Shown here piece by piece: positions 1 through 64,000 of a DNA stretch of 64,000 nt. Both the position numbers and the translations under genes were made by a program. The notes below the pieces were generated by a model, which made no database searches, was not told the origin of the DNA, and saw nothing but the letters and a program-made list of their open reading frames with translations. Origin of the DNA: Spirochaetota bacterium. Lineage in GTDB: Bacteria > Spirochaetota > UBA12135 > COTS27 > CAXSBA01. Within the stretch, counting starts at the first letter, position 1; every line of letters begins with the position of its first letter. Location: positions 1,917,078 through 1,981,077 of the forward strand of contig OZ245054.1 in NCBI GenBank assembly GCA_965224715.1. The letters are read 5' to 3'.

Positions 1-565
1 AAATCAGTCGGGGGTTATTGATGAAGGCTCTAACAATTGCCACCCTCTGAGCCTCACCACCAGAAAGTTCTCCGACATAATGATCTAGACGATTACTTAA
101 TCCTATTTTATTTAATAACTCCATCGCCAATTTTTCTTTTTCGTCTTTTATTCTGACAAAGTGAGGTCGAATCATCGCTGGAACAAGAATATTTTCTAAT
201 ACCGTCAATTCCTTGATCAGATTATGTTGTTGAAAGACGAAACCGATAAATTTTGAACGAAGGATAGCTAGCTGGGTTTCTGAAAGATGGTTAAAGCAGT
301 AATTGAAAAAAAAAACCCTACCCTCAGTGGGACTATCAATACCAGCCAAAAGATTGAGAAGGGTAGATTTCCCGGAACCACTGGCACCGGTAATAGCTAT
401 GGTTTCTCCTGCTTCTACCTGAAAATCAACCCGTTTCAAAACCGAAATTTTTCGATCATGAATAGAAAAAATTTTCTTCACTCCTATTACCCGTAACAAG
501 GGGTTAAGGGGAGACAGGGGAAAATCCTCTTTAAAAATATTAAACTTTTCTAAAAATCTATTCAT
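1..565 (-). CDS. lolD: ABC transporter ATP-binding protein, LolD-like; the C-terminus runs off the window start
   Basis: Absent from the ORF track because it is truncated. Reverse-strand translation from the ATG at 565-563 reads MNRFLEKF.... It has Walker A GASGSGKST (approx 360-390) and the ABC signature LSGGE (53-67). Its start overlaps the stop of the upstream permease gene by 8 nt. Confidence 0.85.
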   Translation of the reverse strand, partial: MNRFLEKFNIFKEDFPLSPLNPLLRVIGVKKIFSIHDRKISVLKRVDFQVEAGETIAITGASGSGKSTLLNLLAGIDSPTEGRVFFFNYCFNHLSETQLAILRSKFIGFVFQQHNLIKELTVLENILVPAMIRPHFVRIKDEKEKLAMELLNKIGLSNRLDHYVGELSGGEAQRVAIVRAFINNPRLI

Positions 566-1874
566 AACGCATAATATCGACTGGTTTTAATCGTGCTGCC
601 TTAAGTGAAGGGAAGAATCCAACGATAGCAGACAGTACTATAGCCATAGAAATAAAAAATAAAACTCGAGATATACTAACATCACTGGGAATAAAATCTA
701 GATAGTAAACTCCCTTGGGAAAAATCTCAAACCCTTGATATGTTCCCATATCAACAAACCAAGAAGCCATAGAATAAAAAATTAAATTAGCTATACTGAT
801 AATATATTCAATTCCTTGAATAACCAACATAACATCCAAAGAGATAAGATAACCCAAAGTTCCTCCAATGATTGATCCCATCGCAGTTATTACAAATCCT
901 TGAAATAAGAATATTTGGGCCACCTGTAAAGGACGCATACCTATAGTTTTCAATATACCGATTTCTTTTTTTTTCTCTATAATAAAAATAAGTTGAGAAC
1001 TGGTAACATTGAAAATGGCCACTATCAAGATCAAGGTAACGATGAAGTTCATAAGGCTCCTTTCTAAAGCCAGAGCTTTAAAAAAATTATAATTGATATC
1101 CTGCCAAGTGAAAAAACGATAACGGTCACCATAGAGTGTTATTAGCACTTCTAATACTGGCTCTAGATTCCAAATATTTTCTACCTTGATGTCAATTTTT
1201 CTTACTACATTCTTCTGGCGAAATACTTTTTCAAATGTAGACAGTGAGACATAAACTATTCCTTCATCAAATTGTTGTAATCCTGTTTTGAAAGTCCCCA
1301 TAATTTTAGTTTCTACTGAACGAGGGCGGCTACTCATAGTGAGATTCTCTTCATCTGTGACCAAAAGATTAATCCTTTCACCTGAATCTACCAAACGTTT
1401 TGCTGCTAATTCACTACCAATCAAAATCTGGTAGCGACGATCAACTGTTTTCTTTCCATCAATTATCTTTACCAATTGATCTAGTTCCGTATCATTTTTG
1501 AAATAGTCAGGTGGCACCCCTCGAATCAGTACTGGCTCAAAACCAGAGAAAAATTGGGCCATTCCCTGCACTTCAATATAAGGATTTGCGGAAACTACCC
1601 CTGGAATAGCTCGAATCTTTTTCATTACTTCTTTATAGTTTTTAATATTTTTTTCTAAGTAGGTACTTGAAATAACTATATGTCCCTTCACTCCCAAAAT
1701 CTTGGTTTTGATTTCCTCTTGGAATCCCATCATGACTGACAAAACCACAATCGGAACCATAACCCCTAGAGTCACTCCCATCAAAGAAATCAAAGATACA
1801 GTAGATGCAATGGATTGACGGGCTCGTTTACGTCCAGCCAAAAACCGGAGAGCTATGAGAAACTGTGCTTTCAT
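558..1874 (-). CDS. lolC: Lipoprotein-releasing system permease, LolC/LolE (FtsX/MacB-type) family
   Basis: 438 aa. The N-terminus MKAQFLIALRFLAGRKRARQS plus a TM, a large periplasmic loop and a C-terminal FtsX-like 3-TM bundle are typical of LolC/E. It is translationally coupled to the LolD-like ATPase. Confidence 0.8.
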   Translation of the reverse strand: MKAQFLIALRFLAGRKRARQSIASTVSLISLMGVTLGVMVPIVVLSVMMGFQEEIKTKILGVKGHIVISSTYLEKNIKNYKEVMKKIRAIPGVVSANPYIEVQGMAQFFSGFEPVLIRGVPPDYFKNDTELDQLVKIIDGKKTVDRRYQILIGSELAAKRLVDSGERINLLVTDEENLTMSSRPRSVETKIMGTFKTGLQQFDEGIVYVSLSTFEKVFRQKNVVRKIDIKVENIWNLEPVLEVLITLYGDRYRFFTWQDINYNFFKALALERSLMNFIVTLILIVAIFNVTSSQLIFIIEKKKEIGILKTIGMRPLQVAQIFLFQGFVITAMGSIIGGTLGYLISLDVMLVIQGIEYIISIANLIFYSMASWFVDMGTYQGFEIFPKGVYYLDFIPSDVSISRVLFFISMAIVLSAIVGFFPSLKAARLKPVDIMRYE

Positions 1875-1879
1875 AATAT

Positions 1880-4800
1880 CTATTTTTTTCGTTTCTTACG
1901 ATTTAAAAGTAACTGAACTTCATAGAGTTCCAAATCAAGATGTTTAGCAATTTCCTTATCTGACCACCCGATATGACTCAGAGTTTTAGGAAGGGATTTG
2001 AACTTCTTATCTAGTTCCGTAAACAGTGCACTATCATTTTCTCTTTGATTTTGAAAAATTTTCAAAATAATACTAATTTGCTCATTGAATCCTTCCTTGA
2101 GAAGATTAAGGTTATCCTGTTCTACCAACATTTCCTTTTTAAGTGTCCTGATAACTTCAATTCTTTTTTCTAAATCATAAACTGCAATATCAAAGTTATC
2201 GAATTTCTTATTTAAGTATTCCAACGCTTTATAACGTTCATCTAAACTAAGTGACTTTTGCTCCAGGGATTTGATGTTATCGGTGACCTTTTTCTGTAAT
2301 TCTTCACCTGCCGCAACTCGTCCCAAGAAAATATCCGTCTTTTCTTGGTTCTGTTGAGACTGACTTTGAATATCTTTCACCCATTTCTTAACATCATAAA
2401 AATCACCTTGAAGCTCTTTTAAGTTACCGAATTCTTTCTTGATAGCATTGATATCTTGATTATAGTCCTGAAGTTTAGATAAAAATCTATCTATTTCACT
2501 AGACTGCGATTTAACAGTATTTATATGACCTTCAATCTCCCCCGTCATATTCATAATAGTCTCTAATTGCTGAGCTAAATTCAGAACATTAGACTCCTTC
2601 TCTTTCAAATTCTTGTGGATTACTTGTAAATGTTGATGTTCCTTCTCCAATTTTTGGAAATTCTCTTGAAAGTCAGCAAAACGTTTCTCAGTTTTTTTCA
2701 ATTGACTCAACTGTTTCTCATAATTTGCCATTACACTAGTAAATTCTTTTTGGAATATAAATATCTTATCTACTGACTTAGTTTTACTGAGAAAAAAGTC
2801 TATTCTATCAGTTACCGAGGCTATTTTTTTCTCCATACCCATAACCATTTCATTGAAGGTGTCCTGAAAAGATTGTTCTTTGTCAGCTAAATTCAATTTA
2901 ATCCCTTCTACCAAGTATTCAATCCTATCCTCACCTTGTACTAACAGTTTATCCAAAAATTTTTTCTGCTTTACTACTTCTTCTGAAAGTTTTTTCCAAT
3001 TTTTATCAATACCTTCAATTCCTTTACGATAATTCTTTATTTCTTCTTGGAGCTCCCGACGAAAAAACTCTTTACTAAAATTTCTTTTCAACTCATTAAA
3101 TATTTTTTCGGTTTTAAGTTTACTGATTAAATTGATCCGTACCTGCTCTTTTAAGAAAGTTTGCCAACCAGAATCCCTTTGTAACCGTTCTACTATCCAA
3201 CTACTATTAATACTAACAGAGTTTTTGATTTTATTGGTTAAATATCGATCAAGTTCAAAAAGAAAATTCTTATGTTTCGAAGACATATCACTCTTTGAAG
3301 TAATAGAAAAAATTTCTTGAAGTAATCGTGGCAACTCATTGGACATTACCTTATAAAGACGATCCTCAATATAATCGTTGATATTTTCTCTAATCAACCT
3401 CCTTTTCTTTTGGATATCACTAAGGTCAGCCTGAAGTTTAACCAAATCACTCTTAACCTTTTCAAAGCTGTTGTTTAAAGTCTCCTGACTATTATCGATA
3501 ATCCCAGCTTGTTTTTTCTTCTGCTTTTCTAAAAACCCAGAAAGATTATTGATCTGATAAGTAATAGTTTTCTTAGACTCATCCATAAAGGATTGAAGAG
3601 AATCCAAAGCTTCCTCTTTAAGACGATTACGAGCTTCAAGCTTATTCGCTTGCTCTTCAATTTGAAAAAAACTCTTTTCGAACTGCCCTACTATCTCCTG
3701 CTGGTACTCTTCCCCTTTCTGCTTAACTTCAAATAATACTTCTTCTGAAAATCGCTCCACCTGCTCTCGAATCTTCTCTTGATCCTCTACTACCTTCTTC
3801 TCCCAATCTTCATATTTCCCCAGCAAACTGATAAACTTATCTTCATATCCTTGAAAATTAGCTTGAAAATCAATCAATTCCTTTTCCGTACTACTCTTCA
3901 ACTCCTCCAATATCCCCTGCTGATACTCTTCTCCTTTCTGCTTAACTTCAAATAATACTTCTTCTGAAAATCGCTCCACCTGCTCTCGAATCTTCTCTTG
4001 ATCCTCTACTACCTTCTTCTCCCAATCTTCATATTTCCCCAACAAACCGGAAAACTTATCTTCATATTCTTGAAAATTAGCTTGAAAACCTACCGATTCC
4101 TTTTCTGAATTGTTCTTCAAAATTATCAAATTTTTTTGTAAACGATCTTCCTCTCTAGCTACCACATCATCCACCATCTTTCTAAATTTCTCCTCCCAAG
4201 CAGTATATTCTTTTCCCAATTTCTTGCTATCCAAATTATCCAATAATTTAAGTCGAGACTGCTCATCCAAAAATGACTGCCAACTTGAATCTCCTTTCAA
4301 ATAATCCATCAACCAACTTAAATTACTCTCAATCGATTCCCTAAACTGACTATTAAAAAAATCTCTTAAATCCCGATACCATAAACCAGATTCCGTTTCA
4401 GTTACTTTTGCTCCACTCAATACCTCCAATAAAACCCGAGGAACTTCCTCCATCATCATCTGATTCAATTTCATATCCAAACTGTCACTTAACTCAAATA
4501 AAATATTATTACGGTTCTGCTTAATACTTTCAACCTCCTCTTTTATCAAATCAAAGTCAGAACGAACATCTTTATAAATATCAACCAAAACTAAATGGTT
4601 TTTTTGATAAAGGCTACTTTGCATTTCTTTCTGCTTTTCTAAAAACCCAGAAAGATTATTGATCTGATAAGTAATAGTTTTCTTAGACTCATCCATAAAG
4701 GATTGAAGAGAATCCAAAGCTTCCTCTTTAAGACGATTACGAGCTTCAAGCTTATTCGCTTGCTCTTCAATTTGAAAAAAACTCTTTTCGAACTGCCCTA

Positions 4801-7800
4801 CTATCTCCTGCTGGTACTCTTCCCCTTTCTGCTTAACTTCAAATAATACTTCTTCTGAAAATCGCTCCACCTGCTCTCGAATCTTCTCTTGATCCTCTAC
4901 TACCTTCTTCTCCCAATCTTCATATTTCCCCAGCAAACTGATAAACTTATCTTCATATCCTTGAAAATTAGCTTGAAAATCAATCAATTCCTTTTCCGTA
5001 CTACTCTTCAACTCCTCCAATATCCCCTGCTGATACTCTTCTCCTTTCTGCTTAACTTCAAATAATACTTCTTCTGAAAATCGCTCCACCTGCTCTCGAA
5101 TCTTCTCTTGATCCTCTACTACCTTCTTCTCCCAATCTTCATATTTCCCCAACAAACCGGAAAACTTATCTTCATATTCTTGAAAATTAGCTTGAAAACC
5201 TACCGATTCCTTTTCTGAATTGTTCTTCAAAATTATCAAATTTTTTTGTAAACGATCTTCCTCTCTAGCTACCACATCATCCACCATCTTTCTAAATTTC
5301 TCCTCCCAAGCAGTATATTCTTTTCCCAATTTCTTGCTATCCAAATTATCCAATAATTTAAGTCGAGACTGCTCATCCAAAAATGACTGCCAACTTGAAT
5401 CTCCTTTCAAATAATCCATCAACCAACTTAAATTACTCTCAATCGATTCCCTAAACTGACTATTAAAAAAATCTCTTAAATCCCGATACCATAAACCAGA
5501 TTCCGTTTCAGTTACTTTTGCTCCACTCAATACCTCCAATAAAACCCGAGGAACTTCCTCCATCATCATCTGATTCAATTTCATATCCAAACTGTCACTT
5601 AACTCAAATAAAATATTATTACGGTTCTGCTTAATACTTTCAACCTCCTCTTTTATCAAATCAAAGTCAGAACGAACATCTTTATAAATATCAACCAAAA
5701 CTAAATGGTTTTTTTGATAAAGGCTACTTTGCATTTCTTTCTGCTTTTCTAAAAACCCAGAAAGATTATTGATCTGATAAGTAATAGTTTTCTTAGACTC
5801 ATCCATAAAGGATTGAAGAGAATCCAAAGCTTCCTCTTTAAGACGATTACGAGCTTCAAGCTTATTCGCTTGCTCTTCAATTTGAAAAAAACTCTTTTCG
5901 AACTGCCCTACTATCTCCTGCTGGTACTCTTCCCCTTTCTGCTTAACTTCAAATAATACTTCTTCTGAAAATCGCTCCACCTGCTCTCGAATCTTCTCTT
6001 GATCCTCTACTACCTTCTTCTCCCAATCTTCATATTTCCCCAGCAAACTGATAAACTTATCTTCATATCCTTGAAAATTAGCTTGAAAATCAATCAATTC
6101 CTTTTCCGTACTACTCTTCAACTCCTCCAATATCCCCTGCTGATACTCTTCTCCTTTCTGCTTAACTTCAAATAATACTTCTTCTGAAAATCGCTCCACC
6201 TGCTCTCGAATCTTCTCTTGATCCTCTACTACCTTCTTCTCCCAATCTTCATATTTCCCCAACAAACCGGAAAACTTATCTTCATATTCTTGAAAATTAG
6301 CTTGAAAACCTACCGATTCCTTTTCTGAATTGTTCTTCAAAATTATCAAATTTTTTTGTAAACGATCTTCCTCTCTAGCTACCACATCATCCACCATCTT
6401 TCTAAATTTCTCCTCCCAAGCAGTATATTCTTTTCCCAATTTCTTGCTATCCAAATTATCCAATAATTTAAGTCGAGACTGCTCATCCAAAAATGACTGC
6501 CAACTTGAATCTCCTTTCAAATAATCCATCAACCAACTTAAATTACTCTCAATCGATTCCCTAAACTGACTATTAAAAAAATCTCTTAAATCCCGATACC
6601 ATAAACCAGATTCCGTTTCAGTTACTTTTGCTCCACTCAATACCTCCAATAAAACCCGAGGAACTTCCTCCATCATCATCTGATTCAATTTCATATCCAA
6701 ACTGTCACTTAACTCAAATAAAATATTATTACGGTTCTGCTTAATACTTTCAACCTCCTCTTTTATCAAATCAAAGTCAGAACGAACATCTTTATAAATA
6801 TCAACCAAAACTAAATGGTTTTTTTGATAAAGGCTACTTTGCATTTCTTTCTGCTTTTCTAAAAACCCAGAAAGATTATTGATCTGATAAGTAATAGTTT
6901 TCTTAGACTCATCCATAAAGGATTGAAGAGAATCTAAAGTTTCCTCTTTAAGACGATTACGAGCTTCAAGCTCTGTAGTCTCATTATTCAGTTTTTTATA
7001 TCTATCTTCTAAAAGACTGAGAACTTCTTCTTGATAGTCATTTATCTTTTCTTTAAAGCCAGAAAGAATCGTTGCAGAGAATTTATCAATACGTTTTTGA
7101 GTCATATCTTGGTGTTCCGCAACTTCCTTCTCCCATGTTCCATAACGATCCATTAAAGTAGCAACCTGACTCTCACGCTGACTTAAATTCTCTTGTAGAA
7201 CTTGAATTTCGGTTTCAAAATTAGAACGCATCCTCTCTATCTCATTTTGCAGATGTTCCCTCTCTTCTTTTACCAAAATATCTATGCTATCTTTGAAATC
7301 AGCTTCCAAATCAGCATATTGTTGTTTAAGCTTATCGGTATTGATCTTGCTTAGATTGATAACTTGCTCATAACCTTGGTTAATATTTTTTTCAACCTCA
7401 TTTAGACGTTTGCTAAAAGCTGATTCCAAATTCAAAATTTCTTTAGAATAACTTTCTTTGAAATCATTAAGAGAATTTTCTATCTGTTTAACCGATTCTT
7501 CTTTATTTCTAAAGTCACTTTCAACCGCATTGAGCTTAGCTATAAAATCTTGTAATTTTAAGTTATTATCCTTAAAGGTATCCTGCAGTTCTCTATAAAA
7601 ATCCGATGTTTTTTCTAAATCTCGAGAAAGTCGAGTCACTTCTGAAAGCCGTTCTTCGACGGTTTTAAATGAAGTCTCAATACCATCACGAAGACGATTG
7701 AAATGAATAAAGTCATGCTGAAGATTTATATTAACCTCCCGAAATTCCCTAAGATTACTCCGAAACTTTTCGATAAAATCCTTTTCCCGAACATTCATAT

Positions 7801-7918
7801 ATTCATTAATTTTTTCAATACGAAAATTTGAAATTTTAGAACGTATATATGAAAAGAAAAATATTAAAAAGATAAAGCTATTACCAATCAAAATGAGAAG
7901 AATTTCAGTAGCCGACAT
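1880..7918 (-). CDS. Giant (2,012 aa) coiled-coil protein with an N-terminal TM anchor, internal 370-aa tandem repeats and a short basic HTH-like C-terminal tail; function unknown
   Basis: Single uninterrupted ORF. Residues 1-28 are hydrophobic (ILLILIGNSFIFLIFFFSYI). The rest is E/K/Q/L-rich with heptad-like character. The stop lies 5 nt upstream of the lolC start. Confidence 0.8.
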   Translation of the reverse strand: MSATEILLILIGNSFIFLIFFFSYIRSKISNFRIEKINEYMNVREKDFIEKFRSNLREFREVNINLQHDFIHFNRLRDGIETSFKTVEERLSEVTRLSRDLEKTSDFYRELQDTFKDNNLKLQDFIAKLNAVESDFRNKEESVKQIENSLNDFKESYSKEILNLESAFSKRLNEVEKNINQGYEQVINLSKINTDKLKQQYADLEADFKDSIDILVKEEREHLQNEIERMRSNFETEIQVLQENLSQRESQVATLMDRYGTWEKEVAEHQDMTQKRIDKFSATILSGFKEKINDYQEEVLSLLEDRYKKLNNETTELEARNRLKEETLDSLQSFMDESKKTITYQINNLSGFLEKQKEMQSSLYQKNHLVLVDIYKDVRSDFDLIKEEVESIKQNRNNILFELSDSLDMKLNQMMMEEVPRVLLEVLSGAKVTETESGLWYRDLRDFFNSQFRESIESNLSWLMDYLKGDSSWQSFLDEQSRLKLLDNLDSKKLGKEYTAWEEKFRKMVDDVVAREEDRLQKNLIILKNNSEKESVGFQANFQEYEDKFSGLLGKYEDWEKKVVEDQEKIREQVERFSEEVLFEVKQKGEEYQQGILEELKSSTEKELIDFQANFQGYEDKFISLLGKYEDWEKKVVEDQEKIREQVERFSEEVLFEVKQKGEEYQQEIVGQFEKSFFQIEEQANKLEARNRLKEEALDSLQSFMDESKKTITYQINNLSGFLEKQKEMQSSLYQKNHLVLVDIYKDVRSDFDLIKEEVESIKQNRNNILFELSDSLDMKLNQMMMEEVPRVLLEVLSGAKVTETESGLWYRDLRDFFNSQFRESIESNLSWLMDYLKGDSSWQSFLDEQSRLKLLDNLDSKKLGKEYTAWEEKFRKMVDDVVAREEDRLQKNLIILKNNSEKESVGFQANFQEYEDKFSGLLGKYEDWEKKVVEDQEKIREQVERFSEEVLFEVKQKGEEYQQGILEELKSSTEKELIDFQANFQGYEDKFISLLGKYEDWEKKVVEDQEKIREQVERFSEEVLFEVKQKGEEYQQEIVGQFEKSFFQIEEQANKLEARNRLKEEALDSLQSFMDESKKTITYQINNLSGFLEKQKEMQSSLYQKNHLVLVDIYKDVRSDFDLIKEEVESIKQNRNNILFELSDSLDMKLNQMMMEEVPRVLLEVLSGAKVTETESGLWYRDLRDFFNSQFRESIESNLSWLMDYLKGDSSWQSFLDEQSRLKLLDNLDSKKLGKEYTAWEEKFRKMVDDVVAREEDRLQKNLIILKNNSEKESVGFQANFQEYEDKFSGLLGKYEDWEKKVVEDQEKIREQVERFSEEVLFEVKQKGEEYQQGILEELKSSTEKELIDFQANFQGYEDKFISLLGKYEDWEKKVVEDQEKIREQVERFSEEVLFEVKQKGEEYQQEIVGQFEKSFFQIEEQANKLEARNRLKEEALDSLQSFMDESKKTITYQINNLSGFLEKQKKKQAGIIDNSQETLNNSFEKVKSDLVKLQADLSDIQKKRRLIRENINDYIEDRLYKVMSNELPRLLQEIFSITSKSDMSSKHKNFLFELDRYLTNKIKNSVSINSSWIVERLQRDSGWQTFLKEQVRINLISKLKTEKIFNELKRNFSKEFFRRELQEEIKNYRKGIEGIDKNWKKLSEEVVKQKKFLDKLLVQGEDRIEYLVEGIKLNLADKEQSFQDTFNEMVMGMEKKIASVTDRIDFFLSKTKSVDKIFIFQKEFTSVMANYEKQLSQLKKTEKRFADFQENFQKLEKEHQHLQVIHKNLKEKESNVLNLAQQLETIMNMTGEIEGHINTVKSQSSEIDRFLSKLQDYNQDINAIKKEFGNLKELQGDFYDVKKWVKDIQSQSQQNQEKTDIFLGRVAAGEELQKKVTDNIKSLEQKSLSLDERYKALEYLNKKFDNFDIAVYDLEKRIEVIRTLKKEMLVEQDNLNLLKEGFNEQISIILKIFQNQRENDSALFTELDKKFKSLPKTLSHIGWSDKEIAKHLDLELYEVQLLLNRKKRKK
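3519..6972. repeat. Tandem repeat, period 1,110 bp, about 3.1 copies, inside the giant CDS; each unit carries a nested 219-bp (73-aa) duplication
   Basis: Positions 3521.. , 4631.. , 5741.. and 6851.. all read ctgcttttctaaaaacccag. The identical antisense ORFs at 4110, 5220 and 6330 confirm the 1,110 period. The only differences I found are 6935 and 6940 in the edge copy (c to t). The nested repeat is seen as cctgctggtactct at 3697 versus cctgctgatactct at 3916. Confidence 0.9.
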
Positions 7919-8129
7919 AATTCGTGTAAATTCTCTATTGCTTATATATTTTACAATAAGGAAGATAGTCTCCTATAAGATTAAATCCATAATAATCAAT
8001 AAAACCCAAAATCATTCCAACAATTTGAAAAAAACACTCCAAAAACATGAATACCCCAGAAAAAAACTAAAGGTACCAAATAATTTTAGGAGTAATTGGA
8101 AAGGCTATATTATTTTTTAAAAGAGATTT

Positions 8130-10652
8130 TTAATTAGTTTCAGATTTTTTCTTGAAAGGGGTTTTACTATACGATATTTTATTCTTTTCAATAGTGAAGT
8201 TGATAACATCACCTAGCTTGGCTTTCCTTGATATAATCTCATCGGAAAGATAATCTGTGATATGGGTTTGAATCAATCTTCTTAAAGGACGAGCACCAAA
8301 TTTTTTATAGTCAGCATATTTGATAATAAAATTCTTTACTTTATTATCGATATTAACCACAATTTTTTTTTCTTTAAGAAGGTCTTGAAGATCATTCATC
8401 TGTAGATCAATAATTTCATTAAGCATTTTTTCATTAAGTCTTTCAAACACGATAGTTTCATCTAAACGATTGATAAATTCTGGAGAAAAGTTTTTCTTGA
8501 GCTCATCCAAAGTAGTCTGTTTTAATGCCTCATAGCCTTCTTGACTGAGACCTCCTTTCTTAAATCCGATAGGGACATTGTTATTAATCTCTTTACTTCC
8601 TAAATTAGATGTCATAACTATGACCGCATTGCTAAAGTCGACCTTATTTCCAAGATGATCTGAGAGTTTACCATCTTCAAGAATTTGTAAAAAAATATTA
8701 AAAATATCAGGATGAGCCTTCTCAATTTCGTCAAAGAGAATAACAGAATAAGGACGCTGACGAATCAAAGTTGTAAGCTCACCCCCTTCTTGATAACCCA
8801 CATATCCAGGAGGTGATCCAATCAACCTCGAAACTGTATGTTTTTCCATAAACTCTGACATATCTATTTTAATAAGAGCATCACGAGTACCAAAAACAAA
8901 TTCAGTGAGACACTTAACCAACTCCGATTTTCCAACTCCAGTCGGTCCCAAAAACATATAAGAAGCCATAGGACGACCTGGCAACTTTAGTCCAGCCCGG
9001 GAACGGCGATAAGCCTTAGCCAAAGCAGAAATAGCATTCTTCTGTCCCACAATTTTTTTACCTAAGTCCTCCTCCATAGAAAGAAGGCGATGAGACTCTT
9101 CTTTCTCTAATTTATTGACTGGAATTTGAGTCATATTCTTTACTACCAATCCAATATCTTCAACCGTAATCTCGATCTTCTTAGTTTTCTTTTCCTCCTC
9201 CCACTCACCAAGCATCTTTTCTAATTCACTTTTTTTCTTCTTAACCCGATCCCGGAGGAGAGCTGCTTTTTCATAATCTTGCTCCTTGACTACTTCCTTT
9301 TTTTCTTTAGTTAGTTTCTCTATTTCCGTCAACATTTTTTTAGCAAAACTAGGAAGATTAGAGTTACTTAATCTCACTTTGGCACCTGCTTCATCAATAA
9401 GGTCAATAGCTGAATCAGGAAGATATTTGCCCCCAAAATAACGTTTGGCATAATGAACTGCAGCGTTAATAGTTTCATGAGGATAAAGTACATTATGAAA
9501 ATTCTCATAACGATGCTTAAGTCCAATAAGGATATTTATCGCATTCCCTAGAGAAGGCTCTTCAACATTAATTTTTTGGAAACGACGTGAAAGTGCAGAG
9601 TCTCTTTCAACATACTTGCGGTATTCGGAAGAGGTTGTAGCTCCGATACATTGGAGTTCAGCTCGGCTCAGGGCTGGCTTCATAATATTGGAAGCATCCA
9701 TACTGCCTTCTGCACCTCCAGTCCCAATGATGGTATGGACTTCATCAATAAACAAAATAATATTCTTATTTTTCTTTATTTCTGACATGATACTCTTGAT
9801 CCTCTCTTCAAACTCTCCACGATATTTAGTTCCTGAAATACAAGCAGCTAAATCCAAACTTACGACCCTTTTTTCCAAAAGAAGGTCCGGAACATCTCGG
9901 GCAACAATTTTATTGGCCAATCCCTCCACAATTGCTGACTTACCTACTCCGGGCTCCCCAACCAAGATGGGATTATTTTTGCTTCGTCGAGAGAGAATTT
10001 GAATAAGACGATCTATCTCCTTATCTCTCTCAATCACTGGATCTAACATTCCATTCACAGCTAATTCTGTAAGATCACGAGAAAAGCTGTTGAGAGTAGG
10101 CGTAGAACCGCGGTTTGATTTTTTTTCTTTGTATTCCTTGGGTTCATTAAGCACATTTTCTTTGAAATTTGTACTTTGATTATCAAAACCAAGAATCTCT
10201 ACTATAGTTTTTTTTAAATCATTTAAAGTAATATCATATTCATTAAGATAATGAGACACCATTCCATCATTTTCCCGATAGATTCCTAAGAAAAGATGCT
10301 CCACTCCAATATAATAATGGTTAAGAGCTTGAGACTCCTCTGAACTATAACGAAGAACCTTCTCAATTCTTTCAGAAGGTTGGATCTCTCCCAATTTTAA
10401 AACAGGAGTCCCCACCTTAAGCCGATTTTCAATCTGATAGATGATTTTTTCTACATTAACCCCTAAATCCTCTAAGACTTTAAAAGGAATACCTTTACGT
10501 TCTCTAAGGATGCTCAAGAAAATATGCTCAGGCTCTACATATTCTGAGCCGAATTTACGTGCCTCTTCCTGCGCTAAACGATTAATAATCCTTTGCGCTC
10601 GGGCAGTCAGTCCGCTACGATTATTCATGGGATTAGCTTCTTTTTCGCTCAT
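8130..10652 (-). CDS. clpC: ATP-dependent Clp protease ATP-binding subunit, ClpC type (class I AAA+)
   Basis: 840 aa. It has two Clp_N repeats, two AAA+ modules (GEPGVGKS and GPTGVGKS Walker A), a UVR-like linker (EQDYEKAALLRDRV) and an IGF ClpP-docking loop (VPIGFKKG). Confidence 0.9.
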   Translation of the reverse strand: MSEKEANPMNNRSGLTARAQRIINRLAQEEARKFGSEYVEPEHIFLSILRERKGIPFKVLEDLGVNVEKIIYQIENRLKVGTPVLKLGEIQPSERIEKVLRYSSEESQALNHYYIGVEHLFLGIYRENDGMVSHYLNEYDITLNDLKKTIVEILGFDNQSTNFKENVLNEPKEYKEKKSNRGSTPTLNSFSRDLTELAVNGMLDPVIERDKEIDRLIQILSRRSKNNPILVGEPGVGKSAIVEGLANKIVARDVPDLLLEKRVVSLDLAACISGTKYRGEFEERIKSIMSEIKKNKNIILFIDEVHTIIGTGGAEGSMDASNIMKPALSRAELQCIGATTSSEYRKYVERDSALSRRFQKINVEEPSLGNAINILIGLKHRYENFHNVLYPHETINAAVHYAKRYFGGKYLPDSAIDLIDEAGAKVRLSNSNLPSFAKKMLTEIEKLTKEKKEVVKEQDYEKAALLRDRVKKKKSELEKMLGEWEEEKKTKKIEITVEDIGLVVKNMTQIPVNKLEKEESHRLLSMEEDLGKKIVGQKNAISALAKAYRRSRAGLKLPGRPMASYMFLGPTGVGKSELVKCLTEFVFGTRDALIKIDMSEFMEKHTVSRLIGSPPGYVGYQEGGELTTLIRQRPYSVILFDEIEKAHPDIFNIFLQILEDGKLSDHLGNKVDFSNAVIVMTSNLGSKEINNNVPIGFKKGGLSQEGYEALKQTTLDELKKNFSPEFINRLDETIVFERLNEKMLNEIIDLQMNDLQDLLKEKKIVVNIDNKVKNFIIKYADYKKFGARPLRRLIQTHITDYLSDEIISRKAKLGDVINFTIEKNKISYSKTPFKKKSETN

Positions 10653-10992
10653 TATTTTAATTCTAACATTTTTTTATCACTTTTGAAGTATATTTATTTA
10701 TACTTAACAAATTAAATTTAATACACAAAGTTTTTTTTTCAAATTTTTAAACTGATTTTAAAAAAAAAATTTAATAATACAAATACTTAATTTTTTCATA
10801 ACTTATCTTAATAAAAATATTGCCAATTTATATTATATTAAGCCAATTTATTAAAAAATCTGAATCAAACATTTCTTAATTTTAAACAATAAATCACTAT
10901 GACAAAATATTTTGGTAAAAAAGAAAATTCTTTGATACTAAAACATTGTAAAATTATTTAAAGAATCAACCTTTTAATAAAAGGATTTTTTT

Positions 10993-12195
10993 ATGTTTAA
11001 AAAAATTTTTTTTAGTATCTTAAAGAAATGCCCAAACGGTAAACTGAAAATAATTGATAATGGGAAAGAATATTTTTTTGGCAAAGGAAATACTCCTTCT
11101 GCAGAAATTTCCATATTTAACCAGGATGTTTTCAAAGAAACTATTCTTCATAGCGATATTGGTCTAGGGGAAACCTATGTAGCAAAGAAATGGGATACCC
11201 CAGATCTTACTAAAGTTCTTGAATGGTTTATCGGCAATAGAAACTATCTTCCCGATTTATCCCATTCTGATAATCCATTTAAACAAATTCTAAATCAAAT
11301 GTTCAGTTTTTATCAAAGAATAATTGAACTTAATAAGACTAAGAATAGTTTCAAACAGTCTAGGAAAAATATTTCCTACCATTATGATCTTAATAATGAT
11401 TTTTTTGAATTAATGTTGGACAAAACTATGGCCTATTCCAGTGCTTGCTTTGATAATAACAAACAGAATTTATATCAGGGGCAAATCAACAAATTTAAAA
11501 AAATCTCAACTAAACTTCTATTAAAGAAAACCGATCATCTCTTAGAAATTGGAAGCGGCTGGGGTGGTTTTGCCGTTTATGTTGCTAAAAAATATGGCTG
11601 TAAGGTAACTACACTTACTCTTTCTGAGCAACAATACCAGTACGTTAAAACTTTGATCAAGAAAGAAAAATTAGAGAAACAGGTTGAAGTCAGGTTGAAA
11701 GACTACCGAAAAGTAGAGGGCAAGTTTGATAAACTAGTATCTATAGAAATGATAGAAGCTATCGGATATGGTCAACTCGATACTTTCTGTAGAAAATGCA
11801 CTAACTTTCTTAAAGAAAAGGGAATCATGGTTATTCAAATGATTACCTTTCATGATCATAATTTTTCTTTCTATGTAAAAAACATCAACTGGATACAAAA
11901 ATATATTTTCCCCGGATCCCACTTAATCTCTATAGTAGAATTTCTGAATTCTATGCGAAAATTTGGTCAACTCACAGTTTCCGAAATCGAGAGTATCGGC
12001 CAAAGCTATGCCAATACCTTAAAAATCTGGAATAATAATTGCCAAGCCAACCAAAAGAAAATCAAGACTCTCGGATTTGATGACACCTTCTTTCGTAAAT
12101 GGCATTATTATTTGGTTTCTTGTGAAGTCGCCTTTCGCCTGAATTATATCAATGACATACAAATGACTTTGATCAATCATAGAGGTGTGCCTTAA
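10993..12195 (+). CDS. cfa: Cyclopropane-fatty-acyl-phospholipid synthase family SAM methyltransferase
   Basis: 400 aa. YDLNNDFFELMLDKTMAYSSACF and the SAM motif LLEIGSGWGGFAVYVAKKYGCKVTTLTLSEQQ are typical of the CFA synthase family. Confidence 0.85.
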   Translation: MFKKIFFSILKKCPNGKLKIIDNGKEYFFGKGNTPSAEISIFNQDVFKETILHSDIGLGETYVAKKWDTPDLTKVLEWFIGNRNYLPDLSHSDNPFKQILNQMFSFYQRIIELNKTKNSFKQSRKNISYHYDLNNDFFELMLDKTMAYSSACFDNNKQNLYQGQINKFKKISTKLLLKKTDHLLEIGSGWGGFAVYVAKKYGCKVTTLTLSEQQYQYVKTLIKKEKLEKQVEVRLKDYRKVEGKFDKLVSIEMIEAIGYGQLDTFCRKCTNFLKEKGIMVIQMITFHDHNFSFYVKNINWIQKYIFPGSHLISIVEFLNSMRKFGQLTVSEIESIGQSYANTLKIWNNNCQANQKKIKTLGFDDTFFRKWHYYLVSCEVAFRLNYINDIQMTLINHRGVP

Positions 12196-12411
12196 AATAG
12201 CAGTGTTATAATTTACACATTTCAAACTAACGGAAAGGTTCTCCAATTACTGAAATAACTAATTATAAACAACCTTTTTAAAAAAAAGAATCCAATGGTA
12301 CCGGACAAAGTTAGATTAAAAGAATATTCAATATGGTTTGCTTAACAAGTAAAATTGAAAACTAGTATAACAGTCAACTTGAAAAGTTTTTTATTCAATA
12401 TTTTGAGATTC

Positions 12412-12440
12412 TTGACATCGTCTTTCGAAAATTATAGAAT
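12412..12440 (+). promoter_or_regulatory. Putative sigma70-type promoter upstream of folD
   Basis: TTGACA (12412-12417), a 17-nt spacer, then TAGAAT (12435-12440), about 46 nt upstream of the folD ATG. Sequence pattern only. Confidence 0.4.
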
Positions 12441-12486
12441 TTTGGATATACATTTTACATTTCCTATTCCAAACTAGAAAATAAAA

Positions 12487-13398
12487 ATGGCTCAGATTAT
12501 CGATGGACGTGCTCTCAGTAAACAAATACTATCGGAATTGACCAACCAGGTAAATTCTCTTCAATCTCAAGGTAGTCCCATACCAGGATTAGTTACCATC
12601 TTGGTAGGAGAACATCCTGCTTCAAAGTCCTATGTAACCTTAAAAAGCCGGATAGCACAAAAAATCGGTTATTTTCAGATTCAAAAAAATTTACCAATCA
12701 CTGTAACTGAAAAACAACTTATTTCAGAAATTATTCGATATAATCAAGATGACCGCATTCATGGCATTCTAGTTCAGCTTCCTCTACCTAGCCATATCAA
12801 TACTCATAAGATATCGACTATGATTACTCCCCAGAAAGATGTGGATTGTTTTCATCCACATAATCAGGGAGAATTTTTTTCTCAATATCAAGACAATCAA
12901 TTAGTAGCCTGTACTCCAGCTGGAATTATGGAGATATTGAAACGTTCTCAAATACCTACCTCGGGAAAACATGTAGTTATCTTAGGAAGATCTAACCTGG
13001 TTGGAAAGCCAATGTTGATTATGATGTTGGAAAAACATTTTGGTGGAAATGCTGCAGTCACTGCTATTCACTCCGAGGTAAAAGATCTTTCCTATTTTAC
13101 ACAACAAGCCGAAATTTTAATCGTTGCTGTTGGCCGCCCCAAACTTATCACCGCCAAAATGGTTAAAAAGGGAGTTACTGTGATTGATGTTGGAGTAAAT
13201 CGAATTGGAGAAAAAATTAATAGTCAAGGAAAGACAACTCCAATATTATGTGGTGATGTCGACTTTGATGGTATCAAAAATAAGGCTAGTTTCATTACCC
13301 CAGTTCCTGGAGGGGTAGGTCCTATGACCATCGCTATGTTAATGAAAAATACTTGGACAGCTTTTAACAAAATTCATAAGATCAGTCTATCAAACTAA
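12487..13398 (+). CDS. folD: Bifunctional methylenetetrahydrofolate dehydrogenase / methenyl-THF cyclohydrolase
   Basis: 303 aa. MAQIIDGRALS..., VGEHPASKSYV, ILVQLPLP, GRSNLVGKP and TPVPGGVGPMT are canonical FolD motifs. Confidence 0.95.
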   Translation: MAQIIDGRALSKQILSELTNQVNSLQSQGSPIPGLVTILVGEHPASKSYVTLKSRIAQKIGYFQIQKNLPITVTEKQLISEIIRYNQDDRIHGILVQLPLPSHINTHKISTMITPQKDVDCFHPHNQGEFFSQYQDNQLVACTPAGIMEILKRSQIPTSGKHVVILGRSNLVGKPMLIMMLEKHFGGNAAVTAIHSEVKDLSYFTQQAEILIVAVGRPKLITAKMVKKGVTVIDVGVNRIGEKINSQGKTTPILCGDVDFDGIKNKASFITPVPGGVGPMTIAMLMKNTWTAFNKIHKISLSN

Positions 13399-15129
13399 TG
13401 GAATATCTTTAGATATCCCCCTCCTTATAGAAAATTGTGAAATAACATCTTTATCCAATGAATAACTTACAATCTTAGGCAAAACTGGGTCCCTTTTTAG
13501 AACAAATCCCTTAAAAACATTATATTTAAAAAACTGTTTAATATTGTTAATCTGAACAGTTACCCCGCTGTAAACCCCTCCAAAAGTTTTAATTTCATTT
13601 TGATCTAAGTTACTAGCCTTATCTTGAAGCATTATCTCCTTAAGCTCATTTACTTTTATTTCTATTTCTCTCTTATTATTTTGGAGATCTTTAAAGTTAA
13701 AAATTTTTTGTTTAAATTCGATAATTTCATTATCACTAAAAGATTTAGGATTAGTTTTCCAACGTTTAAAAGCACTTTCTACAAGAGGCCTTACTTTTTG
13801 AAGCTTCTGTTCTAATAAAAAAAGTTTATTAGAGTATTCTTCTATAATAACTTTATCACTTTTTGCTTGCTCATTTGCTATAACATGTTTTCCAACTTTA
13901 AGAAAGGTATCGGTCCCAGATATTGATCCAATACTATTGGTTTCAATATAACCTTCTTTTGACTGCACAGAACCCCCAACTATTTCGCCATAATGATTAG
14001 TTCTTACTATAATATTTTTTCGAGCATTAATATCACTATTCAAAGTATACTGTCCAACCCACAAATTTCCCCCCACACTTATCTGAGAATTCGCAACAAA
14101 TTGAACAAAACAGTCACCCCCAACTTTGATCACACTTCTACTATTAATCCCATTGGTTAAAAAAAAATCACCTTCACAATCAATGTTTACTGTTTCTACA
14201 CCTCCTAAAACCACTAAACTTCCTTTTACCTTGATTTCTACATTGGTGAAAATTCTTCCGGTAATAATAACATCTTGGTCTCTTTCAATATTCAGATCGG
14301 TCTTCAAATCTCGATTGATGACCAGACCTTCCTTCACCACCAACTCCCCCCCTTTATTGATACGAAGAATACCATTTTGTAAAACAACGATCTCCCCATT
14401 AGAATCTTCTAGTAAACCCTCACCTTTTTTATAAAAAGCAATGATCCGAGTACAAGGGATTTCTTTACCAAAAACATCCATTCCCTTACTACCTGGAATA
14501 GTTTTCTTGAAGGTACCAACTTTATCTCCCTTATTTACAATATGATAAAACTCAATTTCCTTAGGAGAAAGTACTCGCCTTCCTTCTAACAAAGTAAAGT
14601 TATTTTCGAAATTAAAGTAATCATCAAGAAGAATATCGTTTTCTCGATCAGGAATCATCTTGGATCCTTGATAAAGGATCTTATATCCCCCTGATTTATT
14701 ATGGATTCTAACGCATTCCTTAGCAATTTCTTGGCTAACTATATCTCTAATACCAAAATCATCTATATCTTTATTAACATGCTTTTCTGTTAATGGATTC
14801 TTGGTAAAATCTTGAGCAGGAATAATAATAAAACATATTAATTCTATATCGTTAACAGAAATATAAGGAAGAACTTTGATTTTAGATTCATCAAAATAAA
14901 TAAATCCAGTTTTACGAGCAATATAACACTTCTTACTTTTTAGAAAAAAAACCGTGTCATCAACTACGTATTCCTTATCAGTTTGAAGGACCGGTACACC
15001 TTCCAAAACAAAATTCTTAGAGATTTCTTCTAAGTCAGTATAATTAACTCGACCAAATGAGATTTTATTATAAATCGCTATAATCCCAGGCTCATAAGGA
15101 TAAAAAAAATTCTCTGTCTTCCTTTCCAT
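13390..15129 (-). CDS. DUF342 / FapA-like protein (beta-helix core plus C-terminal coiled coil)
   Basis: 579 aa. The central region has repetitive short beta-strand motifs (VKGSLVVLGGVETVNIDCEGDFFL, VGGDCFVQF, VGGNLWVG). It is followed by a helical K/E-rich tail, matching the DUF342 architecture as I recall it. No search was run. Confidence 0.5.
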   Translation of the reverse strand: MERKTENFFYPYEPGIIAIYNKISFGRVNYTDLEEISKNFVLEGVPVLQTDKEYVVDDTVFFLKSKKCYIARKTGFIYFDESKIKVLPYISVNDIELICFIIIPAQDFTKNPLTEKHVNKDIDDFGIRDIVSQEIAKECVRIHNKSGGYKILYQGSKMIPDRENDILLDDYFNFENNFTLLEGRRVLSPKEIEFYHIVNKGDKVGTFKKTIPGSKGMDVFGKEIPCTRIIAFYKKGEGLLEDSNGEIVVLQNGILRINKGGELVVKEGLVINRDLKTDLNIERDQDVIITGRIFTNVEIKVKGSLVVLGGVETVNIDCEGDFFLTNGINSRSVIKVGGDCFVQFVANSQISVGGNLWVGQYTLNSDINARKNIIVRTNHYGEIVGGSVQSKEGYIETNSIGSISGTDTFLKVGKHVIANEQAKSDKVIIEEYSNKLFLLEQKLQKVRPLVESAFKRWKTNPKSFSDNEIIEFKQKIFNFKDLQNNKREIEIKVNELKEIMLQDKASNLDQNEIKTFGGVYSGVTVQINNIKQFFKYNVFKGFVLKRDPVLPKIVSYSLDKDVISQFSIRRGISKDIPLV

Positions 15130-15173
15130 ATTAAATATTCAATATTTAATATCGGATTTTTTTATCGAAATTT

Positions 15174-15971
15174 TCAGTTATAGTCTTCTTTGTTATTCTT
15201 TCTGATAATTGACCTTTCTTTCGACCCCCTAAGAAAATTTAGAATTTCATCACGAATAGGGTTTGCAGGTAATTGGGCAATAGCCTCTATTCCTTGGGAA
15301 AAAGTACCCTGGTATAAGCAGTGATAAATATGTTTTATTAAATTCCTTTGTTCCAAGTTGAATCCAGCTCTTTTTAGCCCTACGAAATTGATCCCTCGAT
15401 ACCTTCCTATATAGCCCTCTACTAAAGTATAAGGAGGAATGTCATTCCCAACTTTAGATAAAGCCCCCACCATTACCCCTTTCCCAATCCGAACAAATTG
15501 ATGAAAAAGGCATCCCGCTGAAATAAAAGAATGACTATCAACATAAATATGTCCAGCTAAAGCCGTATTACTAACAATAACAACCTCATCAAAAATAGTA
15601 CAGTCATGAGCAATATAAGTATACATCATAAATAGATTTTTATTTCCAATTTGAGTATAACCTCCAGCGGTCGTTGCTCGTTCGACAGTCACAAACCCCT
15701 TGAAATTATTATCATTCCCTATTATAACTCCCGTCTCCAAGGAACAATCGAAGGAAAGACTAGATGGGTCACATCCAAGTATAGTATTCTCTCCGATGTA
15801 ATTACCGTTGCCTATTGATACATTTTTATGAATACTAACCCCCTTAGCAATAATATTGTTCTCTCCTATTTTTACCCCAGAAGCAATAACAACGAAGGGA
15901 TGAATCACTGTTCCATCACCGATGACAACATCCTTCGGTACTACAGCACTGGGATGAATCGAAACCGCCAT
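15174..15971 (-). CDS. lpxA: Acyl-ACP--UDP-N-acetylglucosamine O-acyltransferase
   Basis: 265 aa. It has hexapeptide repeats throughout, IAHDCTIFDEVVIVSNTALAGHIYV, and the C-terminal helical domain GINFVGLKRAGF. Confidence 0.9.
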   Translation of the reverse strand: MAVSIHPSAVVPKDVVIGDGTVIHPFVVIASGVKIGENNIIAKGVSIHKNVSIGNGNYIGENTILGCDPSSLSFDCSLETGVIIGNDNNFKGFVTVERATTAGGYTQIGNKNLFMMYTYIAHDCTIFDEVVIVSNTALAGHIYVDSHSFISAGCLFHQFVRIGKGVMVGALSKVGNDIPPYTLVEGYIGRYRGINFVGLKRAGFNLEQRNLIKHIYHCLYQGTFSQGIEAIAQLPANPIRDEILNFLRGSKERSIIRKNNKEDYN

Positions 15972-15983
15972 AATTAAAATTTC

Positions 15984-16883
15984 TTAGAATTTCCTTTCAC
16001 CAGAATTAGTACTGTAAAACAACTGAAAATCAATAGTAGTGTCACGCACTGAATTGATGATAAGCCGTGCATAGGTATTATTCGATAGGTTTTTCAAGGC
16101 ATAGCTATGTTTCGATACTACCACAAAGTAATTATTAGCTTGGCTATTAACATAATCGTCAACAGGCAGTATAGTGCTTCCTGAAACATAACCTAAAGGA
16201 TTTATCCCAACATTACCTTGAGCCATCATCACATCATGTTGTTCGCTAGTGATATTAGTAGCAAAAACAAAAACTAGAGAGTCACTCATAGAAGTATTAC
16301 TAGAAACTTCCCATTTATCATTATTGATCACTAAGGCCTGATTTTCTTTGATTGTTCCATTGACAATAATAGGAATATGAAGGGCATGAGACGTAGCTAT
16401 TTTTGAGTAAAGCCATCCATTGTTATCATAGAGTCGACCATAACTTTCATTATATCCATAAGCTATAGCAGTAAAATCATAAGTTTTAAGAGATTGAAAG
16501 TTGTTTAAATTGATCGTCACAGTAATCGCATTCAAATAGCTACCCGAAACAGAGGGTTTATCACTGGTTTGGAGGTAATTAGGAATTTCATTAACAGTAG
16601 TAAAATCTCCCATCGTAGCATTATCAATATCAGATTGAAAGTCTGTCCCTGGAGAGCCAAAAAGGAGGACATAATAATCAAAATCCTCATGAGAAGGGAA
16701 ATACATGCCCGAATTGATTGTCATTACCACCCCACTTTCAGTAATCGATAGATCACTGATTTTAGGAGGAGGGTAGCTATAAACTTGAACTGTGCTCTTG
16801 ACATCATAAACGGAACATCCAAACAAACCCCACCAAACCACCAGGGTCCATAAGACAAGTGACCAAACAAGTTGAAACATCAA
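15984..16883 (-). CDS. Hypothetical lipoprotein, distant paralogue of the neighbouring gene
   Basis: 299 aa. It has a signal peptide ending in a lipobox-like LFGC. I recognise no domain. Confidence 0.6.
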   Translation of the reverse strand: MMFQLVWSLVLWTLVVWWGLFGCSVYDVKSTVQVYSYPPPKISDLSITESGVVMTINSGMYFPSHEDFDYYVLLFGSPGTDFQSDIDNATMGDFTTVNEIPNYLQTSDKPSVSGSYLNAITVTINLNNFQSLKTYDFTAIAYGYNESYGRLYDNNGWLYSKIATSHALHIPIIVNGTIKENQALVINNDKWEVSSNTSMSDSLVFVFATNITSEQHDVMMAQGNVGINPLGYVSGSTILPVDDYVNSQANNYFVVVSKHSYALKNLSNNTYARLIINSVRDTTIDFQLFYSTNSGERKF

Positions 16884-16911
16884 AAAAACTATCTCAAAAT
16901 TACATATTTGA

Positions 16912-17817
16912 CTATTTACCTATCCGAGATACACCACCAACAAAGTCAGATAAAATTTCTTTTTTATGACCATAGCTGACAGTAATCTTCTTTTCGTCTA
17001 TTTCTGTCACCCACAAAGCCAGATACTCATCTACTGACGCAGCATTATTCCTAGCTCTCAAAAAATAGATATGGTTACGATAGGGTTTATAAGGCTTATC
17101 ATTATAGGAAAGATCATTTTCAGGGATAGTCTGATAAATTGAGTTAACTGCTCCACCTGGGGCTATGGCGAAAATATAGGAATCATGCTGAGGAAAAATA
17201 AAATAATCCTCTTCTACCATAAGGTCAGCAAAAACATCGACACCAGGACCATTCAGGGTGTTACTGTAATCCCAAGATATGTCATGCTTATAATTAACAA
17301 AAATTGTTTTAATTGCATCGGTACGTCTCCCTGTTCGACTTGTCTCAACCGCTTCAACTACAAAATAATACTTTTCATAATTCATCAAGGGTTTAGAATA
17401 GAAAGATTCGCGATCCATCCCATCCGGAATATCATCGCTAGTTGCATGTTGACTAAATCGAAACCTAATATCGGTCAATGGAATGGTGACATTAGTAGTG
17501 GATTCATTTAAACTAACCTCATAGCTAGGAAGTTCATTGTCAGAACTGATAAACATAATCCTGTCAATCACTTGATCAACATTATTGTTATCACCTACAT
17601 AGATATTATATCCTATAAAATCTGGATACTCATCAGCAGGATAAAATCCCACAATCTCCAAATACAAGGCATCATCCCGATTGTAAACCTCAAGTTCCGG
17701 CTTATTCAAGTTGTTTATATTTACCCCTGTCGAACTGGGCAACCCACAACCATATAAAATAAATCCAATTAAAATAAACCAGAAATTCCAAAGACATGTC
17801 TTCGTTATCATATACAA
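16912..17817 (-). CDS. Hypothetical lipoprotein, distant paralogue of the neighbouring gene
   Basis: 301 aa. It has a signal peptide ending in a lipobox-like LYGC, and the same size and layout as 15984-16883. Confidence 0.6.
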   Translation of the reverse strand: MYMITKTCLWNFWFILIGFILYGCGLPSSTGVNINNLNKPELEVYNRDDALYLEIVGFYPADEYPDFIGYNIYVGDNNNVDQVIDRIMFISSDNELPSYEVSLNESTTNVTIPLTDIRFRFSQHATSDDIPDGMDRESFYSKPLMNYEKYYFVVEAVETSRTGRRTDAIKTIFVNYKHDISWDYSNTLNGPGVDVFADLMVEEDYFIFPQHDSYIFAIAPGGAVNSIYQTIPENDLSYNDKPYKPYRNHIYFLRARNNAASVDEYLALWVTEIDEKKITVSYGHKKEILSDFVGGVSRIGK

Positions 17818-17830
17818 ACAACAATAATCA

Positions 17831-18835
17831 TTAAATAACTACCGTGAGAAGGCGTTCAAATTGAAGTCTAGCTTTTAGAGGAATTCGGGGTCTGTCGACA
17901 TTCATACTAATAAAACTATCCTGCCTAAGCCCTTTATCAATCCGAAAACATTCTTCCAATATTCGAGAAATTTCGGAATAAGTGAAGAAAACATCTTTAG
18001 CTTGAAGAGATTTTTTATGCTTATCGTATATGACTCTTAACTCCTGAAATATTTTATTTAAAGGCTTCTTTTCGAATTTCATCTCCTTAAATTTTACTAT
18101 TAAAATCAACTCTCGAATCATCACCGTAATCAAGAGAGGAAGCTCCCCTTGATTAAAAAGATATTGACGAAACTTTAGTAATGTTTCAGGAATTTTCTTC
18201 TCAAAAAACTGGTTAACTACACCATATGCCATCTGCTCAATTTGGTCAAGCGAAATAATCCCTTCCAGTGAAATTAGGGTTATCAACTGGCCAGGACTAA
18301 AATAGGCAGCTATCTTCTCCAATTCATTATCCATGGAAGCCGGATTTTCAGAAAAAATTTTAACTAAGCGATTTTGAACTTCACGACCCATTTTAAGTTC
18401 CTGTTCTCGCAAAAAATTTTTAAGATGATTCCTAACCCCATCCCATTTAACAAAGTATTCGTTGATTACTTCCGCATCAGATAAAGCAGAAAACTTTTTC
18501 TTTTCTCCCTCTGTTAAGAAAATGTTACTTACCAGAACTACCCAAGTATTATCAGGAATGAGAGGTATAATCTTACGAAGTTGAGAGAAAGAAAAAAAAT
18601 TTTGATAATGCCAAACAACTACTAATTGACGACTACATCCCAGAGGCAATGAAAAAAGGGTTTCAAGCACTTCTTCTTTCTTGCTACTTTCTCCCCCACT
18701 CTCATAGCTACGGAATTGAGTAACCGCCATTTCTTTTTCTAACTCGGGAATATGATTGCTAATGATGGAAGTAATCCTCTTCTTGGCAGTCAAGTCACTC
18801 TTACCATGAAAAATTGTTATTCGTTTCATGATCAT
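17831..18835 (-). CDS. holA: DNA polymerase III delta subunit (HolA-like)
   Basis: 334 aa and helical. It sits immediately downstream of, and overlaps by 4 nt, an LptE-like lipoprotein gene, as in the conserved lptE-holA arrangement. The call rests on size and synteny more than on motifs. Confidence 0.6.
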   Translation of the reverse strand: MIMKRITIFHGKSDLTAKKRITSIISNHIPELEKEMAVTQFRSYESGGESSKKEEVLETLFSLPLGCSRQLVVVWHYQNFFSFSQLRKIIPLIPDNTWVVLVSNIFLTEGEKKKFSALSDAEVINEYFVKWDGVRNHLKNFLREQELKMGREVQNRLVKIFSENPASMDNELEKIAAYFSPGQLITLISLEGIISLDQIEQMAYGVVNQFFEKKIPETLLKFRQYLFNQGELPLLITVMIRELILIVKFKEMKFEKKPLNKIFQELRVIYDKHKKSLQAKDVFFTYSEISRILEECFRIDKGLRQDSFISMNVDRPRIPLKARLQFERLLTVVI

Positions 18836-19434
18836 TTTATTATCTGATTTTTGGTAGGAAGTTTTCCATTGAGCATAAGTTCATGAACCGTAACAGCAAC
18901 TTTATCGATGGCCAAATTTTCAATATATTCTTCCGTTAAGGAACTGTCACCTATCTCTACATAATCAAGTACTTCCACCACTAAAGGATAGCCTTTATAA
19001 TAATATCGACCTAATTGTTCATTATTCTTTGATTGATTGATATATTTAGAGTCACTGACAAAAAGCTTGGATTGAATTATGATTTCTCGATTTCCAAAAC
19101 CATAGTCGTTGACATCCTTAGCCTGATAATTATGAATATGAATCAAAACATAAAGATCACTGTTATCGACATCTTCTACTATCCCAAATCGAGTTTGGGA
19201 AGAAAAAAAATCTTTAAGTCTAGCTCTAACTTGTTCATCTAAAAGATAGCGATCAGTATAATTTACAGGAGGGGCAATGTAAACAGTTTTTTTTTTAGGA
19301 GAAATGAAATAGATTTGTCTAGCTACGGTTTTGCCCAAACAACCATAAAAACTAACAGTTAAAGTTAAAGATAAAGTTAAAACTATAACCAAATAACCGA
19401 TAAAAAACCTACCTTTTATTTGGCTAGTCCGCAT
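18832..19434 (-). CDS. lptE: LPS-assembly lipoprotein LptE-like
   Basis: 200 aa with lipobox FYGC. Its position directly upstream of holA matches the proteobacterial lptE-holA synteny. Confidence 0.5.
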   Translation of the reverse strand: MRTSQIKGRFFIGYLVIVLTLSLTLTVSFYGCLGKTVARQIYFISPKKKTVYIAPPVNYTDRYLLDEQVRARLKDFFSSQTRFGIVEDVDNSDLYVLIHIHNYQAKDVNDYGFGNREIIIQSKLFVSDSKYINQSKNNEQLGRYYYKGYPLVVEVLDYVEIGDSSLTEEYIENLAIDKVAVTVHELMLNGKLPTKNQIIK

Positions 19435-19460
19435 TATTTTTTAATAACCTATCAATCAGA

Positions 19461-20300
19461 TCATTCATTAATTTCATCCACAGGCAAAGACTCCTGTAAA
19501 TGATGAAATAACTCCTCAGATACGTTAATAATGATTCGAGTGATACTGTTGCCACGTTTAGCTGCAATACGATAATGAACCCCTTGGTATTCAATCTTTT
19601 CACCTTTCTTGGGAATATACCCAAAGAGATTAATCACATAGCCACCTAAGGAGTCTGCATTGGGATCGGTAAGGTTAAGTTGAATTTTCTCATTCACTGC
19701 CTCTAAGTCTTCACGAGCATCCACAGAATATTGGAGATGATCTTGAGCTATGATCGCTTCTTTTTTATCATCGGACTCATCACGGATATCTCCGATAATT
19801 TCTTCCATGATATCCTCCATGGTAATAATTCCCGAAAAACCACCATATTCATCCATAACAATTGCCATTTGCTTATATTCTTTCTGTAAATCATTGAGAA
19901 TATCTAACAATGGGCGAGTTTCCGGAACAAAGATAGGATCTTGAAGATGTTTTTTGATCTGGAAGTTCTTTTCCGATCCCAAAAGTAATTGAAAAATATC
20001 TCGAATATGAAGAACTCCCTTAATATCATCAACATTGCCGCCATAGACCGGAAAACGAGAGTATAAGGAGGTTTTCATTAATTGGATAAGATCTTTCTTA
20101 TTCACATTGAATTGAATCCGAGTAACATCTACCCGGGGAATCATAATATCGCTGGCAATCAAATCTCCAATAGACACAATACTTCGAATCATCAACCTTT
20201 CTTGAGCAGTGAAGCCAGAATAATTTAATGCAGCTTGGATCTTACGCCATTTCTTATCTTTGATTTGGGGAGTAGAGAATAATTTTTTCAAAAATGCCAT
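19461..20300 (-). CDS. corC: CBS-pair plus CorC_HlyC domain protein (CorC/YbeX family)
   Basis: 279 aa. It has a tandem CBS region (IMIPRVDV..., AIVMDEYGGFSGIITMEDIMEEIIGDI) and a C-terminal transporter-associated domain. It lies downstream of ybeY, as in ybeZYX. Confidence 0.85.
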   Translation of the reverse strand: MAFLKKLFSTPQIKDKKWRKIQAALNYSGFTAQERLMIRSIVSIGDLIASDIMIPRVDVTRIQFNVNKKDLIQLMKTSLYSRFPVYGGNVDDIKGVLHIRDIFQLLLGSEKNFQIKKHLQDPIFVPETRPLLDILNDLQKEYKQMAIVMDEYGGFSGIITMEDIMEEIIGDIRDESDDKKEAIIAQDHLQYSVDAREDLEAVNEKIQLNLTDPNADSLGGYVINLFGYIPKKGEKIEYQGVHYRIAAKRGNSITRIIINVSEELFHHLQESLPVDEINE

Positions 20301-20748
20301 AAACTATTTCCTCATGTAAATGATTTTTTTTTAAAATACTTTCCTGCAAACGGTAAACCCTATCGATAGACCGAAAACTATAATCATGCTCCAAACCATA
20401 AAGATGTAATAAACCATGAAGCAAAGTATGATAAAACCAGGACACAGGTTGTCGACAATCCTTAAAGGCATAGAGCAAAACCCGATAAGGACAAATTGCA
20501 ATATCTCCAGATGGTCGAGATGCCTCATTATCTTTAAAAGTAAGAATATCGGTAGGATTTTTTTTTTTAAGATAACGGTAATGAAGGTCTTGAATCCTCT
20601 TTTGGGTAAGAAGAGCAATAGACACATCACCAAAAGGTTTCCGGTATTTTTGAGATAAATAATCTAACAAAAACAAAGTGTCTTTTCTAAGTAGAGAAAG
20701 AGATTTTCGAGTAAATCCATAACCGGTATGATCAATAAATTTTATCAT
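20254..20748 (-). CDS. ybeY: rRNA maturation endoribonuclease YbeY
   Basis: 164 aa. It carries the zinc motif HGLLHLYGLEHD (H-x3-H-x5-H). Confidence 0.9.
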   Translation of the reverse strand: MIKFIDHTGYGFTRKSLSLLRKDTLFLLDYLSQKYRKPFGDVSIALLTQKRIQDLHYRYLKKKNPTDILTFKDNEASRPSGDIAICPYRVLLYAFKDCRQPVSWFYHTLLHGLLHLYGLEHDYSFRSIDRVYRLQESILKKNHLHEEIVYGIFEKIILYSPNQR

Positions 20749-20752
20749 AACC

Positions 20753-22234
20753 TTAAATCTTTTCTAACGCTTGAGCAATATCAGCAATAATATCTTCAAG
20801 ATCCTCAATCCCTATAGAAAGTCGTATTTGATTTTCATCAATTCCAGCTTCCCGTCTTGATTCCGGTCCCATTTCATGGAAAATGGTTTTGGCAACTGGT
20901 ATAGCCAAGGTACGGGTATCTCCGAGATGACTAGATTTAATGATAAGACGTAATGCATTGAAAAAACAAATTAAAGAGTTTTCAGATTTATCTACTCTGT
21001 TATTTTTTCGCTGTGAACCTTCTTTCTTATTTTCATCTAAAATGAAGGAAAGGATAGCCCCTTTACCTCGATACCACTTTTGAGCCCAGGTGAATTGGGG
21101 ATGGGTCTTGAGTCCTGGATAATAGACTGCTTTTACCCGAGGGTGACGAAAAAGGAAATCTGCCACCATCTGAGCATTTCTCATATGTTTTTCCATACGA
21201 AGGGAGAGAGTCTCTAAACCTAAAGAAACAAAATGAGCAGCATAAGGAGAGAGGGTAGGTCCAAGGTCCCTCATTCCTTTTTTACGGATTTGCATCATTT
21301 GACAATCTTGAGGTTGCAACTTTTTATACTTTGACAAAATATTTTCATCCTGATTACCCTTCCAGTTTCCAAGATCGGTAAGAGACCCAGCCAAAACACC
21401 CCCTTGACCAGCCATATATTTTGTGAGAGAATTGACACTAAATGAAAAATCCCATTCCTGAGGACGAAACAAATAAGGTGTGGTTAGAGTATTGTCGATA
21501 AATGAAACAATTTTTCGCCCTTTTCTTTCGTGCTGTTTCAATACTTTGGAGATACCTTTCCAGTCTGGAATTTGAGTACCTGGATTGGCGATAGTTTCCG
21601 CAAAAAAAAACTTGGTTTCCAACTTCAATGCTCTTTTTACTTCCATAGCATTACAGGTATCAACAAAGTCCACTTCAAATCCCATACGGACCAAAGTCAT
21701 AAAAAAACTATGAGTATTGCCGAAAAGATAACGACTGGCCACAATATGATCTCCAGTTTTAAGAAGAGAAATAAAAGCAGCCGTGATTGCTGCTAAACCG
21801 GTGGAAAAAACCAGACTAGAACGTCCTCCCTCCAACAAAGTAATCTGTCTTTCCAAAGCAGTAACAGAAGGAGAGGAATTCCGTGAATAAACATAACCTT
21901 TTTTTCGATTTTGGAAAACCTCAATGAGATCTCTAACATCTTGATAGCCAAAAGTAACTGAAGGTTGAATCCCTTGATGAATAGCTCCTTGCCCTGTCCC
22001 ATTTCGAATATCTGCATGAAGTATACTGGTATTAAACCCTAGACCTCCCTCATCTAAAGCAAGATTTGGATTATCCTTTATTCTATGACTTTTCTTTTTC
22101 AATTGATTCAATTGAATATCTTTCATCAAATCCTGAGTCAATGATACTGATTTCTTAGCTTTTAATATCTTACTTACTTTACTTATTTTTAGGTATGATT
22201 GTTTTTTTTGTGGATTCTTTTTTTTACTCGGCAT
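20753..22234 (-). CDS. Cys/Met-metabolism PLP-dependent enzyme (O-acetylhomoserine sulfhydrylase / cystathionine gamma-synthase family) with a Lys-rich N-terminal extension
   Basis: 493 aa. YSRNSSPSVTALE, the PLP-lysine motif NSLTKYMAGQGGVLAG and IRLSIGIEDLEDII are typical of the family. About 60 N-terminal residues are K-rich and not part of the fold. Confidence 0.8.
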   Translation of the reverse strand: MPSKKKNPQKKQSYLKISKVSKILKAKKSVSLTQDLMKDIQLNQLKKKSHRIKDNPNLALDEGGLGFNTSILHADIRNGTGQGAIHQGIQPSVTFGYQDVRDLIEVFQNRKKGYVYSRNSSPSVTALERQITLLEGGRSSLVFSTGLAAITAAFISLLKTGDHIVASRYLFGNTHSFFMTLVRMGFEVDFVDTCNAMEVKRALKLETKFFFAETIANPGTQIPDWKGISKVLKQHERKGRKIVSFIDNTLTTPYLFRPQEWDFSFSVNSLTKYMAGQGGVLAGSLTDLGNWKGNQDENILSKYKKLQPQDCQMMQIRKKGMRDLGPTLSPYAAHFVSLGLETLSLRMEKHMRNAQMVADFLFRHPRVKAVYYPGLKTHPQFTWAQKWYRGKGAILSFILDENKKEGSQRKNNRVDKSENSLICFFNALRLIIKSSHLGDTRTLAIPVAKTIFHEMGPESRREAGIDENQIRLSIGIEDLEDIIADIAQALEKI

Positions 22235-22243
22235 TCTATTGTC

Positions 22244-23533
22244 TCAATTTTCTAAGTTCTTCAGCTCTTTGCTTAAAAAGTCTTTCCAGGCTTGTCGATC
22301 AAGATGTTTAGCGGTAATAAAGATATCTTTATCTCCCCGTCCAGAGATGTTTATCAATACGCTTACATTTTTTCCTGGTTTAGTTTGAGCCCAACGAATT
22401 GCTTCCGCCAAGGCATGAGAAGACTCTAACGCAGGAAAAATCCCTTCAGTTGTGACCAAGAGACGAAAAGCTTCCATGACTTCTTCATCTTCGGCGGAAG
22501 TAAAAATAACCCTTTTACAGTCATGCAGGTAGGCTAATTCCGGACCGATGCCCCCATAGTCAAGCCCAGCCGAAATAGAATGAGTGGATGCCAACTGTCC
22601 ATCTTTATCTTGAATAAAATATGACTTATAACCTTGAGCCACTCCAATTTGGGGATCAAAAAATCGAGAGGCATGATCACCTGAATGTTGCCCCCTTCCC
22701 CCCGCTTCTACCGCTACCAAGGTTACCGAATCCTCTAAAAAACTATGAAACATACCCAACGAATTGGAACCACCACCTACCCCGGCAATAACTCGATCAG
22801 GAAGACGACCGGTTAATGAAAGAAACTGTTCTTTGGATTCCTTTCCGATAATGGATTGAAAATCTCTAACGATGCGAGGATAGGGATGGGGACCCAGAGC
22901 AGATCCAATAACATAATGACAAGTATCAAGGTTTTCAATCCAATCCTTGAGAGCGGTATTGACCGCATCTTTTAGGGTACGGGTTCCCTCACGTACCGGA
23001 ATCACTTCAGCTCCCAGCATCTTCATGGCATAGACATTGGGATACTGTCTCTCCATATCAACCTCTCCCATAAATATTCGACATCCCAAACGAAGTTTAG
23101 CTGCCGCAGTGGCAGTGGCCAAACCATGTTGGCCCGCACCAGTTTCAGCGATAAGGATTTTCTTTTTGAGCCATACCGCTAGAAGTGCTTGTCCTAAAGC
23201 ATTGTTCAATTTATGAGCTCCAGTATGCAACTGTCCTTCATTTTTAATATATACTTGAATTCCTAATTTCTCACTAAGATTAGCTGCCCAAAAAAGGGGA
23301 GTGGGGCGTCCAGCATCTCTTAAATATCTAGCTAATCGTTTTTGAAAATGATCATCTTTTTGACAAGAGAGATAAATTTCTTCAAGTTGATCAAGAGCAG
23401 GAATGAGGAGTTCAGGAACATAGCGCCCTCCGTAAATTCCAAAATAGTGGGCAAAATAACTTTTTGACGAAGAAACTCTAGTTTGACTTAAAGGCGAAGG
23501 GTCATCCATATTTGGGGGTTGTGACTCTTTCAA
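22244..23533 (-). CDS. trpB: Tryptophan synthase beta chain (TrpB1-like)
   Basis: 429 aa. Motifs are FGIYGGRYVPELL, HTGAHKLNNALGQ, ETGAGQHGLATA, GGGSNSLGMF, SAGLDYGGIGPE, ALESSHA and SGRGDKD. Confidence 0.9.
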   Translation of the reverse strand: MKESQPPNMDDPSPLSQTRVSSSKSYFAHYFGIYGGRYVPELLIPALDQLEEIYLSCQKDDHFQKRLARYLRDAGRPTPLFWAANLSEKLGIQVYIKNEGQLHTGAHKLNNALGQALLAVWLKKKILIAETGAGQHGLATATAAAKLRLGCRIFMGEVDMERQYPNVYAMKMLGAEVIPVREGTRTLKDAVNTALKDWIENLDTCHYVIGSALGPHPYPRIVRDFQSIIGKESKEQFLSLTGRLPDRVIAGVGGGSNSLGMFHSFLEDSVTLVAVEAGGRGQHSGDHASRFFDPQIGVAQGYKSYFIQDKDGQLASTHSISAGLDYGGIGPELAYLHDCKRVIFTSAEDEEVMEAFRLLVTTEGIFPALESSHALAEAIRWAQTKPGKNVSVLINISGRGDKDIFITAKHLDRQAWKDFLSKELKNLEN

Positions 23534-24618
23534 TCATTGAGGGCAACCTTATCATTGATTTCTCTCTCTAAATTTTCATATTCTTCCATGAGATTTTCTA
23601 AAAAGTTATTTTCTGGAATAATATCATCATAATAACTTCGCATATTTTTAAACAACGATTGAGCATTAGTGATTTGATCAAGATCTCGATAAGATTTGGC
23701 AATATTTATATTTACTTGAAGAAGTATCTCTGAATTTCTAAGAGGATGACTTTCAATAATATCACGTTCTTTTAAAAAGGCATCCAGAGCTTTTTGGTGA
23801 TCTCCCTTCTCACGATAAGTTATCCCTATAAAACGTCTGACTTTTATTGAGTTGGGACTGTATTTTAATATTTTCTTGGCTTGATTAATGGCATCCTGAT
23901 AACGACCATCCACCAAATAAACCCTGATTAAAGAAAATTCTGCTTCTAAAACCGTATATTTGCCTTTTTCAATGGCTAAGTTTATTTTGTCAATTCCTAC
24001 CTGTTTGTTTTTTTCTGATGTTCCTAACCAAAAAAATTTTCCCGAGTAATAGGCTTTCCAAAAATCAAAAGTTCCGGTTCCAAAATAATTATCATAAATT
24101 CTTGGATCCAATGAAATAGCCTTATTAAGTTTATAATTACCTCTCACACCATCAAGAAAAGCATAATAAAAACTTCCCGTTTCACTATAATAGATACCTC
24201 GAAAACCATAGGCACCTCCCAAATAAACATATCCCCATGGATTATTACGATCACGTCGAATCATATCCTTAGCTACTTCAATAGTTTCATCAATCTTTTT
24301 AAGAAATCGTTCAGAATAATCAAAACGATAGAAATCACTAATTATCCAACTTAAAATGGCAGAAGTAAATAAATAACCTGCCGGATGATCGGGAACCAAT
24401 TCAATGATTTTATGCATTAATTCCAATCCTCCAGTATAATCCAATTCCTTAACCTTATCAATAGCCTCAAAAAAGTAGGCATCTACTTGACGGTCAGTTT
24501 CAGTGATTGGATCCAGAGTATAACCGTATAACAATGAAAAAGTCCAAAAGACTACCACAGTTATTTTTAAAATATAACTTAAAGAACAAAAATGTAGTAG
24601 AGATACGAATATATGCAT
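23530..24618 (-). CDS. TPR-repeat protein with an N-terminal signal/anchor
   Basis: 362 aa. It has a hydrophobic N-terminus and TPR-like helical repeats (YQDAINQAKKILKYSPN, GDHQKALDAFLK). Confidence 0.55.
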   Translation of the reverse strand: MHIFVSLLHFCSLSYILKITVVVFWTFSLLYGYTLDPITETDRQVDAYFFEAIDKVKELDYTGGLELMHKIIELVPDHPAGYLFTSAILSWIISDFYRFDYSERFLKKIDETIEVAKDMIRRDRNNPWGYVYLGGAYGFRGIYYSETGSFYYAFLDGVRGNYKLNKAISLDPRIYDNYFGTGTFDFWKAYYSGKFFWLGTSEKNKQVGIDKINLAIEKGKYTVLEAEFSLIRVYLVDGRYQDAINQAKKILKYSPNSIKVRRFIGITYREKGDHQKALDAFLKERDIIESHPLRNSEILLQVNINIAKSYRDLDQITNAQSLFKNMRSYYDDIIPENNFLENLMEEYENLEREINDKVALND

Positions 24619-24818
24619 GAAAGTTACCTATACTTGTTAATGTTAATAAATATATTATACTATAATTTATAAAATATGAAAACTATTGGATATATAATAG
24701 TCACTAAGTTTACGAAACTAATTAGTGAACAAAAATATAATTGACTAGCAAGATTAGTTTAACATATTGGTTTAACTCTTCCAATTTTATCGTTTTTATG
24801 ATATTATATATAAGGACA

Positions 24819-25346
24819 ATGAAAATCGGTGTTTTTTATGGCTCTGAGACAGGAAATACCAGGAATCACGCTTTTGATATTGCCAATTGTTTTTCTGATT
24901 ATGGTTGGGAAGTTGGAGATCCTAAAGATGTTGCGATCTTAGATATGGGTTTCTATAAAGATTATGACTTCATGGTTTTTGGCAGTCCTACTTGGAATAT
25001 CGGGGAGTTACAAGCAGATTTAGACGCAATGATTAAAGACTTCAATAAAATTGATTTAACTAAAAAGGTTGTTGCTATTTATGGTTGTGGTGATCAGGAA
25101 GGCTATCCTAACACTTACCAAGATGCCATCGGAATTCTGGCTGATTTCTTTACCGATACTGGAGCTAACTTAATTGGGAAAACCTCTTCAAAAGAACACC
25201 AGTTCAAGTTTTCAAAAGCTTTTCGAAATGGGGAATTTCTTGGCCTGGCTTTAGATAACCACAATCAAGCCGACTTATCATTAAAGAGAATACATGATTG
25301 GGTCAAACAATTAGTCATCGAAATAAAAAAATTTTCAAATTCATAA
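24819..25346 (+). CDS. fldA: Long-chain flavodoxin
   Basis: MKIGVFYGSETGNTRNHA is the FMN phosphate loop. I moved the start to the ATG at 24819, which is preceded by AAGGA. The track's upstream extension encodes non-flavodoxin sequence. Confidence 0.9.
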   Translation: MKIGVFYGSETGNTRNHAFDIANCFSDYGWEVGDPKDVAILDMGFYKDYDFMVFGSPTWNIGELQADLDAMIKDFNKIDLTKKVVAIYGCGDQEGYPNTYQDAIGILADFFTDTGANLIGKTSSKEHQFKFSKAFRNGEFLGLALDNHNQADLSLKRIHDWVKQLVIEIKKFSNS

Positions 25347-25356
25347 GGAAAAAAAT

Positions 25357-25968
25357 ATGTCAGCAAGTAACAAGTATAATATTTTTAAACAGGATGCCTT
25401 TTATCACAATGCTGGGAATAGCCCCTCTATTGTAGAGCTCGGACAGTATGATTTTATCAAACTTAAAGGTAGGGGCGAAACTTTGGGGACAGAATTTAAT
25501 AACAAAGTTAACGGGATATTCTTTTTTTATAAGATGCTTCAACAAGCATGCAAAAAACAAGATATCAATCTTACTTTCCCTAAACTTGAAGTTATCAGTT
25601 GGACTCAAGGAGATACTATCATGCAAAATCAGGTTTCGGAAGAAGATAATTTTTGGATACTCTTAGTTCGTAAATATGATTTTATGAGTGAGGACCTCAT
25701 CGAAGAAACCAAAGACTTCTGTATTCGTAAAAAGAATTTCGATTTGGCCCAAGAGATCTACACTGAAAAAATCCATTTTGGCAAATGTGTTCAAATTATG
25801 CATTATGGAAAAATTGGTTCTGAAATCTATTCCCGGAAAGAAATTAAAAAATTTATTTCCATCAATGGGCTTCAGGAAAGCAGTTTCCCTCAACAGATAC
25901 ATCTCTCTTATCCTCGAAAAGTGATCCCCGAAAATATGAAGTCCATTCTTCGCCAACCAGTGGAATAG
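25357..25968 (+). CDS. Hypothetical protein, possibly a GyrI-like small-molecule-binding fold
   Basis: 203 aa. The C-terminal pattern (IMHYGKIGSEIYS...FISINGL...IHLSYPRKV...ILRQPV) resembles GyrI-like domains. This is a weak call. Confidence 0.4.
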   Translation: MSASNKYNIFKQDAFYHNAGNSPSIVELGQYDFIKLKGRGETLGTEFNNKVNGIFFFYKMLQQACKKQDINLTFPKLEVISWTQGDTIMQNQVSEEDNFWILLVRKYDFMSEDLIEETKDFCIRKKNFDLAQEIYTEKIHFGKCVQIMHYGKIGSEIYSRKEIKKFISINGLQESSFPQQIHLSYPRKVIPENMKSILRQPVE

Positions 25969-26031
25969 AAGTCAAAATTATTTATATTGCCTAATGCCCA
26001 AATGAAATAAATGATAAAAAGATAAAAGGAA

Positions 26032-26520
26032 TTGATTTTTTTAATAATGTCCTCAGCAGTAGTCATTAAAGCTAAAATTTTTATCCTTATTCTTTTTATC
26101 ATTGTTATCCAATCTTGTAAGCCCTCTTCTTCTTCTCAAAGAAATACAGAAGATAGCTTAACTTGGAAAGAAACTCTGGTTATCGGCCAAAAATATTATC
26201 ATCTTCGAGGATGTATTAAATGCCATGGCCGGACTGGGAAAGGAGATGGATACCGAGTTCAAAGTTATCCTCTTGAACTATTACCCCGAGACTTTAAGGC
26301 TGTTGCTAGCTATAAACAAGGAAGTGATTTCAAATCTATTGTCTTCACCATAAGAAACGGCATCACCAACCAGCCCCCTGTAACCCGGCGTGGACTTATG
26401 AGTTTATTTTCAACTAATAAAACTTCTTCAAGTGGAATGCCTTCTTATCCTCACCTTACTGATGAAGAAATCATCTATATTGCAAATTATGTATTATATC
26501 TACAGACCAACCAAAATTAA
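26032..26520 (+). CDS. Monoheme class I c-type cytochrome, exported
   Basis: 162 aa. It has an N-terminal hydrophobic signal, a single CIKCH heme motif followed by GRTGKGDG, and a distal Met (GMPSYP). Confidence 0.7.
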   Translation: MIFLIMSSAVVIKAKIFILILFIIVIQSCKPSSSSQRNTEDSLTWKETLVIGQKYYHLRGCIKCHGRTGKGDGYRVQSYPLELLPRDFKAVASYKQGSDFKSIVFTIRNGITNQPPVTRRGLMSLFSTNKTSSSGMPSYPHLTDEEIIYIANYVLYLQTNQN

Positions 26521-26566
26521 TGCCATTTATTTAACTCCATTTTGTTAAGATTGAAAAGATAGTTCT

Positions 26567-27871
26567 ATGAAAAAATTGATTTCTGGTAAATGTGATGTTT
26601 TGGTGGGAGGCCAATGGGGCGATGAAGGAAAAGCTAAAATTATTGATTACCTAGCAAATGATTACAATATCATTTGCCGTTACCAGGGCGGAAGTAATGC
26701 TGGACACACCGTAATTCGTCAAAATAATAAATACGTTTTCCATCTCCTTCCTTCAGGAATTCTTAATCCCAAATCTATTGCAGTACTCGGGAATGGTATG
26801 GTAATTCATCTACCACAGTTATTAGAAGAAATAAGAAGACTCCAGAAGGAGGGAGTTGTCCTTGACGGTCGATTATTGATTAGCGATCGAGCTTTTGTAG
26901 TAACTGAATATCATCGTGAATTCGATAAGATCAAAGAAAAAAAAGATGTTAAAATTGGCACTACCTCTCAAGGGATAGGTCCTGCCTACACTGATAAATA
27001 TTCTCGCGAAGGTATTCGAATTAGTGACCTTTTTCATCCTGACCTATTGTTAAAAAAAATAACTGCAAGTATAAACATTAAAGCCTTCTTATTCAAACAT
27101 TATTATGGGCATGAATTTCACTTAAACCCAGAAGAGGTCACCAAAAATCTTCTTAGAGATTTTACTATCATCAAACCCTATGTGAATGATACTGTATTTT
27201 TTTTAAACCAGTCTCTTGCTGAAGGAAACAAAATTTTATTAGAAGGAGCTCAGGGAGCAGGTCTCGATATCGATTTTGGAAGCTATCCTTACGTTACTTC
27301 ATCTTCTCCAACTTTGGGAGGAAGTAGTACTGGCTCAGGTATTCCCGCTATCCACTTCCAAGATATTATCGGAATTTTTAAGGCCTATGTTACCCGGGTT
27401 GGAGAAGGAGCCTTGCCTACACAACTTCCTAGTATTCAAGAAGAAAAATTACGTCAAAAGGGCAGGGAATTCGGAGCTACTACTGGACGTTCTCGTGGTT
27501 GTGGGTGGTTTGATGGGGTCCAAGCTAAACTTTCGGTAATGGTAAATGGAATCAATAAGATCGCCCTCACCAAGCTTGATGTCTTGACTGGATTTGAAAC
27601 AGTAAAATTTTGTACCCATTATAGAGTTGGACAAGAGGAGATTGACCGTTTCCCTGCTTCCGAATTTGATTTAGGGCAGGCTGTCCCAGTATATCGGGAA
27701 TTCCCCGGATGGGATAAGGCAGTCACACAAGTCCATAAATATGAAGACCTTCACCCTAATGTCTGCAATTTTATCAATTTTCTAGAAGAATACCTCAACG
27801 TTCCCGTTACCATCATTTCCACAGGACCTGACCGGGAACATACCTTAGAAAAGTCTAAACCTTTTTATTAG
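26567..27871 (+). CDS. purA: Adenylosuccinate synthetase
   Basis: 434 aa. Motifs are GGQWGDEGKAKIID, GGSNAGHTV, TTSQGIGPAY and GATTGRSRGCGWFD. Confidence 0.95.
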   Translation: MKKLISGKCDVLVGGQWGDEGKAKIIDYLANDYNIICRYQGGSNAGHTVIRQNNKYVFHLLPSGILNPKSIAVLGNGMVIHLPQLLEEIRRLQKEGVVLDGRLLISDRAFVVTEYHREFDKIKEKKDVKIGTTSQGIGPAYTDKYSREGIRISDLFHPDLLLKKITASINIKAFLFKHYYGHEFHLNPEEVTKNLLRDFTIIKPYVNDTVFFLNQSLAEGNKILLEGAQGAGLDIDFGSYPYVTSSSPTLGGSSTGSGIPAIHFQDIIGIFKAYVTRVGEGALPTQLPSIQEEKLRQKGREFGATTGRSRGCGWFDGVQAKLSVMVNGINKIALTKLDVLTGFETVKFCTHYRVGQEEIDRFPASEFDLGQAVPVYREFPGWDKAVTQVHKYEDLHPNVCNFINFLEEYLNVPVTIISTGPDREHTLEKSKPFY

Positions 27872-27873
27872 GA

Positions 27874-28785
27874 ATGGACTCACAAATTTATTTTATATTA
27901 GCAGCAGTTCAAGGGGTGACCGAGTTCCTTCCGGTCTCAAGTTCTGGACATTTGGTTATGTTGGAACAACTATTTATGGTCAATACTCCGGACATTTTTT
28001 TTTTCAACATCGTTATACATCTATCCACCCTCTTGGCTACTATAACCTTTTACCGCCATGATATCTGGGTCCTTACTCATGATGGATTTAAGGAAATTGT
28101 GAGAAAAACCGTTGAACTAAAACATCATAAAAAACTAACCATCTTTGAAGACACTAATCCATCTGTTAGAAGGAACTATCCTGTCCTAATATTTGGAGGG
28201 AGAATCTTCCTTACCACCTTGGTGACCGGAGGGATCGGGGTTCTAGCTAAACCTTGGGTAGCTGATTTTCATCATCTTGGTTTTTTAGCTCTATTTTTTT
28301 TTCTTACTGGGATTATTCTTACCCTTAATTCACTTAAAAATATAAACCATCTACAAAATTCTCAAAAGATGAACATTACTGATAATAGGACATTCACTCT
28401 TAAACTTTCAATAACAACGGCCTTAGTTATTGGTTTAGCTCAAGGGTTAGCAGTGTTTCCCGGAATTTCCCGATCTGGGATTACTATCATTACAGGTATT
28501 CTCTGGGGACTAGAGGGTCAAGAATCAATGAAATATTCTATCCTCATTTCTATCCCCGTAATTATCGCTGCCTTCTTTCTGGAATTCAGCGAAATTATAA
28601 TATTAGAAAACAATAGGATTTCATTTTGGGTTTATCTTGTCGCATTTCTTATCAGTTATGGGATAGGATATATATCTCTTCATCTTTTATATCGGATTGT
28701 CCGAAGACAACGAATACAACTTTTCGCTTTTTATCTTATCCCACTATCACTAATTCTAGGCATATATTATCTTATCTCAATTTAA
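27874..28785 (+). CDS. uppP: Undecaprenyl-diphosphate phosphatase
   Basis: 303 aa polytopic protein. It has GVTEFLPVSSSGHL and PGISRSGITI motifs, with an internal insertion relative to typical 270-aa members. Confidence 0.9.
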   Translation: MDSQIYFILAAVQGVTEFLPVSSSGHLVMLEQLFMVNTPDIFFFNIVIHLSTLLATITFYRHDIWVLTHDGFKEIVRKTVELKHHKKLTIFEDTNPSVRRNYPVLIFGGRIFLTTLVTGGIGVLAKPWVADFHHLGFLALFFFLTGIILTLNSLKNINHLQNSQKMNITDNRTFTLKLSITTALVIGLAQGLAVFPGISRSGITIITGILWGLEGQESMKYSILISIPVIIAAFFLEFSEIIILENNRISFWVYLVAFLISYGIGYISLHLLYRIVRRQRIQLFAFYLIPLSLILGIYYLISI

Positions 28786-28881
28786 CAGAAATTAGACTAA
28801 AAAAAAGTTAGAAAACAGATCTATAGATAAACTATAATACAAAAATTATCTCCATAATGAAACTAAACGATCAAGCTCTAA

Positions 28882-29484
28882 TCAACTCTTAACTTCCAAG
28901 TTGACTTTGATAGTCACTTCATCGGAAACTACTGCCGCAGGGGTAGATTCCCCTACTTTAAAACTTTTTCGGCTTATTTTTCCGGTCAAGCTGATGCCAT
29001 AGACCTCTTTACCCCGAAACTGTGTAGGATTACTGATAGCAACATCCAAAATGATCTTTTTCTTTATATCTTTTATAGTCAGTTCTCCTGTCAATTTACC
29101 TTGATTGGGACCACCAACCTTATACCCTTCAGATCGAAAAATGATTTTGGGATATTTATCAACATCGAAAAAATCATCTGTACGAAGATGTCCATCTCTT
29201 CTATTATTTCGAGTATCGACAGATTTAACTGAAACATCTAAATCAAATTTCCTAATTTCTCCCTTGACTATTCTCAAAGTAGCATCATAATCTGTAAAAA
29301 CCCCATCAACATCACTTACCAAGAGATGCTTTACTGTAAAGCCAACACTGGAATGAGTGCTATCAACATCATATTTTTTGGAATAAGCCGTAAGTAAAAG
29401 TCCACTGACTAGTAAAGAAAACACTGACAAAATTGTCATAAAATTTTTAATTGCAGTTTTTCTTTTCAATAATTGTTTTTTCAT
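28882..29484 (-). CDS. YceI-family periplasmic protein
   Basis: 200 aa with a signal peptide. HSSVGFTVKHLLVSDVDGVF and LTIKDIKKKI are typical YceI lipocalin-like motifs. Confidence 0.85.
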   Translation of the reverse strand: MKKQLLKRKTAIKNFMTILSVFSLLVSGLLLTAYSKKYDVDSTHSSVGFTVKHLLVSDVDGVFTDYDATLRIVKGEIRKFDLDVSVKSVDTRNNRRDGHLRTDDFFDVDKYPKIIFRSEGYKVGGPNQGKLTGELTIKDIKKKIILDVAISNPTQFRGKEVYGISLTGKISRKSFKVGESTPAAVVSDEVTIKVNLEVKS

Positions 29485-29519
29485 TTTTTTACCCTTTTTA
29501 AAATTTTCTAACTAAATTA

Positions 29520-29592
29520 TGGAGGCGATGAGAATTGAACTCACGACCCCTAGCGTGCAAAGCTAGTGCTCTCCCAACTGAGCTACGCCCCC
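29520..29592 (-). tRNA. tRNA-Ala (anticodon TGC)
   Basis: The reverse complement reads GGGGGCGTAGCTCAGTTGGGAGAGCACTAGCTTTGCACGCTAGGGGTCGTGAGTTCAATTCTCATCGCCTCCA. It folds as a cloverleaf with the G3:U70 identity pair and anticodon loop TTTGCAC. CCA is not encoded. Confidence 0.95.
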
Positions 29593-29637
29593 TACTATTA
29601 TTATATCATATTAGTCATATTCTACAGATTAAATTAA

Positions 29638-30363
29638 TTAAACTTGCTTAGTTTGACGGTTCTTCAAAATATAATTGACTCCTGAATAAACTGTAAAAAC
29701 AGTCACTCCAAATAGGAGAATATTAGGAAAATATCTGAAAAAATTGATCCATATTGTAGAGACGCCTATAATATTCTCAAAGTAATTGAGATAAACCATG
29801 AGGTGGACATTGAGTAGTACTTTAGCAGAATATCCTTGATCTAAAAGATATTTTTGAAACTCAGTGGATTCAAAAATTATAGCAAAAATAAGTAAATATA
29901 GCCACATAACCAATTGGAAGATGACTTGCAATACCATCTTATTTTTACCATGTCTCTCTGTAACTAGAACTAATTTATTTAAGGTTGCATAAATTCTCAT
30001 CCCCGTGATATATATCTCCCTGATCATTATAGCTGCTACCCATACCCACCAAACTTCTATGAGATCAATATAAAGATATACTACAAAAAAACTAAGAGTA
30101 AAAAATTTATCAACTAAAGAGTCCATAAAAGCCCCCACCTTACTTTTTTCAAGATAGCGGCGGGCCCAATAACCATCAATATAGTCACTCAATCCTCCCA
30201 AAGTATACAAGAATATGACAATAACTATACGCACCACTTCATTATTAAAAAGTTTCTCATTGAACCAAACCCAGAAAAGCAAAAAAATTAAGCCAAAACG
30301 AAACAGGGTTATGATATTAGGAGTAGTAAATATTTTTTTTCTTAAATACTGAAACTTCATCAT
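29638..30363 (-). CDS. CDP-alcohol phosphatidyltransferase family protein (PgsA-like)
   Basis: 241 aa. It has the motif DGYWARRYLEKSKVGAFMDSLVDK (D-G-x2-A-R-x8-G-x3-D-x3-D) and multiple TMs. Confidence 0.8.
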   Translation of the reverse strand: MMKFQYLRKKIFTTPNIITLFRFGLIFLLFWVWFNEKLFNNEVVRIVIVIFLYTLGGLSDYIDGYWARRYLEKSKVGAFMDSLVDKFFTLSFFVVYLYIDLIEVWWVWVAAIMIREIYITGMRIYATLNKLVLVTERHGKNKMVLQVIFQLVMWLYLLIFAIIFESTEFQKYLLDQGYSAKVLLNVHLMVYLNYFENIIGVSTIWINFFRYFPNILLFGVTVFTVYSGVNYILKNRQTKQV

Positions 30364-31712
30364 TCAATATAATCCTTGATAATTAGATCATACTTATTCT
30401 CGTTACGAAAACTAGGTAACCATTTAATAATTTTGGCAATACTGAAATGATTTTGATTCTCCACTTCTAGTTTAATCGGCATATAATTTACTATAAAATT
30501 AATAGAACGAAAATTTCCAATCTGTAGCTCTAAGTGATCATGGGCTAAGAGTTCAACTGTATTTCCAGGCAAAAGATTGACAATATTTTGACGTTGCCCA
30601 TCAATATTGTAAGTTAAATGCACTGGCAAAGTAGTAGCTTTGATATAGGTTTGAATTGCGATTTTATTTTGATCTCTAAGTAGAACTATTTCCCCCTTAG
30701 GAATTATCACTTTTTCTTGATAATTCCATATAGACTCATAATTCACATTCTTTACACCTTCATTAAGTAAGGAAAAAAAGATGATAGCTATCTCACCAGA
30801 GATTTTTTGAAATTTGATGAGGAGATCATCTTGACCATCCAAGTCAATATCCATCCTGACCTCCTCAAAAAGATAGATTCGAACCAGTCGTTCATTATTA
30901 AAATCAAAATTAACAACTATCTTATTATCAAATGTATTATCAATACCGCTCATATGGAAACTGTAAATTCTATTGTTAAAAAAAATTTTGACCATATCAT
31001 TATCAACTAAATCAAAAGTACTGAATCGACTATATAAACTATAGATTCTTTGTGAACCTTTTGTCTTTTCTTCATCATTTTCAGAAACCCCTCCCCCCCT
31101 TCCAACAATATTAAACTGATCCTTAATACCGTTAAAAGAAAATACAATAACTCCTAACAAAATAAAAGAAACTAGCAAAATAATCCACCAAATACTAGAA
31201 ATAATTTTTTCTTGAAGTTGCTTTTCTTGTAACTCAAGACCTCCTATATCACCGGGAAGCCTTTTAATGATACGAGAAGAAACAGACTTTAGCAACTTAT
31301 TTTTACTTTCTACTTCTTTTTCTTCTCGCTTATCTGGTAATGAAGACTGATCTCCATAATGACTTCCTTGCAGTAATTGCTCTTTATTACTTTGATCATT
31401 ATAAATATCATAAGAGAATGGAGGACGAGACGAAATAGGATTATGATAAAGTAATAAGAATTCTTCTAACAAAGATTGTCTAACTTGTGTTTCTATTCCG
31501 TAAACCTCTAATAAATTTTGTAGAAGTCCACGAGAATAGGTGTAAGCTGGCAATTGGGCAATGTCTTCATTTTCTAAAGCATTGATAAAAGATTTAGATA
31601 TCTTGGTTTTATTTAATACTTGTTCGGGACTTAAATTTTTTTCTAAACGAATCTTTTTTATTTTATCTCCAAATCCAATGATTTTATTTGAAAATTCTCT
31701 TTCTTTATTCAC
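30360..31712 (-). CDS. rodZ: RodZ-like HTH (XRE-type) membrane protein
   Basis: 450 aa. It has an N-terminal HTH (FGDKIKKIRLEKNLSPEQVLNKTKISKSFINALENED), a single TM (IWWIILLVSFILLGVIVF) and a C-terminal beta-rich domain. Confidence 0.65.
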   Translation of the reverse strand: MNKEREFSNKIIGFGDKIKKIRLEKNLSPEQVLNKTKISKSFINALENEDIAQLPAYTYSRGLLQNLLEVYGIETQVRQSLLEEFLLLYHNPISSRPPFSYDIYNDQSNKEQLLQGSHYGDQSSLPDKREEKEVESKNKLLKSVSSRIIKRLPGDIGGLELQEKQLQEKIISSIWWIILLVSFILLGVIVFSFNGIKDQFNIVGRGGGVSENDEEKTKGSQRIYSLYSRFSTFDLVDNDMVKIFFNNRIYSFHMSGIDNTFDNKIVVNFDFNNERLVRIYLFEEVRMDIDLDGQDDLLIKFQKISGEIAIIFFSLLNEGVKNVNYESIWNYQEKVIIPKGEIVLLRDQNKIAIQTYIKATTLPVHLTYNIDGQRQNIVNLLPGNTVELLAHDHLELQIGNFRSINFIVNYMPIKLEVENQNHFSIAKIIKWLPSFRNENKYDLIIKDYIE

Positions 31713-32562
31713 TTATCTCTAGACCTTCCTCTAGATTTACTGCTCCTAAAGCAGGAAGATAATTTTTTATAACTCTAACATTTACGGGAATGACAAAGTT
31801 GAAAGTATCTGCAGGAAAGATTTGATTGGTCTGGATTTTAGAATAATAAATATCACTGAACCCTCCCTCCCTATTTAACAATCGGCTTCGAATTACTTGG
31901 GTAGGGTTGTATTCACCGGTTTCTGACTTTTCAGCTAATAACCAGATTTCTAAATCATCTAAGCCTTCGGTCACACTTTTAGGGGTGAGTCGAAGATGAT
32001 AAGCTAAGTAATTAGGTGATTTAGTAAGATTAAACAGTCGATATTCACCATTTATGAAAATCGGAGCTGGCTCCTTATTAATAAAGTTTAAGTTATAATT
32101 TTTGATCAAATAATCTAATGAACCTGGAACTAGAGAAACTGAATCAGTTTTATTGACATTGAAATTTTCTTGTTCATAAACAATAGAGGAATCTACAAAA
32201 TAGACAATCAATTTATCTTCTCCCAAAAAAACCTCTGTAATAACTCTGTTCCCACGATGATAAGTAACTCTCAATTTTTCAGGTTTGGCATAATAGATAT
32301 CTCCAATTAATAAATTATTTCCGGTATTTTCTCGAAATTTAACTTGATAGTTGGTGTATCCTTCACGATAACTTTTCACCTTATCAATGAAACTACTTAT
32401 TTCCTGGAGAGTGACTTTGGTGAATGACTGTGCTGATAACACCACTGGAGATAATACAAAAATAATTAGTAATCCCAACCATCTTTGAATCAAGGATTTA
32501 TGGATTAAATAAAAACATCTACTAGTAATTTGAAACCAAAACTTCCCGGGGTCGTACTCCAT
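31705..32562 (-). CDS. LolA-like outer-membrane lipoprotein carrier/sorting protein
   Basis: 285 aa with a signal sequence. It has beta-rich LolA-like patterns and lies immediately downstream of ftsK, as in the ftsK-lolA synteny. The 5' end overlaps ftsK by 41 nt, so the true start is uncertain. Confidence 0.5.
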   Translation of the reverse strand: MEYDPGKFWFQITSRCFYLIHKSLIQRWLGLLIIFVLSPVVLSAQSFTKVTLQEISSFIDKVKSYREGYTNYQVKFRENTGNNLLIGDIYYAKPEKLRVTYHRGNRVITEVFLGEDKLIVYFVDSSIVYEQENFNVNKTDSVSLVPGSLDYLIKNYNLNFINKEPAPIFINGEYRLFNLTKSPNYLAYHLRLTPKSVTEGLDDLEIWLLAEKSETGEYNPTQVIRSRLLNREGGFSDIYYSKIQTNQIFPADTFNFVIPVNVRVIKNYLPALGAVNLEEGLEISE

Positions 32563-35272
32563 CTGATGCTCCTACAATACCTTTTTCTTCCATAAGCTCT
32601 ACAATTCTTGCTGCTTTATTATAACCTATTCTGAGTCGTCTCTGGATCAAAGAAGTAGAAATTTTACCTTCTTTTTTGGCTAATTCTACAGCTAATTTAA
32701 AAGTATCATCATCCCATTCCGAATTACTACTAGAAGATTCAGATAAATTTTCTTTTAAACTGAGCACATATTGAGTATCTCCCTTATCTTTTAGGTCATC
32801 GACAATTTCACGAACCTCCGCATCACTCAAAAATGTCCCTTGAATCCTACTAGGACTACCTGTGGCTACATTTTGATAAAGCATATCGCCTTTTCCTAAT
32901 AGCTTTTCCGCTCCCATAGTATCAATAATAGTTCTGGAGTCAATCTTTGAAGAAACTTGAAATGCAATTCGAGATGGAAAATTAGCTTTAATTACTCCAG
33001 TGATCACATCCACACTAGGCCTTTGAGTTGCCAAAAGGAGATGAATACCAATGGCCCGACTCATGGCAGCAAGTCTGGAAACAGAGTCCTCAATTTCCTT
33101 TCGTGCCACCATCATAAGGTCAGCAAATTCATCAATGATGATAACAATATAAGGAAGGCTACCGTATTCAATATCTCTTTCTTCTACCATTTTATTGTAG
33201 GAGCCAATATTGCGCACCCCATACCTTTCCAAGAGACGGTAGCGAGCTTCCATTTCCGAGATTGCCCACTTTAGAGTGAGTGCTGCTTTCTGTGAATCGG
33301 TGATTACAGGAGCCAGAAGGTGGGGGATCCCATTATAAATATTGAGTTCCACCATTTTAGGGTCAATCATGATAAAACGAACTTGCTCTGGAGTTCTTCG
33401 GAGTAGAAGTGAACAAATGATCGAATTTACGCAGACGGATTTTCCACTACCAGTAGCTCCAGCTACCAGAAGATGGGGAGTTATAGCTAGGTCGGTAATG
33501 ATCGGCTCTCCCGAGACCAAAGCTCCCAAGGCAATAGGTAGTTTGGCATTAGATTCACGAAACATTTGTTTGTCGACGATATCACGTAAAGTCACCATCT
33601 CTCTACTTTTGTTTGGAATTTCAATGCCGATCACCGACTTACCAGGAATGGGAGCTACAATCCTTACTGATTCTGCAGCTAATGATAAGGCCAAATTATC
33701 TGCTAAATTCACGATCTTGTTGATATGTACCCCGGGTTCTAATGAAAGTTCATATTGAGTGATCACGGGACCTTGAGAAACATCGACCACTTGGGTATTG
33801 ATACCGAATTCTTTGATTGTCTTTTCCAATTTTTCACAAGTTTTTTTGATTTCTATATCTAACGTCTTTGAACGTGAAGGATTGGCCGAAAATACCAATC
33901 GATTAACTTCCGCCAAACATTCTTTTCCACGGGAATGAATTTTCCCATTGATTACTGAAGGGACGATTTCTGTTTGATCATCGAACAGAACGCCCTCTTC
34001 TTTATTTTCAGAATGACTAGGCTGAATACCTTCTTTCGATAGTTTCTCATCTACCTCTTCCACATTATTCAGGTTTTCTCTTGATGTATTTGATTCTGAT
34101 TGAAACTGTTCTTCTGAAAACGTTTCATCAAATTTGCTCAACCCTTTATTGTTCTCCCCATTAATTTGGTTGAAGAAATTCGCTATACTTAGATCAATGA
34201 TGTCTGTCTCAGAATTTTCTTTTTGCTCTGAAGTCATATGAGATTCAGAACTTCTCTCAAACGATGTCAAATGTGATAAAGGAATAATATCTCCACCAAT
34301 ATCTTTTTCAGTTTGTTGTTTTCTATCATCCTTTTTGCCTTCATCACTTTGATAAGCACCAGTAGATTCAGAAAATGGTGATGGATATAAAGAATCAATA
34401 TTGGTTGAGCTATTGTCACTAACCGAATTATGATTGGTGCGATTTAATCGATCTAAATTTACGATAGTCAACCTTCCAGTAGATAAAGAGGGAATATTTA
34501 TTCCCAAATACTTCTTGATTTGGTCATCATCAACTTTATCGATGAAGCAGAATAAATCATTCCAAAAAGTTTTACATCTTTCTTTTATAGTTTGCATTGT
34601 AATACTTCTCTTATTTTTATTCCCTAGTGACAAGATTCGATCTTTTAATGTTTTAAAACTAAAATTATATTTCGCTATTTTTCTCACTTTAACAAAATCA
34701 ATAAATCTATTAAATATTGCTTTATAGGGCACTTGAAAATAACTTTTAATTAACAATAAAGTTATAGTTACCCATAAAGCAATTTCAAAGCTTAGGGCTA
34801 GTGGATGAAATGTGCCTCTCCCCTCAGCAAAGGCACGGCTAACTAAAGCATGGGTAAATTTAGGAAGAAGTCCAGCCCAAGAAGTATTAATAAAATTAGT
34901 ATTCAACAAAAGAACATTGAACCAAAAAAATGATAACTGAAACCAAAAGAGATGCCGAATGATTTCGCTTATATTCTTATTTTTTTTAAATAAGTAATAG
35001 GAAAGATAAAACCACCCTATCGGAAGTCCAAAAGCAGTAATTCCCAGTAAATGGGGGATAAGAAAAAGCGATATTCGATAGCCTACTTCTCCTAAAATAT
35101 GATTCTGATTGCCCACATAACTAATCAATATTAAAAAAAGTAGTTGGGAGAAGATAATATTTATAATCCAAAATAATTTATAAAAATTATTACCTGGTTT
35201 ATTATGATTAGGTGTTTTTGTTGTTTGATCAGGATCCTGATCACTAAAAAAAATATGAGAATTCATTTTCAT
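32522..35272 (-). CDS. ftsK: DNA translocase FtsK
   Basis: 916 aa. It has N-terminal TMs, a low-complexity linker, a motor domain with Walker A GATGSGKS and IVIIIDEFADL, and a C-terminal gamma winged helix (LIQRRLRIGYNKAARIVELME). Confidence 0.95.
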   Translation of the reverse strand: MKMNSHIFFSDQDPDQTTKTPNHNKPGNNFYKLFWIINIIFSQLLFLILISYVGNQNHILGEVGYRISLFLIPHLLGITAFGLPIGWFYLSYYLFKKNKNISEIIRHLFWFQLSFFWFNVLLLNTNFINTSWAGLLPKFTHALVSRAFAEGRGTFHPLALSFEIALWVTITLLLIKSYFQVPYKAIFNRFIDFVKVRKIAKYNFSFKTLKDRILSLGNKNKRSITMQTIKERCKTFWNDLFCFIDKVDDDQIKKYLGINIPSLSTGRLTIVNLDRLNRTNHNSVSDNSSTNIDSLYPSPFSESTGAYQSDEGKKDDRKQQTEKDIGGDIIPLSHLTSFERSSESHMTSEQKENSETDIIDLSIANFFNQINGENNKGLSKFDETFSEEQFQSESNTSRENLNNVEEVDEKLSKEGIQPSHSENKEEGVLFDDQTEIVPSVINGKIHSRGKECLAEVNRLVFSANPSRSKTLDIEIKKTCEKLEKTIKEFGINTQVVDVSQGPVITQYELSLEPGVHINKIVNLADNLALSLAAESVRIVAPIPGKSVIGIEIPNKSREMVTLRDIVDKQMFRESNAKLPIALGALVSGEPIITDLAITPHLLVAGATGSGKSVCVNSIICSLLLRRTPEQVRFIMIDPKMVELNIYNGIPHLLAPVITDSQKAALTLKWAISEMEARYRLLERYGVRNIGSYNKMVEERDIEYGSLPYIVIIIDEFADLMMVARKEIEDSVSRLAAMSRAIGIHLLLATQRPSVDVITGVIKANFPSRIAFQVSSKIDSRTIIDTMGAEKLLGKGDMLYQNVATGSPSRIQGTFLSDAEVREIVDDLKDKGDTQYVLSLKENLSESSSSNSEWDDDTFKLAVELAKKEGKISTSLIQRRLRIGYNKAARIVELMEEKGIVGASDGVRPREVLVSNY

Positions 35273-35333
35273 GTTAAGATAACTAAAGTTATAAATATAT
35301 TACCGAAAAATAAATCTTTATTCTTGAATTTGT

Positions 35334-35564
35334 ATGAGTAATTTTTTAAAAATATTTATGATTAAAGTTAATAAACTGAGTTATTTAGAAATATTTGATT
35401 CTATCGAAACTATTCTTCACTGGCTTCCTATTACACTAGGATTTTTACTTGTATTTGCCGTAACAATCACTCTCTTATGGTCTATAATTCCAATAATCCT
35501 TATCTTAATCTATTGGAGACTTAATAAGATTGATAAAAAAATTAAGAAAATAAACAAAATTTAG
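35334..35564 (+). CDS. Small hypothetical membrane protein
   Basis: 76 aa ORF with one or two hydrophobic helices and a K-rich tail. I have no homology information. Confidence 0.3.
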   Translation: MSNFLKIFMIKVNKLSYLEIFDSIETILHWLPITLGFLLVFAVTITLLWSIIPIILILIYWRLNKIDKKIKKINKI

Positions 35565-35658
35565 TGATCACATCTGACCACTTTAGAAAGGCAATCCTTT
35601 TAACTCTCTTTTAGGCTCAAGGGAATTTACGTTCTCTTCAAAAAAGTACATCAAACTA

Positions 35659-36969
35659 TCAGTTAAGATAGCTTAACTTCTTCTTCCCAATGTCCTTCCG
35701 GAAATAACATCCCTCAAAGCTAATCTTTTCCACTTGTTGATAAACTTCAGTAACCACCTGCTCAAGGGTTGTTTTTGAGGATATCCCGTACCCACATACT
35801 GAAAGAACTCGCCCACCAGCTGTGTAAAATTTACCATCATAATAGCTGGTGCCAGCATGAAAAACCTTAATATTTACCCCATTCTTTTTTTCAACAATAT
35901 CCTCCAATCCGGTGATCTTTTTAGAAATTTCATATTTTCCAGGATAACCCCCACTAGCTAAAACAACACAAACCGCACTCCTTTCTTTCACCTGAAAATC
36001 AACTTCATCAAGTCTCCCATCGATACAGGCCAGCATAACCTTTTCTAAATCACTTTCCAATAATGGAAGCACACACTGACATTCTGGATCTCCAAAACGA
36101 ACATTGAATTCCACCACTCGAATTTTCTCCCCATCAATCATAAGTCCGGCATAAAGGATGCCCCGATAAGGAATCCCTCGACTTGACATTTCATTGATGA
36201 TCGGATAAAATATCTCATCTTCAACCCTTTTCATGAAACCGGGACGGAACATCGGGACCGGAGTATAAGCCCCCATCCCTCCAGTATTGGGGCCACAGTC
36301 TCCATCAAATATTCGTTTATGATCCTGAGCCGCTGGCAAACATCTCACTGTTTTTCCATCGGTGAAAGCCAGGACACTAACTTCACTTCCATCCATGAAT
36401 TCTTCAATGATAACCCTCTCTCCCGCTTGCCCAAAGACTCTATCTTTAAAATAAGCATCAAGAGAGGATAAGGCATCCTCCTTAGTTATAGGAACGATCA
36501 CTCCTTTCCCAGCACATAGGCCGTCAGCCTTCAATACCCAACGTTTATTATCTCTAAATTTCTTGTCAATAAACAGAGAAGCTTTTTTATGATCATCAAA
36601 TTCCTCATAGACTGCAGTATCCACACTAGCTGATACCATTACCTCCTTAGCAAAACTTTTCGAGCTTTCTAACTGGGAAGCCTTCATGCTGGGACCAAAA
36701 ACCGGAATCCCCTCCTCTTGAAGGAAATCACTTAAACCATCGGAAAGATAATTCTCTGGACCCACAACAACTAAACCGATATTTTTTTCTCGTATAACTG
36801 AAATTAAATCTTTATAAGGTAAGCTAAGGGGAATTTTAAAGTTTTTTCCTCGAAAATCGCCTCCCCCATTACCAGGAGCAGTGAATATTTGATTGGGTTT
36901 TTGAGCTTTTTGAGATAATGAATAAACAATGGCTTCTTCTCGGCCACCATTACCGATAATAAGTATCAT
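35659..36969 (-). CDS. purD: Phosphoribosylamine--glycine ligase
   Basis: 436 aa. It has MILIIGNGGREEAI, an ATP-grasp core (VLKADGLCAGKGV) and EFNVRFGDPE. Confidence 0.95.
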   Translation of the reverse strand: MILIIGNGGREEAIVYSLSQKAQKPNQIFTAPGNGGGDFRGKNFKIPLSLPYKDLISVIREKNIGLVVVGPENYLSDGLSDFLQEEGIPVFGPSMKASQLESSKSFAKEVMVSASVDTAVYEEFDDHKKASLFIDKKFRDNKRWVLKADGLCAGKGVIVPITKEDALSSLDAYFKDRVFGQAGERVIIEEFMDGSEVSVLAFTDGKTVRCLPAAQDHKRIFDGDCGPNTGGMGAYTPVPMFRPGFMKRVEDEIFYPIINEMSSRGIPYRGILYAGLMIDGEKIRVVEFNVRFGDPECQCVLPLLESDLEKVMLACIDGRLDEVDFQVKERSAVCVVLASGGYPGKYEISKKITGLEDIVEKKNGVNIKVFHAGTSYYDGKFYTAGGRVLSVCGYGISSKTTLEQVVTEVYQQVEKISFEGCYFRKDIGKKKLSYLN

Positions 36970-37151
36970 ATAAACAGTTTAATATGAAAAAGAACATAAG
37001 ATTGAGCAATAAAAAATATTGTGTATTATTATATTAACTTATTCTCAAGAAATAACTGAAAGTATTTTACCTAAATCCAATATCCTATCATATAAAATAT
37101 TCATGTTAAAATATTTGCTGTATTATAGCGTTAAATCATTTGGAGGTGATC

Positions 37152-38141
37152 ATGAAAGAAGTTACTATAAGTATTACCGGAGCAGCAGGACAAATCGGCT
37201 ATGCTCTACTATTCCGATTGGCATCAGGTGAGATATTCGGGAATAATACCCGAATCAATTTACAACTTTTGGAACTACCCCAGGCTTTGGGAGCACTAGA
37301 AGGAGTGAAAATGGAACTTGATGATTGTGCTTTCCCTCAATTGGGCAGAGTGATCTGTACCAACGACCTAAACATTGCCTTTAAAGATAGCGATTGGGCT
37401 CTCCTAGTGGGATCAGTCCCCCGGAAACAAGGAATGGAAAGGAACGATCTCCTTAAGATCAATGGAAGCATTTTCACCGAACAAGGGAAAGCTTTGGATA
37501 AAAATGCCAAACCCACCTGCAAAGTTCTAGTGGTAGGGAATCCCTGTAATACCAATGCTCTTATTGCAATGAGCCATTGTCGGAATATTCCCAAGAAAAA
37601 CTTTTTCGCGATGACTCGGTTGGATCAATCCCGGGCCATCTCACAACTAGCAAATAAAGCTGGATTACATAGTACTAGTGTTAAAAAAGTAGCTATTTGG
37701 GGGAATCACTCTTCTACACAGTATCCGGATTTCTATAATACTGAAATTGAAGGCAAGCCTTGTTTGAATGTGATTGGTAATGAAAAATGGGCTCAAGATG
37801 TATTTATTCCCACCGTTCAACAACGGGGAGCTGCTATCATTAAAGCCCGTGGAGCTTCTTCAGCAGCATCGGCTGCTTCGGCTGCCTTGGGAACTGTAAA
37901 GTGCCTTATCAACCCCACCCCAGTCGACGATTATTTTTCAGTAGCAGTCGCATCCTCAGCGGCCAACCATGCCTATGGGATCACTGAAGAGGTCATGTTC
38001 TCTTATCCCATAAAGAGCAATGGGGAAGATTGGAAAGTTGTAACCGGCATCGATCACAATGACTTCGGAAAGGAAAAAATTCAAGCTACCTATCAGGAAC
38101 TTATAGAAGAGAAAAAAGCAGTGGCAGAATTAATGGGATAA
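37152..38141 (+). CDS. mdh: Malate dehydrogenase (type 2, LDH-like fold)
   Basis: [27 protein letters not shown] is the NAD-binding N-terminus. Other motifs are [15 protein letters not shown] and [14 protein letters not shown] set the start at the ATG at 37152 behind GGAGGTG rather than the track's TTG at 37140. Confidence 0.95.
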
Positions 38142-38187
38142 TTTCATATCTCCATCAACGGTGTTTCCTAACTTTTGAAGGTTCTAA

Positions 38188-39864
38188 GTGAAAGTAGTCA
38201 CCTGTGAAACCCTAAAGTACATTGATCAGTTGGCCGAAGAGAACTTTGCTCTTCCCGGCTTAGTCTTGATGGAGGTGGCAGGATATGAGTCCTACCTTTT
38301 TATAAAAAATTACTTAAAAAAATGGGAAGCAACTCCTCAAATCATTTTCTTCATTGGAAGTGGTCACAATGGGGGCGATGGTTTGGTGGTGGCCCGTCAC
38401 TTATTCAATAAATTTTACCAAAATATTCATCTAACAATTATCACAGATACCCAAAAAAAAAACCTTAATAATAACCTAAAACCCAATCTGAATCAGAAAC
38501 AGTTAGAGATTGTTCATCATTTGGGAATACCTGTCATCGATTATCGCAAACTAAACCGCGCTAAACCACTCAGTAAACTCATCCAAAACAAAAGAAACAT
38601 CTTGATCATAGATGCTATCTTGGGAATCGGAGGGGTATCAAGTCCAGCTCGTGGGAGTGGGGCCAAGATGATCTCTTTAGTTGAAAAATCTAAAGAAAAC
38701 CAGCTTATTCATATAATTTCTTTAGATATTCCTTCAGGAATTCATTATCCACTTTCAGATCCAAAAGATTTTCCAGCAATTTCCGCAGACATAACCCTTA
38801 CTTATGGACTTCTTAAAGATATCTTTTACTATCCTCAAATACGCCCCCAAGTTGGTGACATTCATCTTCTACATCCTGGTTTTCCCTCAACTCTACTTGA
38901 CTCTGCTACCCCTCGTTTTAATCTAGTGGAGCGTGATCAAGTCTCAAATTGGATTACTCCTTTTCAAGAAAGCGACTATAAGAAAAGTCGAGGACGGATC
39001 ATTGCAGTAGCAGGAAAGAGGGGGATGCTTGGAGCTGCCTGCCTCACCACTGAAGCAGCCTGGAAGTCCGGAGCTGGATTGGTCACCCTTTTCACCACCC
39101 CCAAAGACCGAACTCTTCTTACCCGGGCTCTTCCTCACACCATGGTTCATCCCTACTCTGATTTTTGGAAAAATCATTCCTTGAAAAATAACTTCGATTT
39201 GATGATTTTCGGTCCTGGCCTCGGACGGGAAGATGATGCACTTCAAAAAATTTTGGAAACAGCACTCAGGCAAAGAATCCCTTTAGTTATCGATGCTGAT
39301 GGTATTTATCACTATAAGTGGATTTTAGAAGACTGGAAAAACGTACTCATAAAAAAAAGAAAAGGACCAATAAATGCTCCTGTAATTCTTACTCCTCATC
39401 TGGGAGAAATGAGACAACTCCTCTCCGGAATTGAATCACCTGACCCTGGAATAGATCCCTGGGGAGCTGCGGAAGCCTTTTTTAAATATTATGACCTCCA
39501 CCAAACTATAATGGTAATAAAAAGTCATTTGAACTATATCATATCAAGCGATCATCCTCTTGATAAACCATCTTATATCGTTGAAGGACGCAATCCTTTT
39601 CTGGGTGTGGGAGGAAGTGGAGATGTTTTAGCAGGGATAATCGCAGTTTTAACTGCAAGACAACTAATGGGATTGCAAAAAATAGAAAAAAAACAAAAAA
39701 AACCAGTTAAAAAAGTAAGTCAAGCCCTATTTAAAGGAGCGATCTCCGGTTGTTTTATTCATCAAGAAGTAGGGAAACAAGCTAGAGATCAATTCAAAAT
39801 CTTTACCTCCAAGGAACTCATCAGTAAGATTCCCGAAGTATTGTCCCCTTTTCTTAAATTTTAA
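38188..39864 (+). CDS. nnr: Bifunctional NAD(P)H-hydrate repair enzyme Nnr (epimerase plus ADP-dependent dehydratase)
   Basis: 558 aa. It has the YjeF_N motif GSGHNGGDGLVVARHL and the C-terminal carbohydrate-kinase-like GVGGSGDVLAGIIA. It uses a GTG start. Confidence 0.85.
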   Translation: MKVVTCETLKYIDQLAEENFALPGLVLMEVAGYESYLFIKNYLKKWEATPQIIFFIGSGHNGGDGLVVARHLFNKFYQNIHLTIITDTQKKNLNNNLKPNLNQKQLEIVHHLGIPVIDYRKLNRAKPLSKLIQNKRNILIIDAILGIGGVSSPARGSGAKMISLVEKSKENQLIHIISLDIPSGIHYPLSDPKDFPAISADITLTYGLLKDIFYYPQIRPQVGDIHLLHPGFPSTLLDSATPRFNLVERDQVSNWITPFQESDYKKSRGRIIAVAGKRGMLGAACLTTEAAWKSGAGLVTLFTTPKDRTLLTRALPHTMVHPYSDFWKNHSLKNNFDLMIFGPGLGREDDALQKILETALRQRIPLVIDADGIYHYKWILEDWKNVLIKKRKGPINAPVILTPHLGEMRQLLSGIESPDPGIDPWGAAEAFFKYYDLHQTIMVIKSHLNYIISSDHPLDKPSYIVEGRNPFLGVGGSGDVLAGIIAVLTARQLMGLQKIEKKQKKPVKKVSQALFKGAISGCFIHQEVGKQARDQFKIFTSKELISKIPEVLSPFLKF

Positions 39865-41018
39865 TTTTTTTGCAACAATCCCTCTCCAACTCGAATGAAT
39901 TCTTGAAGTCCAATATAGAGATGGTAGAGAGTACTGGCTGGGCTTTTTTTAGAAACCAGACTACCTTCTTCGTCAAAACAATCATACCATACCCCTGGAA
40001 TATTAGGATGACAGAAAACCTTGAAGAAAGTTTCTACTGACTCAATAGCTTTTTTAAGATGGGATATCTTTCCAGTTCTTTCATAAAGAGTCAATTGAGC
40101 TTTTATCTGTTCGGTTTGTGACCACATCCGATGAGTTGATTTCACTACCGTACCATCGGGAAGAAGAAATTCATAAGCTAATCCCCATTTCCCTACATGG
40201 ACCTCGCCATAACGAAATATTTCGTTTAAGGAAACGGTTTTCTCTCCAGATAATTTTTCATACTTATTAAGAAGCCATGTCCATTCATAATGGTGGCCGG
40301 GATCTACCCATTCCTTTTTTAGGTAAGGAGTATAATCCTTATTAAAGAATTCCCGAATGAGCCGATCATGGTCATTATAAAAATAATCTTGATAGAGCGA
40401 ATAGATATTACCTGCTTCTTTCAACCATACTCCTTCTCCGGTAAGAATATGAATATCTAATAAGGCTTCGAAAAGATGCATATGAGGGTTTTGCTCAATG
40501 AAAGGAAAATTCGGTTCCGGATGAGGAAAGGAGGTATAAACCCCTCCCCTATCATTACGAAGATAGTTTTGAATAAAATTCCAGACATCATCTAATCCTT
40601 GGCGATGCTCTGCCTTACCGGTGAGGGAAGTGAGCCAACCTAGAGCTAATAACATGAAAGCATGATCATAGGCAAAAATTTTGGGATTAAGAATCTGTCC
40701 CTGGAAATCAACCAGGGTAGCAAACCCCGTTTCCTGGCGATAATGAGAATTGACGTAAGCAAACCCACCTTCGGCAACTACAGTAAAGTCACCATAACCT
40801 TCAAGGGTAGCTGCCGCATGGGAAAAGATATTACGAGCCTGTACCCGTAAACGACGGTCTAAGGTAGTGAGGGGTTTCCCCTCTAAATCTACTCCTTCAA
40901 AATATCCTCCACCTTCATGATCATATCCCGGGCCCGCCCAATACTCTAGACAATCTCGAAGATAGTTACGACATTTATCAATAAGTATTCTGATTAACTG
41001 ATTATTAATTTCTGACAT
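39861..41018 (-). CDS. AGE-family (N-acylglucosamine 2-epimerase / aldose-ketose isomerase) alpha-alpha-6 barrel protein
   Basis: 385 aa. Repeated aromatic/His helical motifs (VQARNIFSHA, YDHAFMLLALGW, NPHMHLFEALL, GHHYEWTWLL, WSQTEQIKA) are typical of the AGE superfamily. Confidence 0.7.
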   Translation of the reverse strand: MSEINNQLIRILIDKCRNYLRDCLEYWAGPGYDHEGGGYFEGVDLEGKPLTTLDRRLRVQARNIFSHAAATLEGYGDFTVVAEGGFAYVNSHYRQETGFATLVDFQGQILNPKIFAYDHAFMLLALGWLTSLTGKAEHRQGLDDVWNFIQNYLRNDRGGVYTSFPHPEPNFPFIEQNPHMHLFEALLDIHILTGEGVWLKEAGNIYSLYQDYFYNDHDRLIREFFNKDYTPYLKKEWVDPGHHYEWTWLLNKYEKLSGEKTVSLNEIFRYGEVHVGKWGLAYEFLLPDGTVVKSTHRMWSQTEQIKAQLTLYERTGKISHLKKAIESVETFFKVFCHPNIPGVWYDCFDEEGSLVSKKSPASTLYHLYIGLQEFIRVGEGLLQKN

Positions 41019-41111
41019 AACTTATATTCTTTATTAAGATAATTATACCATCATTGAAAAATTAAATTTGAATGTATTTCATGAACAATAGTATTATTAA
41101 ACCTAAGAAAA

Positions 41112-41149
41112 TGATCTATTCTAGCCTTACTGATCTATTCTAGCCTTAC
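41112..41149. repeat. Perfect 19-bp tandem duplication (TGATCTATTCTAGCCTTAC x2) in a 399-bp divergent intergenic region
   Basis: Read directly: 41112-41130 equals 41131-41149. Confidence 0.9.
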
Positions 41150-41417
41150 TTCCAGAAATATAAAGGATAAGAAAAGACATTAGAGGAGGAAAGGTTTTCC
41201 TGTTTTTCGAACATGAAATATCATCTTTTTTACAACAGGATAGAGAACATTATATTGAAGTTCTTTAGAACAAAGTATAACGAAATTCAAATAATATTTC
41301 TATAGTAATTCATATCTAAGAAACTGAACAAAAGTATTTCTGGCAATTAACTTTTCACAAAGACCAATAAGTTTATGATAAACTTAAATAATCTGAAGAT
41401 AACCAGTTTTTCTCATA

Positions 41418-42710
41418 ATGCCTAAAACCCACATCCCTTTCCATCGCCATGACTTTTCGGAATCAGAGATCCGAGCGGTAACCAGAATACTAAAAGGGAA
41501 GTGGATCACCGGAGGGCCAGAAAACGTTGCATTAGAAGAAGAAGTCGGCCGTCTTACTGAAGCTCAAGAAACATTATCCCTTAGTTCAGCTACAGCCGGA
41601 CTTTTTTTAGCTCTCAAACTTTTTGGAATAAAACCCGGAGATGAAGTCATCACCAGTCCCTATACTTTTGCTGCTACTGCCAATGTGATCTGTGCCTGTG
41701 GAGCAGATCCAGTTTTTGCCGACATCAGTCCAGACTATAATCTTGATCCCGAATCTGTCGCCCGAAAAGTTACCCCGCAAACCAAAGCTATTATTGCAGT
41801 AGATTACGGAGGGTATCCTTGTGATTATCACAGTTTAAGGAAAAACTCTGGCACGTCATTAAAGCCAAACAATATCTATCAAGAGGCTCTGGGACGCCCT
41901 CTGATATTAGCTGACAGTGCTCACTCTATCGGCACCGTCCCTAGAAGAATTAACCAAAATCTTAATCGAAAACAAAAAAAAGCAGATTCTTTATCACACT
42001 ATCAATTATCATCTCACTTTTACGCTGACATCCACTGTTATTCCTTTCATGCGGTGAAGAATATTACTTGTGGTGAAGGTGGTATATTATGTTTTATGAA
42101 TAACTCATTGATCCAAGCTGGAATGGAAAAGCATATGAGACAGGCTAGCCTTCATGGCCTTGACCGGGATGCTTATTACCGAAATCATAGGGGTTCCTTT
42201 TTTTATGATATGAAATACTTAGGTTATAAATATAATTCCAGTGAGATAGCAGCCGCCTTGGCCCGTGCCCAATTGAAACGTCTAAAAAATTTTGAAAAAA
42301 AAAAATATAATTTAAAAAAATACTATGACAAGCATTTCCAAGCTTTACCGGGAGTGAAATTCCGTCCAGAAAGTCCTACTTGGATAGACTGGCAAATTCA
42401 TCCCCATCTCTACACTTTAGAATGGGAAAAATTAGCCAATTCTGAAAAGAAAAATCCTTTATTGGCATTATCAGCCAAAGAGAAGTTTTTCCAAAAAGCC
42501 TTAAATGCGGGCCTTTCCCTTAATTTTCATTACTTGCCAATACCACTCCTTACTTATTATCAACGTCAAGGTTATTCCCTCTCTGGACTTCCGATCACTA
42601 CTTCCCTATATCCTCGCCATTTTTCTCTACCTTTTTTTTCATCATTAACCAAGTCTCAAGCATCCCAAGTAGTTTCGATTATTACTCAATTAATGACTGA
42701 AAAAAAATAA
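41418..42710 (+). CDS. DegT/DnrJ/EryC1/StrS-family PLP-dependent sugar aminotransferase
   Basis: 430 aa. Motifs are WITGGPENVALEEE, VITSPYTFAATAN and the PLP-lysine motif SFHAVKNITCGEGG. It carries an insertion of about 50 aa before the lysine motif. Confidence 0.8.
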   Translation: MPKTHIPFHRHDFSESEIRAVTRILKGKWITGGPENVALEEEVGRLTEAQETLSLSSATAGLFLALKLFGIKPGDEVITSPYTFAATANVICACGADPVFADISPDYNLDPESVARKVTPQTKAIIAVDYGGYPCDYHSLRKNSGTSLKPNNIYQEALGRPLILADSAHSIGTVPRRINQNLNRKQKKADSLSHYQLSSHFYADIHCYSFHAVKNITCGEGGILCFMNNSLIQAGMEKHMRQASLHGLDRDAYYRNHRGSFFYDMKYLGYKYNSSEIAAALARAQLKRLKNFEKKKYNLKKYYDKHFQALPGVKFRPESPTWIDWQIHPHLYTLEWEKLANSEKKNPLLALSAKEKFFQKALNAGLSLNFHYLPIPLLTYYQRQGYSLSGLPITTSLYPRHFSLPFFSSLTKSQASQVVSIITQLMTEKK

Positions 42711-42840
42711 TGATCACAAAACTACTTAATTGTTTCATCTTTAAATTTTCATAAATCATTTCAAGATAACTACATTAAACTATCCCCCTTCAGTTAAATT
42801 TAAAGATAGATTATCGAAAATCTATGTTATAATTATAGCT

Positions 42841-43356
42841 GTGATGTCTGTTAAGTCAAAAGTAGAATTTAAAGAAAAAGACTTTGTAGTTTATCCTGTT
42901 CACGGAATAGGAATTTTAGAAAAAATAACTGTAAACAAGGAAGCTAAAGAAAAAATCTATAAAATTAAATTTGTAGAGTCACAGATGGTCATAACCATTC
43001 CGGAAAATTCATTAGTAGAAATGAATATCCGAAAAACAGTTAAGAAGTCAGAAATAAAGAAAATCATTGACAGTCTTTCGAAGTTACCCAAAAAAAGTGA
43101 TAAAGATTGGAGAGTTCGTTTTAAGGAAACCTTTGCTAAATTGAAAACTGGCAATATCAACGAAACTGCTCTTATCGTCAAAGAATTATTTGTTCGTAGC
43201 AACATAAAACCTCTTTCCATGATTGAAAAAAATCAGTTTGAAACAGCTTTTGGGATGTTAGTGAAAGAAATTTCTATTTCTACAAATTCTAAAGAAGATG
43301 AGGTTTATGCCTTATTGACATCGAAATTACAAAAACTAGTCAATAAAAAGGAATAA
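42841..43356 (+). CDS. carD: CarD/CdnL-family RNA polymerase-binding transcription factor
   Basis: 171 aa. FKEKDFVVYPVHGIGILEKI is the Tudor-like RID N-terminus. The start is GTG at 42841 or ATG at 42844. Confidence 0.85.
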   Translation: MMSVKSKVEFKEKDFVVYPVHGIGILEKITVNKEAKEKIYKIKFVESQMVITIPENSLVEMNIRKTVKKSEIKKIIDSLSKLPKKSDKDWRVRFKETFAKLKTGNINETALIVKELFVRSNIKPLSMIEKNQFETAFGMLVKEISISTNSKEDEVYALLTSKLQKLVNKKE

Positions 43357-43359
43357 CCT

Positions 43360-44316
43360 ATGTTTAGAATTGTATTTATTATTTTTTATGCTGCTTTACT
43401 CTTGGTAACCCAAGATTTAAGCTATGTCGAGAAAGCTATTCTTTTTATTCCTACTTTAGTTGTTATATTTTCCATTGACTACTATTTGATCCATAAAGTT
43501 GAATTTTATACCATCCTTACTACTGGAATTATTCTAGTGATCACATTTACATTGGTTTATCTGCTATCCCAAATTCTGCTTTATGAGAACTCTATTTTCG
43601 CCATAGAACAGGCATGGAATGAAATTATCATAGCTACATTAACAGTAATCAGTTTTTATTTCAGTATTCGGATTGGTTTTTATAGCGAATATTTCAAAAA
43701 AAAAAAAGACAGCAATGTTAATGAAGTCCACTATTTGGTAGATACTTGTGCTATTATTGATGGAAGACTTCTAGAAATTGCTAAGAGTGGGTTCATCCCA
43801 AAGAATTTGATTATTCCAAATTTCGTAATTCAGGAATTACAACTTATCTCAGACAGTTATAGTCATGAGAAGAGAAGTAAGGGGAGGAGAGGTTTAGATC
43901 TATTAAAACATATGAAAAATTCCGACCATCTCTCAATCCAAATCATCAATGAGGATATAGAAGATATCAAAACAGTAGACGCTAAACTCCTCGCCCTGGC
44001 CAAGAAATATGATTACAAAATCATCACCACTGATTTCAATCTAGCTAAGGTAGCACAACTTCAAGGGGTTCAATGCCTTAACATTAACTTTTTAGCCACC
44101 CTAATTAAACCTACTATCAACATCGGTGATCGGATTCGAGTTCAAATTGTTAAAAAAGGTAGCAACAAAGATCAGGGCCTAGCCTTCCTCCCTGACGACA
44201 CCATGGTAGTTATAGAAGAAGGAGAAAGATTCATCGGTAACCAAAAACAAGTATTAATCACTTCTTTTATTCAAAGTGAATCTGGAAAAATGGCTTTTGC
44301 TAAACTCTCGAACTGA
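43360..44316 (+). CDS. PIN/TRAM domain membrane protein (YacL-like)
   Basis: 318 aa. It has four N-terminal TMs, a PIN core (YLVDTCAIIDGRLLEIAKSGF, IITTDFNLAKVA) and a C-terminal TRAM (GDRIRVQIVKKG...). The carD-PIN/TRAM-ispD order is conserved. Confidence 0.8.
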   Translation: MFRIVFIIFYAALLLVTQDLSYVEKAILFIPTLVVIFSIDYYLIHKVEFYTILTTGIILVITFTLVYLLSQILLYENSIFAIEQAWNEIIIATLTVISFYFSIRIGFYSEYFKKKKDSNVNEVHYLVDTCAIIDGRLLEIAKSGFIPKNLIIPNFVIQELQLISDSYSHEKRSKGRRGLDLLKHMKNSDHLSIQIINEDIEDIKTVDAKLLALAKKYDYKIITTDFNLAKVAQLQGVQCLNINFLATLIKPTINIGDRIRVQIVKKGSNKDQGLAFLPDDTMVVIEEGERFIGNQKQVLITSFIQSESGKMAFAKLSN

Positions 44317-44324
44317 GTCGTTAA

Positions 44325-45095
44325 TTGTTTTCTGTCATCATTGTTAGTGCAGGAAGAAGTTTTCGTTATCAAAAATCTATTACCAATAACAAAAACCTTA
44401 CTGATTCCCTTACTGGCAATAAAACCTTGGAACTGATCGGTGGTATTCCAGTGTTCCTTCATTCCTTATTAGCATTCCATGATATTTGTTATAAAGAAAT
44501 TTTTTTAACAGTTTCTCCTGAAGACTATAAAAATAATACCTATCCCCAATACCTAAAACAATATAAAAAGTTTTTCCCTGAATCCCTAGCCTCTCGTCTC
44601 CAGATTATTTCGGGCGGGGCCGAACGTTATCAGTCAGTGAAAGAAGGCTTGCTTCATTGTTCATCAGATTCTAAGTGGGTATTAATTCATGATGCTGCCC
44701 GCCCACTAATCCATGAAACAGACCTCAAACGAATTCAGAATACCATCCAAAACCACCTTGAAGAAAAGGTTGGAATTCTTCCGGTGACCAATCCTACCGA
44801 CACAATCAAACAAGTGGACGAAAGAGGCTGGGTAATCAGAAATCTCCCTCGCACAACATTAAAAGGAGCTAGCACCCCTCAATGTTTTCCTCTTTTCCTC
44901 CTACGAAAAACTTACCAGAAATGGGAAGATAATAGTTATGAAAAAGTGCCTACGGATGATAGTGAAATTTACTTTGAAGCAGGATATCCGGTCATTACTA
45001 TAACCCTACAATATCCCAATCCCAAACTCACCACCTTGGATGATTATGATTATCTCTCTCGACTTTGGAAAAGAAGATTGTTAAATAAGAAATAA
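44325..45095 (+). CDS. ispD: 2-C-methyl-D-erythritol 4-phosphate cytidylyltransferase-like (IspD/TarI family)
   Basis: 256 aa with a TTG start. It has VIIVSAGRSFRY (a degenerate AAGxGxR loop with an insertion), VLIHDAARPL and TDTIKQV. Confidence 0.75.
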   Translation: MFSVIIVSAGRSFRYQKSITNNKNLTDSLTGNKTLELIGGIPVFLHSLLAFHDICYKEIFLTVSPEDYKNNTYPQYLKQYKKFFPESLASRLQIISGGAERYQSVKEGLLHCSSDSKWVLIHDAARPLIHETDLKRIQNTIQNHLEEKVGILPVTNPTDTIKQVDERGWVIRNLPRTTLKGASTPQCFPLFLLRKTYQKWEDNSYEKVPTDDSEIYFEAGYPVITITLQYPNPKLTTLDDYDYLSRLWKRRLLNKK

Positions 45096-45098
45096 AAC

Positions 45099-47045
45099 AT
45101 GGACATAAAACTACAGAAAATTCTTTGGCAACATGAGCAACTTCTCCGGAAAACCAAATCTAAAAGTTTACTTTATAGATTGGTCGAAAATGGGCATGGA
45201 AAATTTCTCTACCATTGGCAGAAACCTAACCAAAGTCTCTCTAATAAAAAAGAACAAATCCAAGATATCCTTAAATGTGATCGACAGTTGCGGAAAGTTT
45301 ACAAGGAAAACATGAATGGACTTTCTGGATATCTCAATATGTGCCAAGAGCTACTTAAGGAATATCAAGAAGGAATGAAAGTTCCTTTTATGGGAAAGTC
45401 TCTTTTTATGCCTCCAATAACCGATTTTAGAAATATCGACAATACTCAATCTCCCCAAAATGAAAGATTCATCAAAACCGAGGAAGCTATCCGTCATATC
45501 GACAAGATCGGTTTGGTATTAGTGGCTGGAGGATTAGGAGAACGTTTATCTAGACTAACCTCAAAAATCAGCCTAAAGAATCACTTTCTCAACCATCCCG
45601 ATTTAGTCGATGACACTTTTCTTGGATTCTACTTAAAAACAATCATATCACTTCAAAAACTCTATACTCAAAAAACCGGGAAGGTAACTAAAATTACTAT
45701 TTTTATTATGTGTTCAGAGCATAATCAGAAAAATGTTATAGAGGAAGTAAAAACTTACTATCGAGCAGGCATCCAACCTCATCAAGTAACTATTGAACCT
45801 CAAATAGAAGCCCCCTGTCTTGCTAATCTTCAAGGAGATTTAGCTATATCTCCAAAGGATAACTATCGGTTGATTAAAAAACCTTTGGGACATGGATACA
45901 TTCACACCCTTATTCAACAAAAAAAATATTTAGACCAACCAATTATGAAAGAGAAAGAATACCTTTTCTTCTTTCAGGATACCAATCCTCAAGCCATCAA
46001 CACCCTTCTCTCCAGTTACGGAATCACCCGAAGTCTTGGCTACACCATGTCTTGGATAGGAGTCAAACGTTATTATGGAGAACAAGCTGGACTCATTGTT
46101 GGCCAGGAAATTATAAAAAAAGCAAGAAAAAAGGAAAGAAAGAATAGACAGATAATCAATATCGAGTATAATCGCTTACAGTCGGGAATGGTGTTACCTC
46201 CTGGTCAATTTTTCGCCAATACCAATAATTTCTGGATTCGTATCCGTGACTACCGTCAGGCCCTTAAACACAATCATAGAATGACATCTTTCATAATAAA
46301 TCCAAAACCAATTAAGACACAAACCACTTCCCAACAAATAAAGTATAAACCTTTTCGTCCTGAAACTTTGATGCAAGACATTGCTAGAGTATTACCTCCT
46401 TTTAATCAAGATAAGCCCCTGGCAGGTGTAATTCTCTATCCTCGCCATCTTGTCTTCAGTCCAGTAAAGAAACCCCTACCCACAAAAAAAACTAAGAAAG
46501 AAAAGCTTTCTATAACCGATATCTCCTATACCTCATTAGATTTAGAATTAAACAATAATAGAACTAATTTGGAAAAACTTCAAGAGAAGAATACGGTATT
46601 ATTCGGCAAAACGATGAAAATAAAAGAAAACGAGCCGACCATATTGGCTCCCCTGTTTCAGTCACCCCGAATTATTTTTGATCCCGCCTTTAAGTTAAGC
46701 CGGAAACATCTTCGGAATCATATTCAAAACTGTGTATTTCACCCTCAATCCCTCCTAGTGATTAAGGGGGATAATGTCCATCTCCATAATGTTATATTAA
46801 AGGAACACTCTGCTCTAATCATTTATCTTAATCCCAAACGGCAAATCTGCCTTACCATAAAAAATCTTACTGTTAATAATTATGGATTTAACTATATTCC
46901 AATTATAGACGGGAAAAGAAGGAAAGGGTTAAATGAAGAGGAAAAAAACCGTGGATACCGGATTTCCTGGAAAAAGCCTCTAGTAATAAAAATTAATAAG
47001 GATGGCCATTACCATTATGGAATAAATGGCCTTGAGAGAAAATAG
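45099..47045 (+). CDS. UDPGP-family nucleotidyltransferase resembling eukaryote-type UDP-sugar pyrophosphorylase (USP)
   Basis: 648 aa. GLVLVAGGLGERLS, IFIMCSEHNQ, KPLGHGYIH and LFFFQDTN match, from memory, the plant USP motifs VLVAGGLGERLG, IMTSDDTH, KPHGHGDVH and LFFQDTN. It has a beta-helix-like C-terminal domain. Confidence 0.6.
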   Translation: MDIKLQKILWQHEQLLRKTKSKSLLYRLVENGHGKFLYHWQKPNQSLSNKKEQIQDILKCDRQLRKVYKENMNGLSGYLNMCQELLKEYQEGMKVPFMGKSLFMPPITDFRNIDNTQSPQNERFIKTEEAIRHIDKIGLVLVAGGLGERLSRLTSKISLKNHFLNHPDLVDDTFLGFYLKTIISLQKLYTQKTGKVTKITIFIMCSEHNQKNVIEEVKTYYRAGIQPHQVTIEPQIEAPCLANLQGDLAISPKDNYRLIKKPLGHGYIHTLIQQKKYLDQPIMKEKEYLFFFQDTNPQAINTLLSSYGITRSLGYTMSWIGVKRYYGEQAGLIVGQEIIKKARKKERKNRQIINIEYNRLQSGMVLPPGQFFANTNNFWIRIRDYRQALKHNHRMTSFIINPKPIKTQTTSQQIKYKPFRPETLMQDIARVLPPFNQDKPLAGVILYPRHLVFSPVKKPLPTKKTKKEKLSITDISYTSLDLELNNNRTNLEKLQEKNTVLFGKTMKIKENEPTILAPLFQSPRIIFDPAFKLSRKHLRNHIQNCVFHPQSLLVIKGDNVHLHNVILKEHSALIIYLNPKRQICLTIKNLTVNNYGFNYIPIIDGKRRKGLNEEEKNRGYRISWKKPLVIKINKDGHYHYGINGLERK

Positions 47046-47120
47046 CTAGGAGGACTCTTTTAAATTATTTAATTTTAATATTGAGATACTTGTAATTATG
47101 TTATAATTATTATTCACTGT

Positions 47121-47203
47121 GGGGAGGTAGCGAAGCGGTCAAACGCAACAGACTGTAAATCTGTCGACTTCGGTCTTCGAAGGTTCGAATCCTTCTCTCC
47201 CCA
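47121..47203 (+). tRNA. tRNA-Tyr (anticodon GTA), long variable arm
   Basis: GGGGAGGTAGCGAAGCGGTCAAACGCAACAGACTGTAAATCTGT...GAAGGTTCGAATCCTTCTCTCCCCA. The 7-bp acceptor stem pairs, the anticodon loop is CTGTAAA, and the T loop is TTCGAAT. Confidence 0.95.
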
Positions 47204-47213
47204 AATCTATTGG

Positions 47214-47285
<72 letters not shown>

Positions 47286-47289
47286 TTTT

Positions 47290-47373
<84 letters not shown>

Positions 47374-47399
47374 AATAAAATTACTAAAATCGTTTATTT

Positions 47400-47851
47400 T
47401 TCTTGAAAAAAAGTCAAGAGAAAATGTTTATTGGACAAATATTGGACAAAGGTTCTCTAAAATCAGGTTATCAGAATTTATCAGATTTCTAAACTTGTTG
47501 GACAACAAAGACAGGAAAATTCTTTTTTATTGTGAAGCCTCACATAAGGAGGATACTCTTGATGCTATAGGAATTGAGCAGAAGGTATCAGGGAAGACCT
47601 ATTCTAATGAAGGAAAAGTAAAAGACTTAGAAATTTTAGGCGCAGGGTTTAAGGGTGAAATTGGAAAATATAAATTGCTTAACTCGGATAAAAAATGGAT
47701 AAAAGATATTTATGATAAAAATATAATGGGTGAGAATGTAGATATATCAAAGTTTTATTCTATGGATTATGGAGTTAGAAAACATCATAAAGAAGAATTT
47801 ATCCGTAATATTGTTAGTAGTTCAGCAGTACCGAATAAAAAAACGACTTGA
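47400..47851 (+). pseudogene. ORF fragment without a credible start, probably the 5'-truncated remnant of a phage gene
   Basis: The track ORF 47333-47851 begins inside tRNA-Leu. Downstream of the tRNA, the only in-frame ATG codons lie near the 3' end. An AAGGAGGA at about 47553 is not followed by an in-frame start. Confidence 0.35.
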
Positions 47852-47855
47852 TATA

Positions 47856-48416
47856 ATGAGGACGCTTGGTTTATTTCCTATGGACGTTTTATTGGTTATG
47901 AATCGAGGGGGTCTTAATTTTAGAGGAAGGAGACTGCCAAAAAATCAATTAGGGGCATATTCTTCTGTGGATAATACGGTTCACTATAACAGTAAAACCA
48001 CAGCTTCAACATTTTTACATGAGTGTATGCATTGTTTAGACAGTTCTATGAAGGAAAACAGATTCAGTAAAAAAGAATCTTTTGAATGGAACACTACCCC
48101 TAAGATGAAGTCATGGGGTAAGAGAATACGGAAAGAGTATGACAGTAAAAGGGGAGAGATTGTTTATTCAAAAAAATATAAGGTTAAAGTGTTTGATGAT
48201 GAATGGTTAGATGATTATGAGGGGAGGTTTTATAATGACATTGGGGGGAGTGAATATATCACAAGGCGGGCACAGTATATGCGGGATAATATGATTGGTA
48301 AGGGTGAATTTAGCAATAAAAATGATTTTGATTATAAAAAAGGGGCGCCGGTTATATCGGAATTTTTAGAGAAATTGTTTATAGCAGGTGCTAAGGAGGA
48401 GCGGTTCTATGAGTGA
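47856..48416 (+). CDS. Zincin-like (HExxH) protein, possibly the C-terminal domain of a phage MuF-like minor head protein
   Basis: The ATG at 47856 lies 4 nt after the stop of the preceding fragment. The motif GAYSSVDNTVHYNSKTTASTFLHECMHCLD has the strand-then-HExxH layout of zincins. The track's upstream extension from 47769 overlaps the previous ORF. Confidence 0.45.
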   Translation: MRTLGLFPMDVLLVMNRGGLNFRGRRLPKNQLGAYSSVDNTVHYNSKTTASTFLHECMHCLDSSMKENRFSKKESFEWNTTPKMKSWGKRIRKEYDSKRGEIVYSKKYKVKVFDDEWLDDYEGRFYNDIGGSEYITRRAQYMRDNMIGKGEFSNKNDFDYKKGAPVISEFLEKLFIAGAKEERFYE

Positions 48417-48729
48417 GAGAATTAAAGAGTTTAAAGAAGACCGTAAAGAAATTATAAATAATCAGATATTAAAAATTGTTAAGTTGGAAAAAGTTATATT
48501 TGTGTTTGGAGATAACAGGGTAGTTTTTTATGAAGAAAATGGAAAGTTAAAAATTGATTGTCAAAATGAAGAGGTTAAAGAACACGCTAACAATGGGATA
48601 AAATCTGGTATCCACATAACAATTCCCCGACCTGATTTAGATAAAAAATGGAAATCTATAGGAGCAAGGGAAGAATATACATCTAAGGTAGAAACGGTTT
48701 ACGATATATTTTATAAAAAACAAATTTAA
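48409..48729 (+). CDS. Hypothetical small protein in the phage-remnant block
   Basis: The ATG at 48409 is preceded by AAGGAGGA with an 8-nt spacer. It overlaps the upstream stop by 8 nt (coupled). 106 aa. Confidence 0.5.
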   Translation: MSERIKEFKEDRKEIINNQILKIVKLEKVIFVFGDNRVVFYEENGKLKIDCQNEEVKEHANNGIKSGIHITIPRPDLDKKWKSIGAREEYTSKVETVYDIFYKKQI

Positions 48730-48875
48730 AAAATAGGTTTGAGCGTAACTATCCTACGGAAAAATGCCAAATACTTTGAGAAGGTATTGACGGGAAAGGG
48801 GAAGTTAAAGGGCGTATAGGCAGTAAAGGCAAATCAATTAAGGATCGATAAAGTGGAAAAAGAAATAAAAAAGAA

Positions 48876-49496
48876 ATGAAATTACAATATAAGATAGATT
48901 TAACTGCGGTAGTTGGAAAGAATAGTTATTATGATGAGGGGGATTCTCTTATTATTGAGAATGTTGTTGTATTTTCTCAAGGTGAATTTGTAAGTGAGGA
49001 TGGGGAGATTGTCAGGATAGACGAGGAAGCAGTTATGCGTACAGATTGGGTTAATTTGTTACAAGGGCGCCCTGTGATTGAGGGACACGAGCAAGTGGAT
49101 TTATTTAATTACGGAAAAGTTATACGGGGATCGGTAAAATCGGTTAAGGTTGAAGGGGGAAAGGTTTTAGCGGATATAATAATTCAGGATAAGTCCTTGC
49201 AAGACAAAATTATAATAGGTGGGTTAAGATCGGTTAGTTTAAGTTTTGTATTTAATGGTGATAAAGTTGAGTATATAAATCATTTAGGAATTGTACGGCT
49301 TGGGCAAGTTGCCGAAGCGATGATTAATTTGGAAAAAAAGGAGATAAAAAATATGGATGAAAAAGAAAAGATTTTTAATTTAGAAAAGCAGGTAGAAGAC
49401 CTGCGGGAACAAGTTGAAAATTATAAAAAAGAAAAAGAACTAAAAGATCTTCTCAAAAGATACCCAATAGAAATCCTTTTAAATTACTATTTATGA
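48876..49496 (+). CDS. DUF2213-like phage scaffold/prohead-associated protein, likely C-terminally truncated
   Basis: 206 aa. GRPVIEGHEQVD..., GGLRSVSLSF and INHLGIVRLGQVAEA fit my recollection of the DUF2213 pattern (G-x-P-V-x2-H, S-x-G-Y/F, N-H-x-A-x-V). The C-terminus is a coiled coil (EKQVEDLREQVENYKKEKE). Confidence 0.4.
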   Translation: MKLQYKIDLTAVVGKNSYYDEGDSLIIENVVVFSQGEFVSEDGEIVRIDEEAVMRTDWVNLLQGRPVIEGHEQVDLFNYGKVIRGSVKSVKVEGGKVLADIIIQDKSLQDKIIIGGLRSVSLSFVFNGDKVEYINHLGIVRLGQVAEAMINLEKKEIKNMDEKEKIFNLEKQVEDLREQVENYKKEKELKDLLKRYPIEILLNYYL

Positions 49497-49815
49497 TCAC
49501 TTTTATCCTATTTGACTATTTAGCTATTGTATATATTGTATATTTAGAGCTATTTTTGTTATTTTAAATACATTTAAGTTATAACTTCTAAGCTAAAAAA
49601 TTAATCTTTTACTCGTTTTTCTTTATTTTTTTAAAAAAATACAATCTTAAGACATAAATTTAGCAAAATTTTATAAAAAACAGTTATTCCCAATCAAATT
49701 CATATTAAAATTAAAAAAAATGATTACAATATAAATTACTAAAATAATTTTTATTGTTAAATAGTAGTAAACTAATGTTAAAGTAATAAAATTAATTGAA
49801 AATAGGTAAATCATA

Positions 49816-50385
49816 ATGAAAATCATTCCTCCTGAAAATTGGAGGTTACCAGTTGCAATAGCAATTGGATTTCTTGTTGGGCTTGGGATATATATAATAA
49901 AGATATCTAATGCACCATCTTATTTTTCCGATTCGCCCACGTCTTGCATAAACTGTCATGTGATGCAACCACAGTACGCCAGTTGGTTTCATAGTTCACA
50001 TCGCGAAAGGGCAACTTGTGTCGATTGCCATGTTCCGCAAGATAATGTATTTAATAAATACTTATTCAAAGGGAAAGACGGCGTATTTCATGCATCAATA
50101 TTCACACTAAGGTTAGAACCTCAGGTTATCACGATAAGAGAAGAAGGCAAAAGGGTGGTACAGGAAAACTGTAAAAGATGTCATACTTATGTAAACGAAC
50201 AAGTCGGAACTTTACAAATTGATGGAAAAAACCATGTAAATGGTAAAGGGAAGCTATGCTTCGATTGCCATAGAGAAGTCCCTCATGGTAGGGTAAGCAG
50301 TTTATCAGCATCACCTAATAATTTAGTACCCAAACTAAAAAGTCCAGTCCCTAAGTGGCTAAAAAAAGCAATGAATGACAAATAA
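49816..50385 (+). CDS. nrfH: Tetraheme NapC/NirT-family quinol dehydrogenase NrfH
   Basis: 189 aa. It has an N-terminal TM and four CXXCH motifs (CINCH, CVDCH, CKRCH, CFDCH). It lies directly upstream of nrfA. Confidence 0.9.
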   Translation: MKIIPPENWRLPVAIAIGFLVGLGIYIIKISNAPSYFSDSPTSCINCHVMQPQYASWFHSSHRERATCVDCHVPQDNVFNKYLFKGKDGVFHASIFTLRLEPQVITIREEGKRVVQENCKRCHTYVNEQVGTLQIDGKNHVNGKGKLCFDCHREVPHGRVSSLSASPNNLVPKLKSPVPKWLKKAMNDK

Positions 50386-50415
50386 ATTTTAAAATTATGA
50401 ATAAGGTAAAAGATT

Positions 50416-51921
50416 ATGAATGAAAATAAAAAACGCAAAGCATGGGTAAACTGGGTTATTTTTGGAATAACCGTAGTAATCGTATTCTTTTTAGGATTAT
50501 TGGCATCTGCGATTACCGAAAGACGTGCTGAAGAACAATTTGTTTATAAGCCTAAAGTGAAAATAAACAACTTTGAACCGAGAAATGAAATTTGGGGCAA
50601 GAACTTCCCGTTAGAGTTTAGATCTTATACTCAGACAGCTGATACAAATTTTAGGAGCAAATACAATGGTAATGCTCTTATTGATATGCTCGAAGTGGAT
50701 CCCCGGTTAGTTGTTTTGTGGGCCGGCTATGGTTTTGCCAAAGATTATAATCAGGGACGAGGGCATTACTATGCAATAGAAGACCTTTGGAATAGTTTGC
50801 GAACAGGAGGACCAACAGATGCCAATAGCGGACCAATGCCTGGTACTTGTTGGACTTGCAAAAGTCCTGATATACCTCGTTTCATGAATGAGGTGGGAAT
50901 CGCAGAATTTTATAAAGGCAAATGGGCCGAAAAAGGACATGAAGTTGTCAATCCAGTAGGCTGTCTTGATTGCCACGACCCGCAGTCAATGGAACTTAGA
51001 ATTTCGAGACCAGCATTAATTGAAGCATTTGAACGTCAAGGTAAAGACATTAGCAAAACACCACATGAAGAAATGCGTTCATTGGTATGCGCTCAATGTC
51101 ATTCGGAATATTATTTCAATAAAAATATATATGAAGGTGTCCCATACCTTACCTTCCCGTGGGACAATGGATTTAGTGCTGAAGAAATGGAAGAGTATTA
51201 TGACGATATGGAATTCACTGATTGGACACATGCTTTGAGTAAAGCACCAATGTTGAAAGCCCAACATCCGGGATATGAGGTTTATATGACAGGTGTACAT
51301 GCAGCACGAGGGGTTTCATGTGCAGATTGTCACATGCCTTATAAAAGTTCCGGTGGACAAAAATTTACGGATCATCACATGCAAAGTCCCTTAAACAATG
51401 TGGCTAATTCTTGTCAAGTATGTCACCGAGAAGAAGCTAGTGATCTGATAGAAGACGTATATGAACGTCAAGATAGAATAATAGAGAATAGAGACAAACT
51501 TGAAGAGTTGTTAGTAAGATCACACGTAGAAGCAAAACTTGCATGGGAACTCGGTGCCCAGCAAAAACAAATGGAAGACATTTTAACAGATATTCGTCAT
51601 GCTCAGTGGCGTTGGGATTATGCAGCGGCCAGTCATGGTGGCTCATTCCATTCTCCTGTTGAGACTTCAAGAGTTATCAGTACAGGCATCACCATTGTTC
51701 AAGAAGGTCGTATTAAGCTGGCTCGTTTACTTACAAAACTCGGATATAAAGGTGAAGTACCTTATCCGGATATTTCAACAAAAGCTAAAGCTCAAAAATT
51801 TATCGGACTTGATATGGACAAGTTAAATAATGAAAAAGAGCAGTTCTTAAAAACCTTACTCCCACAATGGCAGAAACTAGCAGAAGAACGTGAAAGTAGG
51901 TGGGGAATAGAGTATTATTAA
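50416..51921 (+). CDS. nrfA: Pentaheme cytochrome c nitrite reductase (ammonia-forming) NrfA
   Basis: 501 aa. It has an N-terminal anchor/signal, the active-site heme motif CWTCK (CXXCK), and four CXXCH motifs (CLDCH, CAQCH, CADCH, CQVCH). Confidence 0.95.
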   Translation: MNENKKRKAWVNWVIFGITVVIVFFLGLLASAITERRAEEQFVYKPKVKINNFEPRNEIWGKNFPLEFRSYTQTADTNFRSKYNGNALIDMLEVDPRLVVLWAGYGFAKDYNQGRGHYYAIEDLWNSLRTGGPTDANSGPMPGTCWTCKSPDIPRFMNEVGIAEFYKGKWAEKGHEVVNPVGCLDCHDPQSMELRISRPALIEAFERQGKDISKTPHEEMRSLVCAQCHSEYYFNKNIYEGVPYLTFPWDNGFSAEEMEEYYDDMEFTDWTHALSKAPMLKAQHPGYEVYMTGVHAARGVSCADCHMPYKSSGGQKFTDHHMQSPLNNVANSCQVCHREEASDLIEDVYERQDRIIENRDKLEELLVRSHVEAKLAWELGAQQKQMEDILTDIRHAQWRWDYAAASHGGSFHSPVETSRVISTGITIVQEGRIKLARLLTKLGYKGEVPYPDISTKAKAQKFIGLDMDKLNNEKEQFLKTLLPQWQKLAEERESRWGIEYY

Positions 51922-52083
51922 AATAAAAACAGAAGAATATGAAATAAATTCTTGAAGCAAGTTTTATCAATGATGAAATGATAGTTAATTGAAAATAGAT
52001 AAATCAAGATGAATGATTTCTATGTCTATATATTGGAATTCCTTCATTAATAATATTTAGCAGTAGCTATTTTCGCTTGGTAA

Positions 52084-52623
52084 ATGTTTATTGATGACAA
52101 AAAACCATTGGCAACTTCTCCGCAAAAGTTAAAAGAAGATTTAATTCATCCCATTACCCTCAAGGAGAAATATGTAAAAGAGTATTTTACGATGAGTGAG
52201 GAGCTAGCACAGTCCAAAGAATGTTTGAGTTGTCATAATGGAATTGGAAGAGGGGTTCAAAACCAATAATGCTCAAGCGATGATCACTAACTTAATGGAT
52301 CAACGAATAGGAAGGCTAATTATCTCTAATTATCAAACTCAAATAGAGGCCATTCCTAAGTTGGATCATAATCTTTCTGCCATCGTTGATAAAGAGACAA
52401 GGGTTCAGGTAGCAACTGTAGGAACTCATTGCTCTTTCCAGAGCCTTGAATAAAGAGGAAAGAAGATATCTTACTAAAACCGGCTTATTTATGGGCTATC
52501 ATCGTACGATGACAGATACAAAGTTTTGGGATGTGGTAAAATTCTAAAGAATTTGTTTCTGCAGAACAACATATAGAAATTATGAATAAGATGATTCGTG
52601 CTTACTATCAGAAAAAAAAGTAA
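52084..52623 (+). pseudogene. Decayed gene with one CXXCH motif, broken by about three frame changes or stops
   Basis: Coding-like sequence continues across frame 1 (52084-52269, containing ECLSCHNG) and frame 2 (52238-52453). It then runs through frame 3 (52449-52547) and frame 1 (52546-52623). The junctions are consistent with single-nucleotide indels. Confidence 0.5.
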
Positions 52624-52722
52624 ACTAAAGCATTTTTCTTAATTTTTCATTGTTTAGGTTTTAAAAAATTATGTTAAGATTAAAAAAATTAGGTTTTTAA
52701 AAAGTTAATCAAAAATAATTTT

Positions 52723-53289
52723 ATGAATTTCTATTTAAAAGTGAGAGCAGTCTTACTAGTAACACTTTTACTTTTCTTGGCTACCTGTGGATTTGAACCT
52801 ATTAGAAAGTATCGAATTCCAAAGGACTTTTTAGTTTCAGTTAAAGAAAATAATTTGATCCAGCAGTGGTCTCCTCCTGCAAATTGGAAAGAAAAAAATC
52901 CCACTAGTATGCGCATACGTAGCTTTTCTATTCCTGATCAAGATAGTAATTCAGCAGGAGATTTCGGATTGATTGTTATGCCTTTGGCTGGAAATCGCTT
53001 GTCTGATAACATCAATTTATGGAGGAGCGAACTGAAATTAGAGCCGATCAAATTAGGAGAAGAAAAAAATTATTATACTGAAACTCAAATAAATGGTTAT
53101 CCAGTTTACCTTGTGGATATGGCCAGCAAAGAGTCATTAATAAAAGGTTTATCTCCTGAACGCACTTTGGTTATTTTCTTTTCCTATAAGGACCAACAAT
53201 ACTTTTTTAAACTACAAGGCTCCTCCAACTTAATTAATAAGGAAAAAGGGTCTCTGTTAGGCTCATTGGAGAAAATTCGATTTGAATAA
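52723..53289 (+). CDS. Hypothetical lipoprotein upstream of ccsB/ccsA
   Basis: 188 aa with signal peptide and lipobox LATC. Its 3' end overlaps the next gene's start by 8 nt. Confidence 0.6.
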   Translation: MNFYLKVRAVLLVTLLLFLATCGFEPIRKYRIPKDFLVSVKENNLIQQWSPPANWKEKNPTSMRIRSFSIPDQDSNSAGDFGLIVMPLAGNRLSDNINLWRSELKLEPIKLGEEKNYYTETQINGYPVYLVDMASKESLIKGLSPERTLVIFFSYKDQQYFFKLQGSSNLINKEKGSLLGSLEKIRFE

Positions 53290-54472
53290 ATATATTAATT
53301 ACTTATCCAGTTTTTTTTTATCGCCTAAACTCATTTTGGCTGAATTAGTCATTCTTTTTGTTTTAGTTTTTTTTAATACTATAGAACAAACCAATATTGG
53401 GTTATATCAAGCTAAGGTCAAGTATTTCGATTCTTATTTGGTTTTTTTCGATATAGGTTCATTCCCGATACCTCTTCTGCCGGGGGGAAGGATGGTGTTT
53501 ATCTTGTTGAGCATAAGTGTCATTATTTCTATTTTTAAATTCAAGCTATATAAAGTAAAAAAACTACCACTGCTCACTATTCATCTAGGACTATTGATTT
53601 TTATCCTCGGAGGTGAGATTACTTATCAAATAGGGATTGAAAGTCAGATGGCTATAAGGGAAGGAGAAACGATGAACTATACGGAAAGTATTCGAAATGT
53701 AGAAATGGTGATTATAGATAGTTCAGATATTCGATTTAATGAAGTCATAAGTATCCCTCACTCTCGGTTTAATCAAAAGCATAAAGTGATCAGTGATCCC
53801 AAACTCCCTTTTGACATCGTTATTCGTCAATATTTTCCCAACGCTTCTTTTCAAGTTATAGAAAACAATACTACCAATAATGCAAATAGCAAACGTCTAA
53901 ATCCATATTATTGGATGATTACCGATGGACTAGGGAAGTCTTTACTCACTACTCCAGAGCCTCTTTCCGTTGATGATGAAATAGTAAACCTCACTACAGT
54001 TATTGCTGAGTTAAAAGGTAAGGGTGACAGACAAGGAGAAAGTTTAGGAGTTTGGTTATTGTCTCGTGCGTTTAATACACTTCAAGAAGTGATTTATGAC
54101 AACAGTCGCTATGAAATCCAAATTAGAGCAACACGTTATTACAATAGTTATTCAGTGACTTTACAAGGTTTCACCCATGAACGATATTTGGGAACAGCAG
54201 TCCCTAAAAATTTTTCTAGTTTAGTTTTAATCAATGATCCCTTTAACAAAGAAAAACGGCAATTTCTTATTTCTATGAACAATCCTCTACGTTATCAGGG
54301 AGATGTGTTCTATCAATCGAGTTTTGGAGAAAACGATACTCTATCAATTCTACAAGTGGTTAAAAATCCGGCTTGGCTCTTTCCTTATGTGGGATGTGTG
54401 ATTGTTTTTATAGGCATGGCCTGGTATTTTTTGGTTGTTTTACAAAGATTCTTAAACAGAAAATTATTATGA
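53282..54472 (+). CDS. ccsB: ResB/CcsB-family cytochrome c biogenesis protein (compact, 396 aa)
   Basis: It has the N-terminal ResB-like helix (SPKLILAELVILFVLVFFNTIEQ) and three TMs, then a periplasmic domain and one more TM. The motif NNPLRYQGDVFYQSSF is conserved. Its stop overlaps the ccsA start (ATGA). The start codon is uncertain (TTG). Confidence 0.75.
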   Translation: MNKYINYLSSFFLSPKLILAELVILFVLVFFNTIEQTNIGLYQAKVKYFDSYLVFFDIGSFPIPLLPGGRMVFILLSISVIISIFKFKLYKVKKLPLLTIHLGLLIFILGGEITYQIGIESQMAIREGETMNYTESIRNVEMVIIDSSDIRFNEVISIPHSRFNQKHKVISDPKLPFDIVIRQYFPNASFQVIENNTTNNANSKRLNPYYWMITDGLGKSLLTTPEPLSVDDEIVNLTTVIAELKGKGDRQGESLGVWLLSRAFNTLQEVIYDNSRYEIQIRATRYYNSYSVTLQGFTHERYLGTAVPKNFSSLVLINDPFNKEKRQFLISMNNPLRYQGDVFYQSSFGENDTLSILQVVKNPAWLFPYVGCVIVFIGMAWYFLVVLQRFLNRKLL

Positions 54473-56406
54473 AAGCTACTTTTTCTAGAATGAAAACAAG
54501 TCTTATCGATTATAAGCAATATTTATCAATATTGATTATTGTATTGGGAATTACTTATTTTCTAAGTCCCTTTTTTTCAAGTTTTGATTTTCCAAAAGAT
54601 GAGTTTGACTATGATTCCTGGGGAAAGTTATTAGCTATGAGTGATGGTCGGTTAAGACCATTGGACACAACATCTCGTACCATTTTATTACTATTACAAG
54701 GAAAACAAACAGTTAAATTTAATGATTACGAAATGTCGGCTACAGAATGGATATTAGACTCGTTAGCTAAGCCGAACATAAGTGATGACTATCCCGTTTT
54801 TTTAATCAACAATCCTGAAGTAAAGAATGCCTTGGGTATCTTTGACACAGACAGGAAGCATTATTCCTTTCGAGAGATGATTAAACATATTGACTTTATT
54901 AGTGAGCAAGTAAGAGAGATTTCTGCTATCAAAGCAAATAAACGATCTGCTTACCAGCGAGAAATGTTCAATTTTTACAATAGATTAACCTTATATCACC
55001 GATTAAAAAATTCTCTTTTTATTCAAAGAACTGAAAACAATATTGAAAAACTTAATCGCTTTCAGAAAATAGCCGCTCAAGCGAATGAGATCATATCCAA
55101 AAAAAGAACGATTATCTCAGGGAGTCAAGGCAAAGAGACTCTTACAGAGGATGAACGAATTACTATGAGAAAATTAGATGAGCTTATGAAAGAAAGTGAA
55201 TATACTGCTCAGATTTCCTACATTCGCTTCTTGCCCCCTCTAGAAGGTCATAATACAGAATGGAGTACCTATGGAGACGGCTTATTGGAAATTGTCAATA
55301 GACAGTCTCTTCATCCTCATATCGAAACCTATGCTCATATCATAGATGCCTATCAACATGGAGACTATGTAAAGTTTAATAATAAAGTAAAAGAGTTGAA
55401 TGATTTTTACACTCAAAAATTTCCTTCAGAGTCTTTTTATAATCAATTAGAATATCAATTTAATCGTTTTGATTTATTCTATAAAGGTATTATTGTTTAC
55501 TTTCTCTCCTTTCTTTTTATTTGTGTTTATTGGATGTCTCGCAATGATTTATGGTATCGGTGTGGAGTAGCTCTATTTTACCTTACTTTTTTCTTCCACT
55601 CCTTAGGCATTGGGTTAAGGATGCTTATTCAGGGGAGACCACCAGTAACCAACCTTTATTCTTCATCTATTTTTGTGGGGTGGGGAGCTGTAGCAATAAG
55701 TGGAGTACTTTTATTTTTATTAAAAAAACGTTCCCAATATTTAGTGGGGGTAGCTTCCCTGATAGGAGGGATCACCTTGATTATTGCACTTAATCTTGCC
55801 TCGGCTCAAGGAGATACTATGGAAATGATGCAGGCGGTACTGGATTCTAATTTTTGGTTAGCAACTCATGTCATTGTTATTACAATAGGATACAGTTCTA
55901 CCTTTTTGGCCGGTTTTCTAGGGATGCTTTATTTACTTCAAGGTATCTTCACTAAACAATTAACTCCCGAAAAACAAAGATATTATCGTAAAGTAGTTTA
56001 TGGGATTATTGCCTTTAGTTTAATATTTAGTTTTACTGGAACTATTTTGGGTGGAATATGGGCTGACCAATCATGGGGTAGATTTTGGGGATGGGATCCC
56101 AAAGAAAACGGGGCATTGTTACTGGTATTGTGGTGTGCTATTACTCTTCATTGTCATCGATTCGGGTTTGTGCAAACCGGGGGATTAATGAAGTTAGCAA
56201 TTGTAGGAAATGTGGTCACCCTCTTTGCTTGGTTTGGCGTTAATCTTTTAGGTGTAGGTCTTCATTCTTACGGCTTTACTGATAAAGGATTTTCTTGGTT
56301 TATCGGGGGAATTTTTTTTCACCTGGTCTTTCTTTTTTTGGGCTTTTTACCAACTAAATACTGGAGAAGCAAACCTCCTATGCCCCCCAAGCCCACTATT
56401 ACTTAA
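54469..56406 (+). CDS. ccsA: Cytochrome c-type biogenesis protein CcsA (heme-handling WWD protein) with a roughly 330-aa N-terminal extension
   Basis: It has the WWD motif WGRFWGWDPKENGALLLVLW followed by a conserved His, and multiple C-terminal TMs. I set the start at the ATG at 54469 (ATGA overlap with ccsB) rather than the track's 54373. Confidence 0.85.
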   Translation: MKATFSRMKTSLIDYKQYLSILIIVLGITYFLSPFFSSFDFPKDEFDYDSWGKLLAMSDGRLRPLDTTSRTILLLLQGKQTVKFNDYEMSATEWILDSLAKPNISDDYPVFLINNPEVKNALGIFDTDRKHYSFREMIKHIDFISEQVREISAIKANKRSAYQREMFNFYNRLTLYHRLKNSLFIQRTENNIEKLNRFQKIAAQANEIISKKRTIISGSQGKETLTEDERITMRKLDELMKESEYTAQISYIRFLPPLEGHNTEWSTYGDGLLEIVNRQSLHPHIETYAHIIDAYQHGDYVKFNNKVKELNDFYTQKFPSESFYNQLEYQFNRFDLFYKGIIVYFLSFLFICVYWMSRNDLWYRCGVALFYLTFFFHSLGIGLRMLIQGRPPVTNLYSSSIFVGWGAVAISGVLLFLLKKRSQYLVGVASLIGGITLIIALNLASAQGDTMEMMQAVLDSNFWLATHVIVITIGYSSTFLAGFLGMLYLLQGIFTKQLTPEKQRYYRKVVYGIIAFSLIFSFTGTILGGIWADQSWGRFWGWDPKENGALLLVLWCAITLHCHRFGFVQTGGLMKLAIVGNVVTLFAWFGVNLLGVGLHSYGFTDKGFSWFIGGIFFHLVFLFLGFLPTKYWRSKPPMPPKPTIT

Positions 56407-56446
56407 TTATCCGAGTAATACTCTCACTTACTTTTTTTAAGAGGAA

Positions 56447-56487
56447 ATTTATCAAAGTCATATTCCGTCTCCAATACTTTGATAAAT
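56447..56487 (+). terminator. Candidate hairpin/terminator downstream of ccsA
   Basis: A 12-bp perfect inverted repeat, ATTTATCAAAGT (56447-56458) and ACTTTGATAAAT (56476-56487), flanks a 17-nt loop. A T-run (TTTTT) follows a few nt downstream. The loop is long for a canonical intrinsic terminator. Confidence 0.3.
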
Positions 56488-56735
56488 AATTGGTTTTTGG
56501 GCAAAATAGACTTTTTTATTACAATTTAATGATTAAATTAAGTGTATTTTAGGATAGTTTAAATCTTTTTTGTAACATTATATATTGTTTTTCGTCTAAA
56601 AATAAAGTTTTTATTCACTTTTTGTAAATTTTATCTGCTTTTCTTGAGTAAAATATTATGAATGCCATTAATTTGTAAAGTATAGCCATATCCAATATAG
56701 TATAATTTCATAGAAGTACATCCATATTATTTCCT

Positions 56736-57521
56736 TTGTTTTTATTTCTTTCTCAAATTATAGACATATTTCTTAATCCTCTAGTATGGGTTTTAATTAT
56801 CGGAGGATTTGGACTTTGGAAGAATAATCGTTGGATCATCGGATTCTCTTTTATTTTTCTCTATTTTATCTTTCTTCCCTATCCGGCCCAATGGGCAATA
56901 AGCAAATGGGAATATCCTTCCCAGCCATTAAAAGAAGAATTCTATGATATAGCCATCGTCTTATGTGGGATAGCTCCCCCTCAAATCATTGATTCCACAA
57001 TTCCTTTAAGTATTAATGATAACTCTGAAAGACTTATTGCTGCCATAAGCCTCTATCACGAAAGAAGGGTAGGAAAAATTTTGTTAAGTGGTGGTTCCGG
57101 TAGTATTTCTTATCCCAACTTTATCGAAAGTGACATACTAAAAAATTATACGGAATCCCTTGGAGTTGTAGAGAAAGATATTATCGTTGAAAGTCAATCT
57201 AGAAACACTCATCAAAATGCTCTTTATACTTCAATAATCTTAGCTAAAAATTTTCCCGGAATGAACACCCTCCTCATTACTTCTGGTTATCATATGGAAA
57301 GAGCTATACTTACTTTCAAAAAACAAGGAATCAGTCCCGACCCTTATCCAGTTGATTTTAAGATCAGTGCAGTTTCAAAAGTGGATATAGAAGGTGAGGG
57401 AAAAGGGATAACCCAATACTTATTAAGTCTAGAACCGAAAAACTATGCATTACAATATTGGAATCTCCTGATCCACGAAATTGTTGGTATTTTAATTTAC
57501 ACAATATTTGATTATATTTGA
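56736..57521 (+). CDS. DUF218 / YdcF(ElyC)-family protein
   Basis: 261 aa with a TTG start. It has N-terminal TMs and the ILLSGGSGS and LITSGYHMERA motifs typical of DUF218. Confidence 0.75.
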   Translation: MFLFLSQIIDIFLNPLVWVLIIGGFGLWKNNRWIIGFSFIFLYFIFLPYPAQWAISKWEYPSQPLKEEFYDIAIVLCGIAPPQIIDSTIPLSINDNSERLIAAISLYHERRVGKILLSGGSGSISYPNFIESDILKNYTESLGVVEKDIIVESQSRNTHQNALYTSIILAKNFPGMNTLLITSGYHMERAILTFKKQGISPDPYPVDFKISAVSKVDIEGEGKGITQYLLSLEPKNYALQYWNLLIHEIVGILIYTIFDYI

Positions 57522-57877
57522 TATTGCCTTATCATCCTAATCAACTTTTTTCACTATCTCATTGATCAATTCGACTATAAAACTTTGAGTCTCAAACATT
57601 TACTTTTTTCCTAGATACTCTTTTCCAAACTGAACTAAACAAATAATTTTTTTAGTGGTGAAATCAGGTATCCAGAAGGTCCCCTCATCACACCTAACAG
57701 ATCGAATTAATCACTATAATTACGGATAGTCTTCTGCATAGAGTATCGACTATTCCAGAGCAATAACCTGATTTATTGAAACAACTTCTGAATTATATAA
57801 AATGAAGACTCAAATTCTACTGTTAAAAGTAAACAACGAAAATGATATAATTATTTATAAAGTCGTAAATCTCAATT

Positions 57878-58846
57878 ATGAGTAAGTCCTTACAGAAGTC
57901 TTCAAAAAAACATATCGAAATACTGAAGGTTTTAAGCGAGGAAATAAGGATTCGTCTTCTCATACTTTTAGAAAGTCATGAACTAATGGTGGGTGAGATA
58001 CAAGAGATCATCACTGTAAAACAATCAAATCTCTCATCCCATCTTAATATCCTTCATCAACATGGACTAGTCATGAAACGACGGGAAGGACAAAAGATAT
58101 TCTATAGACTCTCAATCGCAGAAAATAAACCTATACAAAATTTAATTAAAAAAATATTGGAAACTAGCAAAGATCTTTTTCCTTTTTCTCAGGATCAGGA
58201 AAAAGTGTTAGAAGTTATTGAAAATCGAAAAGAAGCCTCCCGCCTTTTTTTCAATAAAAAAGAGAATAATCAAGTTATCCCAGGTCAACTTCCCGAAGCC
58301 CTCCTCCTTGGCTTTATCAGACTCATCCCCCCTACCAGTATTATCGATATGGGCTGTGGAAAAGGAAATTTATGTCGTTTATTAGCAGAAGCAGGACATA
58401 TTGTTTATGGAATCGATCACTCCCACAAACAAATCAAGGAAGCCCGTCAACAAAATTTAGTAAACGATGAGGGAAAAACTCACTACCGAGTAAATGACAT
58501 GGAAAAAACTGATTTTCAAGATGGTTTTTTTACCTTGGCCTTTCTCTGTCATTCTTTACATCACACTGCCAATCCTCAAATTGTATTGAGAGAAGTATTC
58601 CGTATTTTAAATAAAGAGGGACAACTGTTCATTTTTGATTTGGATCACCATCAAGACCATAAGATGGAGAAAAAATTTGGAGATTTTTGGATGGGTTTCC
58701 GTAATGACAAACTCTTAGAGTGGCTTATAAGCATCGGTTTCCAGATTCGACTAAATAGGGTTATCTCTGAAACTCTTTATCCCATAAAAAAGAAAATCGT
58801 TCAACCAGTGAAACCACTTATCATCATCGCTCAAAAAAAACAGTAA
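57878..58846 (+). CDS. ArsR-family winged-HTH fused to a class I SAM-dependent methyltransferase
   Basis: 322 aa. The N-terminus has the ArsR pattern (ILKVLSEEIRIRLLILLESHELMVGEIQEII...QSNLSSHLNILHQHGLV..REGQKIFYRL). The C-terminus has SAM motif I (IIDMGCGKGNL) and post-I/II motifs. Confidence 0.8.
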   Translation: MSKSLQKSSKKHIEILKVLSEEIRIRLLILLESHELMVGEIQEIITVKQSNLSSHLNILHQHGLVMKRREGQKIFYRLSIAENKPIQNLIKKILETSKDLFPFSQDQEKVLEVIENRKEASRLFFNKKENNQVIPGQLPEALLLGFIRLIPPTSIIDMGCGKGNLCRLLAEAGHIVYGIDHSHKQIKEARQQNLVNDEGKTHYRVNDMEKTDFQDGFFTLAFLCHSLHHTANPQIVLREVFRILNKEGQLFIFDLDHHQDHKMEKKFGDFWMGFRNDKLLEWLISIGFQIRLNRVISETLYPIKKKIVQPVKPLIIIAQKKQ

Positions 58847-58854
58847 CCATATAT

Positions 58855-61650
58855 ATGGCCAACCCAAAAGATCCAAAAAAAAACTTACCAGTTCCCCAAG
58901 TTTATCATCTAAAAGATTACCGTCCCCCTTCCTATCTTATCCCAACTATTGAATTAACTATCATACTAGATTCTAAAAAAACTTGGGTGCGTAGCAAACT
59001 TTATTTTCAAAAAAACCCTTCAGTAACGGAAGCTTGTCATGAACTTTTTCTTAATGGAGAAGAACTGGAATTGAGATCACTTCTTATTGATGGAAAGAAA
59101 TCCCATGATTATCGTCTTGAAGAAGATGGCCTCGCTTTATTAATTCCTAAAAATTCTTTTATCTTAGAAACCGAAGTTATTATTTATCCTGAGACCAATA
59201 CTCGTCTGGAAGGACTCTATCTCTCTGGAGAAATTCTTTGTACCCAATGTGAAGCAGAAGGATTTCGCCGGATCACCTACACCTTGGACCGTCCCGATGT
59301 ACTTTCAACCTTTACAGTCACTTTGATCGCAGATGGAAAAAGATATCCAACTTTGCTAAGCAATGGCAATCATGATCTTGAGAAATCAGGAGTTGAAGCT
59401 GATGGGAAGCTTAGAGAAGTTTTTATCGATCCCTTTCCTAAACCATCTTATCTTTTTGCTATCGTGGCTGGAAAAATGGATAAACTTGAAGATAGCTTTG
59501 TTTCGCTTTCCAATCGTCAAATTCATTTAGCCATCTATAGCGAACCGGGGAAGATCAATAAATGCTACTTCGCCATGGAAGCCCTCAAGACTTCCATGAA
59601 ATGGGAAGAAAAAGTCTATGGACTAGAATATGATTTAGACGATTATAAAATTGTGGCAGTTGATTTCAATTTAGGAGCTATGGAAAATAAAGGACTCAAT
59701 ATTTTTAACTCTTCCTTAATCTTCTATGATGAAAAAACCGCTACCGATGCCGATCGAGAACAAATAGCAGTTACTATTGCTCATGAATATTTTCATAATT
59801 GGACAGGAAATCGTGTCACTTTACGAGACTGGTTCCAATTGACTCTGAAAGAAGGGCTCACAGTATATCGGGATCGCTGTTTTAGGGCAGACTACTACTC
59901 TTCAGTAGTGGTAAGAATTCGGAATGCAAAAACACTTCGATCCTTACAGTTTCCAGAAGATAGCGGACCTCTTTCCCATCCCATACAACCAAACACCTAT
60001 AAATCAATCAACAACCTCTATACCTTGACCGTTTATGAAAAGGGGGCAGAGGTAGTAGGGATGTATGAATATATTCTGGGAAGAAAAAAATTTATCCATG
60101 GAGTGAAACAGTACCTTCATTATTTCGATGGTCAAACTTCAACGGTAGAGGATTTTTTTGCTTCAATGCAAGCATTGACTCAACAGGATATATCTCAGTT
60201 TATGCGTTGGTATCATACCCCTGGAACCCCGATAATCAAAGTCCAAACCAACTATCAAGCTCAAAAAAAAACTTATCAAGTAAAGCTAAGCCAATCTATC
60301 CTACAAAAAACTGGAATACATGACATAGAACCCTTACTTATTCCTCTAGCTTATAGTGTCAATGTAAAAAAAGGGGACCAGGTTATTTCCACTTATCATG
60401 GACTCTGGCTTCTCAAAGATAAAGAGGAAACCCGAACCTTTACTGATATTGAAACTCCTCCTCGATTATCCTTAAATGAAAATTTCTCCGCCCCGGTTAA
60501 GGTTTCTCGAGACTTTGAGCTAAAAGATTGGATCGAACAGTTTTATTACGAACAAAACCCTTTTTTGAAATGGGATGCCCTCCAACAATGTTATCTCTTC
60601 TTGTGTAAAGAGAGGACAGAAAGCCCCCTTATGGATATCGAGAAACCTGTTCAACAATTATTTGAAGTAATACAACCGATATTGAAGCCAATCCTAACTG
60701 CTTTTAAAAATAAGAAGCCCAACCATTTCCTAGAATACGGAAATATCGATCATCATTACTATGGAGACTGTTCTTTCCTTGCCCAACTTTTAAAATTTCC
60801 TAGCTTTGCTGAACTTATGGAATTTGTCTCAGAAATCAATTTCACAACTATTAAGTTATTTGTTGATGACTTTAAAAAATCATTTGTTCAAGAATCCCGA
60901 GAGGTTTTAGAAAAAATCTATACCACTTTGTATCAAATCCATTCCTTGGAAAATAATGAAATCCACCTTGATCAAAATCAATCTTTTCCATCATCAATAG
61001 TTTCTAATCATACAATCAATCCTATCAAAAAGGGAAAGAGAAATTTAACTGGAGAGAGAGAACTAAAGAATACTTGTCTTGATCTTTTATCCGACAACGG
61101 AAGGCAAGACTGGGCTGTGAATCAGTTCTACTCGGCTCAGGGTTTCGATCAAAGAAAACCTAATTTCAACGATGAGTTTATGGCCCTAAAATGCATTCTT
61201 CTTTATCCCAATATAAAAAGCGAAGAGGCTTCTCAAATTTTTTATGAAAGATGGCGAAACGATAACTTAGTGATCAATCATTGGTTTGGAACTCAAGCAG
61301 AGATTAAAAATAATACTACTCTTAAAAAAATAATCGAACTCCAAAACCTTCCAGAATTCAACCTTAAAGAGCCGAATAAATGCCGATCTCTTTTTCGAAA
61401 TTTTATCCGTAATAATCCTTTTATTTTTAATCACCCTTCAGGAGAGGGATACCGGATTATTACCGATGTGATTATTCGTTTAGATCATATCAATCCAATC
61501 TCTGCCTCCGATCTTCTGGTTTACTGGCCATCTCTAAAAAAACTAATGGAACCTCAGAAAAGTCTTATGCTGCGGGAGTTGAAGAGAATCCAACAACTAA
61601 CAAAATCCAAAGATGTTTTGGAAATTATAGAAAAGAGATTAAATCCATGA
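58855..61650 (+). CDS. pepN: Aminopeptidase N (M1 family)
   Basis: 931 aa. It has the GAMEN exopeptidase motif (LGAMENKGLNIFN), zinc motif HEYFHNWTGNRVT and LKEGLTVY. Confidence 0.95.
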   Translation: MANPKDPKKNLPVPQVYHLKDYRPPSYLIPTIELTIILDSKKTWVRSKLYFQKNPSVTEACHELFLNGEELELRSLLIDGKKSHDYRLEEDGLALLIPKNSFILETEVIIYPETNTRLEGLYLSGEILCTQCEAEGFRRITYTLDRPDVLSTFTVTLIADGKRYPTLLSNGNHDLEKSGVEADGKLREVFIDPFPKPSYLFAIVAGKMDKLEDSFVSLSNRQIHLAIYSEPGKINKCYFAMEALKTSMKWEEKVYGLEYDLDDYKIVAVDFNLGAMENKGLNIFNSSLIFYDEKTATDADREQIAVTIAHEYFHNWTGNRVTLRDWFQLTLKEGLTVYRDRCFRADYYSSVVVRIRNAKTLRSLQFPEDSGPLSHPIQPNTYKSINNLYTLTVYEKGAEVVGMYEYILGRKKFIHGVKQYLHYFDGQTSTVEDFFASMQALTQQDISQFMRWYHTPGTPIIKVQTNYQAQKKTYQVKLSQSILQKTGIHDIEPLLIPLAYSVNVKKGDQVISTYHGLWLLKDKEETRTFTDIETPPRLSLNENFSAPVKVSRDFELKDWIEQFYYEQNPFLKWDALQQCYLFLCKERTESPLMDIEKPVQQLFEVIQPILKPILTAFKNKKPNHFLEYGNIDHHYYGDCSFLAQLLKFPSFAELMEFVSEINFTTIKLFVDDFKKSFVQESREVLEKIYTTLYQIHSLENNEIHLDQNQSFPSSIVSNHTINPIKKGKRNLTGERELKNTCLDLLSDNGRQDWAVNQFYSAQGFDQRKPNFNDEFMALKCILLYPNIKSEEASQIFYERWRNDNLVINHWFGTQAEIKNNTTLKKIIELQNLPEFNLKEPNKCRSLFRNFIRNNPFIFNHPSGEGYRIITDVIIRLDHINPISASDLLVYWPSLKKLMEPQKSLMLRELKRIQQLTKSKDVLEIIEKRLNP

Positions 61651-61874
61651 CTAAAAATCCTACTCATACCTATTTATAACCTAGAGAATGAAGACGGAAA
61701 CATAATAATAAACCGTTAAACAAATAGTTCTGGTTTTTCTAACCAGCAATAGATTGACTTTTCAGGAAAAAAACTATAAATTAATTATACTTGTATATTG
61801 GTCTATCTTAAAAACATATTCATTATAATATTTATTATCTTAACTAAAAATTTATCAGAAAAAGAGAGTTTGAT

Positions 61875-63383
61875 ATGAAAAAGTTAACCCTTATAACTAC
61901 GGTATTAACATTTTTTGCCTTAGGAATTGGAATTGGGAATTGGTTAGCACAAGCAAAACATTCAACTTTTGCAGGGGATATCTTTACTAAAGGGAAAACA
62001 AACGATCCTTTATCAGCATCAACACCTTTAGCAGGAGTTATTTCAGTTAATAACACCATCAGTTCTTCCGCCTATGATCTTCAAAAAGCTTTTAACACTG
62101 TTGCTAATGTAGCAACTCGAGCGGTAGTAAGTATCCAAGTTACTGTTCCGGTCCAAAGTGGTAGAATTCCTGAATTCTTTGGCAATGATGAATTTTTTAA
62201 ACGTTTTTTCAATATACCTAAACAGCAGGAACCTCGTAAGTCCGAAGCTTTTGGTTCTGGCTTTTTAATTGATCCTGAAGGCTATCTTCTTTCCAATAAC
62301 CATGTAGTAGAAAATGCTGAAACAATTAAAATTCTTTTTAAAGACAATGACAAAACCTATACTGCAACTGTAGTGGGGAGTGATCCTGACACCGATATTG
62401 CTCTCCTTAAAATCAATGAGCCGGGCCCTTTTCCTTATTTAGTGCTCGGTGATTCTGACAAGGTTCAAATCGGTGACATCGCCATCGCTATTGGCAATCC
62501 TTTTGGACTTTCTCATACTTTCACTACTGGTGTGGTTTCAGCTAAGGGGCGAAGTGGAATTGTAGGTAACCGATATGAGAATTTCATTCAAACCGATGTT
62601 GCCATCAATCGTGGGAATTCCGGCGGGCCACTCCTTAACTTAAATGGAGAGGTAATTGGAATTAATTCCGCCATCCTTTCTAAAACTGGAGGTAGTATTG
62701 GAATCGGTTTTTCCATCCCTATCAATATGGCTAAGAATGTGGCAGAACAACTACGACGTGATGGTAAAGTAAACCGGGGATGGGTAGGTATTTACTTTGA
62801 AGAAGTAAACAGTGATGTGGCTGAAGCTCTCAATGTTCCCAAAAGATCGGTCTTGGTTTCCCAAGTAGTGGAAAACTCCCCCGCTGAGAAAGCAGGAATA
62901 ATAGCTGGAGATATAATCCATAGTTTTGACAACAAAGCTATCAAAAATGGTAATGATTTTCTTAATAAGGTAAGTGTTAAAAGCAAGGGAGAAAAAATTT
63001 ATCTTGGAATCATTCGCAACGGAAAAAAAATTCGTCTCAATGTTGTTCTCGGTGAGGAGCAAGGTACAAAAGTTGCTCAAAATCAACAAAACAGTCAACC
63101 GGAAAAGAACAATCTATTGGGTATCACAGTACGTGATCTCAGTCCCAGTGAGCAAACCAAATTAGGAAGAAACTACGGAATCATGATCACATCACTTCAC
63201 CCCCAATCTCTCCTTCTTTCAATGGGTGTCAAAACAGAAGATATCCTTTTGACTCTCAACAAACAAAAAATAAAAAATATTTCTGACTTCAATAAAAAGT
63301 TAAAAAAAATCGAGAAGAGTGATAAAGTTTTGATCCAACTGCAAAGAGGTCGAAGTATCCGCTATATTATTGTTCGGTTGTAA
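61875..63383 (+). CDS. htrA: HtrA/DegP/DegQ-family periplasmic serine endoprotease with two PDZ domains
   Basis: 502 aa with a signal peptide. The catalytic triad contexts are SNNHVV, DIALLKI and GNSGGPLLN. Two PDZ-like regions follow. Confidence 0.95.
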   Translation: MKKLTLITTVLTFFALGIGIGNWLAQAKHSTFAGDIFTKGKTNDPLSASTPLAGVISVNNTISSSAYDLQKAFNTVANVATRAVVSIQVTVPVQSGRIPEFFGNDEFFKRFFNIPKQQEPRKSEAFGSGFLIDPEGYLLSNNHVVENAETIKILFKDNDKTYTATVVGSDPDTDIALLKINEPGPFPYLVLGDSDKVQIGDIAIAIGNPFGLSHTFTTGVVSAKGRSGIVGNRYENFIQTDVAINRGNSGGPLLNLNGEVIGINSAILSKTGGSIGIGFSIPINMAKNVAEQLRRDGKVNRGWVGIYFEEVNSDVAEALNVPKRSVLVSQVVENSPAEKAGIIAGDIIHSFDNKAIKNGNDFLNKVSVKSKGEKIYLGIIRNGKKIRLNVVLGEEQGTKVAQNQQNSQPEKNNLLGITVRDLSPSEQTKLGRNYGIMITSLHPQSLLLSMGVKTEDILLTLNKQKIKNISDFNKKLKKIEKSDKVLIQLQRGRSIRYIIVRL

Positions 63384-63389
63384 ACCTAA

Positions 63390-64000
63390 ATGATTACGGT
63401 ACTGGAGCAGGACTCCATCCTTACCACAATAGCCCATCAACACCTTCGTAATCAGGTACATCACTCCCTATTTTTTCAAGGAGAGCATGGAGTTGGAAAG
63501 CTTGAGACCGCTCTGTGGTTTGCCCAAGGATACTTCTGTCACAATCGGCCATCTAAACCCATCACCAACACAACCGAAATTCCTCCGATTGCCTGTGGAA
63601 AATGTCAGAGTTGCTTGGAAATCGAATTCTTTCATCATCCCCACATTCTTCTTCTTACTGTAGGAGATCGACTCCCCGCTCTTACCTTTTGGAGACAAAC
63701 TCTTCTTTCTAACCAAATCCAGAAACAGTTTAGCGATGCTGGAAGTCACCCTATTTTGCATCAGCTAGGTAGAGATATCTCTCAACTCTTGGCTCGCTAT
63801 CGCCAACAACTTCTTGATACGGTCGTAAAAGAAAAGACTACCTACAGAGAAGGGGTGAAAATGAGTTCTGATGAGTTGGAAAAGTTGATACATAAAATTC
63901 ATCTCCAATATCAATCTTTTCTCTATCCCCAGAAGTTGAAGGAATTTCCTCAATCATTAATGAACGAAACATTTATCAGTGATATGAGAAAACTTCAAAA
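63390..64000 (+). CDS. holB: DNA polymerase III delta-prime subunit (HolB-like), 3' end beyond the window
   Basis: Absent from the ORF track because there is no stop within the window. My translation from the ATG at 63390 stays open to 64000. It gives MITVLEQDSILTTIAHQHLRNQVHHSLFFQGEHGVGKLETALWFAQ... with a degenerate P-loop GEHGVGK and the zinc-module motif CGKCQSC. Confidence 0.7.
   Translation, partial: MITVLEQDSILTTIAHQHLRNQVHHSLFFQGEHGVGKLETALWFAQGYFCHNRPSKPITNTTEIPPIACGKCQSCLEIEFFHHPHILLLTVGDRLPALTFWRQTLLSNQIQKQFSDAGSHPILHQLGRDISQLLARYRQQLLDTVVKEKTTYREGVKMSSDELEKLIHKIHLQYQSFLYPQKLKEFPQSLMNETFISDMRKLQ

Follow-up and report, generated by a model that had tools for sequence, protein, structure and literature searches.

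A divergent SpiroCoCo-type protein with a predicted membrane anchor and a block of identical 370-residue repeats in a Spirochaetota bacterium

A 64,000-nt stretch of DNA (the window) was analyzed, and by profile comparison the 2,012-aa protein encoded in it is a divergent relative in the spirochaete SpiroCoCo lineage. The protein would be anchored by a single TM helix behind a short N-out end, a very long, mostly helical rod would follow, and a conserved tail of ~310 aa would close with a small HTH-like three-helix motif (Table 1). With moderate confidence we read the protein as a spacer or tether that is anchored in the membrane, lies in the cytoplasm and varies in length; most likely its tail domain is offered to a partner in the cytoplasm.

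Table 1. Positions in the window of the gene, its parts and its neighbors
Feature	Position	Strand	Basis
LolC/E-like permease, downstream	558..1874	-	Pfam MacB_PCD and FtsX
Whole gene, divergent SpiroCoCo-type protein, 2,012 aa (TM anchor, helical rod, conserved tail)	1880..7918	-	ORF and translation
Terminal HTH-like motif, aa 1976-2006, TLSHIGWSDKEIAKHLDLELYEVQLLLNR	1901..1993	-	family alignment, AF2, Foldseek
SpiroCoCo_C-like conserved tail domain, aa 1692-2005 (314 aa)	1904..2845	-	NF047515.1
C-flank old diverged copy of the unit's first half, aa 1470-1609	3092..3511	-	blastp
Fourth copy, partial (124 bp), without mismatch to the start of a unit; junction with old diverged copy	3519..3642	-	self-comparison
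Repeat unit 3	3643..4752	-	self-comparison
Nested 219-bp (73-aa) duplication, unit 3	3681..4120	-	TRF period 219, 1.9 copies, 93%
Repeat unit 2, 100% identical to unit 3	4753..5862	-	self-comparison
Nested 219-bp duplication, other two units	4791-5230 and 5901-6340	-	
Repeat unit 1, edge copy, carries substitutions 6935 and 6940	5863..6972	-	self-comparison
N-flank old diverged copy of 73-aa-type module, aa 189-307	6998..7354	-	blastp
Basic juxtamembrane and conserved N-terminal region, aa 25 to about 100	7619..7846	-	MAFFT alignment
N-terminal transmembrane helix, aa 6-24, ILLILIGNSFIFLIFFFSY	7847..7903	-	translation
ClpC-type AAA+ ATPase, upstream	8130..10652	-	Clp_N, AAA, UVR, AAA_2, ClpB_D2-small domains

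Apart from 1880..7918 itself, the ORF list held no overlapping ORF of at least 80 aa. The dN/dS of the gene against two related strains was 0.10-0.16, and that of clpC and lolC in the same comparison was 0.04-0.06; by these sequence criteria the gene is real and under purifying selection. An earlier reading of the DNA from its letters alone (the sequence-only reading) had placed it between clpC and lolC, 5 nt from the latter, and both domains and coordinates agree: the stop at 1880 and the LolC/E-like start at 1874 are 5 nt apart, and a spacer of 211 bp lies between the ClpC-type gene and the 2,012-aa gene. The permease matched TIGR02212 with an E value of 1.2e-85, yet under the cut-off. The adjacency to this permease gene recurs in three further contigs (L001, L003 and L006), and the linkage is kept in the near clade. 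Tight linkage to lolCD distinguishes this clade from other SpiroCoCo members, whose genes lie beside an epimerase, an amidohydrolase or ruvAC. A 283-aa flagellin gene was also seen near the locus in related contigs.

The sequence-only reading had recognized no family. When the tail (aa 1692-2005) was compared with NF047515.1, it aligned over profile positions 6-313 of 313 (E 3.7e-19, 69 bits), and the terminal motif of its relatives matched DUF6115. Because 69 bits falls short of the curated cut-off of 125 bits, the protein was filed as a divergent relative and not as an equivalog; among 8 relatives, P0021 alone attained the cut-off, with 125.2 bits. NCBIfam describes NF047515 (SpiroCoCo_C) as an uncharacterized "SpiroCoCo family coiled-coil protein", and here the tail profile is matched and the family architecture is present, with a long helical rod between the N-terminal TM anchor and the tail. 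No paper using the name SpiroCoCo was found in the literature searched. An exhaustive phmmer search against 1.84 billion representatives returned just 10 matches, every one through the tail, which was the sole region with homologues; the full-length matches span 1,114-1,716 aa and one is from a Spirochaetota MAG. Comparison with SMC/Rad50 gave only weak matches in the coiled-coil region (37 bits, where the cut-off is 567), with no SMC_N or ATPase match, and this assignment was rejected.

The total length of the relatives ranges from 1,114 to 2,012 aa, the protein in the window being the longest, and their rods are helical and unconserved. Four of the seven full-length members carry unrelated recent rod duplications of their own, such as a 294-bp array of 3.8 copies at 96% identity in the Spirochaetota MAG member. 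Compared with these relatives, the rod studied here is unrelated in sequence, and it alone has kilobase-scale units that are 100% identical. The sequence-only reading had suggested a length-variable, membrane-anchored filament or ruler. A spacer or ruler fits the conserved ends, the unconserved rod and the duplications in four of seven members, whereas no support was obtained for a filament.

The translation agrees with the single N-terminal TM helix claimed earlier. No K or R precedes the helix, and R26, K28, R33 and K36 follow it; from this positive-inside pattern an N-out/C-in topology is predicted. The same layout of TM helix and basic stretch was seen in all seven aligned full-length members, whose N-termini are 16-20% identical and have the pattern K.G I.K...F....E.E...K in common (MAFFT). 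The database protein model P0001 (1,972 aa) begins at M41 and misses the TM helix. The protein is thus probably a cytoplasm-facing, single-pass inner-membrane protein. Long, near-identical, in-frame tandem repeats in a coiled coil are typical of streptococcal M or Alp-like antigens, and an antigen of that kind, exported or displayed on the surface and varying in repeat number under pressure from the immune system or from phages, would produce such a gene. This explanation is highly improbable, however, since the translation shows neither the basic n-region of a signal peptide nor a lipobox nor a sorting signal, 7/7 members agree in the positive-inside pattern, and the HTH-like tail and SwrB-type architecture (with SwrB topology known by experiment) indicate the cytoplasm.

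Exact self-comparison reproduced to the base the 1,110-bp period, the ~3.1 copies and the two substitutions reported earlier. Zero mismatches were found at an offset of 1,110 across 3519-6934 (3,416 bp, 3.08 copies), and up to the end of similarity at 6972 the only substitutions were at 6935 and 6940; the copy number and the 100% unit identity are those of one assembly. Synonymous divergence, which would have spoken against a recent expansion, was absent, with zero differences among the units on exact alignment. No comparable repeat was found elsewhere within the 64-kb window. The 73-aa duplication described inside each unit was recovered by TRF and repeat finding (period 219, two copies in each unit, 90-93% identity). 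Over the first ~57 codons of the nested copies 6 codons differ, 3 synonymously and 3 non-synonymously, and the last ~16 codons are diverged. Both periods are multiples of 3, as had been pointed out, and copy-number change keeps the frame.

The much-diverged flanking copies proposed earlier are also real. By blastp, aa 189-307 on the N side are 29-30% identical to the unit (E 3e-14 and 3.5e-11), and aa 1470-1609 on the C side are 26% identical to it (E 1.6e-14), or 31% (E 5e-22) with fragments from relatives in the comparison. Overall the old copies show 26-32% identity and lie in register with the units at an offset of 370 aa.

Comparison of the repeat across related strains, suggested in the sequence-only reading as a check, showed that short-read contigs break exactly at the repeat borders. 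In two Logan samples, representing related strains, all four contig ends coincide with these borders, and the N-side end corresponds to window position 6943 in both, 30 nt beyond the last unique base. This is the expectation for k=31, which we take to be the value used for these contigs. Flanking dS to the two strains is 0.16-0.37, compared with zero differences among the units. The earlier claim of an old repeat family with either a very recent expansion or ongoing gene conversion therefore needs to be divided: the old family and the homogenized block stand, and ongoing homogenization is likelier than a single very recent expansion because two diverged relatives already show the same N-side junction. 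These sequence comparisons suggest an ancestral duplication whose units have been homogenized by recombination.

The same data bear on whether the block is an assembly or polishing artefact, with a true unit number that differs or slightly different units homogenized by consensus polishing. Short reads cannot resolve identical 1.1-kb tandem units, the short-read assemblies of the relatives break at the repeat, and the full gene is present in one assembly only. We nevertheless regard an artefact as quite unlikely: its contig is 2,112,975 bp long, a sign of a finished or long-read assembly, the junctions are clean and the frame is intact at all of them, the edge copy has two private substitutions, and the relatives independently show the repeat at the same borders.

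According to the mechanism proposed here, the rod would be made of old 370-aa modules, one of which was tandemly duplicated in frame, and the unit copies may be held identical by homologous recombination, through unequal crossing-over or gene conversion. Rod length would then change by 370-aa steps, with the anchor and tail unaffected. With the textbook rise of ~0.15 nm per residue (370 aa x ~0.15 nm), each step would amount to at most ~55 nm, assuming an extended rod; a 73-aa step through the nested repeat may also be possible.

Coiled coil along about 1,950 aa, as described earlier, is an overstatement. Helix makes up essentially the whole protein, but above-chance heptad windows cover only ~45% of residues in a crude test, and the predicted structure of the unit is of low confidence (pLDDT 64). 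Each unit includes a Trp-rich, non-heptad segment, itself of low confidence in the model, with a motif (SW....L..DS.WQ.FL.EQ.R..L) that is retained in the old C-flank copy and is thus common to the units and to a copy only 26-31% identical; 24 Trp residues were counted here versus 1-9 in relatives. These features would suit a multivalent scaffold, in which each 370-aa unit binds via its Trp-rich segment and amplification raises valency and not length. Against such a scaffold, no homologue of the unit outside this protein was found by phmmer among the 1.84 billion representatives, and other members duplicate quite different rod segments. A unit without homologues and differing duplicated segments point to length or bulk, not to a specific site, and the scaffold explanation is considered unlikely.

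All members in the family alignment retain W1985, I1990, L1994 and E2000, and the relatives' tail ends have the consensus IGWS..EIA.HL....YEV. AF2 predicted a long helix and a small helical bundle for the tail (pLDDT 83), with short helices in the terminal motif (pLDDT 71-85). The best Foldseek matches of the tail were all HTH domains (sigma region 4, NarL/DosR, resolvase and Spo0J), with E > 0.1 and thus not significant. If the terminal HTH bound DNA, the protein would tether the chromosome, or one specific locus, to the inner membrane at a distance both long and adjustable. Consistent with this, the tail is HTH-like with weak Pfam/NCBIfam matches to HTH_23, HTH_19, HTH_37, GerE and sigma70-ECF, the best structural matches are DNA-binding domains that include Spo0J/ParB, and the extreme C-terminus is basic (NRKKRKK). 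However, every HTH match is sub-threshold, the basic C-terminus is absent as a conserved feature from the relatives' alignment, no par/smc-type genes adjoin the gene, and DUF6115/SwrB and FipA use such a domain for protein contacts or without a known DNA role. A DNA or nucleoid tether is accordingly considered rather improbable.

DUF6115/SwrB-type proteins are monotopic and about 130-190 aa long. Pfam DUF6115 (PF19610) was matched by 6/9 relatives, with scores at or under the gathering score of 27 (27.3 at best, then 27.0, 24.2, 21 and 17.5 bits). When only the last ~50 aa were used, DUF6115 remained the top Pfam family, in 5/9 relatives (best E 1.3e-4); the tail of the protein in the window gave no match to DUF6115 at E up to 10. 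For SwrB, the activator of flagellar type III secretion in Bacillus subtilis, we used a presumed sequence, of which the length and five residues were checked against 10.1101/2021.04.30.442225. This sequence scored 27.0 bits against DUF6115, and in hhalign it was the first non-family match to the family motif among 814 decoys (E 0.0014), at a probability of only 17%. SwrB, whose N-out/C-in topology was established by experiment, resembles the layout predicted here: its N-out end is short, and a single TM helix leads into a cytoplasmic helical region. The two have a C-terminal G(W/Y)S..(E/Q)IA......E(V/I).LLL in common. SwrB L155, where L155P causes loss of function, aligns with L2003. In contrast to SwrB, with 167 aa and a place in the fla/che operon, the protein in the window is 12 times longer and encoded outside flagellar operons.

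A more remote likeness is to FipA, a polar landmark of gamma-proteobacteria that binds FlhF, and is two steps removed, via a weak match of the SwrB sequence used here to DUF2802 (E 0.017). DUF2802 itself was absent among the 15 families matched by the 9 tails, and the protein in the window gave no match to it. The predicted layout is that of FipA/DUF2802, with about 5 periplasmic residues, a TM helix and a coiled stretch, and at the C-terminus a small conserved domain. In FipA, G110, E126 and L129 are conserved, and G110 and L129 are required for FlhF binding (PMC11620751); the same G-x15-E-x2-L spacing was found by inspection as G1984, E2000 and L2003. Within the family E2000 is invariant, G1984 is present in 8/9, and the +19 position is L, I or V in 8/9. 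FipA differs in having 163 aa and a gene beside flhFG, whereas no neighboring flhF or flhG was found in the window, nor in L005, L007, L008 and L009, and no flagellar operon location among the family members examined. Because the tail motif resembles DUF6115/SwrB and, more remotely, FipA, we tentatively propose that the tail may partner with a component of flagellar assembly, either FlhF or the export gate of the flagellum.

At a still more speculative level, SpiroCoCo proteins might be giant spirochaete counterparts of small SwrB/FipA-type factors, with a repeat-tuned rod that sets the placement of the periplasmic-flagellum motor near the pole; we give this little probability. If it were true, a rod of up to hundreds of nanometers would part the anchor from a head that binds FlhF or the export gate, the rod would determine the sites or the spacing at which motors are built, and the protein would act as a molecular ruler for placing organelles, adjustable by recombination. 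Length-setting or repeat-variable proteins include Lpp, a spacer of periplasm width, the FliK/YscP rulers, and the streptococcal M and Alp repeats. As in those proteins, in-frame tandem duplication here alters helical length and leaves the end domains constant; they are periplasmic, secreted or on the surface, whereas for the protein in the window a cytoplasmic location and a membrane anchor are predicted.

The repeat in the rod gene, a 1880..7918 (-) ORF encoding a 2,012-aa protein, was analyzed by comparing it base by base with a copy of itself shifted by 1,110 nt. The segment 3519-6934 was perfectly periodic (3,416 bp, 3.08 copies, zero mismatches), the only substitutions beyond this perfect block were at 6935 and 6940, and the likeness stopped at 6972. 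The exact 1,110-bp period, the 3.1 copies and the presence of just two substitutions, both in the edge copy, as reported by the sequence-only reading, were thus reproduced. A 219-bp duplication with 90-93% identity was nested within every unit (TRF and repeat finder). Codon comparison of the two 73-aa copies showed 6 differing codons, 3 of them synonymous, in the first ~57 codons, while the last ~16 codons were diverged; the 73-aa duplication claimed for each unit was therefore confirmed. The diverged unit copies said to flank the identical block were also recovered, in register at a 370-aa offset. No further long repeats were found elsewhere in the 64-kb window.

Repeat copies in the rod gene and rod duplications among family members
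Feature	Position	Strand	Repeat	Remarks
Repeat unit	5863-6972	-		edge copy, with 2 private substitutions
Repeat unit	4753-5862	-		offset self-comparison
Repeat unit	3643-4752	-		offset self-comparison
Partial copy, 124 bp	3519-3642	-		offset self-comparison
Old N-flank copy	aa 189-307	-		29-30% identity to unit, E 3e-14
Old C-flank copy	aa 1470-1609	-		26% identity to unit, E 1.6e-14
Window protein, rod duplication			370 aa x 3.1	
MAG protein (1,906 aa), rod			98 aa x ~4 and 237-aa duplication	98-aa repeat: 294 bp, 96% identity
P0020 (family member)	aa 642-805 and 967-1044		47 aa x 3.5 and 29 aa x 2	
P0018 (family member)	aa 496-695		71 aa x 2	

The full rod gene comes from a single assembly, where it lies on a 2,112,975-bp contig, and the copy number and the 100% identity of the units rest on it. 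An artefact in copy number is nevertheless quite improbable in our judgment, and the close relatives in Logan samples SRR14371676 (~95-96% nucleotide identity) and SRR14371711 (~92%) bear on this point. In both samples the rod gene was split across two contigs, with all four contig ends at repeat borders. The N-side contigs ended at 6943, exactly 30 nt beyond the last unique base (6973), and the C-side contigs began at positions matching 3587 and 3578. Given that Logan assemblies presumably use a k=31 de Bruijn graph, a stop 30 nt into the repeat is the expected behaviour of such an assembly entering a repeat. Breaks of this kind are not expected at a single-copy locus, since at the protein level the identity of the old copies is no more than ~30%. 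It follows that two or more near-identical units are present in both relatives as well, and that their N-side junction is the one seen in the window.

This common boundary suggests that the duplication junction is ancestral, in which case unhomogenised units should differ at dozens of sites. Synonymous divergence between the units was looked for and none was found, the units being identical by exact alignment. We therefore prefer continuing homogenisation over a single very recent expansion. Unequal crossing-over, gene conversion and cycles of contraction and expansion are all conceivable routes. That the edge copy holds two private substitutions fits this process, since edge copies are homogenised least. 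Regarding the earlier proposal of an old repeat family plus recent expansion or gene conversion, the old family and the homogenisation were upheld, while a single very recent expansion became less favoured. A tblastn search gave no match in phage and plasmid sequences, so there was no sign of mobile-element origin. Compared with the two relatives, the unique parts of the rod gene showed dN/dS of 0.10-0.16 (dS 0.16-0.37) versus 0.04-0.06 for clpC and lolC, indicating purifying selection on the rod gene together with a faster rate of evolution than that of the genes beside it. The finding is real: an in-frame 370-aa module lengthens the rod, and recombination probably keeps its copies identical. 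In-frame repeats of kb scale that apparently evolve in concert are thus seen here, in clear form, in a protein predicted to be cytoplasmic.

The sequence-only reading recognised no family for the protein. This was superseded, since residues 1692-2005 aligned to the whole SpiroCoCo_C profile of NCBIfam ("SpiroCoCo family coiled-coil protein") with E 3.7e-19 and 69 bits, below the curated cut-off of 125 bits. The full protein had no Pfam family above cut-off. When the C-terminal 1,199 aa were searched exhaustively by phmmer against 1.84 billion representative proteins, just 10 matches were obtained, all via the tail; all scored on SpiroCoCo_C and one reached the cut-off. The 370-aa unit had no homologue beyond the window protein in this search. 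Homologue searches with the full protein, the C-terminal 544 aa or the tail profile returned only the protein itself, nothing or one fragment, their word index being apparently swamped by low-complexity coiled coil. The full protein had no match among genome and metagenome contigs, and the tail profile matched one MAG among genome contigs and nothing in JGI metagenomes. Against PDB sequences, neither the unit nor the C-terminus nor the tail profile drew anything but noise or designed coiled coils. Literature searches on SpiroCoCo, DUF6115 and PF19610 found no papers, and those on spirochaete coiled-coil proteins and FlhF/FlhG found nothing on the SpiroCoCo family. Pfam accession PF27594.1 was precomputed on P0001, the database copy of the window protein; it was absent from our local Pfam scan of the window protein, and none of the other family members looked up is annotated with it.

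The full-length relatives comprised proteins of 1,114, 1,250, 1,615, 1,637 and 1,716 aa, together with a 1,906-aa member from a "Spirochaetota bacterium" MAG found by profile search of genome contigs. Common to the full-length members were a K/R-free N-terminus, a single TM helix, a basic stretch and a weakly conserved juxtamembrane region. The rod sequence was unconserved, and the tail was conserved, ending in LH.IGWS..EIA.HL....YEV...L. Judged from sequence, the window protein belongs, as a divergent member, to an uncharacterised and apparently spirochaete-restricted family of helical rod proteins that are anchored in the membrane and predicted to face the cytoplasm, which shows that the SpiroCoCo family reaches below the curated NCBIfam cut-off.

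The single N-terminal TM proposed before was present in all seven full-length members. No K/R preceded the helix and four lay within 12 residues after it, again in 7/7 members, and neither a signal-peptide n-region nor a lipobox was found in the window protein. This positive-inside pattern predicts an N-out/C-in topology that would leave most of the protein in the cytoplasm; that the protein is a surface antigen is very improbable. In P0001 (1,972 aa), as in the gene called on the related contig L004, the protein begins at M41, which omits the TM helix (window 7799-7918, -). Three observations support the longer start that gives 2,012 aa: both relatives conserve residues 1-40, a stop codon in the same frame directly precedes the gene, and the anchor is family-wide. 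The deposited gene model, lacking the membrane anchor, would mislead localisation predictions.

For one unit, AF2 run on the single sequence gave an all-helical model of low confidence (pLDDT 64), with breaks and a poorly predicted Trp-rich middle stretch; this model was left out of the fold search. In a crude heptad test, 45% of residues exceeded the 95th percentile of shuffles, versus 4% in shuffled sequence, and the dips coincided with the Trp-rich stretch. Therefore, the rod is helical with coiled-coil segments rather than uniform coiled coil, and the ~1,950 aa of coiled coil given previously was an overestimate. The upper bound on length per unit is ~55 nm.

Recent rod duplications, mutually unrelated in sequence, were found in 4/7 full-length members, and the rod varied 1.8-fold in length. 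At the MAG locus (CBDBHE010000002.1, gene 4694-10414, +), an in-frame 294-bp x 3.8 tandem array with 96% identity lay at 6903-8017 and the 237-aa duplication was 516 aa away; neither was sequence-related to the window's unit. Together, the conserved ends, the unconserved rod of variable length and the recurrent in-frame duplications would mark a spacer or tether. The earlier suggestion of a length-variable membrane-anchored ruler fits the four members with their own rod duplications. A multivalent scaffold, as another reading of the same rod, is unlikely.

The last 134 aa, modelled by AF2 with an 8-sequence alignment (pLDDT 83), formed a long helix and then four short ones. Foldseek PDB matches of this model had E > 0.1 and were all HTH domains (sigma region 4, NarL/DosR, resolvase, Spo0J) over 33-37 residues at 1.0-1.6 Å. 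HTH domains of this kind bring to mind a DNA or nucleoid tether, which we consider rather unlikely. The commonest Pfam family across the tails was DUF6115 (PF19610), in 6/9 members (best 27.3 and 27.0 bits; gathering score 27 bits). With the last ~50 residues only, which contain no coiled coil, DUF6115 still came first (5/9 members, best E 1.3e-4) and the remaining Pfam matches were HTH families. The window protein itself had no match to DUF6115. The weak NCBIfam match to collar_FlbB (E 0.037) and a match to HmpF were discounted as coiled-coil noise.

The presumed B. subtilis SwrB sequence used here has the length of the published protein, 167 aa, and the same residues at the five positions compared, H13, L48, F51, L53 and L155 (10.1101/2021.04.30.442225). 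It matched DUF6115 at 27.0 bits, aligned to the family motif by hhalign (E 0.0014, probability only 17%) and was the first non-family match of the tail-motif HMM among 814 decoy ORFs (E 0.013). SwrB is monotopic with an experimentally cytoplasmic C-terminus and activates flagellar type III secretion, and L155P abolishes its function (10.1101/2021.04.30.442225); L155 aligned with L2003 of the window protein. FipA of gamma-proteobacteria (DUF2802) has the same layout as the window protein, and its conserved G110, E126 and L129 share the G-x15-E-x2-L spacing of G1984, E2000 and L2003. G110 and L129 are required to bind FlhF (PMC11620751). The FipA link is indirect because no SpiroCoCo tail matched DUF2802. 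On balance, we consider it fairly probable that the protein is a variable-length tether or spacer presenting a SwrB-like HTH head. The most interesting possibility, a flagellar-assembly partner, is tentative and rather doubtful.

The gene context of the examined members gave no support for a flagellar role. As described before, the rod gene lies between clpC and lolC: ORFs and domains placed a ClpC-type ATPase gene before it and a LolC/E-like permease gene 5 nt beyond its end. Within its clade the rod gene was tightly upstream of lolCD, also in a relative with a tail only 42% identical, and therefore this linkage is older than the window's species group. That relative is a family fragment (JGI 3300040954, L006 25-2458); 6 nt beyond it comes a 438-aa LolC/E-like gene and next a third gene, LolD by position, cut by the contig end. 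In another clade, the family gene adjoins epimerase, amidohydrolase and ruvAC genes. Promoter and terminator scans gave sites no more numerous than in shuffles. About 5 kb from the rod gene, a 579-aa ORF (13390-15129, -) is collinear with a 578-aa FapA-family (PF03961) gene of the related contig L002 and has a weak MinC-like match (NCBIfam scan only); among the part of the ORFs scanned, it was the only flagellum- or division-related gene identified near the rod gene in the window. On contigs L001 and L003 of the relatives, the far side of lolCD carries a flagellin gene.

We are not aware of an explanation for how spirochaetes fix the number and the sub-polar position of their flagellar motors, nor of a FipA, HubP or SwrB-like landmark in these bacteria. 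For motor placement, an apparently spirochaete-specific family that carries a SwrB-like head on a very long and repeatedly re-sized rod offers a concrete candidate that can be tested, and natural repeat-number variants would give a built-in length series for doing so. The concerted evolution, the family extent and the gene-model correction stand independently of the flagellar link.

Elsewhere in the window, two adjacent ~300-aa genes (15984-16883 and 16912-17817, -) had no Pfam or NCBIfam match and were not detectably paralogous. In each, the N-terminus holds a hydrophobic stretch with a lipobox-like L(F/Y)GC at its end, and they may encode lipoproteins. A 200-aa ORF at 18832-19434 was unassigned. 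A tRNA-Tyr, tRNA-Gly and tRNA-Leu cluster was located at 47120-47374 (+); the start of the mechanical ORF 47333..47851 is probably spurious because it falls inside tRNA-Leu. A perfect 19-bp tandem repeat of 2.1 copies (TGATCTATTCTAGCCTTAC) was found at 41112-41150, in the spacer between the divergent genes 39861-41018 (-) and 41418-42710 (+).
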